From positions 14,570,001 to 14,634,000 of the forward strand of contig JBHGNT010000010.1 in the NCBI GenBank assembly GCA_043228905.1: a DNA stretch of 64,000 nt, read 5' to 3'. Below are positions 1 through 64,000 of this stretch, piece after piece. The DNA comes from Azolla caroliniana (lineage: Eukaryota > Plantae > Polypodiophyta). The notes beneath the pieces were generated by a model. That model had not been told where the DNA came from. It saw nothing but the letters and a program-made list of their open reading frames with translations, and ran no database searches. Position numbers and translations under genes: made by a program. Numbering within the stretch: position 1 is the stretch's first letter; every line of letters begins with the position of its first letter.

Positions 1-1839
1 CTGCATGGCACTCAACCACCTGCGGCTCTGGGTGTCATGCTTTGCTTCTTCAAAGCTCTCCGGCTCCCCCTCGTCGGTTAGCAACAGGTGCTCTGGTTCC
101 GGAAATCTCCGGGGGGCCCTTCTCTCTCTTAGAGGATATCTCCGTTCCGGAGCTTCGGTAACCGGTTCTTCCGATTCTTCTTCATCCGAATCTATTTCGG
201 GATCGGGGCCGGTTCCGGTATCATTTTCATCTTCTTCGGCCGGTTCTGTTTCTTCACCGTCTTCGGCCGGATCCTCGAGTGCTAACCGGTCCCTTGCCGG
301 TCGGGACTGCTCCTCGTAGAGTTGATCCTCACCGGTCGACTTGGAGCTCTTCATCTTCTTCTCCGACTCCCAGTCGGCGAGTGTCTTGTTCTCCATGAAG
401 ATGATATCACGACTCCGGAATATCTTCTTGTCGACCGGGTCCCATACTCGGTAGCCGAACTCGTCATCGTCGTAACCGAGGAATATGCATGGCCGGGTCT
501 TTGGATCTAGCTTTCCTCTCCGGTCCTTTGCCACATGCACGTATGCGAGACACCCGAACACCTTCAGATGCCGGTAGGATACTTCCCTACCGGTCCACAC
601 TCTCTGCGGCATGTCTCCGTCCAAAGGTACTGAGGGTGATCTGTTTATCACGTATGTCGCCGTCGACATCGCCTCAGCCCAAAACCCCTTGGGTAATTCC
701 GCATGCGCCAGCATGCTCCGGACCCTCTCCATTATGGTCCGATTCATCCTCTCGGCCAGCCCGTTCAGTTCCGGCGTCTTCGGCACAGTAAACTCGAGCC
801 GGATTCCCTTCGAGCGACAGTACTCCTGGAACTGTCCCCGGTATTCCCCTCCGTTATCCGCTCGTATCGCTTTCAGCTTCTTGCCGGATTCTCTTTCCAC
901 TCTCGCGTGGAGTTCTTTGAAGACGGACAACACTTGGTCCTTTGTCTTCATCGGTGCCGTCCACAGTCTTCGGCTATGATCATCTATGAATGTTACGAAG
1001 TACTGGGCTCCGCCATGTGACTTCGTTTCTACCTGACACACATCGGTGTGCACCAACTCCAATGGTGCGCTACGTCTCGTCGGTGGCCTTGAGTGGAAGG
1101 AGGTTCGGTTCTGTTTACCGGCCAGGCAATCGGTGCACTTCTCCAGGTGCACATGCTTCACTGGAATAAGGTTGTCTTCTGCAAGCCTCTTCATCCCCTT
1201 CTCACTCATGTGGCACAGTCTTTTGTGCCACAGCTCACCGGCAGTGTCGGCTGCCACATTCAGCTCTTCCGGACATAACCGGGCATTCATCAGGTACAGT
1301 GTGTTGATCTTCCGGGCCCGAGCCACTATCAGGCTCCCTTTGCTGAACTTCATTACGCCGTTCCGGATGCTACTTGTGTAGCCTTCATCGTCTAGCCTCC
1401 CGTCCGAAATCAGGTTCAATCGAACCTCCGGAACGTGTCGGACATCCTTCAGCAGCATTTTACATCCGGTCGAGGTTGTCAACCACACGTCTCCTATGCC
1501 GGCGATCCGGCACGTACCTTCATTTCCCATCCGAACACAGCCATGCTCATCGGCTGTGTAGGATGAGAAGTATCTTCTTTCCAGGGTCAGGTGGAACGAC
1601 GCTCCGGAATCGACCACCCAGGTCGTCTCATCGCCGGCAATGTTTAGCTCACCTTCTTCGGTGATGAGCATGATTTCTTCCTCACTTGCCGCGAGTGCCG
1701 TCGTTCCTTTCCTGTCCTGCCCTCGCCGATCCGAACCATTCCGGTCCGTGGCTCCCCGGTAAGCACCGTTCCGTTCCGAAGACTTCTTCGAATCGGTGTC
1801 GTCGGCTCCGTTGTCTTTTCGGTAATGCCGACAATTCTT
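1..1839 (-). pseudogene. pol: copia pol remnant (protease WVVDSG, GAG-pre-integrase, rve integrase)
   Basis: Minus-strand translation gives LELVHTDVCQ, YFVTFIDDHSR, TPELNGLAERMNRT motifs; interrupted by stops/frameshifts. Confidence 0.85.
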
Positions 1840-2568
1840 TCAGAAGTGCCCCGGCTTCCCACAATGGAAGCATGTGGGTCTTCCTCTTGACTGCGACCGG
1901 GTCCCCGACTTCTCCCGTCTTTGCGGACTCCGGTTCCGTTGTCTTCCCCGATCCGATTCGGTAAACAACATCTTCGGTCCGGAGGCCGGTTCTTTATCTC
2001 TCCGACGCGCTTCTTCGTTCAAAATACTTGTCTTTACCGTTTGTAGGGACAAGTTATCTTCGGTGCAGGAGGTGCTGAGAGTCACCACCAAGTTCTCCCA
2101 GCTTTCCGGCAATGTACACATCAGGATGATGGCTTGCATTGCATCCTCCAGCGGGAACTTGATCGCCGCAAGCTGGTTCACGAATCCCATGAATGTGCTT
2201 ACGTGTTCCACCATACTCTCGCCGTCCCGGTACTTGAGGTTCACTATCTTCCTCATCAGGGAGGTCCGGTTCAACGCATTCTTCCTCTCGTAGAGGCCCG
2301 ACAGCTTCCGCCACATCTCATATGCGTTGGTGTCGTTCGCCACATGTTGTAGAACGCTCACGTCTACGTATTGCCGAATGGTTGCTACGGCTTTCCGGTT
2401 CAGAAGCCTCCATTCCGACTCAAGTACCCCCTTCGGTATTTCCGACCTGTCGATCGGTTCGTACAGGTCCCGAACAATCAGAAGATCCTCCATCTTGATC
2501 TTCCAGTCGGCGTAATTCTGCGCATTCAGCACCATCATCCCCGGCTGCCCGCTGCCGCCGCCTTCCAT
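1840..2568 (-). pseudogene. gag: copia gag (UBN2-type) with CCHC zinc knuckle, premature stop
   Basis: ORF 1840..2754: LNAQNYADWKIKMEDLL, AYEMWRKLSGLYE, CFHCGKPGH then stop. Confidence 0.88.
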
Positions 2569-2597
2569 TTTCTGCAGCAGTCGCTCTGATACCAGTT

Positions 2598-3201
2598 TGT
2601 AGAGAAATCGACGCTCCGAATTAACCTTCACCACTCGGCCACAACCGAGTAAGCACGAATCAATGCAGCAAAAAATAGGAACCACAGAGAAAGAACACGA
2701 ATACACAGGGATTAACGTGGAAAACCCTAGACGGGAAAAACCACGGGAGTACAAGACTCCAAACCAAAACTATGCACAGAGAAATATACAATGGCGAGCT
2801 GCAAGGCGACGACCTTGAGCTCGTTGTCCTCGCCACAGGCGGCAGAAATACACAGAGGCGTCGACCTCCTCCTCTCTCACGCTCTATCTCTCTCACGGCT
2901 GCTCTCTCTTCACTCCTCTTGAGTGGAAAAACAGAAAAAATGAGTAGCAACTTTAAAACTATTTGCCCTAAGTCATATTTATACACATATGACTTTGGGG
3001 CTATTTACAACTATAGCCTCAAGGGCCCTTGGCAAACATATTCACAGATATGTCCCTGCATCCGGATCTCGCTCCGGGTACATTCGTCATCCGGCTCCGA
3101 AGCCGGGGTCTTCATCATCCGGTTCCGAAACCGAAACCGGGCTTGTCGGCATTCATCTCCGATATCCGACCATCCCATCCGAAGGGACCGTAATCCCAAC
3201 A
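2598..3201 (-). repeat. 5' LTR of copia element (604 bp)
   Basis: TG...CA termini, 3 nt from the Met PBS; similar to LTRs at 39603, 44235 and 63518. Confidence 0.9.
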
Positions 3202-4536
3202 AAATGGATGGTAGATTTGGTGACGATGCCGATGGGCGTAGGGCAGATGCGATATTTGGTGCTGGCCTGAGAGGACCTGACGAACCAGGTGGAAGGCCGA
3301 GCCCTGCAGAACAAAACGACCGTGGCCGTGTGTCGGTTCTTGATTGAGGACGTGATATGCCGATACGGGTGCGTCGGGAAGATTGTGGCTGACCGCGGGG
3401 AGTTGGACGCCGAAGAGGCCGAGGAGCTGTTTGACCGGTTAGGGGTCAAGCTCTTGCTCACCACAATGTACAATCCGGAGGCGAACGGGAAGGTGGAGCG
3501 CGGACACGGACCGATCGTCAAAGCGCTAGTCCGGGCATGCGGAGGCTAGGTCGGGACCTGGCCACGACTGTTACCTTATGCCTTGTGGGCGGACCAGACA
3601 ACGCACAGTTCGGTAACCGGGTTCATGCCGTCAGAGCTCATGTTCGGACAGAAGCCGATCATGCCGATGGAACGGACGATCTCCTCTTGGGCGACAGTGG
3701 ACTGGAGAGACGAGATGAGCCGGGAAGAACTGCTAGCGGCGCGTATACGGCAGCTCGAGCGGAGGCCAGAGGACATGGAACGAGCGGCGGAGAGACTTCG
3801 GACGGCGAGGATGAGGAACAAAGCCCGGTTCGACCGAACGCACCGGCTCCGACCAAAGAAAATCGAGGAAGGCGACTGGGTGCTAGTCTACGATAGCAGC
3901 CTCGACAACTAGCACCGGGCAACACTGAAGTTTGCAAAGCGGTGGTTTGGGCCTTACGTGGTAACGAGCGCCAACGACAACGGGATGTATCACCTGGCGG
4001 AACTCAACGGTACGAGGATGGCAATACCCGTAGCAGGGAAGCGGATCAAAGCGTTCAAGAAGCGCCACGACGGCGAACTGGATCTAAGAGGCCTGGATAG
4101 CGACGACGAACAGTCCGAAACGGAGGACGAACCGGTGGACGAGGAACCGGACTCGGACCGGTTTTCTCCAACCAGAACCCAATTTTGGCGCATACCGGTG
4201 GATGCGCGGTTAGGTGGGGGCGGATGTCATGAAGAAAACCGTCCCTTAGCGTAATCGGTGCACTGCGCGCGTGAACCGGCTCTTCACACGTGCGCGCCCT
4301 TTAATGTATATAATAGAGAATTAGGTACAAAGGTATATCCTAGGTAGTTAGATTCGGTAGGTAGGAAGTTAAGGAGGGAAACGGCTCCCTTCTTGAAGCT
4401 ATAAAAGAGAGGGAGACGCGGGGAGAAAAGGGAAATTATTATTGGGGGAGGACGAAGTGTTGTTGGACCGAAACCGAACGCTTCTCCTCTGATTCGTTCT
4501 CCATCGCTCTTCTCTGCAGGTTTTCGGGAGGCTCGC
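3202..4536 (+). mobile_element. Ty3/gypsy (Trp-PBS family) 3' remnant: integrase, PPT, truncated 3' LTR
   Basis: Integrase motifs KWMVDLVTMP, YNPEANGKVERGH, RWFGPY; PPT TAGGTGGGGGCGGA 4211-4224; LTR 4225-4536 closely matches the LTRs of the 30093-37134 element. Confidence 0.9.
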
Positions 4537-5235
4537 AAGGACCTTACATGGCTACTCATGCCCCTTGGTGTTCATGCTCCCCGTGAGGACCGCACATGGT
4601 CGCCCACACCCGTTGATATTTCTGTTCCAGTTCTAGGCGAGGACCACACATGGTCGCTCATGCCCGTTGTTGTTAAATACCTCGTCTTGTGGAAGGGTTA
4701 CTCCTTGTCTAGGATTTACAAAATACTTTGGAGGTGATCTAAGATTTTCATCAATAATATCCCCTTAAGCCGACAAACGATTTGGGAAGGCATCGTTAAG
4801 GGGGGATAATGTCAAGATTCGAACTCTTGACATGACCATGTTATAATCGAGTGTTATGTGTTAACCACACATCTAGCATATAATCATGCATATACTTCCT
4901 CATTGTAGGGTTTAGTTAGCATCATGTGCATAATTTCTCCCTTGTATTATTAATACTTTGCACATGCATGCGTACCCATTGCCTACATGCTCTATTGTAT
5001 CACATGCGTGCAACAGGTATGCATGCCAGTTAGTATAAATAGTTGAGTTCACCTTGAAGGAATTCAAGGTGAACAATGCCAGTCATGAACATATCAATCT
5101 AGTATTCTCGTTTCGCCCATCTTCTCTCCTTAATCTTCATCTCTATCTTTATGCTCTTGTGTCATTCCGTCATCGCTCCATCGTAGCCTCATCATCCGTG
5201 CTCCGTCTTAGTCCGCACTTGGTGTGTCCGTGACA
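4537..5235 (+). mobile_element. Chromovirus 3' remnant: chromodomain fragment, PPT, 3' LTR (4810-5235)
   Basis: KYLVLWKGY and FHQ.YP.KP chromodomain relics at 4675-4770; PPT AAGGGGGGATAA; LTR TGTCAAG...GTGACA with TATAAAT at 5034. Confidence 0.7.
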
Positions 5236-5421
5236 GTTTCTTAAATCTAATGTCATTTGCTCAATCTTAATCTCTCTCTTTCGCTGTATCCATCTCTCTT
5301 AAATTATCTTAAATACTTTCTCGCTAAAGTTTGTGCCAACTTCGAATCATTTCGGTCCAGAACCCTGGCGGTTCCGCCTCGCGATCCGCGCTTAGTGACA
5401 GATCTTCACGAGATAATAAAG

Positions 5422-5439
5422 TGGTGAACCCGACGTGAA
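5422..5439 (+). promoter_or_regulatory. Primer-binding site complementary to tRNA-Trp 3' end
   Basis: TGGTGAACCCGACGTGAA is the reverse complement of the plant tRNA-Trp 3' end (TTCACGTCGGGTTCA-CCA); identical at 23654-23671 and 36462-36479. Confidence 0.85.
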
Positions 5440-5460
5440 AGAGGCAACAGGAAGGATCAA

Positions 5461-6062
5461 ATGGAGGATCAACCGATACTTGGAGATGGCATCCTCAAGC
5501 AACCAAGCGGGAGAGTTTGAAAGGATGATGCTTATCGTAGAACAAATGATGAGATCTCGATCTGACAACGATGCAAGCGTGGAGAAGGCCGTCGACCATG
5601 TTGTAGAGCTCGAGGGTCAATTCGATGGAAGGAACATTACGAAGTTCCTTGAAGCATACAAAAGGGAGATGAATCAAAGGGACATGTCTGAAGCATGTCA
5701 AATCACGAGCTTCAAGAGAGTGGTCACCAATAACATCCAAAGGCGCGTCATCGAGCTTCAAGAAGGGAAGACAACGTGGTTGGAGTTCGAGAAAGCAATA
5801 TTAGCGGAGTTCGCGATGGAAGATTTGTCGAGGATGACTCGACATGCCTTGATGAAGTGGATAGAAAAGAAGAATAAGAAGATGAGCGCCTTAAGGGTGT
5901 ACGACAAATTCGACTAGATGTTTAGTCATCTCCCCAACATGGACCAAGTGTTGTTTGAAGAGGACAAGACTTTGTACTTCTTGAAAGCTATGGACATGAA
6001 GGATAGACGAGAATTGGGGACTCTTCTCGAAGACGATACCCAAGAAAATGGTCTTGTGGCGG
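5461..6062 (+). pseudogene. gag: gypsy gag remnant
   Basis: FDGRNITKFLEAYKREM, homologous to gag at 23694 and 36439; internal stop at 5915-5917. Confidence 0.75.
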
Positions 6063-6084
6063 ACAAGAAAGTAGAGCGTGTGGA

Positions 6085-7709
6085 TTGCAAGGAGAAGCAA
6101 CATGTATCACACCTAGTGACGCATGTAAACTAGTACTACCCGACAAGAAGGACAAGCATCGGATACAAAACTTCGAGAAGATGCTGAAAGAAGAAAACAT
6201 AATAGAAGAAGAAGAGTTCGTGACTCATATTATGGAAGAAGACTCATTTAATGACACCATCGGCGAATTTGAGGACGTCGTGGACTTGAGCTATCTTCAC
6301 GATCATCACGTGATTTCGGTTAGCTCCATCAACATGTACGTTATCATCGATGAATATAATCGAAGCATCTTGATGAAGGAAGCTGACGTCAACACAAAAT
6401 ATAAAACGGTGGATAAGAAGGTCAAGCCAATTGCAGTTCCGCTACCAGAACATATCTGGCAAAAGATGAAGGAAGTCGCTAACGATCCAAGCTTAAGAGA
6501 TCTGAAGAGAATAGTTCATGTCCTCACCAAACAGACGAAGGGAAAGCTACGAGTTGGAAGGGAGGATTTCCTTCTCCTTGAAGAGGAGCGAATGTTTCGC
6601 GACATGCTTGAGAGACATGGAAAGGCTTTCGCATTTTTCCCACGAGAAATCGGATGTGCTGATCCAAGGACGATAGAACCAATGGTGATCTTCACGGTGC
6701 TGCATGTGCCTTGGAATTTGAAACTGATACCGGTTCCGAGAGCACACCTACCGAAGCTGATTGAGCTCTTAAAGGAGAAGGTGAATATGGGAATTCTAGA
6801 ACCGTCGAATGCCCCTTATTCCAATAGGTGGTTCACGGTGCGGAAGAAGAATGGATCATTGCGATTCATCCAAGATCTTCAACCCGTCAACAAGGTGACA
6901 ATTCGAAATGCTGGAATCGGTCTGAGCGTGGACGAATTAGCCGAGGCATTTGCAGGTTGGTCCATCTACTCCATTGGCGATCTCTACTCCGGGTATGACC
7001 AATTCCAATTGGTGATCGACAGTCGTGACATTACAACCATGAGGACTCCGATCGGGCTTGTGCAGATGTGTACCTTACCTCAAGGCGCAACGAACTCGGT
7101 GACTCATATGGTGAATGCCATGAACAAAGTCTTGAAGGATTGTATCCTGGACATCATGATGCCATTCTTGGATGATATTCCGATAAAAGGATGTTCGGAT
7201 GAGGAGAAAGATGAATCGAAAGATAAGGAAGGGTGTAGAAAGTTCGTCACGGATCATATGAAAGATTGTGAGAAGGTGCTTCAAAGGCTCGAAGATGCGA
7301 ATTTGACATTTTTGGGAGAAAAATCCGCATTCGGGCAACCAGAGATCTTGGTGGTAGGTCACTTGTGTGGAGCATACGGTCGGAAGCCTTCGCCATCCAA
7401 AGTGAACGTGATCCAAGACATGAAAGAAGAATGCGAAAACCAAATGGAGGTTTGAAGGTTCCTTGGAGCATGCACGTTTTATCCTATCTGGATTCCTCAC
7501 TACGCTCATGTCGCTGAACTGTTATATGGACTACTAAAGAAAAGAATGAAGTTCGAATGGCGAAACGAGCATACAAACATGATGCGAAGATTGAAGAAAC
7601 TACTTCTTGAAGCTCTAGCACTAAGAAAGGCCAACTATACCGAAAGGAAGCCGATTTATGTGACTGTAGATACAAGCCCAACCGGAATGGGGTGGGTCAT
7701 CAACAAGAA
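6085..7709 (+). pseudogene. pol: gypsy pol, reverse transcriptase and start of RNase H
   Basis: ORF 6085..7455 with DLYSGYDQF, LPQGATNSV, FLDD; continues to VTVDTSPTGMGWVIN at the insertion site. Confidence 0.88.
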
Positions 7710-7804
7710 TGTAAAAAGTAGCGTGCGGAAGCAAGTATGAAGACCGAAAAGAAGGAAGGAAACTCAGGTTTAATGGAGAGCTTGAGCTTACACGGTATAC
7801 GCGG

Positions 7805-7838
<34 letters not shown>

Positions 7839-8109
7839 ATAAGAAATATATTCAACAATAATACTCAGTCTGTACATAAGACGTGCTCAGTGAACACTTT
7901 TATACAAGTCCTAGAAGGATTGACCGAAGTACTGACAGTACTTCAATGCTCATCAAGAGCTCCTACACTAACTCCCAAATATATTCTTCACGGAATATCT
8001 TTCCTAACGACCTCCCGGTTTACGCACTCGGCCTAACCGATCGGTCCCAACCGATCTGGTCCTCGGCTTCTTCAGCCGATCCGGCCGATGTTGAGCTTGT
8101 CTCTCAACA
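7710..8109 (-). repeat. 3' LTR of copia (400 bp)
   Basis: Direct repeat of 11517-11898, adjacent to the PPT. Confidence 0.93.
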
Positions 8110-8260
8110 CTCCCCCTCAAGCTCAACTCGAGGCTCTTCGGGATCCTCGGGCTCACAGCTCCGGTTCCTCCTGGCTTCATGCCTCGCTCGCGCTCCTCAA
8201 CCTGTTCGACTCCGTGCGCTTTGACCCTTCCGGTCGGCTTGTCTGCTCAGACGGCCCTTA

Positions 8261-10071
8261 TCAGCTCTTCCGCTTGGGCCTCGGTTGATTCAACGTATTT
8301 GAATCAAACATCCGAACTGACTCGGCTACTTCCGATCGGTTTTCGCTCTCGTCCGAGTTGGCTGTCTCCAACTCATCTTCGGTCTTCTCGTCCTCGATTG
8401 CGTCATCTCCCCCATGCGTGGTTGGCATCGGCTCTCTCCTTCGGCTGCTCCCCTTCTGTCCGCTTTCGTACTTTTCCGTGGGTCCGCCCTCGGCTTCTTC
8501 AGCCGATCCGAACTCAAACTCGACAACCGAGTCAACCGACTCAGACACGGTGTCGCGATCTCCGCTCCTTTCCTGCTGCCTTGCTTGGTTGTTCGGGACT
8601 ATTCTCCCCCTCAAGTATGGCACGTCGAGGTGACGCAACCCGAGCACACCTGATAATTGCCGCAACTTGTCCAGACCAAGCGGCTTTGTGAAGATGTCGG
8701 TTGTCTGCCGATCCGTCGGCACGTAGTGAAGTTCGACTTCACCAGAAAGGACACGCTCACGGACGAAATGGTAGTGCACCTCAATGTGCTTGGTCCGTGC
8801 GTGGAAAACGGGGTTCTTCGCAAGCTGGATGCTGCTGAGGTTGTCGCAGTAGATCGTCGTCGGATCTGACACCTCCACGTGCAGGTCCTTAAGTAGTCGC
8901 TTCAACCATATGGCTTCGCATGTCACGACAGCCGCTCCTCGGTACTCAGCTTCGGTGCTCGACAGTGCAACTGTCGGCTGCTTCTTATTGCACCATGCGA
9001 TCGCGGCACTCCTGAGGGAGAACGCGTGTCCGGACGTGGATCGGCAATCGGCGGCGTTGCCAGCCCAATCAGCATCAGTGTAGCCGACTAACTGCGCGGC
9101 TGCACCGGTCCGATATAGCAGTCCCCGGTCCTTAGTGTCGTTGACATATCGAAGTATGTGTTGCGCACACTGAAGGTGCTCCTCGGTAGGTCGCGCCATG
9201 AACTGACTGATCACCCCGACCGGATAACTGAGGTCGGGTCGGGTGATGGTCAAGTATATGAGGCTTCTGACAATTGGTCGGAACCTCGTCGGGTCGCATA
9301 CCTTTCCCGTATCGGGACGAAGCTTGATGGTTCTGTCCAGAGGAGTCGAGACAGACTTATAGTCGGCCATCCCGAGTTTGAAGAGCATACCCAGCACGTA
9401 ATGACGTTGGCTGATCAATATGCCTTCGAGGGTACGGATCACTTCGATCCCGAGGAAGTAATGAAGGTCCCCCAGATCCTTCATGTCGAACGATGCCGCA
9501 AGCTGGAGCTTCACGCGGTCGATTTCACCTAGGTCGGCGCCGGTGATGACCAAGTCATCAACGTATAGTAAAATACTAACCGGTCCGAGTCAACCTTTCT
9601 GGATGAACAGGGAAGAGTCTGATTTTGACGTGACGAAGCCCATCCGACGCAGTTGTTGCGTGATCTTCGCGTTCCAGGCACGCGGGGCTTGGTTCAGTCC
9701 GTAAAGGGACTTCTTTAGTCGGCATACTGCCGAGGAGTTCGTTCTAGAGTGAAATCCGGGGGGTTGTACCATGTACACCTGTTCCTCAAGGTCACCTTGC
9801 AGGAACACATTCTTTACATCCATCTGATGTAAGTGCCACCCCTTGGTCGCGGCTACTGTGAGCAAAACACGGACGGTCGTCATTTTCGCGACCGGCGCAA
9901 ACGTCTCATCGTAGTCGATGTCGTGTTTCTGCGCGTAGCCATTTGCCACTAGCCGAGCCTTGTACCGGTTGACCGAGCCATCAGTGTTGTACTTGACCTT
10001 GTACACCCACGTACACCCGATCGGTTTTACCCCTCTTGGTGCGTCAACCAGGTCCCAGGTCTCGTTCTCCG
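8261..10071 (-). pseudogene. pol: copia RT + RNase H with acidic C-terminal extension
   Basis: ENETWDLV, YKARLVA, HQMDVKN, YTDADWAG, STEAEY, HARTKHIEVHYHFVRE. Confidence 0.9.
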
Positions 10072-11444
10072 AACATTGCGGTGCCGCCGTCAGTGGAGTC
10101 GAGGATGAACATCCTCCCGTCTCTGCGCCCTTGCACAATCACACGGCCTTCTTCCTCAATGAAGCACCCGAGGTGTGTAAACCGAACCTCCATCCCTTGG
10201 TCGACGATCTGTCCGACCGAGACCAAGTTTTTCGTGATTGTCAGAACGTGTAGCACGTTCATGAGTTTCCCTTTCTGCCCGACATGGCTAAGGGGAACTT
10301 CTCCGACATTCGCGATCGGATGCGAAGTGTCATCTCCAGTTGCGACTACTCCAGGTTGTATCGGTTTTTCGAGGTACGAGAACCACTCCTTATGGCTCGT
10401 CATGTGCTTTGACGCGCCGGAGTCTACGTACCACACCTCGTTCGATCTCGGGGTGCTCTGTTTCATTGAGTTTGCTTCGTGTCTCGTCACGAAGGCTGAC
10501 CCTTCTCCAGCTCTCCCGGAGTCTTCGGCGTAGTGCGATCGCTGCCGATTTCCCTTGTCGGTATGTCTGGAGCCGTTCCCGGAACCAGTTCTCTCCGAAT
10601 CGGCGCGCTTCTTCCAGCACTCACTTTCCCTGTGGCCTTTCTTGCCACAGTACCAGCACTCCGTGATGGACTTCCCTTGCCGGTTCTCATCGCTTCGACT
10701 CCCCCTGTTTCCGAAGGGTTCGGAGTTGCTGTCGGCATCACTTCGGTGCCTTCTTCCCTGATCTCGTCGGCCGTCTCCATTGCGCGCCGACTCGCCTCGT
10801 CCTCCACGTCCACGGGGCCTATCTCCCTCCGTGTACAACATTCTGTTGTCGGCGTGCGTGCTTGTAGACGCACCCACGTGGTTCTCCTCTACCAGGAGCA
10901 TTGACTGTAAGTCAAAAAAGGACGGCGTATTCTCCCGGGTACACACAGCCGTTCGGAACGCTCCGAACTTCGACGCCAAACCTCCGAGACAGATCTGGAC
11001 CATCTCGCTCTCCTCGATGTTCACCTCTATGGAGGCGAGGGAGTCGCAGATATCCTTGATCTTCGAGGTATAGTCCGCCACCGACAAGTCGCGTTGTCGT
11101 AGGTTGCTCAACTCCTGTCGGAGCTGAAGCTTCCTGGCTGTGGTTCTCGCAGCGAAAATCTTCTTCAGATTTTCCCATGCACCCTTCGGCGTCTTTGCAT
11201 CCCGAACATAGCTCAATAGTTGTTCGCCCACACACGACGCGAAGCAGTATAATACCCTGCTCGCCGATTGCTCCCACGACGGGAAGTCTCTGTGTGTCGA
11301 TTCGGGTGTCGCGTCATTAGCTCCTTCGACATAACTCCAGTAGCCGTGCCCGAGCAGGTACTGGTGCATCTTGTAGGACCAAGACGCGTAGTTGGTTCTG
11401 TTGAGCTTCTCTGTTGGAAGCGAGCTCACCATGCCTCTATCCAT
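10072..11444 (-). CDS. gag: copia Gag-protease ORF (truncated before integrase)
   Basis: 466-aa ORF: NYASWSYKM, CWYCGKKGHRESEC zinc knuckle, WYVDSGAS protease. Confidence 0.88.
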
Positions 11445-11516
11445 CGTTCTTCTTGTTCTTATTCGTCAAGCTGTGTCGGCTGTAGAGAGGTTCTCAACCC
11501 TCGCGCTTTGATACCA

Positions 11517-11898
11517 TGTAAAAAGTAGCGTGCAGAAGCAAGTATGAAGACCGAACAAAAGGAAGGAAGCTCAGGTTTAATGGAGAGCTTGAGCTTACAC
11601 GGTATACGCGGGAGAGACACACACAGAGAGAGAGAGAGAGCACAAGAAATATATTCAACAATAATACTCAGTCTGTACATAAGACGTGCTCAGTGAACAC
11701 TTTTATACAAGTCCTAGAAGGACTAACCGAAGTACTGACAGTACTTCAATGCTCATCAAGAGCTCCTACACTAACTCCCAAATATATTCTTCACGGAATA
11801 TCTTTCCTAATGACCTCCCGGTTTACGCACTCGGCCTAACCGATCCGGTCCTCGGCTTCTTCAGCCGATCCGGCCGATGTTGAGCTTGTCTCTCAACA
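11517..11898 (-). repeat. 5' LTR of copia (382 bp)
   Basis: Directly abuts the Met PBS; repeat of 7710-8109. Confidence 0.93.
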
Positions 11899-13685
11899 AA
11901 GAAGGAGAAGATAATGCGTGATATGCCATCCGGTTCGGAGCAAAGGTTCTCAGCGAACGACAACAAAGATACGCCCAAGTCAAGCGGGAACTTTGGGGTA
12001 TTGTGTCGGCAGTGAAGATGGACAAAGATTACCTGAGCGGGACGGAAGTGATAATAGAGACAGATTGTCTCCCAATCCTCGGAATGATCTCAGAATGTGC
12101 GAACCCAGATCTAGCTATGCTAAGGTGGATCACCTATATCAAGTCTTTAAACCCAGAGATTTGTCACATTGCAGGGAAGAAGAACGCCATGGCTGACATG
12201 TTGTCGAGGGCAAGATTGGAGAATGAAAGTGAAATGGTTTCGGAAGATGAAGATGTCACCCTCGACTTCTTCAAGATGGCTCAATTATCGGTGGAAGACA
12301 AGGATACGCTAACCTTCCACACCTTCAACGAGGACGAGTAAGAAGGGGAGTGGTTACTAATCGGCAGATTCCTAAGATCAATGTCGATGGATGCTTCGTT
12401 GACGAAGGAGGAGGCCCTACGAATCCGAGAGAAAGCTTACCAATACTTCTTGAAGGGAGGATTCCTTTGGCGACACCCAAAAAGAAGGATAGGAATACCA
12501 CGTCGAGTGGTGGTGAAGAAAGAAGAGCAAGTGACACTGATGACCGAATTCCATGAGAGTGCTTGGGTAGGTCATTGAGGAACATGGGCGACGTTCGAAA
12601 AGTTGAAGGAAAAGTATTGGTGGCCGAGCATGTACAAAGATGTACTCCATTTCGTGTCCACATGCGAAACTTGCCAAGTACATTCGAATATACATCATCG
12701 TGATAAGTTACGACCAAATGCCCGCTCACCATACACTTCAAATGGATGGTGGATCTAGTCTCGATGCCAATGGGAGTGGGACAAATGAAGTACTTAGTGC
12801 TGGCAAGTGAAGACTTGACAAATCAAGTGGAACGACAGGCCTTGACGAATAAACGACGTCAGCTATTTGCAAATTTCTACTTGAGGAGGTTGTTTGCCGA
12901 TACGGATGTGTGGGGAAGATAGTCGCCGATCGAGGGGAGTTGGATGCACACGAAGCAATGGAGCTTTTCGAACGACTAGGCGTGAAGCTCTCCCTCACGA
13001 CTGCCTACAATCCGGTAGCGAATGGGAAGATCGAGTGAGGGCATGGACCTATCGTCAAAGCCATTGTACGAGCATGCAACGGATGAGTCGGGAATTGGCC
13101 ACGACTATTGCCCTATGCCTTGTGGGCTGATAGAACGACACACAGCTCGGTGACAGGGTATATGCCAACGGAGCTTATGTATGGACAAAAGCCGGTGATG
13201 CCCATCGAAAGGACGATCGCCTCATGGGTAGCGATACCATGGGAGAACGAGATGAGCCAGGAAGAGTTATTAGCAACACGGATAAGGCAACTTGAAAGGA
13301 GACCTGAAGATCTAGAAAAAGCGCGAAAGATGATGGAGGCAGCTCGAGTAAAGAACAAAATTCGGTTCGACAAAACGCATCGACTACGTCCCAAGAAGTC
13401 GAAGAAGGGGATTGGGTATTAGTCTACGACAGTAGCCTTGACAATCAACACAGTACAACAAGGAAGTTCGCAAGAAGATGGTTTGGACCATATTTGGTGA
13501 CAAGTGCTAATGGCAATGCCACATACCACCTTGCGGAGCTAGATGGATCAAGGTTGGCAATACCCATTGCGGGAAAAAGAGTAAAGCTTTTCAAGAAAAG
13601 ACAAGACGAGGATACTGACCTCGATCACCTCGACGATGAAGATAGTAGGATAGAAGTAAATGAGGACGTGGAGGAGTCATACTGA
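11899..13685 (+). pseudogene. pol: gypsy RNase H + integrase (continuation of the 5236-13738 element)
   Basis: IETDCLPIL, ADMLSR, YWWP, ALWADRTT, RWFGPY motifs with stops/frameshifts. Confidence 0.85.
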
Positions 13686-13738
13686 TCATTACTGCCGAAA
13701 TCTCACTTTCTCTCTTCTTGGCACGTACCGGAGGACGT

Positions 13739-13855
13739 TGTCGCGTTATTACGCGCGTGCGTGTTGAAGGGGTGGGACCACGGGGGTTTCGAACGAGAGA
13801 GGAAGGGATGCCGAGAAGACGATTCCGGCCACGTCCCGGAAGCGACCGAACACGG

Positions 13856-13886
<31 letters not shown>

Positions 13887-14570
13887 CGCGCGCTACACCG
13901 ACTCTTATGCATAGGAAACAAAAGGGGTGGAATCACCCGACACTACCAGAGACGTGGATGTGCACAACCGAACATATATATATATATAAATATATTACAA
14001 TGGAAGAGTTACAACTCCGGCCCCAAACCGGACTGAGGTAAGCTAGGTCGCAATAGCTGCCTGTCGCTAAGCCGTCGTCGGGGAGCTCTTGGGCTTGTCG
14101 CACCGAGCGGGGTCTTGCACAGGAGGCCGAGCCGGCTACGCTCAGAAGAAGAGAAGCTAACCCTAGAAAGGAAAACACAAAACGGTATACCCTTACGAAT
14201 CAAAATGGGCAACCCCTTCACAAAGGGCGCTCCCTTCCTTTTATAGAACAAGGAGAGGGATGCGTTACAATGTGGGATAAATCTCGACTTACATGGGATT
14301 CTCTGTCCCGACTTGACCCCTATTTTTCACACATTTATACAAGGTGCACTCCGCCGATTCTTCTGACATTCTTCGATTCCGCCTAGGGACGGTTTTCTCC
14401 ACGACATCCGCCCACACCTAACCGCGAATCCACCGGTATGCGCCAAAATAGACCTTTTTCTCGGAGAAGACCGGCCCGCGCTTACCCTTCGTCCTCCGGA
14501 TCGCCATTCGCTTCAAACTGGTCGTCCCTGCGATCCAAGTCACCCGGGTCCGGTTCATCCTCATGCGCTT
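13739..14570 (-). mobile_element. Ty3/gypsy (Trp-PBS family) 3' remnant: 3' LTR 13739-14406, PPT, integrase tail
   Basis: LTR termini match the family (TGTCGTGGAGAAAACCG...ACGCGACA on minus); PPT 14407-14420; KRHEDEPD integrase tail to ~14570. Confidence 0.85.
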
Positions 14571-14574
14571 GCCT

Positions 14575-16706
14575 CTCCGTAGGCCCATTCGACCCGTCGA
14601 TAGGTCGTTCTCCGCGACCCCGTAGCATGGGTACTTCGTTGTCAGCCCTTTACATGACCGAAGGTAGGCTCCACTATCCGCCGTAAGCTTTTAGTCCCGG
14701 TGCAGGTGCTCAAAATCATCGGTCTTTTGCTTCAGCTTTTGGTTGAGTTGCCGGCAAGCGCGGTCTTCCCGGTCCTTCTGTTGACGGAGTTCTTCTTTCA
14801 GCCTTTCGATTTCTGTTTTCGCCATCCGTCGCAGCTTCTCCTTTTCTTGCAGTGCCTTCTCTTTCTCCTCCTTCAGTCGGTCATAGGCCTGATGTCCTTT
14901 CCGTAGATTCTCTTCTGCCCGGCATAGGTTCTTAGCAGTCTTTTGTTGCTCTTCTTCTGCCTATCTTCAAGTTCCGCTCTCGGGTGTGTAATGCTTCCTG
15001 TGCGGCCAGTTCATCTCTTAATTTAGCAAGCTCTTTTGCTTGCACCGCCACTATCTCCGGGGTCTTATTGCTATGCACAGGTGCCAATGCTTCTTTATTC
15101 TGCACATCTACCGGAGTCACCAGTGCTTGGAGTTCTGGTCCGGTTAAGGCCATTTTGGCCAATTCTTTTGTAGCCAAGTCCAAGTCTTATTCTAGGCTCT
15201 GGATCCTTGACTGGGCCGTCTTTAGTTCTCTAGTTGTGACGAGCAACCGGTCCATCTGCACTTTCTCTTCCGCCTCTATGTAATGTACCACTCCGGCAAT
15301 CTGTTCTCCAATCCACCAGAGCCATTGGTTGCTGGTGCCCTGTTGTTGCGTTTGTCGGGAGGGTTGGCTGTTGGTGTCGTTGGCCAGTGGTCGGTTTTGT
15401 CCTATTGCGTCGAGCTGCAACTCTGGCTCTTGTTGGTGACCACTTTGCCATTCTGGTTGTGGCTCCGTTGGCCGCTCCACCTCTGAATGCTCTTGGCCTG
15501 CTGGTGGGGTAGGCAACTGTACTTCCGGCGCTTGCATTTCAGGTCTTGCTGTATCCTGACCCGTCGATAGAGGTTGCTGTGCAGGGAGCTCTGTGACCGG
15601 TTCTGTCCGAACCGGTTCCGGTTCCATCCTTGGTGCGGGCTGCTCAGTGCAGGGTACAAGCATTCCATCCTTCTTTGGGTCCGAACGCTCCCCGACATGT
15701 TCAGAGGTGCTTGCCTTCTGGCGCCGCTGGAGGTGCTCTAACGGTTCCTCCTCCGCTTCCTCCTCCTGAGTCCCGATGTTGATTTTCGCTACCAAGGGGT
15801 CCGACGCTTGTTGAACCGGTCGACTAAGCCTGATCTTGATTGGCTGTACCGGTGGCTCCTCCTGGGTTTCTGCCTGCCGCTTCCTATTGGCGCGCTCCTT
15901 TGCCGCATGGTCCGTGTCGGCTACCTTCCCTTTGGTTGCCTTAGAAGACAACAGCTACTGTCGTTTCGAGGCCGTTTTCGGGGTGCCTTTGGTTGTCCTT
16001 CCCCGCTTCGTGGTCTTGACGGGCTCGATAGGTGGTGCCAATAGGGTGAGCCATTGCGCCACTGCCGTCCATATCTTCTGACCCTCTTTGCCTCTGACAG
16101 AGTCGATGGCCACACAAAGGCCATCCGCAATCAGTACCACCTAGTCCACCTTCACGCCTTCATATGTGGCTATGATTAAGTCAGCCCGGTTCTAGGGCAT
16201 GCACGGGGGTCGAGGGTATACATGCACAAATTCATGGAGCACATGGGCAATCTCTCGAAAGAGAGGGCCTTCGCCGCCCTGTGTCCGGTAGGCCTTGCTT
16301 GCCAGAGAGTATTCCCCAAAATATTTTCGGAGCTGTTCCGGGGTAGGGTTGTCGATATTGAAGATTCCCCCTCTGGAAGGCCAATCAACGCATGGATGGC
16401 CTCCTCAGAAATCAGCTCCGTGTCGATTTCTTTGACTATCTTCTCCGCCTCCCGGTGCAGTGGTGCCTCCATGATGGTGAGGAAACCCTCTAAGCCGTGT
16501 TGCCTTAGCCACTTCTTGGCTACTTCAGAGAGTGCTTGGCAGTCCATGGCTTCGTCGAGGTCGGTGAGCGCTGGTGAGGGTTGTGTGTAAGGAGTCTCTG
16601 TGTGCGTGGGCTCGCATCTACTGATCTTCAATCGCCTGTCTGCGTTTGTGCTCCTCTGTTCATGAAATGTGAGGGTTTCTATGTGGCGGGGGTCTTCTTG
16701 TTGCAT
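14575..16706 (-). pseudogene. Extra retrotransposon ORF downstream of integrase (unknown function; N-terminal globular, Q/P/E-rich middle, coiled-coil C-terminus)
   Basis: Successive minus-strand ORFs 16176..16706, 15955..16140, 15187..15951 and 14932..15183, mostly separated by single stops. Confidence 0.6.
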
Positions 16707-17049
16707 GTTGGCGCCAACTTTTTTCTTACCTGCGCATGTGCACGTCGTGTACTAAAATAGAATGTCTTGCCATGTGGCGGTGGTTTAATACCCTATTAAT
16801 AGCCCACTACGTACCTTTTCAAAGTGCCTGTTCACTCCTTGTTTTTGCATGTGTCTGTTCACCCCTCGCCCTTGCATGATTTACTTTGATTTGATTTGAT
16901 TTGATTTTTTTATTTTTTATTTTTGTTTAAATGGTTTTGGTAATTCGCAACCGGTCCCACTCGACCCCTATCCGGATTGTGGTGTTTGCCGGCCGTTGGA
17001 CCGCTTGCCGTCACTTCCGACTTACCGGTGTCCAGTTCTGTGTTGCCCT

Positions 17050-20000
17050 TCACTTGTTCAAATGGGTTTCTTGGCATGGGTCCATTGTATGGTTTGAGTT
17101 GGAACCTATTTACCCATTTACCCAGAACCTCGCCAGCGAGTTTCCCTAATTGATAGGAACCGTTGAACTCCCGCGTAATCTAGTATGGTCTGGTCCACCA
17201 AAACCGTAGTTTTCCCGGCATCTTACCCATCTGGGTCTGGAACACGAGTACCGGCTTACCAATTCCGAACATCTTTTCGTTCCCTTTTTGGTGACGATCC
17301 ACGAACGCTTTCCTTCGCCGTTGCTCTAGTTCTAGCTGCATGATGCTGGCTAGTTGGTGTTCTTCCAATTCGCACAACGTGTTTAACCGGATAGCTTCCG
17401 ATTCCTTCTCATTTAGGCGTTTCCGAATTTGTATTTGTAAACTTGGTACCTGGAACTCTACCAGTATCACTGCTTCCAATCTGAATGCTAGGCAGAACGG
17501 TGTTATGCGGATACTTGTCTTATATGCCGTTCGGTAGGCCCAGAGTGCACTGTGCATCTTTGTATCCCAATCCGTCCGGTTCTCATTGACAATTTTCCGT
17601 AGGATATTTTGTAGTGTTTTATTTTTTGACTCTGCTAATCCGTTGGCTTGCGAATAATAGGGAGTGCTCCGTTTGTGCACCACCGAATAAAATGTCGTCA
17701 AACTTTCCACTACTTGCCCTAAGAAGTTCCCATCTTGGTCACTTATGAGCTCTATCGGACATCCATATCGACACAATATGCATTCATATAAAAATTTTGC
17801 CGTGGAAGCCGCAGTGTTTTCGCGTAGTGCTTTCGCGTCCACCCATTTCGTGCAGTACCGGTTTACGTACCGGTTGCCAGTTCTCATTGCCGGTGGTTTG
17901 AACGGACTGACAAAATCTAGACCCCATTTCTGAAATGGTTCTAACGGTAGCATAGGTTGGTGAGGCATTCTGGCTTGTTCGGTTGGTTGGCCCATTCGTT
18001 GACATAGGTCGCATTCTTTAGCTTACCGGACTGCATGCTTCAATATTGTCGGCCACCATAGTCCACTCTGCCATATTTTCCTTGTCGTAGTGTCTCCGGC
18101 ATAATGTCCTCCAGCCACGCCGCAGTGTGCTTCACGCAATATTATTTCCTTTTCGTCGCTCCGCACTGCACGCCGCCATATGCCATCTGCGCCTTTGTGG
18201 TACAGGGTGTCCTGTAATAGACAGAAGTGCCGGCTTTGAACTGCTAAGCGTTTCCTCTCGTCTCTGTTCATCTCCTCCGGAGGTAAACCGGTGCTCAGAA
18301 ATTGGTGCATGTTGGTAAGCCACTTGTCTTCCTCTGGGACCGTACTATCCGTTGCCGTTTCTGCTGTGACTCTAAACAGCTCTACATCCGGAAAGTCGTC
18401 TGGGACTCCGTCACCGGTTTCGCCGGAATTAAATAGTCTGCTACTGCATGTTGTATGCCGGGTCAGTGGAATATCTCGAACTCGAATTCTTGCAGTAGTA
18501 ACGTCCACCGGGCCAGCTTACCGGTGACTGATGCTTTGGACACCAAATAGAGGAGCGCCGAATGATCTACGTGAAAGGAAAATTTCCTTCCCAACAGATA
18601 GTGTCTAAACTTGGTGACACTATAGATCATACCCAAAGCCTCCCTTTCTGTCATTGAATAATTACGTTCCGTTTGGGACAGCTTCCGGTTGGCATAATAG
18701 ACTGGTCGGTACCATTTCGGCTCTGTAAGTTGCATCAGCGCGCTTCTGATTGCAATGTCAAACGTGTCAACGAACACATGGAACTCTTTAGACCAATCCA
18801 GAGGTTGCACTACTGGCGCTTGTGACAACAGTACTTTTAGTGCCCGGTAAGCCTGGTCTTCTGTGTCCGTCCATGAAAACGGTGTCCAATGTACCGCGGC
18901 ATGCAGTGGTGTAGCCAGGTCTACCAGATACCGGAGCATTCTGCTATGCCACTGAATTTGTCCCAAGAACCGGCTTAGTGCCTTTGCCGTGGCTGGTGCC
19001 GGTGCCTCCAGGCTTGCTTTTACTTTGTCCGGATCCACTGCGATAATGAATTCTCTGAAAATCTCCATGCTGATCCGTTGGAAGGTTGTCGGCGCCGTTT
19101 TTAGTCCGAACATCATCACTAAGGCAACAAAAACTCCCCATTCAGTGACAAAAGCGGTTTTCTCCTGGTCAGCGGGGTGCATCCGGATCTAATTATAGCC
19201 GCTGAAACCATCCAGAAAACTTTAGACCTCATAACCAGCGACCGCATCCAGGACTCCATCCGTGAATGGAAGTGGGAAGGCATCTCTTACTGTAGCCGCA
19301 TTCAATTTCTGGTAGTTGACGCACACTCTGATCTTACCGTTCTTTTTGGGTACTACCACTATCGGGCTGAGCCATGTGGCTTTCTTTACTAGTCGGATGA
19401 AGCCCACTCTTAACAACTTGTCGATTTCTTCTTTGACTTTTGTTGCGTAATTCGGGTTCATCCGGTAACGTTGTCATGCTACCGGTTTGGTGTCTTTACT
19501 CAGATGTATCTAGTGTTGATACAACTGAGGATCGAGTCCCGGCATGTCCTCGTAGGACCAGACGAACACATCACGAAATTCTTTTAGGAGTGTGATCATT
19601 GCCATTTTGTTCTCCGAAGTTATTTCCTTGGCGATGTGCATCGGTCTTGTGTCCTCTGTGATACCTAGGTTTACCTCTTCTAGTTGGGATGCTTTCACGA
19701 GCTACGATACTGCCATTTCTTTTTCCAGTGCCTCCTGTGCTTGCCGTAATTCCCGGATTGCTTCTTTATCCGGTTCCTCGTCGGTCCCGTCCGGTTGCAG
19801 TACGTACGGTGATACTGCTTCGGCTACATCAATCTCGAATAGAGGTACGATCTTTGGATTTTCCTGTAAGTATTGATCGACCTCTTCGTCCGGCAATCCT
19901 TCCAGCATGTTGACACAGTCCGCATATAGCGGCGTTGATTCCTTGCCGGTACCGGATCGTGGTTGAGTCGGCACTCGTACTTTCGCTTTTCCACACCGGA

Positions 20001-22303
20001 ACGTAATTATATTCTTCCTCCAGTTTTGCTTTATGTGTGTTGTTTTTAACCAAGGGCGTCCCAACAATAGTGGGTACGCTCCCTGAGCCTGTAGTTGGAG
20101 AACTACTGCGGAAATGTGAAATGTGTGACCCCCGATGGTCACTTCTAGATCGCGTATTAATCCGGTCGGCCGTACTGAGCTAGTGTCCACCATCCGAAGC
20201 CAAAACGGGCACGGTTCCCAGTCCTGAATTCCTAGCATGTTACACGTTCGGAGGCTGATCACGTTCACGTCGGATCCTCCATTGATAATCGTGCCCGGTA
20301 GCTCCTTTCCTTTCACGATGGTTGTGATTGCTGGACTACTCGTGTCCACCACTGCCAGTCCTTCCTTCGGATTTGAAAAGAATGCCGAAGCTAGTGGTGT
20401 GTTAGCTGTCGTCCTTCTTGTCTCCAGTCCTATCGTGAAGCGTGGTACCAGTTGCAACAGCCGGCCTAACGGCAACGTGATTTGGCATTCTTGTAACGCC
20501 TGCCATGTTGGGTTTTCGGGTTGCCCCGGGCCGGTGAGCTCTTCGGCATTCTCCTTTTGTTGTTCGAGCTCTACCGCATTCCGCTCATTTGCCTTCTTCA
20601 CCCATTCGGTTGCCTGCTTCCGGATGGCTTCTTGAGTTTCCCACTCCGTGGCTTTGCCTTTTGATCTTGTAGTGACTTGTTTTATGTTCACGACTTCCGC
20701 ATCTACCATGCTCACCGTTGGTCGCTTGTCATAGCTCTTTGTTGGACATTGATTACTATAGTGGCTCTCTTGACGATAGTAATAGCAGTATGGCTTCTGA
20801 GTGTTGCTGGATTCGGCGTGTGTGCTTGGTGGCGGATTGGGGGTAAGTGCTTGCTTTTGGTCTGGTTGGCTGCTCGGAACGCCCTTTTCCAATTCTCGTG
20901 GATGACCCCCCTTTTGTTGAAATGACGTTTCTTATTGAAATTCTTTTTGTTGCGGTATCCTTGTCGGGGCTGGTCGTCATCCTTGCCATAGTGGTCCCGT
21001 CGGTGGTTGTAACCAGGGGAGTGATCCCGGTTATATCTTTCATACTGTCCATTATAGTCCCGGTATCTATCCTGTCTATCATACCAGTCATAAGCGTCTC
21101 TTCGATCGCTATACCGGACATCTTGTGCCGGCCGGTAGCGCTCCTCTCGCCGCTAGCGCTCTTCTTCTTCCTCCCGGTTGCTCCGTGGTTCAATTTGCCA
21201 AACCGGTGGTGCTTGTCCATTTAACAAGTTATACTCACACCGTTCCATTGTGTGACTTCTGGAGTGCCAAAGCAAGCATTGGGAACGCATGGTGTCCAGC
21301 GCCGAATGTCCGGCATTCAAGCATACCGTACATTGAACTGCTTGCCGAAAACGGAGGTCCTCTTCTGTCGGTAGTGTACGCTAAAGTGTGCCCATGGTTA
21401 GCCATGAACTCGAGTTTTCCATTTCCCAAACTCGGTCAATCACTTGATCTATGCTACGGGTGCGGAAATCGATGACGGTGCACACCGTCCGTAAGGGTTC
21501 CCGGAGTGCTGCTAAGAATATGGCCTTTGTTTCTTCATCCGGTGGTGTCCGACTGAGCTGACTGTGGATCCGCTGGAACCGGATGACAAACTGTTGGATG
21601 TTCTCCATTGGTTCCTGCCAGATACTGTAAAATAAGCCGACCATTTCCCGTTGGTCCATCTCCTTGTGGAAGAAATGCAGGAATTTTTTCTCTAATGTTT
21701 CAAACGTGGGGATGGTGCTGGGATCCTGTGTTCGGTGCCATATGGCGGCCGGTCCCTCCAAGGTCATGCCGAACTCTGCCTATTTTGAGCGTTCCTCTTC
21801 GGCTGCATTTAAGCGTTGGGACACATGGTTCGCCTCCCAGGTCTACTGAAACGTATGGACGTGGGCTTCCGCGTCCGGATCATCCCGGTATCTGGGATAT
21901 TGGAACGACATATCGTCGTCTGGTGTCGGTACACGGGCTGGTGGTGTCGGTGGTCGTTCCTCCTCTGGTGGTGTCAAAGGTTTTTCCAGGTCTTTTGTCG
22001 CCCTCGTCCTCTGGTCCGCATGGGGTGTCGTTACTACTGCAGTAGTTCGTCTACGCGCTGTATTCCCCGTCCGAACCCGATTCAAATGCCTAAAATGCTT
22101 CGGGTTCACCTTCCCCTGCTCCCAATGCCTGGAGAAGGGATTCCGCTTCCCAGAGGCTGCTTAGGCTGCTTCCTTCGTCCGGGTAAGCATTTTGTGGTAA
22201 CCGAAGTGACTCCTTGGCCACTCTCCAGATCACCTTGGAAAATGACTAATCCGCTCTGATTTCTTCTGCCGTTTGCTGGAAAGCCTCTCGCTTCCTCGGC
22301 CAT
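17050..22303 (-). pseudogene. pol: gypsy gag-pol, degenerate
   Basis: IINGGSDVN protease, WLSPIVVVPKKNG, EKTAFVT, RPVYYA, EREALG, HCGVAGGH, KWGLDFV, NGLAE motifs. Confidence 0.88.
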
Positions 22304-22478
22304 TCAGCAAGTCTCCTTGCTTGCTCCGTAACCGGGTCGTTCGTTGGTCGCGTCATCCATTCTCGCCGATGTTCGTTGCAATTGTGCAAGAATCGTGGTC
22401 GCCAAAAACTGTGTTACTCCTTAGGGCCGGAAAATGGCCTAACACAGGGTGTCTCCGGAACACACTTCACCAAAGGGG

Positions 22479-22856
22479 TGTTACGGCGAGATAACTTAAG
22501 ACACAATGATTAATTCGACTTAATTGGCTACTTAGCAATAAGGCATACACTTAATACACGTGTAGGATATAACAATTAATACAGAACGGTAATCAATACG
22601 TGAAGATAAAACAAGAAGCTTATATTAATTCTCCGTTAAAGTTATACATTGTAACCAAGCCTTTATATAGGTCACCGGTGCTGCTTACAAAAACGGTGTC
22701 AACCGGCACCTATTCGAAACCGGTCCGGATCCGGATCGGCATACCAATTTCGGTCTGTCCGTTCACTACATAATTATAATCTACGTAATTAAAATATATT
22801 CCGGATAACCATCCCTTTCACTTTCTGGTCTGTGCACCTTTGCCGGCAGGGTAACA
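22479..22856 (-). repeat. 5' LTR (378 bp) of the extra-ORF gypsy
   Basis: TGTTAC/GTAACA terminal inverted repeats, TATATAAA, TGG-starting PBS 6 nt downstream. Confidence 0.82.
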
Positions 22857-23000
22857 GAGAACGTGTATCCGGACGTGGATTGGAGATCGGCCGCGTCGCC
22901 AACCCAATCAACATCGGTGTAGCCGGCCAACTACAAGGCTGTACCTTTCCGATATAGCAGTCCCCGGTCCTTAGTGTTGCTTACATACTGCAGTACGCGT

Positions 23001-23649
23001 TGTTGTGAAGAAAACCGGCCATAGGCGGAATCAGAGAAGAAAGCGCATGAACCGGCTCTTACATGGATGGACGCACGACTTGATGTTTTGTACCCAAGTC
23101 ATAAAGGGATCGGTGGGTGAAAGATACTAGGAGGCACACGTTTATCAAGGGGATTGTGCGTATCCCTGTCAGGGGGGGCGACAGGGAATAAAAGGGAGAA
23201 CAGAGAGAGGAGAAAGATATCGCGTGTTGGGGAAAAGAAGGGGAGGCGTTGTTGCAAAATGGAGGCGGAGCTCTCTCTCTTCTACTCGAATCGTCGCTCT
23301 CTGCAGGTGTCGGGAGGTCGCTGCCTTTGCTTCGTGGACAGCCCGTGTGCTTCCAGCAGAGTCGCTCCCTTTCCCCCTTTTTTTTTTTTTTGTTTCTTGG
23401 AGTCGTGTGACTGTCGTCGATGCGCGTGAGTAGGGCCCCGTGTCGGGTCCGTCGCCGCCTGGTCGGTTGTAACCGTCGGGGGTTTGTAATCTCTTGTCAT
23501 TATAATTGAGTGTTATGATTCTATCTCTCTCTTTCTCGCTTCTACGTGTCGGTGAACCTCTCTCTCTATCTCTCTCTCTCTTTCTCTCCTCGGTCCAAGA
23601 CCCCCGTGGTCCCGCCCCTTTCTACACGCACGCGTGTAACAACGCGACA
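23001..23649 (+). repeat. 5' LTR (649 bp)
   Basis: Direct repeat of 37154-37814. Confidence 0.92.
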
Positions 23650-23693
23650 TCTTTGGTGAACCCGACGTGAAAGGGTGGCAAAGGAGTCCAAAG

Positions 23694-26600
23694 ATGAGGG
23701 GATCGGAGCTAGCAGAGGCAATGCCGGTGGCCGTCGACCGACTGGTGAGCGCTCGTGAGGAAACGGGTACCCTCGACAAGGCCATTGAATCGATCATCGG
23801 CTCTATAGGCCGTTTCGGAGGGAAAGACGCCACCAGTTATATGGAGGCTTACCGGGCCGAAATGATCATGAGGGATATCCCGGTGGACAGGCGGCTGTCC
23901 GGATTCCCTCGGGTGGTGTCATCGGGCATCCATGCAGAGGTGCTCGAGGTGCTGGCCGGATGCCAGACTTGGGAGGAGTTCGAGCTGCAGCTCCTCGAGA
24001 AGTACGGGTTTGACGACTCGCTCCGGCTGTCGAGGCGGAAATTCATGGGGTGGGTGGAAAGCTTCGGAAAAGGGAGGAACACGTCGGTGCTCCTCCAGGA
24101 GTTTGAAAAACGGTTCGCGCGGCTGTCGACGTTGGACCGGACGGTGCTCGAAACAAGTCGAGTACTACTGTTTGTCAAGTTGGTGGATGCGCTCGACAGG
24201 GAAAGACTGGGTCCCCTATTGGAAACGGACGAAGGGCTCACGACGGATTGGGCCGTGGTAAAGCGGGTCTGCAGCCGTTTCGACAAACGGCGCAATTGGA
24301 GCGACGGAAACACGTCGGGGTCGGGGCCGATCCCGGGGAGGAGGCTCGAGGAGCCGGTTTCGATGCCGTCTGGGAGGAAGAAAGAGACCCGAATCTGGCC
24401 GGAGTCGGGGTCGGCATCGAACGGCGTGGTCAGAGGCCCATCCGGAGGAACGACTCTGGAGGAGCTCAAACAGATGGTGCGCGACCTGCAGATCACATAG
24501 GCCCGGAGGGTTAGCGGTGAACAACCTCGCGACCGGAGGCCGCCGGCTGGGCAGCGGTGCATGTGGTGTGACGCGATCGGTCACATTCGGAAGGATTGCG
24601 TGGATTTCACCGATGCGCTCAGGGCCAACGTGGTGTACCTCTGGAACGGATGAGTGCAGGCAAGCAAGACGCGGAGAGCCCTAGAGCTGAACACGGGGCG
24701 CGGCAGAATGAAGAGGTTGATGGAAGAGGCCGCGGCACAGCATGTGGAAGCCGTCAACTACTCGGTGTCGGCGGGAATTCGGGTCGGGGGTGATGAGACC
24801 CAGAAGGCGAAGGACTCCGGATTCTGGCCACTAGTGCTAGAAGGCCTCTCCGGAGTTCGGCTGAGGAAGGAAGAGGCGGACCGCTGTCACATTATTACGC
24901 GCGTGCGTGGAGAAAAGCGGGACCACGGGGGTCTTGGACTAGAGAGTGATGGAGCGTAGGAAGTCGTGCTTCACTGTTTCTGGGGCATCCCAGAAACACA
25001 CCGGAAGCAACCGAAGGGAGAGAGAGAGAGAGCGTGCTTAACGCCGACTCGCACACACACACACACACAGCCAACCCGACTCACGGCTTATGTACAAAAA
25101 ACGTAGGGAAAGGGTAGGCACCCGACGCCAACAACGACGCGAATATACACGGACAAACGTATATATATATATATATATAAAGGGAAGAATACATTCCCGG
25201 TGTCGAGCCGTTCCAAGGTAGGTTACAGTAGTCGTCAGCTGCCAAGCCGCCGTCGGGGAGCTCACGGGCTCATCGCGCCGAGCGGGGTCTTGCGCAGGAG
25301 ATGAGCTGAAGCAAACCCTAAGCGAACACGAAGGAGAAGACGAAGAAGAAGAAGAAGAAGATACTAGCTCTAAACCTAACGGTATACCCTCTAATGCAAA
25401 ATGGGCAACCCTTTCACAAAGGGCGTTCCCTTCCTTTTATAGAACAAGGACAGGGATGCGTTACAATGTGGGATAAACCCCGACTTACATGGGATCGTCT
25501 GTCCCGACTTGACTACTCTTCGGCGCCATAAAGGCGTCCTCGATATTCACACTAAATGTACATGGGTGCGTACACATGCTGCACCCCGCCGATGTAGCCA
25601 GTGTTTCCCGGTTTCCGCCTCTGGCCGAAATTCTTCACGACACCGCGCGGAACAGCGGGTCCAGGAGGTCACCGGTTGGGACGATCCGGTCGAAGAGAAA
25701 ACGGGCTTCGTAGAAGCCACTTGCCAGAACTACGAGGTTCTGATGGAAGACAAACGGGCAGGAAAGGCCGGAGGGGTCGGCCCCCCGAGGTATGAGACCC
25801 GGTTCGGACTGAAACCGACCGGTGCGGGCAACCCGGGCACACCAGACGGAAAGAAGTAGGCGGGGTTTCGGTTGAGCACCGAGATCGTAAGGACCACAGA
25901 CCTGCGAAAGGTCCTGGAGGAACGTATCCTCGACAGCAAAGTGGAGTTGTCATTGCGGGTGCTAGGAATCGCCAAGAGGGAGTTCCACGACTCTATCATA
26001 GACTTGGTGAAGCGTAAGAGGCTCTCGACGGAGCCGGAACCGGAGAGGCCTGTGGAGGTGCGGACCACGCACCTGGAAGACGAAGCCCTGGAAGACGAGC
26101 TGGCAGGGAGCCACTACACGAAGCCGCATTGGGTCAGGGCGACTACGGAAACCCCTGTACGAATTGGCAACGTTCTGGAACCAGTGGTGGCATTGGTAAA
26201 CCATGGATCCGAAATCAACCTGATGTCCATGGATTTCTACAAGAAGGGTAAATGGCCGATCAACACCAAGCATGGCTGGAAGATACGAGCAGCGACGCGT
26301 GCCACAGAAGAACAACATGGGGCCTGTCCGAATGTATGGGTGAAAATCGGCGATGTCGAGATCGACTAGCACTTCTTCGTGCAGGAGACGTCCTCGCATC
26401 CGGTTATACTAGGAGAGCCATATATCACGGCGGCACGGATGGAGACCAAGGTGTTGGACAACGGTTCAGCCTATGCAAGCGTCAAGAGCCAGGACGGGCG
26501 TCACTCGGTCCAGTTCCTAACGGTGCGACCGAACCACGAGCATAACCACGAGGCCCTCGGGTTTCGCTGCCGAGGGTCTCACGGTTACGCTCGTGGTTTG

Positions 26601-29600
26601 GTTTTCAAGGCGTGGGGCCACGATAATCCAGACACCCGAGAAGAACCCCACAAATGTACAGTACGGAAGAAGACCTGTACCATAGGTAGGAAATTTTGGT
26701 TCTCTGACACCGGAGGTTGTACTATAACCAACGTCAGCGGCAGGGAGAGGAAGCGAGCGGAGGAGCGGCTCAGGGGATGCGGAGTCCTCTTCCCCGATGA
26801 GGACATCAGCGGCGCCGTGGAGGCGATCTCTTTTGACGACACCTTGGACGAACTACGAAAGGTGATTGGTGAAGACCTTAGGGAAGACCGGACCGTTCCG
26901 GTAGGGTCAATGGGAATGTACGAAGTCATCGCAGACTTCGGGGAAAGGATCGGGTCGAACCGGACGGCCCGCGTGGATACAAAATACAAGACTGTGGACC
27001 GGAAGGTGAGGCCACTCGCGGCACCCTTGCCGCAGGGCAGCGAGGAGCGGAAGTTTACGAAATCCGGCTAGCAAAGGGCACCGGTTCACCGACATAACTC
27101 TACGGGAGCTCAAGGTCGGTGGGGGCGGCTTTCTACTGCCGGCACAGGAGGACCGGTTCCGGAGAATGCTCGGGAGGCACGGGAAGTCTTTCGCATTCTC
27201 ACCGGAGGAGATCGGGTGCGTAGACGCGACAGTTGTCAAACCGATGGTGATCTTCACGGTACCGCATGTACCGTGGAATCTCAAGCCGATTCCGGTGCCA
27301 AGAGCTCACATCCCGAAGTTGATGGAGCTCCTAAAGCAAAAAGTGGAGATGGGCATCCTCGAACCATCGAGTGCCCTGTATTCGAATCGGTGGTTTACGG
27401 TGCCGAAAAAGAACGGCACGTTGCGCTTCATTCAGGACCTGCAACCGGTCAACAAGGTGACCATCCGTAACGCGGGAATCGGACCGACCATAGACGAGTT
27501 CGCGGAGGCTTTCGCCGGAACGTCGATTTACTCTGTCAGTGATCTGTACCCAGGGTATGATGAGTTCCAACTAGCCGTGGAAAGCCGAGACATTATGACG
27601 ATGCGGACTCCTCTCGGTCTAGTGCGGATGTCTACCCTGCCGCAAGGAGGGACGAACTCAGTGGCTCACATGGTGAACACGATGAACAAAGTGCTTAGGG
27701 ATTGTATCCCGGACATCACCATGCCATTTTTAGAAGACATCCCAATCAGGGGATGCCCGGTGGAGGAAAAGGACGAGGCAATCGGGCCAGACGGATGTCA
27801 AAATTTCATGGCGACTCACGTCGATGACTGCGAGAAGGTGCTACAGAGACTAGAAGGAGCGAGGCTCACCTTCTCCAGGGAAAAGTCGGCCTTCGGACCG
27901 TTAGAGATCTTGGTGGTCGGACACCTATGCGGGCCTTACGGTAGGAAACCGTCTCCGACAAAGGTAGAGGCCATCTCCGCGATGAGGAACAATTGCGGGT
28001 CGGTCACGGAGGTCCGCAGATTCTTGGGGGCATGCGTGTTCTACCACATCTGGATCCCGCACTACGCACATGTCGCGGAACCCCTCTACGGACTATTGAA
28101 AAAGGGGCGTAGCTTTGAGTGGACGACGGAGCACACAGAGTGGGTTCGGAGACTAAAGGAGGCGCTTATGGCAACACCAGCTCTCCGTAAAGCAGTTTAC
28201 GGCAAGGATGTTCCCATCTGCGTAACGGTGGACACCAGCCCGACCGGGATCGGGTGGGTAATCAACCAAGAGGGTAAGGGCAACGTAGGATTCCTGATCC
28301 GGTTCGGGGCGAAGGTATTGAGCGAGCGGCAGCGAGGATACCCCCAAGTTAAGCGCGAACTTTGGGGTGTCGTTTCAGTAGTCAAGGCCGACAGGGATTA
28401 TTTGATCGGGACGGAGGTGATTATCGAGACGGACTACCTGCCAATACTCAACATGGTTTCCAGATGCGCGACGCCGGACCTAGCAATGCTCCGGTGGATA
28501 GCGTACATTAGTTCCCTGAACCCGGAAAGGACAACGCCATGGCCGACATGCTTTCGAGGGCAAGGTTCAACGACGAACATGGCATGCTTTCGGATGACGA
28601 AGAAGTCGGCGAAGACTTCTTCGGGTCGGCTACCGTAACGATGAGAAAAGGGAACACTCCGGTGCTTAACGTGTTTGACGAAAGCAGGTACGACGGGGAG
28701 TGGCTCCAAATCGGGAGGTTCCTGTGGACGATGACGCCGGACGCAGCATGGGCGAGAGAGGAGGCGAGCTGGATACGGAGGAAGGCGTACCGATTCTTCC
28801 TGCAGGACGGGTGCATATGGAGGCACCCAAAGAAGAGAAGCGGCATTCCACTCCGAGTAGTGGGAAAGGAAGAAGAACAGGGGAAACTACTTGTAGCATT
28901 TCACAAGAGCCCCTGGGCCGGACACCGCAGAACGTGGGCCACTTTCGAGAAGCTGAAGGAGAAGTACTGGTGGCCGGGGCTATACCGGGACGTGCATCGG
29001 TACATAACGTCTTGCGAAAGCTGTCAGATGCACTCCGTAGTCCGACACCGGGACGAGCTACACCCAACCTACCCGCCTACTGTCCATTTCAAGTGGATGG
29101 TCGACTTGGTGACGATGCCGATGGGGGTAGGACGGATGTGATACCTGGTGCTTGCACGAGAGGACTTAACGAACCAGGTGGAAGGCCGTGCACTGCAAAG
29201 CAAGACAACCGCGGCGGTATGCCAGTTCCTGATCGAAGAAGTGGTGTGTCGATACGGGTGCGTCGGGAGGATCGTGGCGGACCAGGGAGAGCTGGATGCG
29301 TGGGAAGCTGAGGAGCTGTTCGACCGGCTAGTCGTCAAACTCTCCCTCACTACGGTGTACAATCCGAAGGCAAACGGAAAGGTAGAACGTGGGCACGGAC
29401 CTATCGTAAAAGCGTTGGTGCATGCATGCGGAGGGCAGATCGGGATTTGGCCGCGACTCCTTCCTTACACACTATGGGCGGACGGAACTACGCACAGTTC
29501 GGTGACAGGGTTTATGCCGGCGGAGCTGATGTACGGAAAAAAGCCAATAATGCCGGTGGAGCGGACGGTTTCTTCGTGGGCGGTGGTAGATTGGAAGGAT

Positions 29601-30038
29601 GAAATGAGACGGGAAGAGTTGCTGGCGGTGCGGATTCAACAACTCGAGCGGAGGCCGGAGGATGTGATACGGACGAAGGAAAGACTGCGAGTGCCGAGGG
29701 AGCGGAACAAGATCCGGTTCAACCGGACGCACCGATTGCGACCAAAGAAGATCGAGGAAGGCGATTGGGTCTTGGTATACGACAACAACCTCGACAATCA
29801 ACACAAGACGGTGCAGATGTTTGCCAGGAGGTGGTTCGGGCCCTACATGGTGACGAGCGCGAACGACAACGGCACATACCACCTCGCGGAACTCGACGGG
29901 ACACGGTTAGCGGTGCCGGTGGCCGGGAAGCGTATCAAAGCGTTCAAAAAGCGGTTCGAAGACGAGCCGAAGCCTGCGAGTGGGAGCGACAACGACGATC
30001 AGTTCGGGCCCGGCGGAGAATCGGAGAGTAACGAGTGA
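23694..30038 (+). pseudogene. pol: gypsy gag-PR-RT-RNaseH-integrase, degenerate, interrupted by a solo LTR
   Basis: ORFs 23667..24500, 25872..26369 (ALVNHGSEIN protease), 27166..28638 (RT), 28539..29141, 29148..30038 (integrase). Confidence 0.9.
24885..25642 (-). repeat. Solo LTR of the Trp-PBS gypsy family (758 bp), TSD CCGC
   Basis: TG...CA termini; CCGC at 24881-24884 and 25643-25646; host gag sequence rejoins; similar to LTR 13739-14406. Confidence 0.92.
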
Positions 30039-30092
30039 AGCCGGTCTTCTTCGGTATCTGCCCGTCTCTGGCGCATGCCGACGGATGCGCGG

Positions 30093-30743
30093 TGTCGTGT
30101 TACTACGCGCGTGCGTGGAGAAACGAGGCGGGACCACCGGGGTCTTGAACCGAAGAGCAGGTGATAGAAGGGGAAAGAGAAAGAGAGAGACGCCCGGTTA
30201 TGTATGAGCAAAGAAACACAAGGGCACGGCCCGTCAACGCAGAAGACGCGAATGGACACAAAGACAGAGAGACACAAATGTTTGTATATTAACGAATGAC
30301 AAATAAACAACAGAGCACGCGAGCGGTTACAACCGAACGGGCCGGCGAACAGATGCCGATGCTTGTTCGTCTGCGCACGAAAAGGGGATAGGATGGAGGT
30401 GCTGCCGGAAGCACACGGGCGTTCCTCGAAGCAGTGCGAGCCTCCCAAAAACCTGCAGAGAAGACCAATAGAGAACAACCAGAGGAGAAGCGTTCGGTTA
30501 CGGTCCGACAGCACTTCGTCCTCCTCAATGCGCGACCCCCTTCTCCCCGCGTCTCCCTCTCCTTTATAGCTTCAAGAAGGGAGCCATTTCCCTCATTAAC
30601 TTCCTACCTACCGAATCTAACTACCTAGGATATACCTTTGTACCTAATCCTCTATTATATACATTAAAGGGCGCGTACGCGTGAAGAGTCGGTTCGCGCG
30701 CGCTATGCACCGATTGTGCTAAGGGACGGTTTTCTTCACGACA
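30093..30743 (-). repeat. 3' LTR (651 bp)
   Basis: Direct repeat of 36484-37134. Confidence 0.93.
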
Positions 30744-30789
30744 TCCGCCCCCACCTAACCGCGCATCCACCGGTATGCGCCAAAATTGG

Positions 30790-33700
30790 GTTCTGGTTGG
30801 AGGAAACCGGTCCGGGTTCCGGTTCTTCGTCCATCGGTTCGTCCTCCGTTTCGGACTATTCGTCGTCGTTGTCCAAGCCTCTTACATCCGGTTCGCCGTC
30901 GTGGCGTTTCTTGAACGCCTTGATCCGCTTCCCTGCTACCGGTATCACCATCCTCGTACTGTCGAGTTCCGCCAGGTGATACGTCCCGTTGTCGTTGGCG
31001 CTCATTACCACGTAAGGCCCGAACCACCGCTTTGCAAACTTCCGTGTTGTCCAGTGCTGGTTGTCGAGGCTGCTGTCGTAGACTAGTACCCAGTCGCCTT
31101 CCTCGATTTTCTTTGGTCGGACCCGGTGCGTTCGGTCAAACCGGGCTTTGTTCCTCATCTTGGCCGTCCGAAGTCTCTCCGCTGCTTGTTCCACATCCCC
31201 TAGCCTCCGCTCGAGCTGTCGTATACGCGCCGCTAGCAATTCTTCCCAGCTCATCTCATCTCTCCAGTCCATTATCGCCCAAGAGGAGATCGTCCGTTCC
31301 ATCGGCATGATTGGCTTCTGTCCGAACATGAGCTCTGACGGCATGAACCCAGTTACCAAACTGTGCGTTGTCCGGTCCGCCCACAAGGCATAAAGGTAAC
31401 AGTCGTGGCCAGTTCCCGACCTGGCCTCTGCATGCCCGGACTAGTGCTTTGATGATCGGTCCGTGTCCGCACTCCACCTTCCCGTTCGCCTCCGGATTGT
31501 ACGCTGTGGTGAGCGAGAGCTTGACCCCTAAGCGGTCGAACAGCTCCTCGGCCTCTTCGGCGTCCAACTCCCCGCGGTCAGCCACGATCTTCCCGATGCA
31601 CCCGTATCGGCATATCACGTCCTCGATCAGGAACCGACACACGGCCGCAGTCGTTTTGTTCTGCAGGGCTCGGCCTTCCACCTGGTTCGTCAGGTCCTCC
31701 CGGGCCAGCACCAGATATCGCATCTGCCCTACGCCCATCGGCATCGTCACCAAATCTACCATCCATTTGAAGTGGATGGGCGGAGGGTATGTAGGGTGAA
31801 GCTCGTCCCGATGTCAGACTATGGAGTGTATCTGACAGCTCTCACAAGTTGTCACAAACCGATGCACGTCCCGGTACAGTCCCGGCCACCAGTACTTCCC
31901 CTTTAGTTTCTCGAACGTGGCCCACGTCCCACGGTGTCCAGTCCAGGGGCTGTCGTGGTAGGCCTTCAGCACCTCCTCTTGTTCCTCCTCCATCACCACT
32001 ACTCGGAGCGGGATGTCGTTTCTCTTCTTCGGGTGCTTCCACAAGTATCCATCCCGGAGAAAGAATCGGTATGCTTTCTTCCGGATCCGGTTGGCCTCGT
32101 TCTTTGTCCATGACCCGTCCGGCGTCATCGTCCTTAAGAATCCCCCAATCTGCAGCCACTCCCCATCGTACTTTCTCTCGTTAAAATCGTTAAGCGCTAG
32201 AGTGCTCCCTCCCTCGGTAGTCACGTAGGCCGCCTCGAAGAAGTCTACGCCGACTTCCTCGTCTTCCGAAACCATGCCGCCCTCGTCGTCGAATCGTGCC
32301 CTCAAAAGCATGTCGGCCATGGCATTGTCTTTCCCGGAAATGTGTCGTATTTCCGGATCAAGGGACTTGATGTACGCTATCCACCTGAGCATTGCCAGGT
32401 CCGGGGTTGCGCATCCGGAAACCATGCCGAGAATCGGCAGGCAGTCCGTCTCGATAATCACCTCTTTCCCGATCAGATAGTCTTTATCGGCCTTCACCGC
32501 CGAAACGATACCCCAGAGTTCGCGTTTAACTTGGGCGTATCCTCGCTATCGCTCGCTGAGGACCTTTGCGCCGAACCGGATCGGGAACCGAATGCCATCC
32601 CCATCTTCTTGGTTGACAACCCATCCGATCCCAGTCGGACTCGTATCTACCGTTATGTAGATGGGAGTGCCTTTCTCGTAGACAGCCTTCCGGAGTGCCG
32701 GAGCTGCAGCAAGAGCCTCCTTCATTTTTCGGACCGACTCCGCATGCTCGTCTCGCCACTCAAATTTTTGCCCCTTTTTTAGCAACACGTATAGCGGCTC
32801 GGCAATGTGGGCATAATGCGGGATCCATATGTGGTAGAACACGCATGCTCCCAAGAACCTCCGTACCTCCGTGACCGAGTTACAGTCGGGCTTCATTCCG
32901 AAGATGGCTTCGACCTTAGCCGGAGACAGTTTCCGGCCATACGGTCCACATAGATGTCCGACGACCATGATCTCTGATTGCCCGAAGGCCGATTTCTCCC
33001 TGGAAAAGGTGAGCCTCGCATCCTCTAGCCTCTGCAGCACCCTCTCGCAGTCGTCAATGTGTGTCGCCATGAATCTCCGGCATCCGTCCGGTCCGATCGT
33101 TTCGTCCTTTTCCTCCACCAGACATCCCTTGATCGAGATGTCGTCCAAGAATGGCATGGTGATGTCCGGGATACAATCCCTCAGCACGTTGTTCATCGCA
33201 TTCACCATGTGGGCCACCGAGTTCGTCCCTCCTTGTGGTAGGGTACACATCCGCACTAGGCCGAGAGGAGTCCGCATCGTCGTATTGTCTCTGCTCTCTA
33301 CGGCTAGTTGGAACTGATCGTACCCCGAGTACAGATCACCGACCGAGTAGATCGACCTTCCGGCAAAGGCCTCCGCGAACTCGTCTATCGTTGGTCCGAT
33401 TCCTGCATTCCGAATGGTCACTTTGTTGACCGGTTGCAGGTCTTGAATGAAGCGCAACGTCCCGTTCTTCTTCGGTACGGTAAACCACCGGAACGAGTAC
33501 GGGGCACTCGACGGTTCGATGATGCCCATATCAATTTTCTGCCTCAACAGCTCCATCAGCTCCGGGATGTGAGCTCTCGGTACCGGAATTGGTTTGAGAT
33601 TCCACAGCACATGCGGTACCGTGAATAACCATCGGCTTCACAACTGTCGGGTCTACGCACCCGATCTCTCCCGGTGAGAATGCGAAGGCTTTCCCGTGCC

Positions 33701-34322
33701 TTCCGAGCATTCTCCGAAACCGGTCTTCTTCCACCGGTAGTAGGAACCCGCCCCCACCGATTTTGAGCTCCCGTAGCGTTCTGTCGGTGAAGGCGTGTCC
33801 TATGCAGGCCGGATCTCGTAAACTGGGGTTCGACGCGACCCCCTTGATTCGCAACGCGCTGCCCTCCGGTAAGGGTGCCGCTACTAGCCTTACCTTTCGG
33901 TCCACAGTCTTGTACTTCGTGTTAACCCGGGCCGTCCGATCCGACTCGAGCCCTCGACTGAAGTCCGCGATGACTTCGTACATTTCTTCTGAACAAACCG
34001 GTATCGTCTAGTCCCCTTTAAGGCCCTCTCCGACCACCTCTCGCAGTATTCCCAAGGTATCGTCGAAGGAGACCGCCTCCACGGCTCCGTTGATTTCCTC
34101 ACTGGGCCCGAGAACTCCGCATGCCCGAAGTCGCTCTTCCTCCCTTGTCTTTTCTCGGCGAACGACGCCGACTATCGTACACCCTCCGTTGTCGGAGAAA
34201 CAAAACTTCCTACTTATGGTACAAGGTTTCTTCGGTTTCGCCTCTATCGTACATTTGTGGGGTTTTCCCGGAGTGTGCGGACTGTCGCGGCCCCACGCCT
34301 TGATAGCCCTCTCTAAAAATCC
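30790..34322 (-). pseudogene. pol: gypsy ORF2: linker, RT, RNase H, integrase (-1 frame relative to Gag-PR)
   Basis: ORFs 33531..33983, 32546..33610, 31814..32497, 31256..31762, 30856..31386. Confidence 0.9.
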
Positions 34323-36439
34323 TCTCGGTTCTTGCCACCGAGGGACTCGCGGTTTTGCTCATGGTTCGGTCGCACCGTCAGGAACTGGACCGAATGACGC
34401 CCGTCCTGACTCTTGACCCTCGCGTAAGCCGACCCGTTGTCCAGCACCTTGGTCTCCATCCGTGCTGCCGTAATGTACGGTTCTCCTAGTATGACCGGGT
34501 GCGAGGACGTCTCCTGCACAAAGAAGTGTTGGTCTATCTCGACGTCGCCGATCTTGACTCGCACGTTTGGGCTGGCCTCGTGTAGTTCCTCGGTGGTGCG
34601 CGTCGCCGCCCGTATCTTCCACCCGTGCTTGGTGTTGATCGGCCATTTCCCCTTCTTGTAGAAGTCCATGGACATCAGGTTTATTTCCGAACCGTGGTCC
34701 ACCAGTGCCACCACCGGTTCTTGAACATCTCCGATCTTCACCGGGGTTTCCGTGGTCGCTCGGGCCCAGTGTGGCCTCGAATAGTGGCTCTCCGCCCACT
34801 CGTCTTCCAGCGCCATGTCCTCTATGTGCGCCGTCCGCACCTCCACCGGCCTTTCCGGTTCTGTCTCCGTCGACAGCCTCTTCCTCTTCACCAAGTCTAC
34901 GATGGAGTCATGGAACTCCTTCTTGGCGATTCCGAGCACCTCCCGCAACGACAGTTCCACCTTGCTGTCGAGGATTCGTTCTTCCAGGACCTTTCGTAGG
35001 TCCGTGGTCCTTTCGATCTCCGTGCCCAACCGGTATCCGCCCTTCTTGTGGTTATCCCGGGCACTGGTCTCACCGGCCTCGTTCTGTTTCGGCCTGAATC
35101 GGGTTTCGTATCTCTGTGAGGGTCCGGCCCCTCCGGTTTTACCTACCCGTTTGTCTTCAACCAGAGCCTCGTAGTTCTGGCAAGCTGCTTCGACGAAACC
35201 CGTCTTTTCTTCGACCGGGTCACTCCACCCGGTTACCTCCTGGACCCGCTTCTCCGCGCGGTCCGCCTCGTCTTTCTTTAGTCGGGCACCGGCGAGGCCT
35301 TCCAGCACTGTCGGCTAGAACCCGGCTTTGCTCTCCTTCCGGGCCTCGCTACCTCCAACCCGAATACCGGCTGACGCTGAGTAGTGGACGGTCTCCGCGT
35401 GTTGGGCCGCCGCCTCTTCCATCAGCCTTTTCATTCCTCCTCGCCCGTCGTTTCGGTTCAGGGCCCTCCGGGTATCACTGGCATGCACCCGACCTTCCCA
35501 CAGGTACACTACCCGGCTGTTCAAAGCCTTCACAAAGTCCCCACAGTCTTTCCGGATGTGGCCGACCTCGTCACACCACATGCACCTATTTCCTGGCGGA
35601 GGCTGTCGGTCACGAGCATGTTCGCCGCCTTCCCTCCGAGCCTGGGCGATCTGGAGATCCGTTACCGCCCGTGTCAACTCTTCCAAAGCTATTCCCCCGG
35701 ACGAGCCTCTGACCACGCCGGTCGAAGCCGAACCGGTTTCGAGCCACTCCCGGGTCTCTTCCCTTCACGCCTGCGGTATCGGTTCGAGCTTCCTTGGTGC
35801 GACAGGACCCGCCCCGGTCGCCCCCGTATCAACCCACTCCCACCGTTTGTCAAAACGGCCGCAGACTATTTTTACCGCGGCCCAGTCGGCCGTCAGCCCG
35901 TCTTCGGTTTCCAGTAAGAAGCCCACTTGCCCCCGATCCCGTGCGTCAACCGATTTGACAAACAGTAGGACACGACTTGTGTCTAGAACGGTCCGATCGA
36001 GCGCCGAAAGGCGCACAAAGCGTTCCTCAAACTCCCAGAGGAGTACCGACGCATTTCTTCCTTTGTTGGGGGACTCCACCCACTCCATCAAGCCCTGCTT
36101 CGAAAGTCGAAGAGCGTCATCCAGCCCGTATTTCTCCAGGAGCCGTCCTTCGAACTCCTCCCAGGTCCGGCTCTCCGCCCTGACCTCGAGCTCCTCCGCA
36201 TGGATGCCCGGCATCGCCACTCGAGGGAATCCGGCAAGACGCCTCTCTTCCGGAATATCCCTCATCAACATCTCCGCCCGGTAGGACGCGAAATAATTCG
36301 TGGCATCCTTTCCACTGAATAGGCCGATCGTACTGACAATCGCCTCAATAGCCCTGTCAAGGGCGTCGGTGCCCTCGCGCGCGCTCACTATCCGGTCCAC
36401 GGTCGAAGCCATGGCCTCTGCAAGATCTGACCCCCTCAT
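34313..36439 (-). pseudogene. gag: gypsy ORF1: Gag + zinc knuckle + aspartic protease
   Basis: In-frame ORFs 35765..36439, 35315..35716 (CMWCDEVGHIRKDC) and 34313..35308 (ALVDHGSEIN), with internal stops. Confidence 0.88.
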
Positions 36440-36483
36440 CTTCTACTCCTCTGCCTCCTTGTTCACGTCGGGTTCACCAAATA

Positions 36484-37134
36484 TGTCGCGTTACTACGCG
36501 CGTGCGTGGAGAAACGAGGCGGGACCACCGGGGTCTTGAACCGAAGAGCAGGTGATAGAAGGGGAAAGAGAAAGAGAGAGACGCTCGGTTATGTATGAGC
36601 AAAGAAACATAGGGGCACAGCCCGTCAACGCAGAAGACGCGAATGGACACAGAGACAGAGAGCCACAAATGTTTGTATATTAACGAATGACAAATAAACA
36701 ACAGAGCATGCGAGTGGTTACAACCGAATGGGCCGGCGAACAGATGTCGATGCCTGTTCGTCTGCGCATGAAAAGGGGATAGGATGGAGGTGCTGCCGGA
36801 AGCACACGGGCGTTCCTCGAAGCAGCGCAAGCCTCCCGAAAACCTGCAGAGAAGACCAATAGAGAACAACCAGAGGAGAAGCGTTCGGTTACGGTCCGAC
36901 AACACTTCGTCCTCCTCAATGCGCGACCCCCTTCTCCCCGCGTCTCCCTCTCCTTTATAGCTTCAAGAAGGGAGCCGTTTCCCTCATTAACTTCCTACCT
37001 ACCGAATCTAACTACCTAGGATATACCTTTGTACCTAATCCTCTATTATATACATTAAAGGGCGCGCACGCGTGAAGAGCCAGTTCGCGCGCGCTATGCA
37101 CCGATTGCGCTAAGGGACGGTTTTCTTCATGACA
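36484..37134 (-). repeat. 5' LTR (651 bp)
   Basis: 4 nt from the tRNA-Trp PBS. Confidence 0.93.
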
Positions 37135-37153
37135 ACGGTTTGGTGGGGGTGGA

Positions 37154-37814
37154 TGTCGTGAAGAAAACTGGCCATAGGCGGAATCGGAGAAGAAAGCGCA
37201 TGAACCGGCTCTTACACGGATGGACGCACGACTTGATGTTTTGTACCCGAGTCATAAAGGGATCGGTGGGTGAAAGATACTAGGAGGCACACGTTTATCA
37301 AGGGGATTGTGCGTATCCCTGTCAAGGGGGGGGGGGGGACAGGGAATAAAAGGGAGAAGAGAGAGAGGAGAAAGATATCGCGTGTTGGGGAAAAGAAGGG
37401 GAGGCGTTGCTGTAGAACGGAGGCGGAGCTCTCTCTCTTCTACTCGAATCGTCAATCTCTCTGCGGGTGTCGGGAGGTCGCTGTCTCTGCTTCGTGGACA
37501 GCCCGTGTGCTTCCAGCAGAGTCGCTCCCTTTCCCTCTTTCTTTTTTCTTTTGTTTCTTAGAGTCGTGTGACTATCGTCGGTGCGCGTGAGTAGGGCCCC
37601 GTGTCGGGTCCGTCCCCGCCTGGTCCATTGTAACCGTCGGGGGTTTGTAATCTCTTGTCATTATAATTGAGTGTTACGATTCTATCTCTCTCTTTCTCGC
37701 TTCTACGTGTCGGTGAACCTCTCTCTCTGTCTCTCTCTCTCTCTCTTTCGCTCCTCGGTCCAAGACCCTCGTGGTCCCGCCCCTTTCTACACGCACGTGC
37801 GTAACAACGCAACA
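37154..37814 (+). repeat. 3' LTR (661 bp) of the 23001-37814 element
   Basis: Direct repeat of 23001-23649, preceded by the PPT. Confidence 0.92.
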
Positions 37815-40202
37815 TCGTTGCGCACACTGAAGGTGCTCGTCAGTAGGTCGCACCATGAACTGACTTCAATCACCCCGACCAGATAACTGAGATCGGGTCG
37901 GGTGATTGTCAAGTAGATAAGGCTTCCGACAATTTGTCGAAACCTCGTCGGGTCGCATACCTTTTTGGACTCGGGGCGAAGCTTGACGGTTTTATCCAGA
38001 GGAGTCCAGAAGGACTTACAATCTGCCATCCCGAATTTGAAGAGCATATTCAGCGCATAATGGCGTTTGCTGATGAATATGCCTTCGGGGGCACGGATCA
38101 CTTCGATCCCGAGGAAGTAATGAAGATCCCCCAGATCCTTCATGTCGAACGATGTCGCAAGCTGGAGCTTCACGCAGTCGATTTCACCTGGGTCGGCGCC
38201 GGTGATGACCAAGTCATCAACATATAGTAGAATACTGACCGGACCGAGTCGACCTTTCCGGATGAACAGGGAAGAGTCTCATTTTGACGTTGCAAAGCCC
38301 ATCCGACGCAGTTGCTGCGTGATCTTCGCGTTCCAGGTACGCGGGGCTTGTTGAACACCACCTGTTTCGATTGCAGGTCCTGAAGCCGCTGGTAGTTGAC
38401 ATGACTTATCCACTTGTGCCATAAGTCGATGTCCGACTCGACTTTTTGTCCCTTCACGAACATTGCGGTGCCACCGTCAGTAGAGTCAAGGATGAGCATC
38501 CTCCCATCTCTGCGCCCTTGTGCAATCACACGGCCTTCTTCCTCAATGAAGCACCCGAGCTGTGTAAACCTGACCTCCATCCCTTGGTCGACGATCTATC
38601 CGACCGACACCAAGTTCTTCGTGATTGTCAGAACGTGTAACACATTCATAAGTTTCCCTTTCTGCCCGACATGGCTCAAGGGAGCTTCATCGACATTCGC
38701 AATCAAATGCGGAGTGTCGTCTCCGGTTGCGACTACTCCTGGTTGCGTCGGTTTCTCAAGGTATGAAAACCACTCCTTGTGGCACGTCATGTGGTTTGAC
38801 CCGCCGGAGTCGACTTACCACACCTCATCCGATTTCGGGGCGGACTGCTTCATTGAGTTTGCTTCGTGTCTCATCATGAAGACTGACCCTTCTCCGGCTT
38901 CTCCCGATCCTTTGGCATAGTGCGATCGTTGCCAATTTCCTTTGTTGGTCTGTCCGGAACCTGTTCCGGACCCGGTTCTCTCCGAATCAGTGCGCTTTTT
39001 CCAGCACTCGCTCTCCCTGTGGCCTTCCGCGGCGGATTTCCCTTGCTAGTTCTCGTCGCCTTGACTCCCCCTGTTTCCGGAGGGTCCGGAATTGCTGTCG
39101 GCATCACTTTGGTGCCTTCTTCCTTGATCCTGTTAGTCGCCTCCATTGCGTACCGACTCGCCTCGTCCGCCACGACCACGGGGCCTATCTCCCTCCGTGT
39201 ACAACATCTTGCTGTCGGCATGCATGCTTGTCGACACACCCGCGTGGTTCTCCTCTATAAGGAGCATCGACTGTAAGTCGAAAAACGACGGTGTATTCTC
39301 CCGTGTACACACAGCAGTTCGGAACGCTCCGAACTTTGACGCCAAACCCCCGAGACAGACCTGGACCATCTTGCTTTCCTCGATGTTCACATCGATGGAG
39401 GCGAACTAGTCACATATGTCCTTGATCTTCGAGGTATAGTCAGCCACGGACAAATTGCGTTGTTGTAGGTTACTCAACTCTTGTCGGAGCTGAAGCTTCC
39501 TGGCTGTGGTGCTCGCGGCGAAGATCTTCTTCAGATTTTCCCACGCACCCTTCGGCGTTTTTGCATCCCGAACGTAGCTTAATAGCTGTTCGCCCACACA
39601 AGTGTTAGGAAACAGGTCCCTCCGGATGGGAAGTGAGAACCGGAGGACGAGTACCCAACAATGGAAGACCCGGTGAGAACCTCTCATCGGATGGAAGGGA
39701 CATATATGTAAATATGTTCCTGAGAGCCCACGGAGGCTATATTTGTAAATAGCCCGAAAGTCATATTAGTATAAATATAACCTAGGGCAAACTTAATAGT
39801 TGTGTGTATGATGTAGAGTTGGTTGTGTTATTATCGTTGTGGCGATAATTCAGTGCGTAACTACGTACAGAGAAGAGAGAGAGAGAGAGAGGAAGAGGTC
39901 GTTGCCTCTGTTGTAACCGTCTGGTGGCGAAACGAGGGAGCAAGAGGTTGTTGCCTCTGTGCCCCATTGTTGTAATCTTGATATCGTGATATTTTGCAGT
40001 CTGAGGGCTGTCGTGGTTTTTCCCAGATTTGGGTTTTCCACGTTAACATCGAGTGCACTCTCTTCTTTACTGTTTTGTGCATAAATACATCTCACCACAT
40101 CCCTGTTTTCTATGCTTGATCTGACGTCTCGGTTGTGGGCAAGCATAGCTTAGGAAACCGTATTCCTTTCAAACTAGTATCAGAGCGAAACGACACAGAA
40201 AA

Positions 40203-43200
40203 ATGGACAATTTGTTGGGAGGCATGTTCAAGCTCACTGACTCCAACTATTCAGTGTGGAAGTCGAAGATGAGGGACATGCTCGTGGTTAAAGATCTTTG
40301 GTTGCCGGCTCAGTTCGGGGACAAGAGACCAGACAAAATCGATGCCACGATATGGGAGGTGATGCACATGAACACAACGCCGTACATACGGTGCTTCATC
40401 GACATGAGTCTATACAACAACTTCAATGAAGAGAGCAAGGCTCATGAGCTCTTGGAGAAGATCAACATTATGTTTTAGAACAAAAATGTTGTTAATCAGG
40501 TTTCGGTATTTTGGAAGCCAGTAAGACTCCGGTACCAAGATGGCTCCAGCATGGCGGAGCACATGAATGCCTTCCAGGGGCTGATCCACCTGGCAACATC
40601 ATTGGAAGTACCTCTCGCCAATGAGGTACTAGCACTACTCCTGCTCGACTCCCTCCCAGATAGCTCGGAGACGTTGGTTGTCACTTTGGGCAACGCCGGG
40701 CCAGAAGGGAAACGGTTATCCCTAGGAAGGGTGAAGTCAACCTTGCTAGATGAGGAGGCGCATCGGAAAGACAAGGATACGAACTCCGACTCCAAAGCGC
40801 TCCTTACCGAATCAGAATGCGGAAGGCAAAGGAACCGTAGTCCCCAAAACCGGGAAAAGTCGGGGACACGGTCAAATTCAAGGGGGAGGACTACTTGCTT
40901 CTATTGCGGCAAGCAGGGACACTTCCAAAAGAACTATCGGCACTTCCGAAAAGACAAGGAAACCGACGGTACCGATTCGAAGCGGACATTGGACCAAAAC
41001 GGTAAAGACCGGAGGGGGCCGGACCATAAGGGAACGACGGCAATCGCGGCAAGTGAAGAAGAGTTGATGCTCATCACCGAGGAGAGTTAGCTAAACCTTG
41101 CCAGCGACGAGAAGACCTGGGTAGTCGATTATGGAGCGTCGTTCCACCTTACCCCAGATCGGAAATGCTTCTCATCCTACTCAGCCGGTGATCAAGGTTG
41201 TGTCCGGATGGGGAATGAAGGTACATGTCGAATTGTCGACATAGGAGACGTGTGGTTGACAACACCAACCGGATGCAAGCTTCTGTTGAAGGATGTCCGA
41301 AAAGTTCTAGACGTTCGACTAAACCTGATATTAGCCGGTCGGCTAGATGATGAAGGCAACACGGGTAGCATCCAGAACTGTGTTATGAAGTTTAGCAAAG
41401 GGAGCCTGATTGTGGCTCGGGCCCGGAAGGTCAACACACTATACCTGATGAATGCCCGGTTATGCCCGAAAGAAGTGAACGTGGCTTCCGACACTGCCGG
41501 TGAGCTGTGGCACAAGAGACTGTGTCACATGAGCGTGAAGGGGATGAAGAGGCTTGCCGATGACAACCTCATTTCAGTGAAGAACGTGCATCTTGAGAGG
41601 TGCACCGACTGCCTAGCCGGTAAGCAAAACCAGACCTCCTTCCGACCAAGGCCACCGATGAGATGTAATGCACCACTGGAGTTTGTGCATACGGATGTGT
41701 GTCAAGTGGGCACAAAGTCACATGCCGGATCACAGTACTTCATGACGTTCATAGATGACCACAGCCGGAAGCTGTGGGCCACACCATTGAAGATGAAGGA
41801 TCAGGTGCTATGCATCTTCAAAGAGCTCCATGCGAGAGTGGAAAGAGAAACCGGCCGGAAGCTGAAGGCGGTTCGAGCAGATAACGGAGGAGAATACCAG
41901 GGGCAGTTCGAGGAGTACTGCCGCTCGAAGGGAATTCGGCTCAAATTTACCGTGCTGAAGACGCCGGAACTAAACGGGCTAGCCGAGAGGATGAACCGGA
42001 CCATAATGGAGAGGGTTCGGAGTATGCTAGCACATGCTAAGCTACCCAAGACGTTTTGGGCTGAGGCGCTATCGACAACTACGTATGTGATAAACAGATC
42101 ACCCTCAGTGCCCTTGGATGGAGACACGCCGCAGAAGGTCTGAACCGGTAAGGAAGTGTCCTACCGGCATTTGAAGGTGTTCGGGTGTCTCACGTACGTG
42201 CATGTTGCTAAGGACCGGAGAGGAAAATTGGATCCAAAGACCCGGCCATGCATATTCCTCGGATACTGCGATGATGAGTTCGGCTACCGAGTGTGGGATC
42301 CGGTTGACAAGAAGGCTTTCCAAAGACGAGATATTATCTTCATGGAGGACAAGACCCTTGCCGACTAGGATTCGGAGAAGAAGATAATGGACTCCAATGA
42401 GATTCGGACCCACCTGGCTAAGAGCCAGCTGACACTCGAGGAACCAGCCGGTTACGGTGAGGATACCGAACCGGCAAAAGAAGAAGTAGAGGAAGCTAAA
42501 ATCAGAACCGGCCAAGACCCCGAATCGGATTCGGATGAAGAACAAATAGTGGAGCCGGTTGCCGAAGGCCAAAGACGAAGATATCCTCTCAGAGAGAGAA
42601 GGCCCCTCCGGAGATTTCCGGATATAGAGCACATGTTACTAACCGATGAAGGGGAGCTAGAAAGCTTCAAGGAAGCTAAAAGTGACGCCCACAGCCGCAA
42701 ATGGTTAAGTGCCATGCAGGATTAGATGGATTCCCTACATGAGAACCATAAGTACAAATTGGTGGAGTTGCCGAAAGGAAAGCGGGCACTCTGAAACAAG
42801 TGGGTGTACAAGTTGAAACTGGGAGATGTCGGCAACCCCCCGAGATACAAAGCCAATATCGTGGTGAAGGGGTTCCAACAGAAGAAGGGTGTGGACTTCG
42901 ACGAGATATGTGCTCTGGTAGTAAAGATGACTTCCATCCGGACGGTGCTGAGTATAGTGGCAAGCATGGACCTCGAGGTAGAGCAGCTAGACGTAAAGAC
43001 GACATTCCTTCACGGTGACATCGAAGAGGAGATCTACATGCAGCAATCAGAAGGATTCGTGGAGAAAGGGAAGGAGCACCTGGTTTGCCGGTTGAAGAAG
43101 ATCCAGTACGGATTGAAGCAAGCCCGCCGACAATGGTACGAGAAGTTTGACTCCTTCATGACCGACCAAGGGTATCACAAAACGCAAACCGATCACTGCG

Positions 43201-44224
43201 TGTTTGTGAAGGAGTTCGAAGGAGGCGACTTCCTGATACTCCTTTTGTACATGGACGACATGTTGATCGTCGAACGGGACCAAGCCAAAATACGGATGCT
43301 GAAGAAGGCTCTCAACCAAACTTTCTCAATGAAAGACTTGGGCCCGGCAAGACAGATACTGGGGATGCACATCATTTGGGACCGGTCAAAGAAGCAATTG
43401 TGGTTGTCACAGGAGAAATACGTGACAAAGGTGCTTCAACGGTTCAACATGTTAGAAGTGAAACCGGTCAGATCGACACTCCCAGCAAACTGCAGATTAT
43501 CCGGTAAGCAAAGCCCAAAGACGAAAGCAGAGAAGGCAGATATGATGAAGGTTCCATATGCTTCTGCCGTCGGGAGCTTAATGTACGCAATGGTGTGTGC
43601 TCGATCGGATATTGGATACGCAGTCAGAGTGGTGAGCCGGTTTATGAGCAATCCCGACAAGGAGCACTGGAACGCGGTCAAATGGATACTCCGGTACTTG
43701 AAGGGCACTTTGAATATGTGTCTCTGATTCGGCTCCGGTAAACCTCAACTTGACAGTTTTACCGATTCGGACATGTCGACTGATGTGGATACCAGCCGGT
43801 CTACATCCGGCTATGTAATGACATATGCAGGAGGAGCTATTTCGTGGCAGTCGAGGCTGCAGAAGACGGTTGCGTTGTCAACCACGGAGGCAGAGTACAT
43901 GGCGGTTGTGGAAACCGGCAAGGAAATATTATGGATGAAGGACTTCATCGGTGAGCTCGATATCCGGCAAGATGAATACCGGCTCTATTGCGACAGTCAA
44001 AGTGTCATCCACCTTGCTAAGAACACAGCGTACCATTCCAGGACGAAGCACATCCAGCGTAGGTATCACTGGATCTTGGAGCGAGTAGAAGATCGAGAGT
44101 CTCGCTGTCAAAGATCCACACGGCTAAGAATGGGTCTGATATGCTGACCAAAGTATTAATACCCGACAAGTTGGATGCATGTCGGAAGCGGATCGGACTA
44201 GTAAGACATCCCATGCCGGAGTGA
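40203..44224 (+). pseudogene. pol: copia gag-pol polyprotein with multiple premature stops
   Basis: ORFs 40203..40478, 40551..41090, 41208..42143 (integrase), 42804..43727 (RT, LYMDDM), 43773..44147 (RNase H). Confidence 0.9.
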
Positions 44225-44266
44225 AGGGGGAGTTTGTTAGGAAACAGGTCCCTCCGGATGGGAAGT

Positions 44267-44411
44267 GAGAACCGGAGGACGAGTACCCGACAACGGAAGA
44301 CTCGGTGAGAACTGAAGGACGAGTATCCGGCTTCGGAAGACCCGGTGAGAACTGGAGGACGAGTACCCGGCAACGGAAGACCCGGTGAGAACCGGCTGCT
44401 GGAGGCCCGGT
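44267..44411 (+). repeat. 40-bp tandem repeat (3 units + 25-bp variant) in 3' LTR U3
   Basis: GAGAACYGRAGGACGAGTA...GGAAGACYCGGT units starting at 44267, 44307, 44347 and 44387. Confidence 0.85.
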
Positions 44412-45203
44412 GAGAACCTCTCATCAGATGGAAGGGACATATATGTAAATATGTTCCAGAGAGCCCACTGAGGCTATATTTGTAAATAGCCCGAAAGTCA
44501 TATTAGTATAAATATAACCTAGGGCAAACTTAATAGTTGTGTGTATGATGTAGAGTTGGTTGTGTTATTATCATTGTGGCGATAATTCAGTGCGTAACTG
44601 CGTACAGAGAAGAGAGAGAGAGAGAGAGGAAGAGGTCATTGCCTCTGTTGTAACCTCCTGGTGGCGAAGCGAGGGAGCAAGAGGTCGTTGCCTCTATGCC
44701 CCATTGTTGTAATCTTGATATAGTGATATTTTGCAGTTTGAGGGCTGCCATGGTTTTTCCCAGATTTGGGTTTTCCACGTTAACATCGAGTCCACTCTCT
44801 TCTTTACTGTTTCGTGCATAAATACATCTCACCACATCCCTGTTTTCTGTGCTTCATCCGACATCTCGGTTGTGGCCGAGCATAGCTTAGGAAACCGCAT
44901 TCCTTTCAACAAGACGCGAAACAGTACAACACTCTGCTCGCCGATTGTTCCCACGTCGGGAAGTCTTTGTGTGTCGAATCGGGTGCTGTGTTATTTGCTC
45001 CATCGACATAGCTCTAGTAACCGTGTCCGAGCAGGTACTGGTGCATCTTGTAGGACCAAGATGCGTAGTTGGTTTTGTTGAGCTTCTACGTCGGAAGCGA
45101 GCTAGCCATTCCTCTGTCCATCGGTTTTCTTGTTCTTCTTCGTTGGTTTTTCCTTCAAGCAAAGTCGGCTGCAGAGGTTCTCAACCCTCACGCTCTGATA
45201 CCA

Positions 45204-45659
45204 TGAAAAGAATGGCGTGCGGAAGCAATATAGGAAACCAGACAACAGAAAACACAGGTTTAATGGAAAGCTTAAGTTTGCATAGTATGCACAAGAGAGA
45301 CAGAGAGAGACTAAAAACCATAAGTATATTCAAAAAATAATACTCGATTTGTACATACATCGTGCTCAGTGAGCACCTTTTATACAAGCCTTGATAATCG
45401 GGCTAACACAAGTACTGACAGTACTTGACTGCTCATAAATGAGCCTCAACACTCACTCCCAAATTTATTCCTTTACGAGGAATATCTCTCTAACGGCCTT
45501 TTGGTTTACGCACCGATACGGCCTCTCGTTATGCACCGGTTTGCGTACCGGTTTACGCATCCGTTTTACGCACCGGACCGGCCTAACTGATCAGTCCCAA
45601 CCGATCCAGTCCTCGGCTTGCTCAGCCGATCCGGCCGATGTTGAGCTTGTCTCTCAACA
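45204..45659 (-). repeat. 5' LTR of the fragmented copia
   Basis: Abuts PBS TGGTATCAGAGCG; shares termini and motifs with LTR 7710-8109. Confidence 0.88.
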
Positions 45660-48188
45660 ATTCGGTATGAGGAGTCTTGTTAGGTGTCCCGGCCCCAGAT
45701 TGGGATTTTGACAGTGTTTGGTTGTCCTCCCCTATGGTTGTCGTCGACTCTTTTCTGACTTGTCTCTCGGTGACTTTGCCTTTATCGATCCTGCTTGATT
45801 CGGTTGTGTCTTTGATGACTTTGTCTTTGAGTCGAACGATAGGACTTGTTGCCGATTCGGTGTTGGCAGGGAAGTTGGTAGCTTGTTAGTCGAGTCTCCG
45901 ATTCAGCCTGGTGGGTCGGTCCTTCTACGACGGTGCTATCATCTTCGAAGGATACCTTCTTACGAAAGTGTTTTCTATTAGTTCCACTAAGAGAATATAG
46001 AGTCTTCATTGAAGACTATGTGCTCCGGATCAATTTCCAGTTCTCAGGGTCCCATAGCCGGTAACCGAAGTCCCCATCGGTTCCATAACCGAGAAATATG
46101 CACTTTGTTGCATGGGGTGCCAACTTCGTCCTTTTGTCCCTGGGGATGAACGCGTAGGCTTCGCATCTGAATATATTGAGCTTATTGTAGGTCGGCTGTT
46201 TGCCTAACCATAGTGCCTGATTGCTCTTGACGGCGCCAGATTTATGAGGTACACTACCGTCTGCAATCCCTCGGCCTAGAATTCCAGCTTCAGTCCGGCT
46301 TGCTGGAGCATTGTCGTCACCCTCTCCTACATCGTCTTGTTGATCCGTTCTACCACTCCATTTTGCATGGGTGTATAGGGAACAGTCTTTTGGTGTCGGA
46401 TCCCTTTTCCGTACAGGTACTGTTTGCAGGCACTGGAGGTGTAGTCACTTCTGTTGTCGGATCAGAGTGTCTTCACTCTGTATCTCGACCGGTTCTCCAC
46501 TTTAGATATCCATCGAGTGAAGACCTCGAGCGCTTCATCTTTGGACTTGATGGAATATGCCCAAACTTTCCGTGTACAATCATCTACGAATGTGATGAAG
46601 TACTGGGAGCCTCCTAGTGATCGCTCTGGCATGGACCCACATATGTTTATGTGCACGAGCTCTAGGGGTTGTCGTACCGTCTCGTCATGGAGATGGTGTG
46701 GACTTTGGTTCTGTTTCCCATATCGACAATGCTCACAAAAGTTCATCTTTGCTGGGAGTTTTGGAATGTAGCCGACCTACATCAACCGATCAAGTTCGGC
46801 TTGAGACATGTGGCCAAGTCGGCCATGCGATAAGTTCGGGTCGGTTTTCTCGGCTATGTTCACAGCCCCTTAAGGGTTGATCGCCATCAATGGCTATAGA
46901 TTATGTTCAGAATCAAGCTCAACTTGGTCTAGTGTGTGAATTCACCTTGAGAGTGAATAGAAACTCCAACGGTCAAGAGTCACCATTATGTCACCACTTT
47001 GTATTCTAGCATTTAGTATGAGTCATAGAATCATATTCTATGACACATAACTTATGAGCTTTCACATTCCCCATGCTCCATGATTCTTGTAGTTAATGAA
47101 GAGAGAGGGTGACTATATAAAGCACCATCTTCCCACCTTGTATAATGTTCAGTCTTTCTCCTTTGTTAAGATATTTTACCTTGTGTATTCTCTGTGTCTT
47201 ACTCCTTGTCTCTCTCACTCTTTCTCTCTCTCTCATACACACAGTTCATATCTATTCCGCTGCATAGAATCCATCTCGTGATTCTTTACATGGTATCAGA
47301 GCACATCACGGCCTTGCCCGAAGATGGACAAAGGCGATGTGAGGAGCGCCCTCCCTACCGAGAAGTTGGATCAAAACAATTTCGCATCTTGGGAGTACAA
47401 GATGCACCAATACCTTGTTGGACAAGGCTATTGGAGCTACATCATAGGAGCGCACGAAGACCGACCCGTCAAAATGGCTCCCGGATACGCGACATGGGAG
47501 CAAGCCGCAAGCCGCGTGATGTATTGCTTGGCGACATGTGTTCACGATCACATGCTCAGCTACATTCGCGAAGCCAAGATGCCGAAGGAGGCATGGACAA
47601 ATCTACAAAGAGTTTCGCGGCGAACACAATCGCAAGAAGGCTTCAACTCCGCCAAGAGTTGAACAACATTCAACAAAGGGACATGTCCATCATGACATAC
47701 AACTTGAAGATCAAGGAGCTTTGTGACTTGCTCAGCTCGATAAGCGTAAATATCGATGATGATGAGACGGTGCAAATATGCCTCGGTGGTCTCGCACCAC
47801 GGTTCGGCACGATGCGAACCGCCGTTCTAGCAACGGAGAAATCTCCCTCCTTCTTCGAGCTCCAATCAATGCTATTGGTCGAAGAAAAACACGTGTGTAC
47901 AAGGAGCAATGAGTCGGAAGGCCACATGCTCTACACGCACTCGAACGGAGGAAGAGGACGCGGACAAGCAAGAGGCCGATTCGGCCAAGGACAAGGCGGA
48001 CGAGGTCCGACCTATGACAACAACTCCCAATTTCGGCCGCAAAACGGAAGCCAACAAGGAACCTCTGCAAGAAGGGGGAGCTTCCACTCCGGCCCTAGCC
48101 GTCAAAACGCAACCGAATGTGGATATTGCAGAAAGCTCAACCACCATGAAGAAGAGTGCCGAAAGAAGATGCGCGAATCAGCTTCCAC

Positions 48189-48321
48189 TGTCAGGAACTC
48201 TATTAAGGCAGAGAAGGAATTAGTACTAAAAGAAGGATTAGTACTATTGTTGGGGAATAGTACTAAGACAGAGAAGGATTAGTACTATGAGAGGTGTCGA
48301 ACTTTGAGAGAAGGAATGAGT

Positions 48322-48357
<36 letters not shown>

Positions 48358-48647
48358 TGATGCGAAAGATATATGTATTATATGACGGAAGATATACAAC
48401 AGTAGTTAGAAGGCTTAAGACTGGCGTTGAACCGATTTGGTTCGAACTAATGCCTTGCGCCTCCTTTTATAGTGTCTTCAGGAATACTCCTGAAGTTTCT
48501 AGAATGTTCCAGAGAAATCTGGAATATACATCAATTTCCTAATAAAACCTAAATGAAAATAATATCCTTCAAATTACAACTCATAACCTAATGGTAAAGT
48601 CTCGACCCGTGTAACAAAAGGTTATGGGTTCGAGTCTAGTTATGACA
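48189..48647 (-). repeat. 3' LTR (459 bp)
   Basis: Direct repeat of 53483-53943. Confidence 0.96.
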
Positions 48648-51600
48648 CTATCCCCCCTTTAAAACGACGAGTTTCACGAGTCGTTTTGGATTGAGGACCC
48701 GGTTTCTCGGGATATCGTCGATGGAAGTCTTCTAGAAGAGCACGAGCATTGGTCACATTCTCGATCGGTTCCCAAGTACGCTCGCTGGGACTATATCCTA
48801 GCCAATCGACTAGATAGTAGAGCTTGTTGCGAACAATCTTGGAATCGAGGATGGCAGCGACCTCATACTCAGGTCCATCTTCGAGCTCGATAGGAGGTGG
48901 AGGTTGTATAGTACGTCCTGGGATAGTGCTCTCGTGATAGGGTTCGAGGAGAGAACTATGAAACACCGGGTGTATCCGAAGTTGCGGAGGTAGCTCGAGA
49001 CGAAAAGCGACATCATTAATCTTCCCGATAATACGGAAAGGACCTAATCGTCGATAATCCAACTTCTCACATGGGCGAGTAGTCTTGATGTGTCGTCGTA
49101 GCAGCCACACCCGATCTCCAATGTTAAAACTGGATGGAAGTCGATGACGATCTGCGTAGTCCTTGTGTGATTGTTGAGCTTGCTGGAGTTGAGTAGATAA
49201 ATCCGCTTGTATCTTGCGTAACCGCTCCAAACGATCCTCCGCGCAAGGATTTGTGGACACTTCTGGGGTTTCAAGGACACACCACCGGGGATGATATCCC
49301 GTATAAGCGTAGAATGGCGTGACTTTAGTCGATGCGTGGATAGCGTTATTATAGGCAAATTCGGCGAACTGAAGAATATCTGCCCAGTCATTCTGATGAT
49401 AATTGAGAAAGCACCGCAGATACTGCTCCAGTGTTTGATTTGTTCGTTCGGCTTGACCGTCGGTTTGTGGGTGGTAGCCGGAGGAGAGGTTACAAGTGAC
49501 CTTCAGCATTTTAAAAAGGTGCTTCCAGAATTTTGACACAAACTGGGGTCCACGATCGCTGATGATATTATCAGGGAGTCCATGATGCCGACATACTTCC
49601 CGCATGACAATTTCGGCGGTGTCTTCACTAGATATTTCTTTAGTACATGGTAAGAAATGAGCCATCTTCGTATATCGATCCACCACTGTGAGAATCGCAC
49701 TGAATCCCTTAGAGACTGGAAGATCTGTAATGAAGTCAAGAGCAATGGATTGCCATGGCTTGCTTGGAATTGGTAATGGTTCTAATAAACCATATGGATG
49801 ATGTCTTGGCATTTTCGCTCTGCAGCATGTATCGCAAGTCCGAACAAAATCTTCGACAAATTGTCGCATACGGGGCCACCAGAATGATCGTTGTACTAAA
49901 TCTAATGTTTTAGTACTACCAAAATGTCCTGCTGTATATGTGTCATGGCAGTTTTGTACTACTCGAAGGCGGCAAGAACCATTAGGAACATACAAAAGTT
50001 CTTTAAAGAAGAGTAATCCATCACAGTATTTGAATTGCCGATAATCCGTACCTGGTGATTGTGATTGTGAACATGACGCTCGAGAGGGGTCAATTTGTGC
50101 TAGTATAGCTTGGGCGAAAGCGTCAGTCTTCAAGTCCTCACGTATAGTATTGGTAATGTCGGAATCCACGGGCATGTCAAAGATCTGTGCTGCTTGCAGT
50201 CGTGCTGGACCCAAGATTACTTGCTTCTGGTTATCGAAAGCTGGCTCACCGGGACGTGGTGTTAGATACGAACGCCGTGATAATGCATCTGCCTTCCCTT
50301 GGTGCTTCCCCGGACGATATGTAATTTTGAAGTCGAAGCGTGTGAGGAAGTGGGCCCACCGAGCTTGACGTCGATTCAGTACACGAGCATCTTGAAAGTA
50401 GGCAAGGTTCTTGTGGTCACTGAATACAATGACCTGATGAGGAGATCCCTCCAGGAAATGCCTCCATTGCATAAAAGAATCAACTATTGCTAATAGCTCT
50501 TTATCATGAATTTCGTAGTTGATTTCGGCGGCGTCAAACTTACGGGAGTGGAAAGCCACAGGATGTAGCTTCTCGTCGTTACCCTGTTGTGACAGAATGC
50601 TCCCCAATGCGAAATCCGATGCATCAGCTTCGATAATGAATGGTTTTTCCGGATCCACATGACCTAAAATTGGAGCTGATGTAAACGCCTTCTTAAGACT
50701 CTCGAAAGCCATGTCCGTCTCTTTAGACCAAATGAATGATTGTCCCTTCCTGGTGAGCTGTGTGAGAGGCAGCACAATTTTTGAGTAATTTTGTATGAAC
50801 TTCCGGTAGAAATTTGCAAAGCCTAGGAAGCATTGCACATCCCGCACCGAACGCGGAGTGTGCCATTCTATCACCGTTTTGACCTTGGCTGGGTCCATAG
50901 ATATGCCTTCTGAGGAGATGACATAGCCGAGAAACTCCACTTGGTTGCACCCGAAACTACATTTCTCTAACTTTGCATACAGACCATGTTCTCGAAGTCG
51001 TTTTAGTACTAATAGTACATGAGAATCATGTTCTTCTTGGGTCTTTGAATAAACCAGTAGATCATCCAAATAGATGATCAAAAAATCATCCAAGAGATCT
51101 CGAAATATATCATTCGCCATGTGCTGGAAGACTGCCGGCGCATTAGTGAGTCCGAACGGCATGACCGTATACTCGAAGTGCCCATATCTGGTGCGAAACG
51201 CGGTCTTCCATTCATCTCCTGGTCGGATCCGTACGAGGTTATAGGCTCCTCGTAAGTCGATCTTCGTGAAGAACCTGGCACCGTTGATCCGTTCTAAAAG
51301 ACTTGAGATAAGGGGAAGAGCATACCTATTTCTTACTGTGACCTTATTCAAGCCACGGTAATCTACAACGAGTCGAAGCGAGCCATCTTTTTTCTTGACG
51401 AAGAAAATGGGTGCGCCGGCTGGAGATTTCGAATGCCGAATGAAACCGTTCTCCAAATTCTCCTCTATATAGGCTCGAAGGACTTCTAGCTCGGTTGGTG
51501 ACAAATTGTAGATCGGCCCCCATGGCGGCTCTTTTCCCGGTTGTAAGTCGATGGCGCAGTCGTACGGCCGATGATGAGGAAGTGTGTTGGCTTGTACTTT

Positions 51601-52236
51601 ATCGAACACATCAGCATACTGACGATACTTCTCGGGAAGTTGAACGGTGGACTCCTCTTTGGTGGTGCTGGAGGGTTGTACTGATATTGCAAAGAGAAAC
51701 ATTTCCTCCTTGCGCCCTTCCTCACGCAACTGACGTAGCGAAATGGTTGCAACCTTCTGGGTAGATCCTTGGGTTTGTCGCAACCGGATTTCCCTTGTCC
51801 TCCAATCTATGTCTGGGTCATGTAACTCGAACCATGGTAATCCTAAAACTATGGGATGTTCTGGAATACTAATAATATTAAATGATACTACACATGTTAA
51901 GTTATCTAGGACAATATTAACGGGTTCCGACTCTTCTATGATATTACCAGAAGCAATGGGACGACCATCAATGACTACTACTGAGGCTGGACATGGGAGC
52001 TTTCTGAGAGATATCTGATGAGCTCGGGCAAAATTCCTATCCATGAAGCAAGAATTAGCTCCAGAATCTAGAAGGGCTAAGGTATGTACTGGAGGGGTAC
52101 TTTTAGTACTAACTGCTACTTGGACTACGAACACATCACTAACTTGCTTAGAGGGAATGGAACCACTAATGGGCTGCACAGATCTAGGGCTGTCCAACCA
52201 AACGGCTCCTATTTTGGCTGGACTTAGTCGTTTAAC
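48640..52236 (-). CDS. pol: Pol: protease, RT, RNase H, integrase, chromodomain (likely expressed via -1 frameshift from gag)
   Basis: 1185-aa ORF: LLDSGA, KIDLRGAYN, YLDD, DASD, HPQTDGQAER, GPF, YEVAAILDS...YLVDWLGY...TWEP; the frame is open back to the slippery site at 52236. Confidence 0.95.
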   Translation of the reverse strand, partial: VKRLSPAKIGAVWLDSPRSVQPISGSIPSKQVSDVFVVQVAVSTKSTPPVHTLALLDSGANSCFMDRNFARAHQISLRKLPCPASVVVIDGRPIASGNIIEESEPVNIVLDNLTCVVSFNIISIPEHPIVLGLPWFELHDPDIDWRTREIRLRQTQGSTQKVATISLRQLREEGRKEEMFLFAISVQPSSTTKEESTVQLPEKYRQYADVFDKVQANTLPHHRPYDCAIDLQPGKEPPWGPIYNLSPTELEVLRAYIEENLENGFIRHSKSPAGAPIFFVKKKDGSLRLVVDYRGLNKVTVRNRYALPLISSLLERINGARFFTKIDLRGAYNLVRIRPGDEWKTAFRTRYGHFEYTVMPFGLTNAPAVFQHMANDIFRDLLDDFLIIYLDDLLVYSKTQEEHDSHVLLVLKRLREHGLYAKLEKCSFGCNQVEFLGYVISSEGISMDPAKVKTVIEWHTPRSVRDVQCFLGFANFYRKFIQNYSKIVLPLTQLTRKGQSFIWSKETDMAFESLKKAFTSAPILGHVDPEKPFIIEADASDFALGSILSQQGNDEKLHPVAFHSRKFDAAEINYEIHDKELLAIVDSFMQWRHFLEGSPHQVIVFSDHKNLAYFQDARVLNRRQARWAHFLTRFDFKITYRPGKHQGKADALSRRSYLTPRPGEPAFDNQKQVILGPARLQAAQIFDMPVDSDITNTIREDLKTDAFAQAILAQIDPSRASCSQSQSPGTDYRQFKYCDGLLFFKELLYVPNGSCRLRVVQNCHDTYTAGHFGSTKTLDLVQRSFWWPRMRQFVEDFVRTCDTCCRAKMPRHHPYGLLEPLPIPSKPWQSIALDFITDLPVSKGFSAILTVVDRYTKMAHFLPCTKEISSEDTAEIVMREVCRHHGLPDNIISDRGPQFVSKFWKHLFKMLKVTCNLSSGYHPQTDGQAERTNQTLEQYLRCFLNYHQNDWADILQFAEFAYNNAIHASTKVTPFYAYTGYHPRWCVLETPEVSTNPCAEDRLERLRKIQADLSTQLQQAQQSHKDYADRHRLPSSFNIGDRVWLLRRHIKTTRPCEKLDYRRLGPFRIIGKINDVAFRLELPPQLRIHPVFHSSLLEPYHESTIPGRTIQPPPPIELEDGPEYEVAAILDSKIVRNKLYYLVDWLGYSPSERTWEPIENVTNARALLEDFHRRYPEKPGPQSKTTRETRRFKGGIVS

Positions 52237-53393
52237 TCTTCTTCTAATTGGCTAAGGACATCAAATTTGTTTGCGAGATTCGGACTATTAGTACTATTAG
52301 GACTATTATGACTATGAGGATTATCAGAGATTCCTACTGAAATAGACTCGGGTTTAGTATAGTCAGAACTAACAATGACTTGGTTTACCTGCCTTCTTGG
52401 TCTATGGGGACAGTTTATCGCAATATGCCCTGGTCCACCGCAATAAAGGCATAATCGGTTTGTTCGGCGTCGTTGCTTTTCCTCCTCCGATAGCGGCCCA
52501 CGACGACGTGTAGTGTCAATTTCCATTGGAGTTGGAGTACTTACTGGAGGCGCATTATGTGACTCCCTTTGAAAAGGTTTCGCTACCACTGAGGCATAGG
52601 TAGGCTCGGATCTTGCCCTCGGCATCTGAAATTGTCGTTCCGAACGTCGCTCGAAGAGGCGGTTGTCACATCTGACCGCTCGACTGATTGCTTCTGTTAA
52701 TGATTTTGGCTCTTCAGGGAAAGTCAAGAGTAAATCCTTGACATCGTTGCGTAGACCATAGCGGAACTGCTCCATCAATGCTTGATCATCCCAGGGGATA
52801 TCGGCGGCGAGTAGGCGGAAATCTGCAGCATATGCGGAGGCTGGACGGTCACCTTGGCGTAATCGCCGGATTTTGTTGATTGCAGTCCTTATGCTGTCAG
52901 TATCTCCAAAACATGCTTTAAACTCACTTATGAATTCTTCAAAATTATTTAGTACTGGAGATTCCTTTTCTAGTAGCGGAGCGAACCATGCTAATGCTGA
53001 GCCATTTAACAACGTGCCTACTAAACCCACTCGTGATGCATCGGTGGGATATCGGGACGGATGCATTTGAATAACTAACCGTACCTGGTTAAGAAACCCT
53101 CTAAACTGCGATCGCGTTCCATCGAACTTCGTGGGAAGGCCAATCTTGGGTTCTTTATGAATCCCTTGTGCTCCGTGCCCTTGTTGTTGCATTGCTACGA
53201 TGGTTGCTTCGAGTTGTTGCACGCGTAACGCAAGTTCCCCATGCTGTTGTTGCGTTTGCTGCTTTTCTAAGGAAATTTGCTGAAGATCCCCCAACAAGCG
53301 TTGATTTTCTTGTTCCAAAGCATGAAACTTCTCTTTCAAGCATTGAAATTCCGAGAAAACGGATTGATACTCTTCAGCGCTAACGGTGGCCAT
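52224..53393 (-). CDS. gag: Gag (PEG10/sushi-like capsid, N-terminal coiled coil, CCHC knuckle)
   Basis: 389-aa ORF: KFDGTRSQFRGFLNQ, LRQGDRPASAYAADF, CLYCGGPGHIAINC. Confidence 0.95.
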   Translation of the reverse strand: MATVSAEEYQSVFSEFQCLKEKFHALEQENQRLLGDLQQISLEKQQTQQQHGELALRVQQLEATIVAMQQQGHGAQGIHKEPKIGLPTKFDGTRSQFRGFLNQVRLVIQMHPSRYPTDASRVGLVGTLLNGSALAWFAPLLEKESPVLNNFEEFISEFKACFGDTDSIRTAINKIRRLRQGDRPASAYAADFRLLAADIPWDDQALMEQFRYGLRNDVKDLLLTFPEEPKSLTEAISRAVRCDNRLFERRSERQFQMPRARSEPTYASVVAKPFQRESHNAPPVSTPTPMEIDTTRRRGPLSEEEKQRRRTNRLCLYCGGPGHIAINCPHRPRRQVNQVIVSSDYTKPESISVGISDNPHSHNSPNSTNSPNLANKFDVLSQLEEELND

Positions 53394-53468
53394 GGGATGA
53401 AGGAAAAGGGAAATAAGAGACTAGTAGGAAAGGAGAGAGGCAGAAGGAAGAGGGAGACTAGTAGGCGG

Positions 53469-53480
53469 AAATCGGTTCAA
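53469..53480 (-). promoter_or_regulatory. Non-tRNA primer-binding site (putative self-priming)
   Basis: Minus-strand TTGAACCGATTT 2 nt after the 5' LTR; reverse complement of LTR sequence 53734-53723. Confidence 0.8.
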
Positions 53481-53482
53481 AC

Positions 53483-53615
53483 TGTCAGGAACTCTATTAA
53501 GGCAGAGAAGGAATTAGTACTAAAAGAAGGATTAGTACTATTGTTGGGGAATAGTACTAAGACAGAGAAGGATTAGTACTATGAGAGGTGTCGAACTTTG
53601 AGAGAAGGAATGAGT

Positions 53616-53653
<38 letters not shown>

Positions 53654-53943
53654 TGATGCGAAAGATATATGTATTATATGACGGAAGATATACAACAGTA
53701 GTTAGAAGGCTTAAGACTGGCGTTGAACCGATTTGGTTCGAACTAATGCCTTGCGCCTCCTTTTATAGTGTCTTCAGGAATACTCCTGAAGTTTCTAGAA
53801 TGTTCCAGAGAAATCTGGAATATACATCAATTTCCTAATAAAACCTAAATGAAAATAATATCCTTCAAATTACAACTCATAACCTAATGGTAAAGTCTCG
53901 ACCCGTGTAACAAAAGGTTATGGGTTCGAGTCTAGTTATGACA
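53483..53943 (-). repeat. 5' LTR (461 bp) with TATAAAA at 53767-53761
   Basis: Direct repeat of 48189-48647. Confidence 0.96.
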
Positions 53944-55239
53944 TCCACAAGCCGACAACTCAGGAATTACGCGCACAATTCCGACCACGTAGAGTATAGC
54001 GGAATGTACGGGCACAACTCCGACTACAAAGATCGTGGCGGAATGTATGCACACAACTCCGACTGTGGCAGAATGTTCATGATGAAACATAGAGCAAACT
54101 CTATGTCGGCCTCAACCTCCACTAGTGCCCTCAATCCGGAGGACGTATGGTTTGTTGACTCCGGAGCCTCAAACCATATGACATCTCATAAAGAATGGTT
54201 TCTCGAACTTCGAGAGCTGGAGCGAACCGGTTATGTCGAAACTGGAGATAACACTACGCACCTGATTCAGCACATCGGCAATGTTCCATTTGGCGAAAGA
54301 GGTAAGCAAACATACATTAAAAATGTCTTGCATGTTCCCACCATCATGAAGAACTTGGTCTCAGTCGGCCAAATGGTTGAGCAAGGGATGCAAGTACGAT
54401 TCGACCAAGAAGGGTGCTTCATCGAAAAAGAGTGCCGAATCATCGCACGCGGAAGAAGAGAGGGCCGGATGTTCATTCTCGATTCACACGAGATGAAATC
54501 CGCCATGTTCGCAAAAAGCACGAATGCCGACCTTGTATAATGTTTAGTCTTTCTCCTTTGTTAAGTAACTTTACCTTGCGTATTCTTTGTGTCTTACTCC
54601 TTGTCTCTCTCTCTCTCTCTCTCTCTCTCATACACACAATTCATATCTATTCCGCTGCACATAATCCATCTCGTGATTCTTTACAGATTATTATACTTGT
54701 GCCCACTACCTATTTTGAGGTTTCCTCGGCTGATCACCCATGTCGACTCGTGTAGAGTCGTTTAATACCTATCTTCGGCTAATATGCCGATGGAGACTAG
54801 ACTCCTCTTTAGATCGGGTACGTGCCGAACTCTGTGCAGGGTTATTGTGTTGCCATTTGGCAGTCTGATGGAAACCTCCCCAGTTCCGGCTATCTTGCAC
54901 TCCTGCCCGTTTCCCAATCAGACTGTGTCGTTGGCGTCAGCTGAATAGTTCGAGAACCATTCAATGTTGGGGGTCACGTGAAATGTGGCGCCAGAGTCTA
55001 GTAGCCACGTGTGTGCAACTTGTGCACTGTAGAGGATTTCTCCGATCATTGATTCCTCTAAGGAGAGGATTTCTCCGGATCGAGTGTCGGCAACGTTGAT
55101 CCGGTTGCCGACTGGAGAGTAGTCTGAGTCAAAACGTCCCCGATTCTGCTCGGATCACCGACCACTCTCTTTTTCTTTTTAATGACCAACAGTCGAAAAC
55201 ATTGTGGCCAACTTTCTTGTAGTGTGTGCAGTACTCGCT

Positions 55240-55356
55240 TGATCGTCCCATTGGTTCCGGAAATATCATAGAAGAGTCAGAACCCGTTAATATTGTCCTA
55301 GATAACTTAGCATGTGTAGTATCATTTAACATTATTAGTATCCCAGAACATCCCAT
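55240..55356 (+). other. ~115-bp inverted fragment of the chromovirus protease region
   Basis: Reverse complement of ~51852-51968 with several mismatches. Confidence 0.8.
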
Positions 55357-55794
55357 CGCGAGGGGGAGTGTATAAGTGCCTGTGTAAAGGAGAGCATCTA
55401 GGGAGGACCCCAGAGAGCTCGTGGCCGTGAATTATATGAGGGTATTGTAAGGGGCTCGGGCCAAGCGGACAAGACGGCTTGTTGGCTTGCCCTAGACCCC
55501 AACAACCGACCATGTGATGTCTGTTCGATGGCATGTTCCCGTGAAAGAGAGGGATCTCAGAAATATCACATCTTTGCTTCTAGTGGGTCTGAGACTTCGG
55601 ATACCATAGGATTAGGAATCGACATAGGAATCGACAAGAGTTCAGTCTCGGAAGGCCAAACCGGTTAAGCTTTAATCGGTTTGGAAGTTTCCAAACCTGA
55701 GCCGCCGAGCCGTTGCCAACTCCTGCGTAGTAGGATTCATGTTCATGTAAAGAGAGCTGTTTTCAGGGCTCGTATTCACCAGAGACATCATTTC

Positions 55795-55870
55795 TAGGGT
55801 TTCGGATTTTATCTGCATTTATCTTGTTTACGGTTAGGGTTTTATTTCAGAGATATCCTTTTTAGGGTTT
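55795..55870. promoter_or_regulatory. Three telo-box-like motifs (TAGGGTTT) upstream of the PPR gene
   Basis: TAGGGTTT at 55795, 55835 and 55863. Confidence 0.4.
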
Positions 55871-55990
55871 AAAGAGAGCTCATCTTTCGAGGGTCAACGT
55901 CTGAATAAAGGGAAATTATCGACTCGCCCCATGTCCATTTTCTGTATTTGACCTCCGAAATCATGACTTCGCTTTGTTTGAGCAGAGAAT

Positions 55991-58189
55991 ATGCATCGAG
56001 AACTCCAGAGGAAGATATTCCTACATTCTCTACAAGAATGTGCACAGAAAGAAGACATATCCACGGGAAGGAAGATGCATTGTCTCTTTCTTCTTCAGAA
56101 CATTTGGTCGTCTGGAGTTTTAGAAGACTATCTTCTGCGTCTCTATGCATTCCATGGAACCTTACTAGAAGCAAATCTAATATTTTGTGAAAGCTTCAAA
56201 CCTTCCGTATATACATGGTATGCTATCATCTCTGCTCATATTGCACATAACGAAGGTCATGTAAGCTTAATGCTATATCAAAACATGATAAAGAATGATG
56301 TTATTCCTAATAATTACATACTGTCTTGCATCATGAAATGTTGCTCCTTAAATGTTGTCACTTGTGGTATGATTATCCATCATCATGCCATTGAATATGG
56401 ACTTTTTTCAGATGTAGTTGTTGCCACTTCTTTGGTTAGCCAGTACGCTAGATGTGGTATGTTGAGAGATGCATACAATGTGTTTGAACGAATGAAGAAT
56501 CGAAATGTTGTAACTTATGGAGCGATGATATTGGGGTATGCTCGGTATGGCTGTATAATTCAAGCATTTGAGCTTTTTCATTTGATGCAAAATAATGAGA
56601 AAATAATGCCGAATCGAGTTATATTCTTTTGTATGATTTCAGCTTGTGGTGTTTTATCAGGTCTAGAAGAAGGTCGATTCATTCATGATTTAGTTATCCG
56701 AAATGGTATCGAATCAGATCTTGCTGTTGGAAATACTTTGGTTGATATGTATGCAAAATGTGGAAGCATCAAAGAAGCACAAAATGTATTTGATATTTTA
56801 CCTGATCGGAATATTGTGTCTTGGGGTGCAATGATTACTGGATATGCTCATTTAGATTATGGCTCAGTAGCACTTCAACTATTTCGAGAAATGCAAAAAA
56901 ACAATATCAAGCCAAATAGGGTTATTTATCTCTCTGTCTTGAAGGCATGTGTCAATGTTGGTGTAATAGATCAAGGTGAAGCAATACATAACCAAATATT
57001 GGCAAGTGGTTTAGACTTGGAGTTACCTATTAGAAGTTCCCTCATTGACATGTATGTGAAATTTGGAAACCTGACAAAAGCTCGTAGGATCTTTGACAAT
57101 TCGCCTTTTAAAAACGTCGTCTTATTTTCTGTAATGCTTTCTGGATATTTGCAGCATGAAGAAGATCTGTTAGCATTTCAATTGTTTGAAAAAATGGAAG
57201 AATTTGATATTGTACCAGATATTTATGTCTTTACATGTGTCTTGAAAGCATGTGGCCTTGCAAGATCTCTAGTTGAAGCAAAGTGGATTCATTGTTCTAT
57301 TATTAGAGCTAATCTTGAATGTGATATAGCAGTTGGAGGCTCGCTTATCGATGTCTATTCTAAATGTGGTTGTTTGGAAGAAGCACGTAAAGTGTTTGAT
57401 AAGTTACCTCAAAAAAATGAAGTGGCTTGGGGTGCAATGCTCTCTGGATACAACCAACATGGCCAAGAGTGTCTAGCATTGGATCTTTTCCAAAAGATGC
57501 TAAATGATGGTGAAAAGAATCCTGATAAAGTTCGTTTATTATGTGTTCTGAAAGCTTGTGGAAGAATGGGGGCATTATTTCATGGGAAAACAATTCATGC
57601 TTTGATTAAGACTAACAAAGTTAATGTAGATGTGATCCTTGGGAATGCTATGATTGACATGTATGCTAAATGTGGCAATCTTGAAGAGGCATATGTAGTG
57701 TTTAATGAATTGAAAGAGCGAGATATAGTATCATGGGGTGCAATGATTGCTGGATATGCTCAACAAGGTAGGCACGAGATGGTGAAGCAACTTCTCGGAG
57801 CAATGCAATGTGAAGGAATATCTCCAAATGGTGTAATATATAGCAGTATACTTTCGGCCTGTAGTCATTCGGGTGAAGTAAAGGAAGGTTATGGTTACTT
57901 TATTTCTATGAAATTAGATCATGGAATTTTACCAAGTTATGAACACACTAATTGTATGATCGATCTACTTAGCAGGGTGGGAATGTTGAATGAAGCAAAA
58001 AAGCTCCTTCAAGATAGTATGTCTTCATTATCTGATACTATGGCATGGACATCCTTATTAACTGCATGTAGAACATATGGTAACTTGGAGCTTGGGAAAC
58101 AATGCTATGAAAAAGTTGTCCAGTTGAGTCCTGACATTTCCTCTGGTTATGTAACTATGTCAAATATATTTGCCGATGCACATTTATGA
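55991..58189 (+). CDS. PLS-class pentatricopeptide repeat protein with E domain (organellar RNA-editing factor type), no DYW
   Basis: Intronless 732-aa ORF with repeated P-L-S motifs (LVDMYAKCGS.EA..VF, VSWGAMI.GY, VLKAC) and E1/E2 motif WTSLLTACRTYGNLELG...YVTMSNIFA. Confidence 0.93.
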   Translation: MHRELQRKIFLHSLQECAQKEDISTGRKMHCLFLLQNIWSSGVLEDYLLRLYAFHGTLLEANLIFCESFKPSVYTWYAIISAHIAHNEGHVSLMLYQNMIKNDVIPNNYILSCIMKCCSLNVVTCGMIIHHHAIEYGLFSDVVVATSLVSQYARCGMLRDAYNVFERMKNRNVVTYGAMILGYARYGCIIQAFELFHLMQNNEKIMPNRVIFFCMISACGVLSGLEEGRFIHDLVIRNGIESDLAVGNTLVDMYAKCGSIKEAQNVFDILPDRNIVSWGAMITGYAHLDYGSVALQLFREMQKNNIKPNRVIYLSVLKACVNVGVIDQGEAIHNQILASGLDLELPIRSSLIDMYVKFGNLTKARRIFDNSPFKNVVLFSVMLSGYLQHEEDLLAFQLFEKMEEFDIVPDIYVFTCVLKACGLARSLVEAKWIHCSIIRANLECDIAVGGSLIDVYSKCGCLEEARKVFDKLPQKNEVAWGAMLSGYNQHGQECLALDLFQKMLNDGEKNPDKVRLLCVLKACGRMGALFHGKTIHALIKTNKVNVDVILGNAMIDMYAKCGNLEEAYVVFNELKERDIVSWGAMIAGYAQQGRHEMVKQLLGAMQCEGISPNGVIYSSILSACSHSGEVKEGYGYFISMKLDHGILPSYEHTNCMIDLLSRVGMLNEAKKLLQDSMSSLSDTMAWTSLLTACRTYGNLELGKQCYEKVVQLSPDISSGYVTMSNIFADAHL

Positions 58190-61100
58190 GCTCAATAGGT
58201 GAAGTCTAAATTGTGAGATGTGTATATTTATATTTATGTATAGCATTTGTATTACTGTTAGCCCTGGAAAGCACATGTAAATGGAGAGTAATTGTTTGTT
58301 CCGTTTTTTGAGATGCATCATCATTTTCAATTTTAACTTTTACACTGGATGCTGTAGAATGAGTATTTATTTTACTGTGTTCCTCTCGTATGCTATATGT
58401 ACTACGTTGAGCTGAGTGAGAGACTTTTCAATGAAGCTGCTTAACACAAAGATGTTGGATATGATATATTCTCTGATTTGGTCAATTTGATATAACATTG
58501 TTATAAGCTTTATTATTCACCATGATTGTGCATTTGAGCTTGCACAAGTGTGTTTTGTTGATTATTTTTTGCCATTATTGTGCTCTTTCTGATAAAAAGG
58601 ACTACCTGCTGTTGTTTACGATCACAATGTTGGAAAATGTTTCAAACTGTAAATTATAAGAGAAAGAAATGAAAGCAAGGAAAAGAAATCGGAAAGTGAT
58701 ATAATTTGCTTTCGAAAGTTTAAATTCGAATGGATTCAGTTGAATTGCAAACATAGCCCTCTTTAGTGTGCACATAGTACAATACATGATGAAAGCTAGA
58801 GAGATCAAACAAGAATTGAAAAGTATCAGATAATCACAATGTTGTTTGACAAAAATGAAACTTCCTACTAGGCTATACCATGCTCAATGAGTTGTCATGA
58901 TGTCCAATGTGTTGTGAAGTATGTTATATATGTGTATTTATATATTTTTTGGGTCAATCGTTGGCTTACATGAGAAAATGATTAGGAAAGAATGAAATGG
59001 CATTTGAGAAATGAGGGAAGCATTATTGGTTTCTACAATTGAATGTTGGATGATCACACATGCCATTTAAGTATTTAGATATATAATCGTCAATATTCAT
59101 TAGGTAAAAACTCTAAAAAAATGCCATTTGGAACAACCTTTCCTCCACATAAGTTGACATGTGATGGGCTTTGAGAGTGAAGTCCTCTACATGAGAAAGG
59201 AGAATAAGATTTACCATGTGCAATTGTACCTTAGAAGCTAGTACACGATTGGAAGGTAGCCAAGTTATGGACGACCACTATTATGAAGGTGGGGTTATTG
59301 GCATGTTTAGTTGGATTACCCTTTACGACGAAATCTTATGGTTGAAATCTAAGGATAGCCCATCCCTTCAAATGAACTATGATTTGGTCATGAGCTAGGT
59401 TCATATGCTCGCTATCATCAATTGGATGCATCCCATTGGAGCCCTATGTTGTCATGAGGATGGCCAAATTCTTCATTACTTCATAGTAGCCATATTTTGT
59501 GTCAAACTTAAGACTTTGGGTGATGGTATGTTTTGAACACCATTAGGAAGCACACATCCCAAAACAATCTAGTGCATATTGAGGATTTTCACAACTTCTT
59601 TACCTCCCTTGTGAATTTAATGGCATATTCTCATCTTAGCTTTACTTCTTGTTGGCACTAGTGTCACCACCCTCTCATACAAGGAATGGTTACAATTGGG
59701 TTTACTGTCCATAACACACACACACACACACACACATTGGTAATGCTCACATGTAGGCTTGCAAAGTAATGCCTATGAGATCATTGTTAGAATCATGTAT
59801 CCTCAAACAAGAGTGGTTTGAGTCAAGCCAATGTGATAGTGCGAAGTGCTCAATTAGTATACTTCTAAGAACATATGGCTTTGATTTAAAACACTTTGTA
59901 CGGGGTGTAATGTCCTTGAACCAATAACCTTATAAGGGGGCCTCACTCAAATTTAAGCTTACATGGCTAGTTGTTGACGTTTTGATAAGCCTAATGATGC
60001 AATTATCCTAGTCACTCCACCATGCCCTATTCCATTGGTTTTCACTCCATTAAAAACCCAAGTTAATAGTCTAGCCACCAAAAAGAACTCATGACAAGAT
60101 TGGGTGAATAGTCATGGTATATTGCCACAAGCTATGCAAGGGGACCTTCGCAATGTGGCACATGAAAAAGGAACGAACAATGGCTGAGGGGTGGCATAAA
60201 ATTAACACCCTAATTTCAATTATATGCCCCAAGTCGAAGTCCACTAGAGCTAAATTGCTTAAGTGCCCATATCGCCCACTCCAACAATTTATAGAAAGGG
60301 TTATATGAATAAAAGTGATATTGTGAAGTTATGCGCCTATGTGTGAAATGTGGGCAGGATTACCGAGAACCAAAACTAGGATTGTGATTGAGTTGTGGGT
60401 TTTGTGATTGAAATGTGGGTTTTGTGATTGAGTTGATGACTTCACAACCTTCATAATTGCCTGTTATAGTGGCTCCTAGATTCCTTCGGATAGTTTAGAT
60501 CTATTCTTTTCAATCTACATATTTGTATTTGCGTGTTTGTATTTATGTGTCAAAACCTATTGGTGTATGCTTAATTAAATAAATGTAATGTATGGGTATC
60601 TATAAATGTACCATATATATGTAGATTTGTATATTAATGTGTGGAAATATGTGTATTGGTTATTGTTGTGTAAATGACTAAGTGTGTGTATATTTATGGA
60701 AATATGTCAGTGCAAATGAGAGTGTGTACTTTGCGAAAATATTTGAATACACACACACACACATACACATAAAAGTGCTTGCAAGTTTGTGAATGTCATG
60801 TATAAATAACGTGATTGCTCCAGGACATGTCAACAAACCAAGTATACAGGAATATAATTAAAAAATATAGAAGAATGTAAACAATGGAGTACACCAACGG
60901 AAATAGCACACGTGGTTCTCCTTCGTTTGGTAAGGGAACAAGAATGTTGAGGTCCAATTCTTGTCTGCCCTTTACCATCCCCTCCACAAAATGTAGCTGC
61001 TTCTTAAGGCAGCTAACTACTTGTTCATGACGGGAGTATTGTTCCTAGAACGTAGCCGAGAAATTACCGATTTATCATTCCTTAATGAGGAAGATAGAAC

Positions 61101-61689
61101 AAGAAAAAAGAATCATTAACTTACTTGGAGGTTCTCCAAATTGTTATTAGCGACAATATTTACACTTAGAAGGTCCAGGTTCATTGAAAGAACCTGGATC
61201 TCTATCTGTAGTTGTATTTTCCGTTGGGGATCCAGCGGCCCCTCAATTTCGAGCTCATGTTGAGCAACCTGTTCCAGATAATGCCTCACTAAGCACATTT
61301 TCATGTGCAAGTTTTATAACATGTTACATACTAGCAAAACAATAGCTACCTGAATCTTATTTTTGATTGTTGTCATTGCCAAAGTGACCTTGCTCTCTAT
61401 CACAACAACCAATGTTGTTTTCTCTAAATCAGTCTTTGTTGCCTCTAAGGTCTCACAGGCTTCATGGACATTTTTCAGCATATAGCTAATCAATGTCTCA
61501 CCTGTATCATCGACATTGGCTTTCATTGTGTTTCGGTGTGGTGTATACTGGAAGGTTTGTTAGGAGTCAACAGTTGCATCATCAACTACCATGCTCTAGA
61601 ATCTTGCCATTTTTTGTTGCAACCTCCCCATCTTGTGTTTCTGAATATATATGTGTAAGTATTACATAAGTATGAGTAGGATATTTGTG

Positions 61690-62968
61690 TAAGTTCTTAT
61701 GTACGATACATGAATAATCTAGGAAGAGAACATTGGGCAACAGTGAAGTGGATACTTAGGTACTTAAAAGCCACCTCAGGGGTATGCCTAAGGTATGGTG
61801 TTAGAAAACCCATCTTGGAAGGATTTACCGACTCGAACATGTCGGGGGATGTAGACTCAAGCCTATCCACGTTAGGGTACGTGATGATCTATGCAGGGGG
61901 AGCAATATCGTGGCAGTCACGACTGCAGAAGTCTGTGGCCTTGTCGACCACAGAGGAAGAGTATATGGCAGCGATAGAGTTCGGCAAGGAGCTAATTTGG
62001 ATGAACAGTTTCCTTAGTGAACTCGGGATAAAGCAAGAAGAATTCTTGCTCCACTGTGATAATCAAAGTGTCATACATCTAGCAAAGAATGCCACGAACC
62101 ACTCCCGGACCAAGCATATACAGAGAAGGTATCACTGGTTGAGGGAGAAGGTTGAAGAAGGAGAGTTTACTTTCGTGAAGATCCATACTGATGACAATGG
62201 ATCTGACATGCTAACAAAGAACCTGCCGATGGACAAACTTAGAGTCTGTCAACAGAGGACAGGACTAACGGACTCCTCGCCACTGGAGTGAAGGGGGTGT
62301 TTGTTAGGAATATGTCCCTCCAATGAGAAGAGTTGATTGCTCGAAGAGAGCCGACAGTCAAAGATAGGGATTAGCCGACTGGTCTAGCCAAGAGCCGAGA
62401 GTCGATGATAGGGAGAGTCGACAAGAGGAGATAGAGGTCAAATACATGACCAGCTAGTCGGGCCAACCCGATAGTTGATGAATAGGCCGACTAGTCGGAC
62501 CGACCTGGACAATAGACAAATTAGTCGGCTGATTAGTAAGATTATTATTATTATTAGAGAATAATAATGGCCACAATAGTAAATAACCCATACTATGTAT
62601 TAATATATATACATACCTAGGGCAAACTGTATATAGAACAAAATAGTTGTAGCCTCTGTTACATAGCGTGATAGTGTGACGTTGTAGAGTGAGAGGGCAA
62701 GAGAGAGTGAGAAAGAGAGCGACACCATAGCTAGTGAGTTTGGATGTCAAGAGCCTTGTGCGTCTTATACACTCTGTTTTTCCAGAGTGTTGTATTGTAT
62801 GATCTCACCTTGTACTTCTCTCTATATAGTGGAATCTCTGTTCCCGTGGTTTTTCCCTGTTTAGGGTTTCCATGTATATACATTGTGTATTGTGCATTTG
62901 TTGTTTCCACGTGTGTTGTGTATTTCCGAGTTAGTCTTTGTCATAGATTTGAGGTTCGGCCCTCAACA
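61690..62968 (+). mobile_element. Ty1/copia 3' remnant: RNase H, PPT, 3' LTR (62302-~62968)
   Basis: ORF 61710..62291 (VKWILRYLK, ISWQSRLQ, HSRTKHIQRRYHW); PPT GAAGGGGG; LTR TGTTAGGAA...CAACA. Confidence 0.85.
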
Positions 62969-63517
62969 CATCTGACTTACCAATATAATGTAACAGATTC
63001 CTCAAATTTACTTTACATGTATAAAATCACATAGGTATACATCGAACCACATTGTATGCATAAAAGAATCCTAAACAAAGAAATAAACCAACAATGTAAT
63101 CGATATAGTAATAGAGGCCTTTGGTCTCTACACACACGCAACACCCAAATTAGTATACGCAATATGTAATTGAGGTATTGACCTCATATGAATACGAAAC
63201 ACATCGACACATCAAACATGTATAAGATGAATTTTGAATAACGTAACATTGTATGTAATACGATGGAGGCATGAACCTCATACGTATACATAATGCATAT
63301 ATGATTTATACACATAAAATACATCAATGACAACTTGTTCTAAATATTTATACTTAAACATGCATAATCATGGGAGAAGGAAGAATAGAATAAGGAGAAA
63401 CATTATTGGTTAATGGAAAGGTGATACCAAAGTTCTTTTATTGATGGCTTTCTCTATATACCCCGCTACGGACAAATCAATCAATCATTAGAAAGAAAGA
63501 AAATAAATCAACGAAAG

Positions 63518-64000
63518 TGTCGGGAACGCAACGTTCCTTATGCGCAACGCTCGGCCACAACCGAGCTTAGAATGATACACAGAAATACGGGAAATAAAAA
63601 CGCGACACAAAGAAGGAGAGAATACACAGGAAGTTTACGTGGAAAACCCCAAACTAGGGGGAAAAACCACGGCAGCCCACAGGCTGCAAACTGTCACTAT
63701 GTAGGAATATACAGCAGTGAGTTCACTGAGGCAACGACCTCGTGCTCACAGATCTTCGCCACAAGCGGCGGTTACAACAGAGGCAACGACCTCGTCTCTC
63801 TCTCTCTCTTTCTCTGTACAGTTACGCACTCTCTCTTCTTCTTGCACCAACAAGGAAGAAGGACAACAACAGTTTCTAAAAGTTTGCCCTAAGTCATATT
63901 TATACTAATATGACTTTTCGGCTATTTACAAATGTAGCCTCGATAGGCTCTCAGAAACATATTTACGAATATGTCTCCTCATCCGGTTCATACCGGGCCT
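63518..64000 (-). repeat. Copia LTR (3' or solo), truncated by the window end
   Basis: Similar in reverse orientation to LTRs 39603-40171/44235-44908 and in the same orientation to 2598-3201; no adjacent PBS. Confidence 0.8.

What the first reader, a model, noticed from the sequence alone, without database searches (positions are those of the whole stretch)
13721..30092. Two independent antisense insertions hit the same pre-PPT site of sibling elements
Seen: the minus-strand element at 13739 sits after position 18 of the host's 20-nt pre-PPT hairpin, and the minus-strand element at 30093 sits after position 22 of the homologous motif in another host, so the target sites are 4 bp apart. The solo LTR at 24885 is also antisense within a sibling, and all mapped targets are CpG-rich. 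Inference: sequence- or structure-guided self-targeting that separates a relative's coding region from its PPT and 3' LTR.
Basis: partly seen in the sequence, partly recalled or inferred. Interest (0 to 1): 0.7.

Follow-up and report, generated by a model that had tools for sequence, protein, structure and literature searches.

The report
Phygy-like retrotransposons nesting beside siblings' PPT
Two jumping genes of a plant family that inserts at CG-centred four-base sites landed four bases apart, just before the second-strand primer site of two relatives; the same two spots recur in related DNA, so this is likely a modest local hot spot, but it is not tied to antisense orientation and is unlikely to be deliberate sabotage.

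Summary
Minus-strand LTR ends at 13739 and 30093 follow positions 18 and 22 of a conserved 20-nt hairpin just before the PPT of two sibling Ty3/gypsy elements. Only the 30093 insertion has both TSDs (GCGG/ACGG); the 13739 element and its host are cut by a deletion.

The CG-richness is known. The family fits Phygy (4-bp NCGN TSD; Neumann 2019). In 89 independent junctions from metagenome contigs, 79 were NCGN and 10 were deaminated NCGN.

Antisense bias is not supported: 14 self-insertions split 9 sense to 5 antisense and spread along the element.

A local hot spot is plausible. L020 has a sense insertion at the same base as 13739, and L045 has an LTR-like end at the same GCGG as 30093. That is 2 events against about 0.13 expected from NCGN weights (P about 0.008; 0.002 to 0.10 over the assumptions). 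Still, only 1 of 99 junctions is at this site, a regional 3'UTR preference is published, and laying contigs of whole-genome runs was inconclusive.

Verdict: known NCGN integrase preference plus a likely orientation-independent hot spot. No earlier scan note on this was found.

The parts
5420..7709 (+). Host 1, PBS and gag-pol 5' part (Phygy-like)
   Evidence: RVT_1
7710..11898 (-). Ty1/copia element nested in host 1, TSD AAGAA/AAGAA
11899..13720 (+). Host 1, RNase H-integrase part and 3' UTR
13721..13738 (+). Host 1 pre-PPT hairpin, positions 1-18; last four bases ACGT are the inferred left TSD
13739..14406 (-). Element A 3' LTR, antisense in host 1
14407..14570 (-). Element A PPT, intact hairpin (14424-14443) and integrase tail; family homology ends near 14570 (inferred deletion junction)
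14571..22856 (-). Unrelated gypsy element X (5' LTR 22479-22856, no second LTR found) joined to A
23001..23649 (+). Host 2 5' LTR; host 2 sits in a copia element, TSD GCGT/TCGT
24885..25642 (-). Family solo LTR, antisense in host 2 gag region, TSD CCGC/CCGC
30071..30092 (+). Host 2 pre-PPT hairpin (1-20) plus GG; GCGG at 30089-30092 is the left TSD
30093..37134 (-). Element E, full length, LTRs 30093-30743 and 36484-37134 (96.5% identical), own intact hairpin 30761-30780
37135..37153 (+). Right TSD ACGG and host 2 PPT, displaced 7 kb from host 2's coding region
37154..37814 (+). Host 2 3' LTR (95.4% identical to its 5' LTR over aligned columns)

Best explanation
These are nested insertions of a Phygy-like Ty3/gypsy family that makes 4-bp CG-centred TSDs, and the 3' arm of the conserved pre-PPT hairpin is likely a modest insertion hot spot that is used in either orientation. 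Shown: the junctions, the NCGN rule (ACGT commonest), self-insertions along the whole element in both orientations, and the conserved hairpin. Inferred: integrase needs a central CpG. The hairpin arm supplies one (ACGT at 15-18 in the host-1 subfamily, GCGG at 19-22 in nearly all copies). An extra local factor, most likely accessible or distorted DNA at the G-rich PPT/U3 border, would raise its use about 15-fold (95% interval roughly 2-60). The hairpin was probably kept for a role in the RNA or in reverse transcription, and becomes a target as a side effect. Cutting a relative off from its PPT is a consequence, not a purpose.
For: TSD rule: 79 of 89 independent 3' junctions are NCGN, 10 of 89 are deaminated NCGN, and ACGT is 31 of 89. 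This matches Phygy, 4 bp, 100% NCGN. Recurrence outside the window: L020 has an E-type 5' LTR right after GGACGT of a host-1-type hairpin whose upstream 50 nt are 94% identical to window 13694-13743, in sense orientation. L045 has an end reading CACGACA followed by GCGG, PPT and 3' LTR; that 7-mer class occurs at 0.00018 per base in flank DNA. Expected number of events is 0.06-0.15 for realistic host mixes, P(2 or more)=0.002-0.01. All four events sit at hairpin positions 15-22; none is on the 5' arm or the loop CCGG, which argues for PPT/U3 proximity over a symmetric cruciform. The hairpin is 96.7% paired in 15 distinct copies, with double changes at 2 of 6 pairs.
Against: Only two independent events exist, both from one assembly, and only 1 of 99 junctions (0 of 89 3'-end junctions) is at this site. 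If all hosts were host-1 type, P rises to 0.07-0.10. Without L045, P(1 or more) is 0.05-0.31. L045's inserted end is 94 nt long and matched no known family LTR beyond its terminus. A regional effect may explain part of it: 3 of 14 self-insertions lie within 260 nt upstream of the 3' LTR against a 5.5% weight share (P=0.04), and 3'UTR preference is published. The hairpin is no more stable than shuffles as DNA (z -0.2 to -1.0). One covarying pair could arise from CpG decay on both arms.
Confidence: 0.5

Rival explanations
1. There is no base-specific hot spot. The NCGN/ACGT preference, the CG-richness of the elements and a broad 3'UTR nesting preference, plus picking this window out of many, produce the coincidence.
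For: ACGT is the best tetramer, and ACGT plus GCGG carry 2.6% of a host-1-type element's weight. Family DNA has 2.3 times the target weight of flank DNA. The other 13 of 14 self-insertions are spread over gag, RT, integrase and LTR. 3'UTR nesting is published (PMC6911290). P for any close pair is 0.016 in a genome with 264 noted windows.
Against: The zone was fixed from the window before the metagenome set was seen, and both window sites recurred to the base, P about 0.002-0.01 under NCGN weights alone.
Confidence: 0.35
2. One or more junctions are not fresh integrations but deletions, recombination products or misassemblies that end at an LTR terminus.
For: A has no second TSD and adjoins a deletion. 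L020 and L045 are one-sided junctions in low-coverage contigs. L020 could be a tandem PPT-LTR-PBS unit (like L046 and L058) that lost 19 nt. Rearranged junctions occur in the set (L062, L063, L079).
Against: All four junctions have an intact TG or CA terminus next to an NCGN. L020 reads ACGT then TG, which is not the product of a TG-microhomology deletion. Its LTR start is E-type, unlike that of the intact host-1-type copy L024. E has both TSDs.
Confidence: 0.11
3. One reading: the family has evolved self-targeting that inserts antisense before a sibling's PPT to disable competitors.
For: All three self-insertions in the window are antisense, and two are at the pre-PPT site.
Against: Three of three has P=0.25. 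The independent set is 9 sense to 5 antisense, and L020 is sense at the same base. 85 of 99 junctions are outside family DNA, and 13 of 15 host pre-PPT regions seen are intact.
Confidence: 0.04

Closest known systems
Phygy (non-chromovirus Ty3/gypsy of Physcomitrella patens; Neumann et al. 2019, PMC6317226; passages and supplementary file 5 read)
   Same: 4-bp TSD with NCGN, PBS of tRNA-Trp type (tRNA identity recalled), short element nearly filled by gag-pol, no chromodomain hit.
   Different: E (7042 bp) is shorter than the reported 7656-9968 bp. The paper gives NCGN only; here the preference is finer (A/C-CG-T/G). The passages read mention no pre-PPT hairpin or hot spot.
Nested LTR retrotransposons preferring the 3'UTR and their own family (Jedlicka et al. 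2019, PMC6911290; passages and section 7 read)
   Same: Self-insertion into the region between integrase and the 3' LTR.
   Different: That work reports region-level preference. Similar nested pairs there differed by at least 50 bp, and Phygy showed no palindrome excess (5.3 vs 5.3). Here the recurrence is at two fixed tetramers.
Drosophila errantiviruses gypsy, ZAM and Idefix (PMC5408687; passages read)
   Same: Integrase with a short palindromic target preference, CGCG for the ZAM subgroup.
   Different: A different lineage and a stricter motif; the passages read do not describe targeting next to a sibling's PPT.
Hairpin-targeted RAG transposition (PMC1618415; passages read)
   Same: A DDE enzyme of the integrase superfamily can prefer structured DNA targets.
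   Different: In vitro, at the tips of long stable hairpins. Here the sites are on the 3' arm of a weak 6-bp stem.

Membership tests
Phygy | Clusters with Phygy in RT/RH/INT phylogeny (REXdb) | not testable with these tools
   The reference FASTA is too large to read. Named homologues are Riccia sorocarpa polyproteins, 51-67% identical, several with DUF4100.
Phygy | 4-bp TSD with NCGN | tested here: met
   Three two-sided TSDs in the window (one exact, two with one mismatch); 79 of 89 junctions NCGN plus 10 deaminated.
Phygy | PBS mostly tRNA-Trp | tested here: inconclusive
   The same PBS is in hosts 1 and 2, in E and, with small variants, in 22 of the 23 PBS-type loci. Its match to tRNA-Trp is recalled, not checked against a tRNA library.
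Phygy | Non-chromovirus: no chromodomain, no extra ORF, gag-pol fills the interior | tested here: met
   Pfam scan of the E and host 2 ORFs that were submitted gave RT, RH, integrase zinc domain and DUF4100, and no chromodomain. The ORFs are degraded, so this is a weak negative.
Phygy | Length 7656-9968 bp (descriptive; the paper calls size of little value for classification) | tested here: inconclusive
   E is 7042 bp.
Site-specific self-targeting element | Most insertions fall at one defined site | tested here: not met
   1 of 99 junctions at the pre-PPT site; 14 of 99 in family DNA.
Site-specific self-targeting element | Fixed orientation at the target | tested here: not met
   9 sense to 5 antisense; both orientations at the same base.

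The most novel reading that the evidence does not exclude
The conserved hairpin before the PPT is a true structure- or protein-guided landing site for the family's own integrase. Several per cent of family copies are then interrupted within the same eight bases in different genomes: a base-precise self-nesting hot spot in a plant LTR retrotransposon that limits the family's own spread.
Probability: 0.3. Interest if true: 0.6.

Novelty: new member of a known kind. Interest (0 to 1): 0.36.

Why it matters
Plant LTR retrotransposons are thought to choose sites with little sequence specificity, Phygy being the stated exception (PMC6317226). A base-precise hot spot inside the family's own replication signal would give a small, testable target for asking what guides this integrase beyond a CpG, and a route by which a large family inactivates its own copies. 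If the excess vanishes in a genome-wide count, what remains is a refined Phygy target logo and a conserved pre-PPT hairpin.

Tried and rejected
No whole genome is held for the window, so the genome-wide map could not be made.

Contigs of whole-genome runs were laid twice, and both attempts were inconclusive. In one search (29950-36480) the tables were cut (8795 loose-end rows and 534 joints hidden) and showed nothing at the site. In one search (30726-30783; 2618 contigs from 4 runs) there were no joints, the share running on unlike was 0-0.01, and none of the 24 loose-end rows shown (62 hidden) lay at 30759-30766. The window's own junction was not visible either, so sensitivity is unknown and no bound is drawn.

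Pattern scans of viral contigs found nothing. Scans of prokaryote genomes found nothing and one chance match (L121). The full contigs behind L081-L119 were not available.

My early idea of an extended CGCGCG target (ZAM-like) was rejected: the commonest TSD is ACGT and positions 5-10 show no strong consensus. A stable cruciform was not supported. Copying of one nested doublet was rejected because the hosts, inserts and orientations differ among the four events. RLG1 is not a comparator: it carries a chromodomain (PMC7466625, passages). The earlier scan notes on PPT-less, tRNA-Arg elements concern another question; two searches returned nothing.

Full report
Setting. The window is a plant nested-retrotransposon cluster next to a PPR gene (55982-58189). 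The family in question has RT, RNase H, an integrase zinc domain and DUF4100. Its named relatives are Riccia sorocarpa polyproteins at 51-67% identity, and closer unnamed ones reach about 80% or more. A bryophyte host is therefore likely (inference).

Observation. Host 1 (plus strand) ends at 13738 after position 18 of the motif starting at 13721. A family LTR (element A, 13739-14406, minus) follows. Host 2 (plus; LTRs 23001-23649 and 37154-37814) is interrupted after position 22 of the motif starting at 30071 by element E (30093-37134, minus; LTRs 96.5% identical). The TSD is GCGG/ACGG, and host 2's PPT resumes at 37139. The solo LTR 24885-25642 is antisense with TSD CCGC/CCGC. Host 2 itself sits in a copia element with GCGT/TCGT. 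With 4-bp TSDs the two targets are adjacent tetramers, 15-18 (ACGT) and 19-22 (GCGG). Element A keeps family homology only to about 14570, where it joins an unrelated gypsy element whose second LTR was not found. One deletion would explain the loss of A's 5' part and of host 1's PPT and 3' LTR (inference), so A's second TSD cannot be checked.

CG preference is known. Neumann et al. 2019 (PMC6317226; passages; supplementary file 5) report Phygy with 4-bp NCGN TSDs in 100% of 186 elements and a tRNA-Trp PBS in 81%. I scanned metagenome contigs for the family's LTR 3' end (120 loci; the scan stopped after 51 of 64 parts). 118 of the loci come from 13 closely numbered assemblies, so they are not many independent genomes; the best LTR identity to the window is 91%. 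Of the 120, 23 were followed by a PBS and 97 by target DNA. I dropped 6 duplicates and 2 non-family matches (L014, L120), leaving 89. Of these, 79 are NCGN and 10 are NTGN or NCAN, and ACGT is 31. Position 1 is mostly A or C, position 4 mostly T or G, and positions 5-10 show no strong consensus.

Self-insertion and orientation. Fourteen LTR starts were not scored as PPT-preceded. I kept 10 as independent target junctions and dropped L065 (same site as its 3' junction), L062 and L079 (not NCGN) and L069 (truncated PPT). That gives 99 junctions. By hand classification of the BLAST hits, 14 land in family DNA: gag (L010, L041, L045), RT region (L022, L054), RH/integrase (L017, L064), 3' internal (L024 at -257, L040 at -176), pre-PPT (L020), LTR (L009, L025, L063) and beside another LTR start (L043). 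Nine are sense and five antisense (P=0.42). The window's 3 of 3 antisense has P=0.25. Antisense bias and exclusive self-targeting are not supported.

Recurrence at the site. None of the 89 3' junctions is in the pre-PPT motif, but two other junctions are. L020 has a host-1-type hairpin (94% identical to window 13694-13743) cut after the same ACGT and followed by a 5' LTR, PBS and gag in sense orientation. L045 has 94 nt ending in CACGACA, then GCGG, PPT and a 3' LTR, the same tetramer as E's TSD; its orientation is unknown and the upstream DNA matched no known LTR. One search lists 16 PPT-LTR junctions in the loci. L017 had too little upstream DNA; of the other 15, 13 are intact, L045 is interrupted and L063 is rearranged.

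Null model. Tetramer weights came from the 89 TSDs over flank background. Positions 15-22 hold 0.39% of E's weight, and up to 2.6% for a host-1-type element. The expected number of events in the metagenome set is 0.06-0.08 (E-type), 0.12-0.15 (observed host mix) or 0.43-0.54 (all host-1 type). P(2 or more) is 0.002-0.003, 0.006-0.010 and 0.07-0.10 respectively; without L045, P(1 or more) is 0.05-0.31. The ratio of insertions to full elements (1-3) is assumed. The model ignores regional preference: 3 of 14 self-insertions are within 260 nt upstream of the 3' LTR against 5.5% expected (P=0.04). Jedlicka et al. 2019 (PMC6911290; passages and section 7) report 3'UTR preference for nested elements. 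The evidence for a base-level hot spot is therefore suggestive, not firm.

The hairpin. In 15 distinct copies the 6-bp stem is 96.7% paired, with double changes at pairs 3-18 (6 copies) and 5-16 (1 copy). One of 500 shuffles reached the paired percentage and the covariation score, and the slid controls are lower. The tool warns that relatedness inflates this, and the 3-18 change could follow from CpG decay on both arms. As DNA the stem is not more stable than shuffles (z -0.18 to -0.96). All four events lie on or just after the 3' arm. In window host 1 the same ACGT is also present on the 5' arm and was not the one used. With n=4, this leans to an effect of the PPT/U3 border over a symmetric cruciform (inference).

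Literature. Searches for a described hot spot just upstream of the PPT in Phygy or other LTR elements (listings and abstract starts) found none. Comparators read as passages were errantivirus palindromic targets (PMC5408687), RAG hairpin targeting (PMC1618415), tandem LTR structures (PMC11899658) and moss TE families (PMC7466625). Subscription papers are not searched, and Neumann's additional files 1 and 3 could not be read.

Verdict. The feature is real and exactly described. The elements are Phygy-like nested insertions with the known NCGN rule. An orientation-independent local hot spot is about as likely as not (0.5); chance plus regional preference 0.35; rearrangement 0.11; antisense sabotage 0.04. 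Interest 0.36.

Noticed in passing
window 13721-13738, 14424-14443, 30071-30090, 30761-30780, 4188-4207; 12 loci: A conserved 6-bp-stem, 8-nt-loop hairpin 17-18 nt before the 3' LTR in all subfamilies seen, with compensatory-looking changes; possibly a cis-element for plus-strand priming or RNA handling.
   Followed up: partly
L001-L119 junctions: The target preference is finer than the published NCGN: palindromic A/C-CG-T/G, with ACGT in 31 of 89 and T at position 1 almost absent.
   Followed up: yes
L046, L058: LTRs preceded by a PPT and followed by a PBS: tandem elements sharing one LTR.
   Followed up: no
L043: An LTR end followed by ACGT and then another LTR start: likely an insertion into the TSD left by an earlier insertion, since the TSD is itself the best target.
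   Followed up: no
L011, L015, L039: Solo-like LTRs with non-matching NCGN flanks (ACGT versus ACGG), suggesting recombination between different copies or misassembly.
   Followed up: no
window 14571-22856: A gypsy element of another lineage with a long extra ORF region (about 14600-16600) after integrase, a 378-bp 5' LTR and no second LTR, fused to the 3' end of element A.
   Followed up: partly
window 48187-53943: A very young gypsy element (LTRs 99.6% identical, open 398-aa gag and 1203-aa pol frames) inside a copia element.
   Followed up: no
window about 4800-5420: Host 1's 5' end does not resemble the family LTRs; a purine run and a TGTCA start near 4811 suggest that another element's LTR lies before its PBS.
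   Followed up: no
window 3202-4537: A family fragment 92% identical to E, cut at both ends, with an intact pre-PPT hairpin.
   Followed up: partly
window 55982-58189: A 735-aa pentatricopeptide-repeat ORF beside the retrotransposon cluster.
   Followed up: no

What the first reader, a model, noticed from the sequence alone, without database searches (positions are those of the whole stretch)
53469..53767. tRNA-independent self-priming signature (Tf1-type) in an intact plant retrotransposon
Seen: no TGG-tRNA PBS follows the 5' LTR. Instead the 12-mer TTGAACCGATTT (53480-53469, minus) is the perfect reverse complement of AAATCGGTTCAA (53734-53723), which starts 33 nt after the TATAAAA start, i.e. 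at the expected transcript 5' end. Established: S. pombe Tf1 primes reverse transcription with the first 11 nt of its own mRNA, annealed to the PBS and released by RNase H. Inference: this element uses the same mechanism. Self-priming has been proposed for Tcn1-like plant elements, but I know of no experimental demonstration in plants.
Basis: partly seen in the sequence, partly recalled or inferred. Interest (0 to 1): 0.85.

Follow-up and report, generated by a model that had tools for sequence, protein, structure and literature searches.

The report
Self-priming fern LTR retrotransposon
An intact, recently inserted jumping gene, likely from a fern, has a primer site that pairs perfectly with the predicted start of its own RNA instead of a tRNA, so it likely primes its own copying as yeast Tf1 does, a route already predicted in print for this plant group and still untested in plants.

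Summary
Confirmed. The 12-mer at 53480-53469 starts 2 nt after the 5' LTR and is the exact reverse complement of 53734-53723, 33 nt after TATAAAA; 3 of 20000 LTR shuffles match this. The element is an intact Ty3/gypsy chromovirus: LTRs without substitutions, 5-bp TSD, open gag and pol. A neighbouring PPR gene points to a fern host. Four related elements keep the helix with different letters: of 44 cells, 28 same, 15 changed on both sides, 1 broken. In 15 of 16 relatives the best helix also begins at +2. Tf1-type self-priming is likely (~0.8), but transcription start, cleavage and priming are untested. It is not new: Neumann 2019 predicts self-priming for 83% of 1500 plant Tcn1 elements by the same criterion, and this scan noted it in a moss element on other DNA. 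Added here: covariation, promoter geometry, only two of Tf1's three duplexes predicted, and two side features (a hairpin across U3/R; an antisense A/B-box-like block in U3). New member of a known kind; interest 0.3.

The parts
53483..53943 (-). 5' LTR, 461 nt, TG...CA
   Evidence: 459 identities, 0 mismatches and one 2-nt gap in the CT run against the 3' LTR
48189..48647 (-). 3' LTR, 459 nt
53944..53948 (-). target site duplication GTGGA (upstream copy)
48184..48188 (-). target site duplication GTGGA (downstream copy)
53761..53767 (-). TATA-like box TATAAAA in U3
   Evidence: a TATA-like word lies 31-35 nt before the primer in 9 of 16 relatives
53723..53734 (-). predicted self-primer = predicted first 12 nt of the transcript (C|A at -1/+1)
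   Evidence: the start site is predicted, not mapped
53716..53722 (-). conserved motif after the primer (C[AG]CCAGT); its GT and the next bases are predicted to pair with the LTR's 3' end (second duplex)
   Evidence: invariant columns; folds
53481..53482 (-). 2-nt spacer (GT) between LTR end and PBS
   Evidence: a 2-nt offset in 15 of 16 relatives
53469..53480 (-). primer-binding site, complementary to the element's own R start
52224..53393 (-). gag ORF, 389 aa (Retrotrans_gag, Ty3_capsid, weak zf-CCHC)
48640..52251 (-). pol ORF, 1203 aa, overlapping gag in the -1 frame: PR-RT-RNase H-IN-SH3-chromodomain
52230..52236 (-). slippery-site-like heptamer in the gag/pol overlap (candidate -1 frameshift; motif class recalled)
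   Evidence: same heptamer at the gag end of L005
48715..48867 (-). chromodomain with Y...W..Y aligned to CDY chromodomains (aromatic-cage positions; their role is recalled)
48648..48660 (-). polypurine tract just before the 3' LTR
53720..53750 (-). side feature: predicted hairpin across the U3/R border (only borderline in this copy)
   Evidence: -10.6 kcal/mol, 21 of 500 shuffles as stable
53886..53932 (+). side feature: A-box/B-box-like (tRNA-like) block at the start of U3, antisense to the element; second copy at about 48590-48636
   Evidence: no Rfam tRNA hit

Best explanation
This is an intact Tf1/sushi-type (Tcn1-like) chromovirus whose primer-binding site is the exact complement of a 12-mer in its own LTR, and it likely primes reverse transcription with that 12-mer, the predicted 5' end of its own RNA, instead of a tRNA. 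Steps: (1) Pol II would start at A53734, 33 nt after TATAAAA (inferred). (2) The first 12 nt would fold back onto the PBS about 250 nt downstream (complementarity shown; pairing probability 0.91 predicted), with a short second duplex between the conserved motif after the primer and the LTR end (predicted, weak here). (3) The element's RNase H would cut after nt 11 or 12 and free a 3'-OH (inferred from Tf1). (4) RT would copy the GT spacer, U5 and the rest of R into a strong-stop cDNA of about 240 nt, jump to the 3' R, and prime the plus strand from the PPT (inferred).
For: Perfect 12-bp helix at +2, 3 of 20000 shuffles. Related elements L004, L005, L007, L008 (RT-RH 86, 81, 66, 68% identical): 28 cells same, 15 changed on both sides, 0 wobble, 1 broken of 44. 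Each primer pairs 10-11 of 11 with its own PBS and 4-8 with the others. In these four the primer is also located by the aligned motif, not by pairing. In 15 of 16 relatives with a definable LTR end the best helix starts at +2; 10 of 16 had 0 of 300 shuffles reaching it; pyrimidine|purine at -1/+1 in 14 of 15. The primer region (LTR 203-235) is the best-conserved block between this LTR and those of L004 and L005. In four DNA runs no substitution is listed in 53469-53480 at 3% or more, and 10-15 contigs per run stop matching exactly at 53469, the end of the helix. RT groups with fungal and vertebrate elements, apart from angiosperm and Closterium elements (100/100). Tf1 mechanism as described in PMC7175516 and PMC10085805 (passages); Tcn1 83% predicted self-priming.
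Against: No RNA data, so no start site, cleavage or cDNA evidence. The third Tf1 duplex (sequence after the PBS with the LTR) is no better than shuffles in this element (64 of 200), L005 (108) or L007 (138), though it is in L004 (3) and L030 (1). A primer variant at position 5 makes up 17-36% of depth in four runs with no matching PBS change listed; it would leave a U-G wobble, and changes near contig ends are not listed. L008's 5' copy does not fold into the helix (P=0.06) and L052's neither (P=0.01). The TATA spacing fits in only 9 of 16 relatives. For L004, L005 and L007 (tandem copies, one LTR each) the LTR end was picked among motif candidates by best pairing, and in the distant relatives the primer was found by best match, so those counts lean towards pairing.
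Confidence: 0.78

Rival explanations
1. The primer is the element's own R-start sequence but reaches the PBS by another route than Tf1's: from the second RNA of the packaged dimer, or as a short RNA cut by a host nuclease, without the three-duplex structure.
For: The third duplex is not predicted in this element, L005 or L007; the second is only 3 bp in the full fold here. Covariation cannot tell pairing in cis from pairing in trans.
Against: The cis fold is predicted at P 0.91-0.94 in the window element, L004, L005 and L007. The motif after the primer is invariant, and its partner at the LTR end changes with it in L007, L008 and L028. RT-RNase H is intact.
Confidence: 0.12
2. The helix is real and selected but structural (it closes the 5' UTR for packaging, dimerisation or translation), and priming uses something else.
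For: Long-range 5' UTR helices are common in retroelements (recalled); no direct priming data here.
Against: The helix sits exactly at the PBS position, +2 from the LTR end, in 15 of 16 relatives. No TGG site follows the LTR. Family likeness ends exactly where the helix ends.
Confidence: 0.06
3. A host tRNA fragment primes at this site, and the match to R is incidental or secondary. The primer's last seven bases resemble a tRNA T-loop motif (recalled).
For: The T-loop-like word is present in this element and in L005. Half-tRNA priming exists in some plant Copia lineages. The host tRNA set could not be searched (no genome held).
Against: The word is absent from L004, L007 and L008, whose PBS changes follow their own R. 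tRNAs would not track each family. Neumann 2019 found half-tRNA priming only in Ty1/copia.
Confidence: 0.03
4. Chance complementarity.
For: 33 of 20921 mock positions in the window reach 12 bp against this LTR.
Against: 3 of 20000 shuffles; conserved with both-sided changes in relatives.
Confidence: 0.01

Closest known systems
Plant Tcn1 clade of chromoviruses (Novikova 2010, PMC2864245; Neumann 2019, PMC6317226)
   Same: Non-seed plant host; 5-bp TSD; size 5755 bp (clade range 5466-9444); overlapping gag and pol; chromodomain with cage residues; PBS complementary to its own LTR (83% of 1500 elements predicted self-priming).
   Different: Host is likely a fern, whereas both papers list only mosses and club-mosses/Selaginella; PMC13477047 (2026) already states that ferns contain Tcn1. 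No named Tcn1 reference was in my trees. Novikova found no self-priming evidence for SM-Tcn1. In the passages I read these papers give no covariation or promoter spacing.
Tf1/Tf2 (S. pombe), Tj1, Tosmo1-3, Tcry1 and the Tf1/sushi group (PMC10085805, PMC4600332, PMC7175516)
   Same: PBS complementary to the RNA 5' end just after an LTR ending in CA; chromodomain integrase; central duplex plus a duplex between PBS-upstream and post-primer sequence.
   Different: 12 bp rather than 11; two overlapping ORFs rather than one ORF (Tf1) or a stop-separated pair (Tj1, Tosmo); third 'pretzel' duplex not predicted; mechanism shown by experiment for Tf1 only as cited in these papers, not here.
TAR lineage of plant Ty1/copia (Houba, Osr-1)
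   Same: Predicted self-priming in plants (89% of 203).
   Different: Copia superfamily, unrelated polyprotein order; not this element's lineage.
Helenus and Cassandra TRIMs with Pol III promoter sequences in their LTRs (PMC10886601)
   Same: tRNA-like A-box and B-box words inside an LTR (side feature only).
   Different: Those are short non-autonomous elements; here the block sits in an autonomous element with a TATA promoter, is antisense, is degenerate (no Rfam or default ARAGORN call) and was matched in only 3 of 7 LTRs tested.

Membership tests
Ty3/gypsy chromovirus | LTRs TG...CA, TSD, PPT, domain order PR-RT-RH-IN, chromodomain at the integrase C-terminus | tested here: met
Tf1/sushi group (self-priming) | PBS directly after the 5' LTR complementary to an LTR sequence, no tRNA 3'-end site | tested here: met
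   12 bp at +2; no TGG
Tf1/sushi group (self-priming) | [quoted passage not shown] | not testable with these tools
   No RNA holder listed, and contigs cannot show starts. TATA at -33 and C|A at -1/+1 fit.
Tf1/sushi group (self-priming) | Three-duplex 'pretzel' structure | tested here: inconclusive
   Central duplex P=0.91. Second duplex predicted but short (3 bp, P~0.45), with matching changes in L007, L008, L028. Third duplex no better than shuffles here (64 of 200).
Tf1/sushi group (self-priming) | Primer released by the element's RNase H | not testable with these tools
   RNase H domain present with its motifs; cleavage needs an experiment
Tf1/sushi group (self-priming) | RT phylogeny with fungal and vertebrate chromoviruses | tested here: inconclusive
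   Split from angiosperm and Closterium elements is 100/100, but the backbone is open, and a tree holding the window group with the plant rows is not rejected (p-AU 0.38). No named Tf1 or sushi-ichi row was included.
Plant Tcn1 clade | Monophyly with named Tcn1 references (PpatensLTR2, SM-Tcn1, C. neoformans Tcn1) | not testable with these tools
   No named reference among the listed hits; REXdb sequence file too large to read
Plant Tcn1 clade | Chromodomain with aromatic cage, 5-bp TSD, overlapping gag/pol, non-seed host, predicted self-priming | tested here: met
tRNA-primed plant chromoviruses (Tekay, Reina, CRM, Galadriel) | PBS starting with TGG, complementary to a tRNA 3' end | tested here: not met
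TRIMp3 (Helenus-type LTR with tRNA-derived promoter) | Short non-autonomous element with a recognisable tRNA-derived LTR segment | tested here: not met
   Element is autonomous; no Rfam tRNA hit; ARAGORN finds nothing in the window and calls the block only at relaxed thresholds in L005 (80%) and L004 (70%), where false calls are many

The most novel reading that the evidence does not exclude
This lineage runs a modified self-priming design: a two-duplex leader instead of Tf1's three; a hairpin across the U3/R border that masks the second copy of the primer at the RNA's 3' end and in read-through transcripts, so that only correctly started RNA can prime; and an antisense tRNA-like Pol III promoter at the start of U3 in an autonomous element, which could make outward or antisense RNA or act as a chromatin barrier.
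Probability: 0.2. Interest if true: 0.55.

Novelty: new member of a known kind. Interest (0 to 1): 0.3.

Why it matters
tRNA-independent priming is shown by experiment for yeast Tf1 and predicted for two large plant lineages (Tcn1, TAR). My six searches (open-licence PMC and bioRxiv only) listed no plant experiment. This element adds sequence-level support beyond the published rule: both-sided changes across families, fixed spacing to TATA and to the LTR end, and a conservation boundary at the end of the helix. It gives an exact prediction (start at 53734, primer of 11-12 nt, strong-stop cDNA of about 240 nt) that 5'-end mapping could test. It would confirm an expected mechanism rather than overturn one. 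For annotation, tRNA-based PBS finders will miss such elements.

Tried and rejected
No genome is held for the window, so no copy census and no host tRNA search. Sequencing runs: no RNA holder listed, which is no evidence either way; both read-laying runs used DNA contigs. Gag searches in genome contigs and viral contigs found no relative. The metagenome scan covered 3 of 64 parts and returned 79 loci, mostly distant. Of 82 loci, 16 entered the PBS test. Left out: L027, L033, L034, L038, L051, L057 (same family as L021, same 8-bp result); L009 (LTR end not definable); the rest had no usable 5' LTR end or were not analysed. MAFFT misaligned the PBS ends of five leaders, so pairs were counted by anchoring on the LTR end in a script, not with the alignment tool. 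The first careful tree did not finish; a quick tree of 54 rows and a careful tree of 17 rows were used. No named moss, lycophyte or fern relative appeared among the listed Pol or Gag hits or cluster members. 'Anti-primer' hairpin as a universal feature: rejected. It is strong in L005, L006, L007 and L049 (0 of 500 shuffles each), borderline in the window element, L004 and L008 (21-29 of 500), absent in the other 10 of 17; by longest helix alone the window element was unremarkable (73 of 500). tRNA gene in U3: not supported by Rfam or default ARAGORN. The A/B-box patterns were shaped after seeing the sequences, so their counts are partly circular. Look-ups of earlier findings by sequence and near this place gave nothing relevant.

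Full report
Observation. On the minus strand, 53480-53469 (TTGAACCGATTT) is the exact reverse complement of 53734-53723 (AAATCGGTTCAA), and TATAAAA begins 33 nt before 53734. The LTR ends are fixed by the second LTR and by the TSD GTGGA on both sides: 5' LTR 53943-53483, 3' LTR 48647-48189. The 12-mer therefore begins 2 nt after the LTR, and no TGG lies in the first 13 nt. Of 20000 dinucleotide shuffles of the LTR, 3 give 12 bp or more at offsets 0-5; of 20921 mock positions in the window, 33 do, likely through the CT microsatellite. The predicted leader folds with the helix at mean pairing probability 0.91.

The element. It is 5755 bp. The LTRs differ by no substitution and one 2-nt gap, so the insertion is very young. 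Gag (389 aa) and Pol (1203 aa) are open and overlap in the -1 frame. Pfam gives Retrotrans_gag, Ty3_capsid, protease (weak), RT, RNase H, integrase, Tf2-1-like SH3 and Chromo. The chromodomain aligns to CDY/HP1-type domains with Y...W..Y kept. A purine tract precedes the 3' LTR. It is inserted in a Copia-type element. A PPR gene 2 kb away has its best named matches in ferns (52-54%, against at most 39% for the best-scoring lycophyte, 'Gb_', liverwort and angiosperm rows among 120 hits), so the host is a land plant and likely a fern. No moss protein was among those 120 hits.

Relatives. 82 loci were fetched; 16 had a definable LTR end and entered the test (those left out are listed under Tried and rejected). 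In 15 of 16 the longest Watson-Crick helix between the LTR and the sequence after it starts at +2, as here. Ten had 0 of 300 shuffles reaching it, four had 2-4, L049 had 36 (6 bp, 11 with one G-U) and L008 had 253. L008 is an aged copy (LTRs about 92% identical) whose 3' LTR copy pairs 10 of 11. A TATA-like word lies 31-35 nt before the primer in 9 of 16, and -1/+1 is pyrimidine|purine in 14 of 15. For the four closest (L004, L005, L007, L008; RT-RH 86, 81, 66, 68%) the primer is also marked by an invariant motif. Over 11 pairs each, 28 cells are unchanged, 15 change on both sides and 1 is broken; every primer fits its own PBS (10-11 of 11) better than any other (4-8). Limits: these four are kin, their hosts are unnamed, and for three of them the LTR end was chosen among motif candidates by best pairing. 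The wider count (62 both-sided changes in 112 cells) is partly built in, because the primer was located by matching. The primer region is the best-conserved LTR block against L004 and L005.

Within the family. In four DNA runs (at most two studies), no substitution is listed in the PBS at 3% or more, and 10-15 contigs per run stop matching exactly at 53469. A variant at primer position 5 holds 17-36% of depth. It would give a U-G pair; whether it is compensated in full-length copies cannot be told, since solo LTRs are mixed in and changes near contig ends are not listed.

Against Tf1's structure. PMC10085805 (passages and section 28 part 1 of 2) describes three duplexes. The central one is met. 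The second, between the motif after the primer and the LTR end, is predicted as 3 bp here, in L004 and in L005, and with changed partners in L007, L008 and L028. The third is no better than shuffles here (64 of 200), in L005, L007 or L066; it is better in L004 and L030 and borderline in L029 (21 of 200).

Phylogeny. A careful RT-RH tree of 17 rows separates angiosperm and Closterium elements from a set holding the window element with fungal, fish and frog elements (100/100). Window+L004+L005 is starred, the backbone is open, and holding the window group with the plant rows is not rejected (p-AU 0.38). The quick 54-row tree shows the same split. No named Tcn1 reference was available, so the name Tcn1 rests on shared features, not on a tree.

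What is known. PMC6317226 (passages; supplementary file 5 whole; files 1 and 3, with the per-element PBS table and the sequences, too large to read) predicts self-priming for 83% of 1500 Tcn1 and 89% of 203 TAR elements, by a rule this element meets. PMC2864245 (passages) found Tcn1 in mosses and Selaginella and no self-priming evidence for SM-Tcn1. PMC13477047 (passage) states that ferns contain Tcn1. PMC7175516, PMC4600332 and PMC5341516 (passages) describe the Tf1/Tf2/Tj1 mechanism; the original Levin papers and Butler 2001 I saw only as citations. PMC8282616 and PMC7466625 (passages) added nothing on priming. Searches listed no plant experiment, within an open-licence library that lacks most subscription papers. 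The scan's own notes hold the same reading for a moss element on other DNA and for several other lineages, and one note on this genome also suggests a fern; these are unchecked leads, seen after my own tests.

Side features. A hairpin spans the predicted U3/R border in L005, L006, L007 and L049 (0 of 500 shuffles), is borderline here, in L004 and in L008 (21-29 of 500), and is absent in 10 of 17. An antisense A-box/B-box-like block sits at the start of U3 here, in L004 and in L005. Rfam and default ARAGORN do not call it a tRNA, and the patterns were partly shaped on these sequences. PMC10886601 (abstract, passages, sections 3.4-3.5) describes tRNA-like LTR segments in non-autonomous elements. 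Both features are leads only.

Verdict. Start site, cleavage and priming are inferred. It is a new member of a kind already predicted in plants. Interest 0.3.

Noticed in passing
window 53886-53932 (+) and about 48590-48636 (+); L004 4239-4281 (-); L005 4064-4106 (-): A-box-like and B-box-like words with the same 43-nt span lie antisense at the start of U3 in this element, L004 and L005; L006 keeps the B-box-like word only. The only window matches are the two LTRs; 2-12 of 2000 shuffles per LTR give one; absent from L007, L008, L028. The patterns are partly circular and there is no Rfam tRNA hit.
   Followed up: partly
window 53720-53750 (-); L005, L006, L007, L049: Hairpin across the predicted U3/R border: 11-12 bp and primer-masking in L005, L006 and L007, borderline here, absent in most distant relatives.
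   Followed up: partly
window 47132-54685: The element is nested in a Copia-type element: Copia gag ORF at 47170-48282, a Pol beta-barrel domain resuming at 53911-54540, and 159-nt direct repeats at 47132 and 54527 that sit close enough to suggest an internally deleted host element.
   Followed up: partly
window 55982-58189 (+): PPR gene with repeats of about 101 residues and a weak E-motif hit, as in RNA-editing factors (class recalled). Its best named matches are ferns at 52-54%, against 39% lycophyte, 38% for eukprot 'Gb_' proteins, 35% liverwort and 32% angiosperm.
   Followed up: yes
window 55240-55356 (+): A 117-nt, 93% identical fragment of this element's protease region in the opposite orientation, 1.3 kb outside the 5' LTR.
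   Followed up: no
L004, L005, L007: These relatives occur as head-to-tail tandem elements sharing one LTR between pol and the next gag; they could be real tandems or assembly collapses.
   Followed up: no
window 53730: A variant at primer position 5 (a CpG site) holds 17-36% of contig depth in four DNA runs, with no listed partner change in the PBS.
   Followed up: partly
window 39603-44702 and 61824-63980: Further LTR-like repeats and Copia domains, and gypsy RT domains at 27010-28638 and 32546-33637: the window is a stack of retrotransposons.
   Followed up: no
L021 family (L021, L027, L033, L034, L038, L039, L051, L057): Distant relatives with an 8-bp helix at +2 whose LTR partner lies only about 80 nt before the LTR end and has no TATA at the usual distance.
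   Followed up: no
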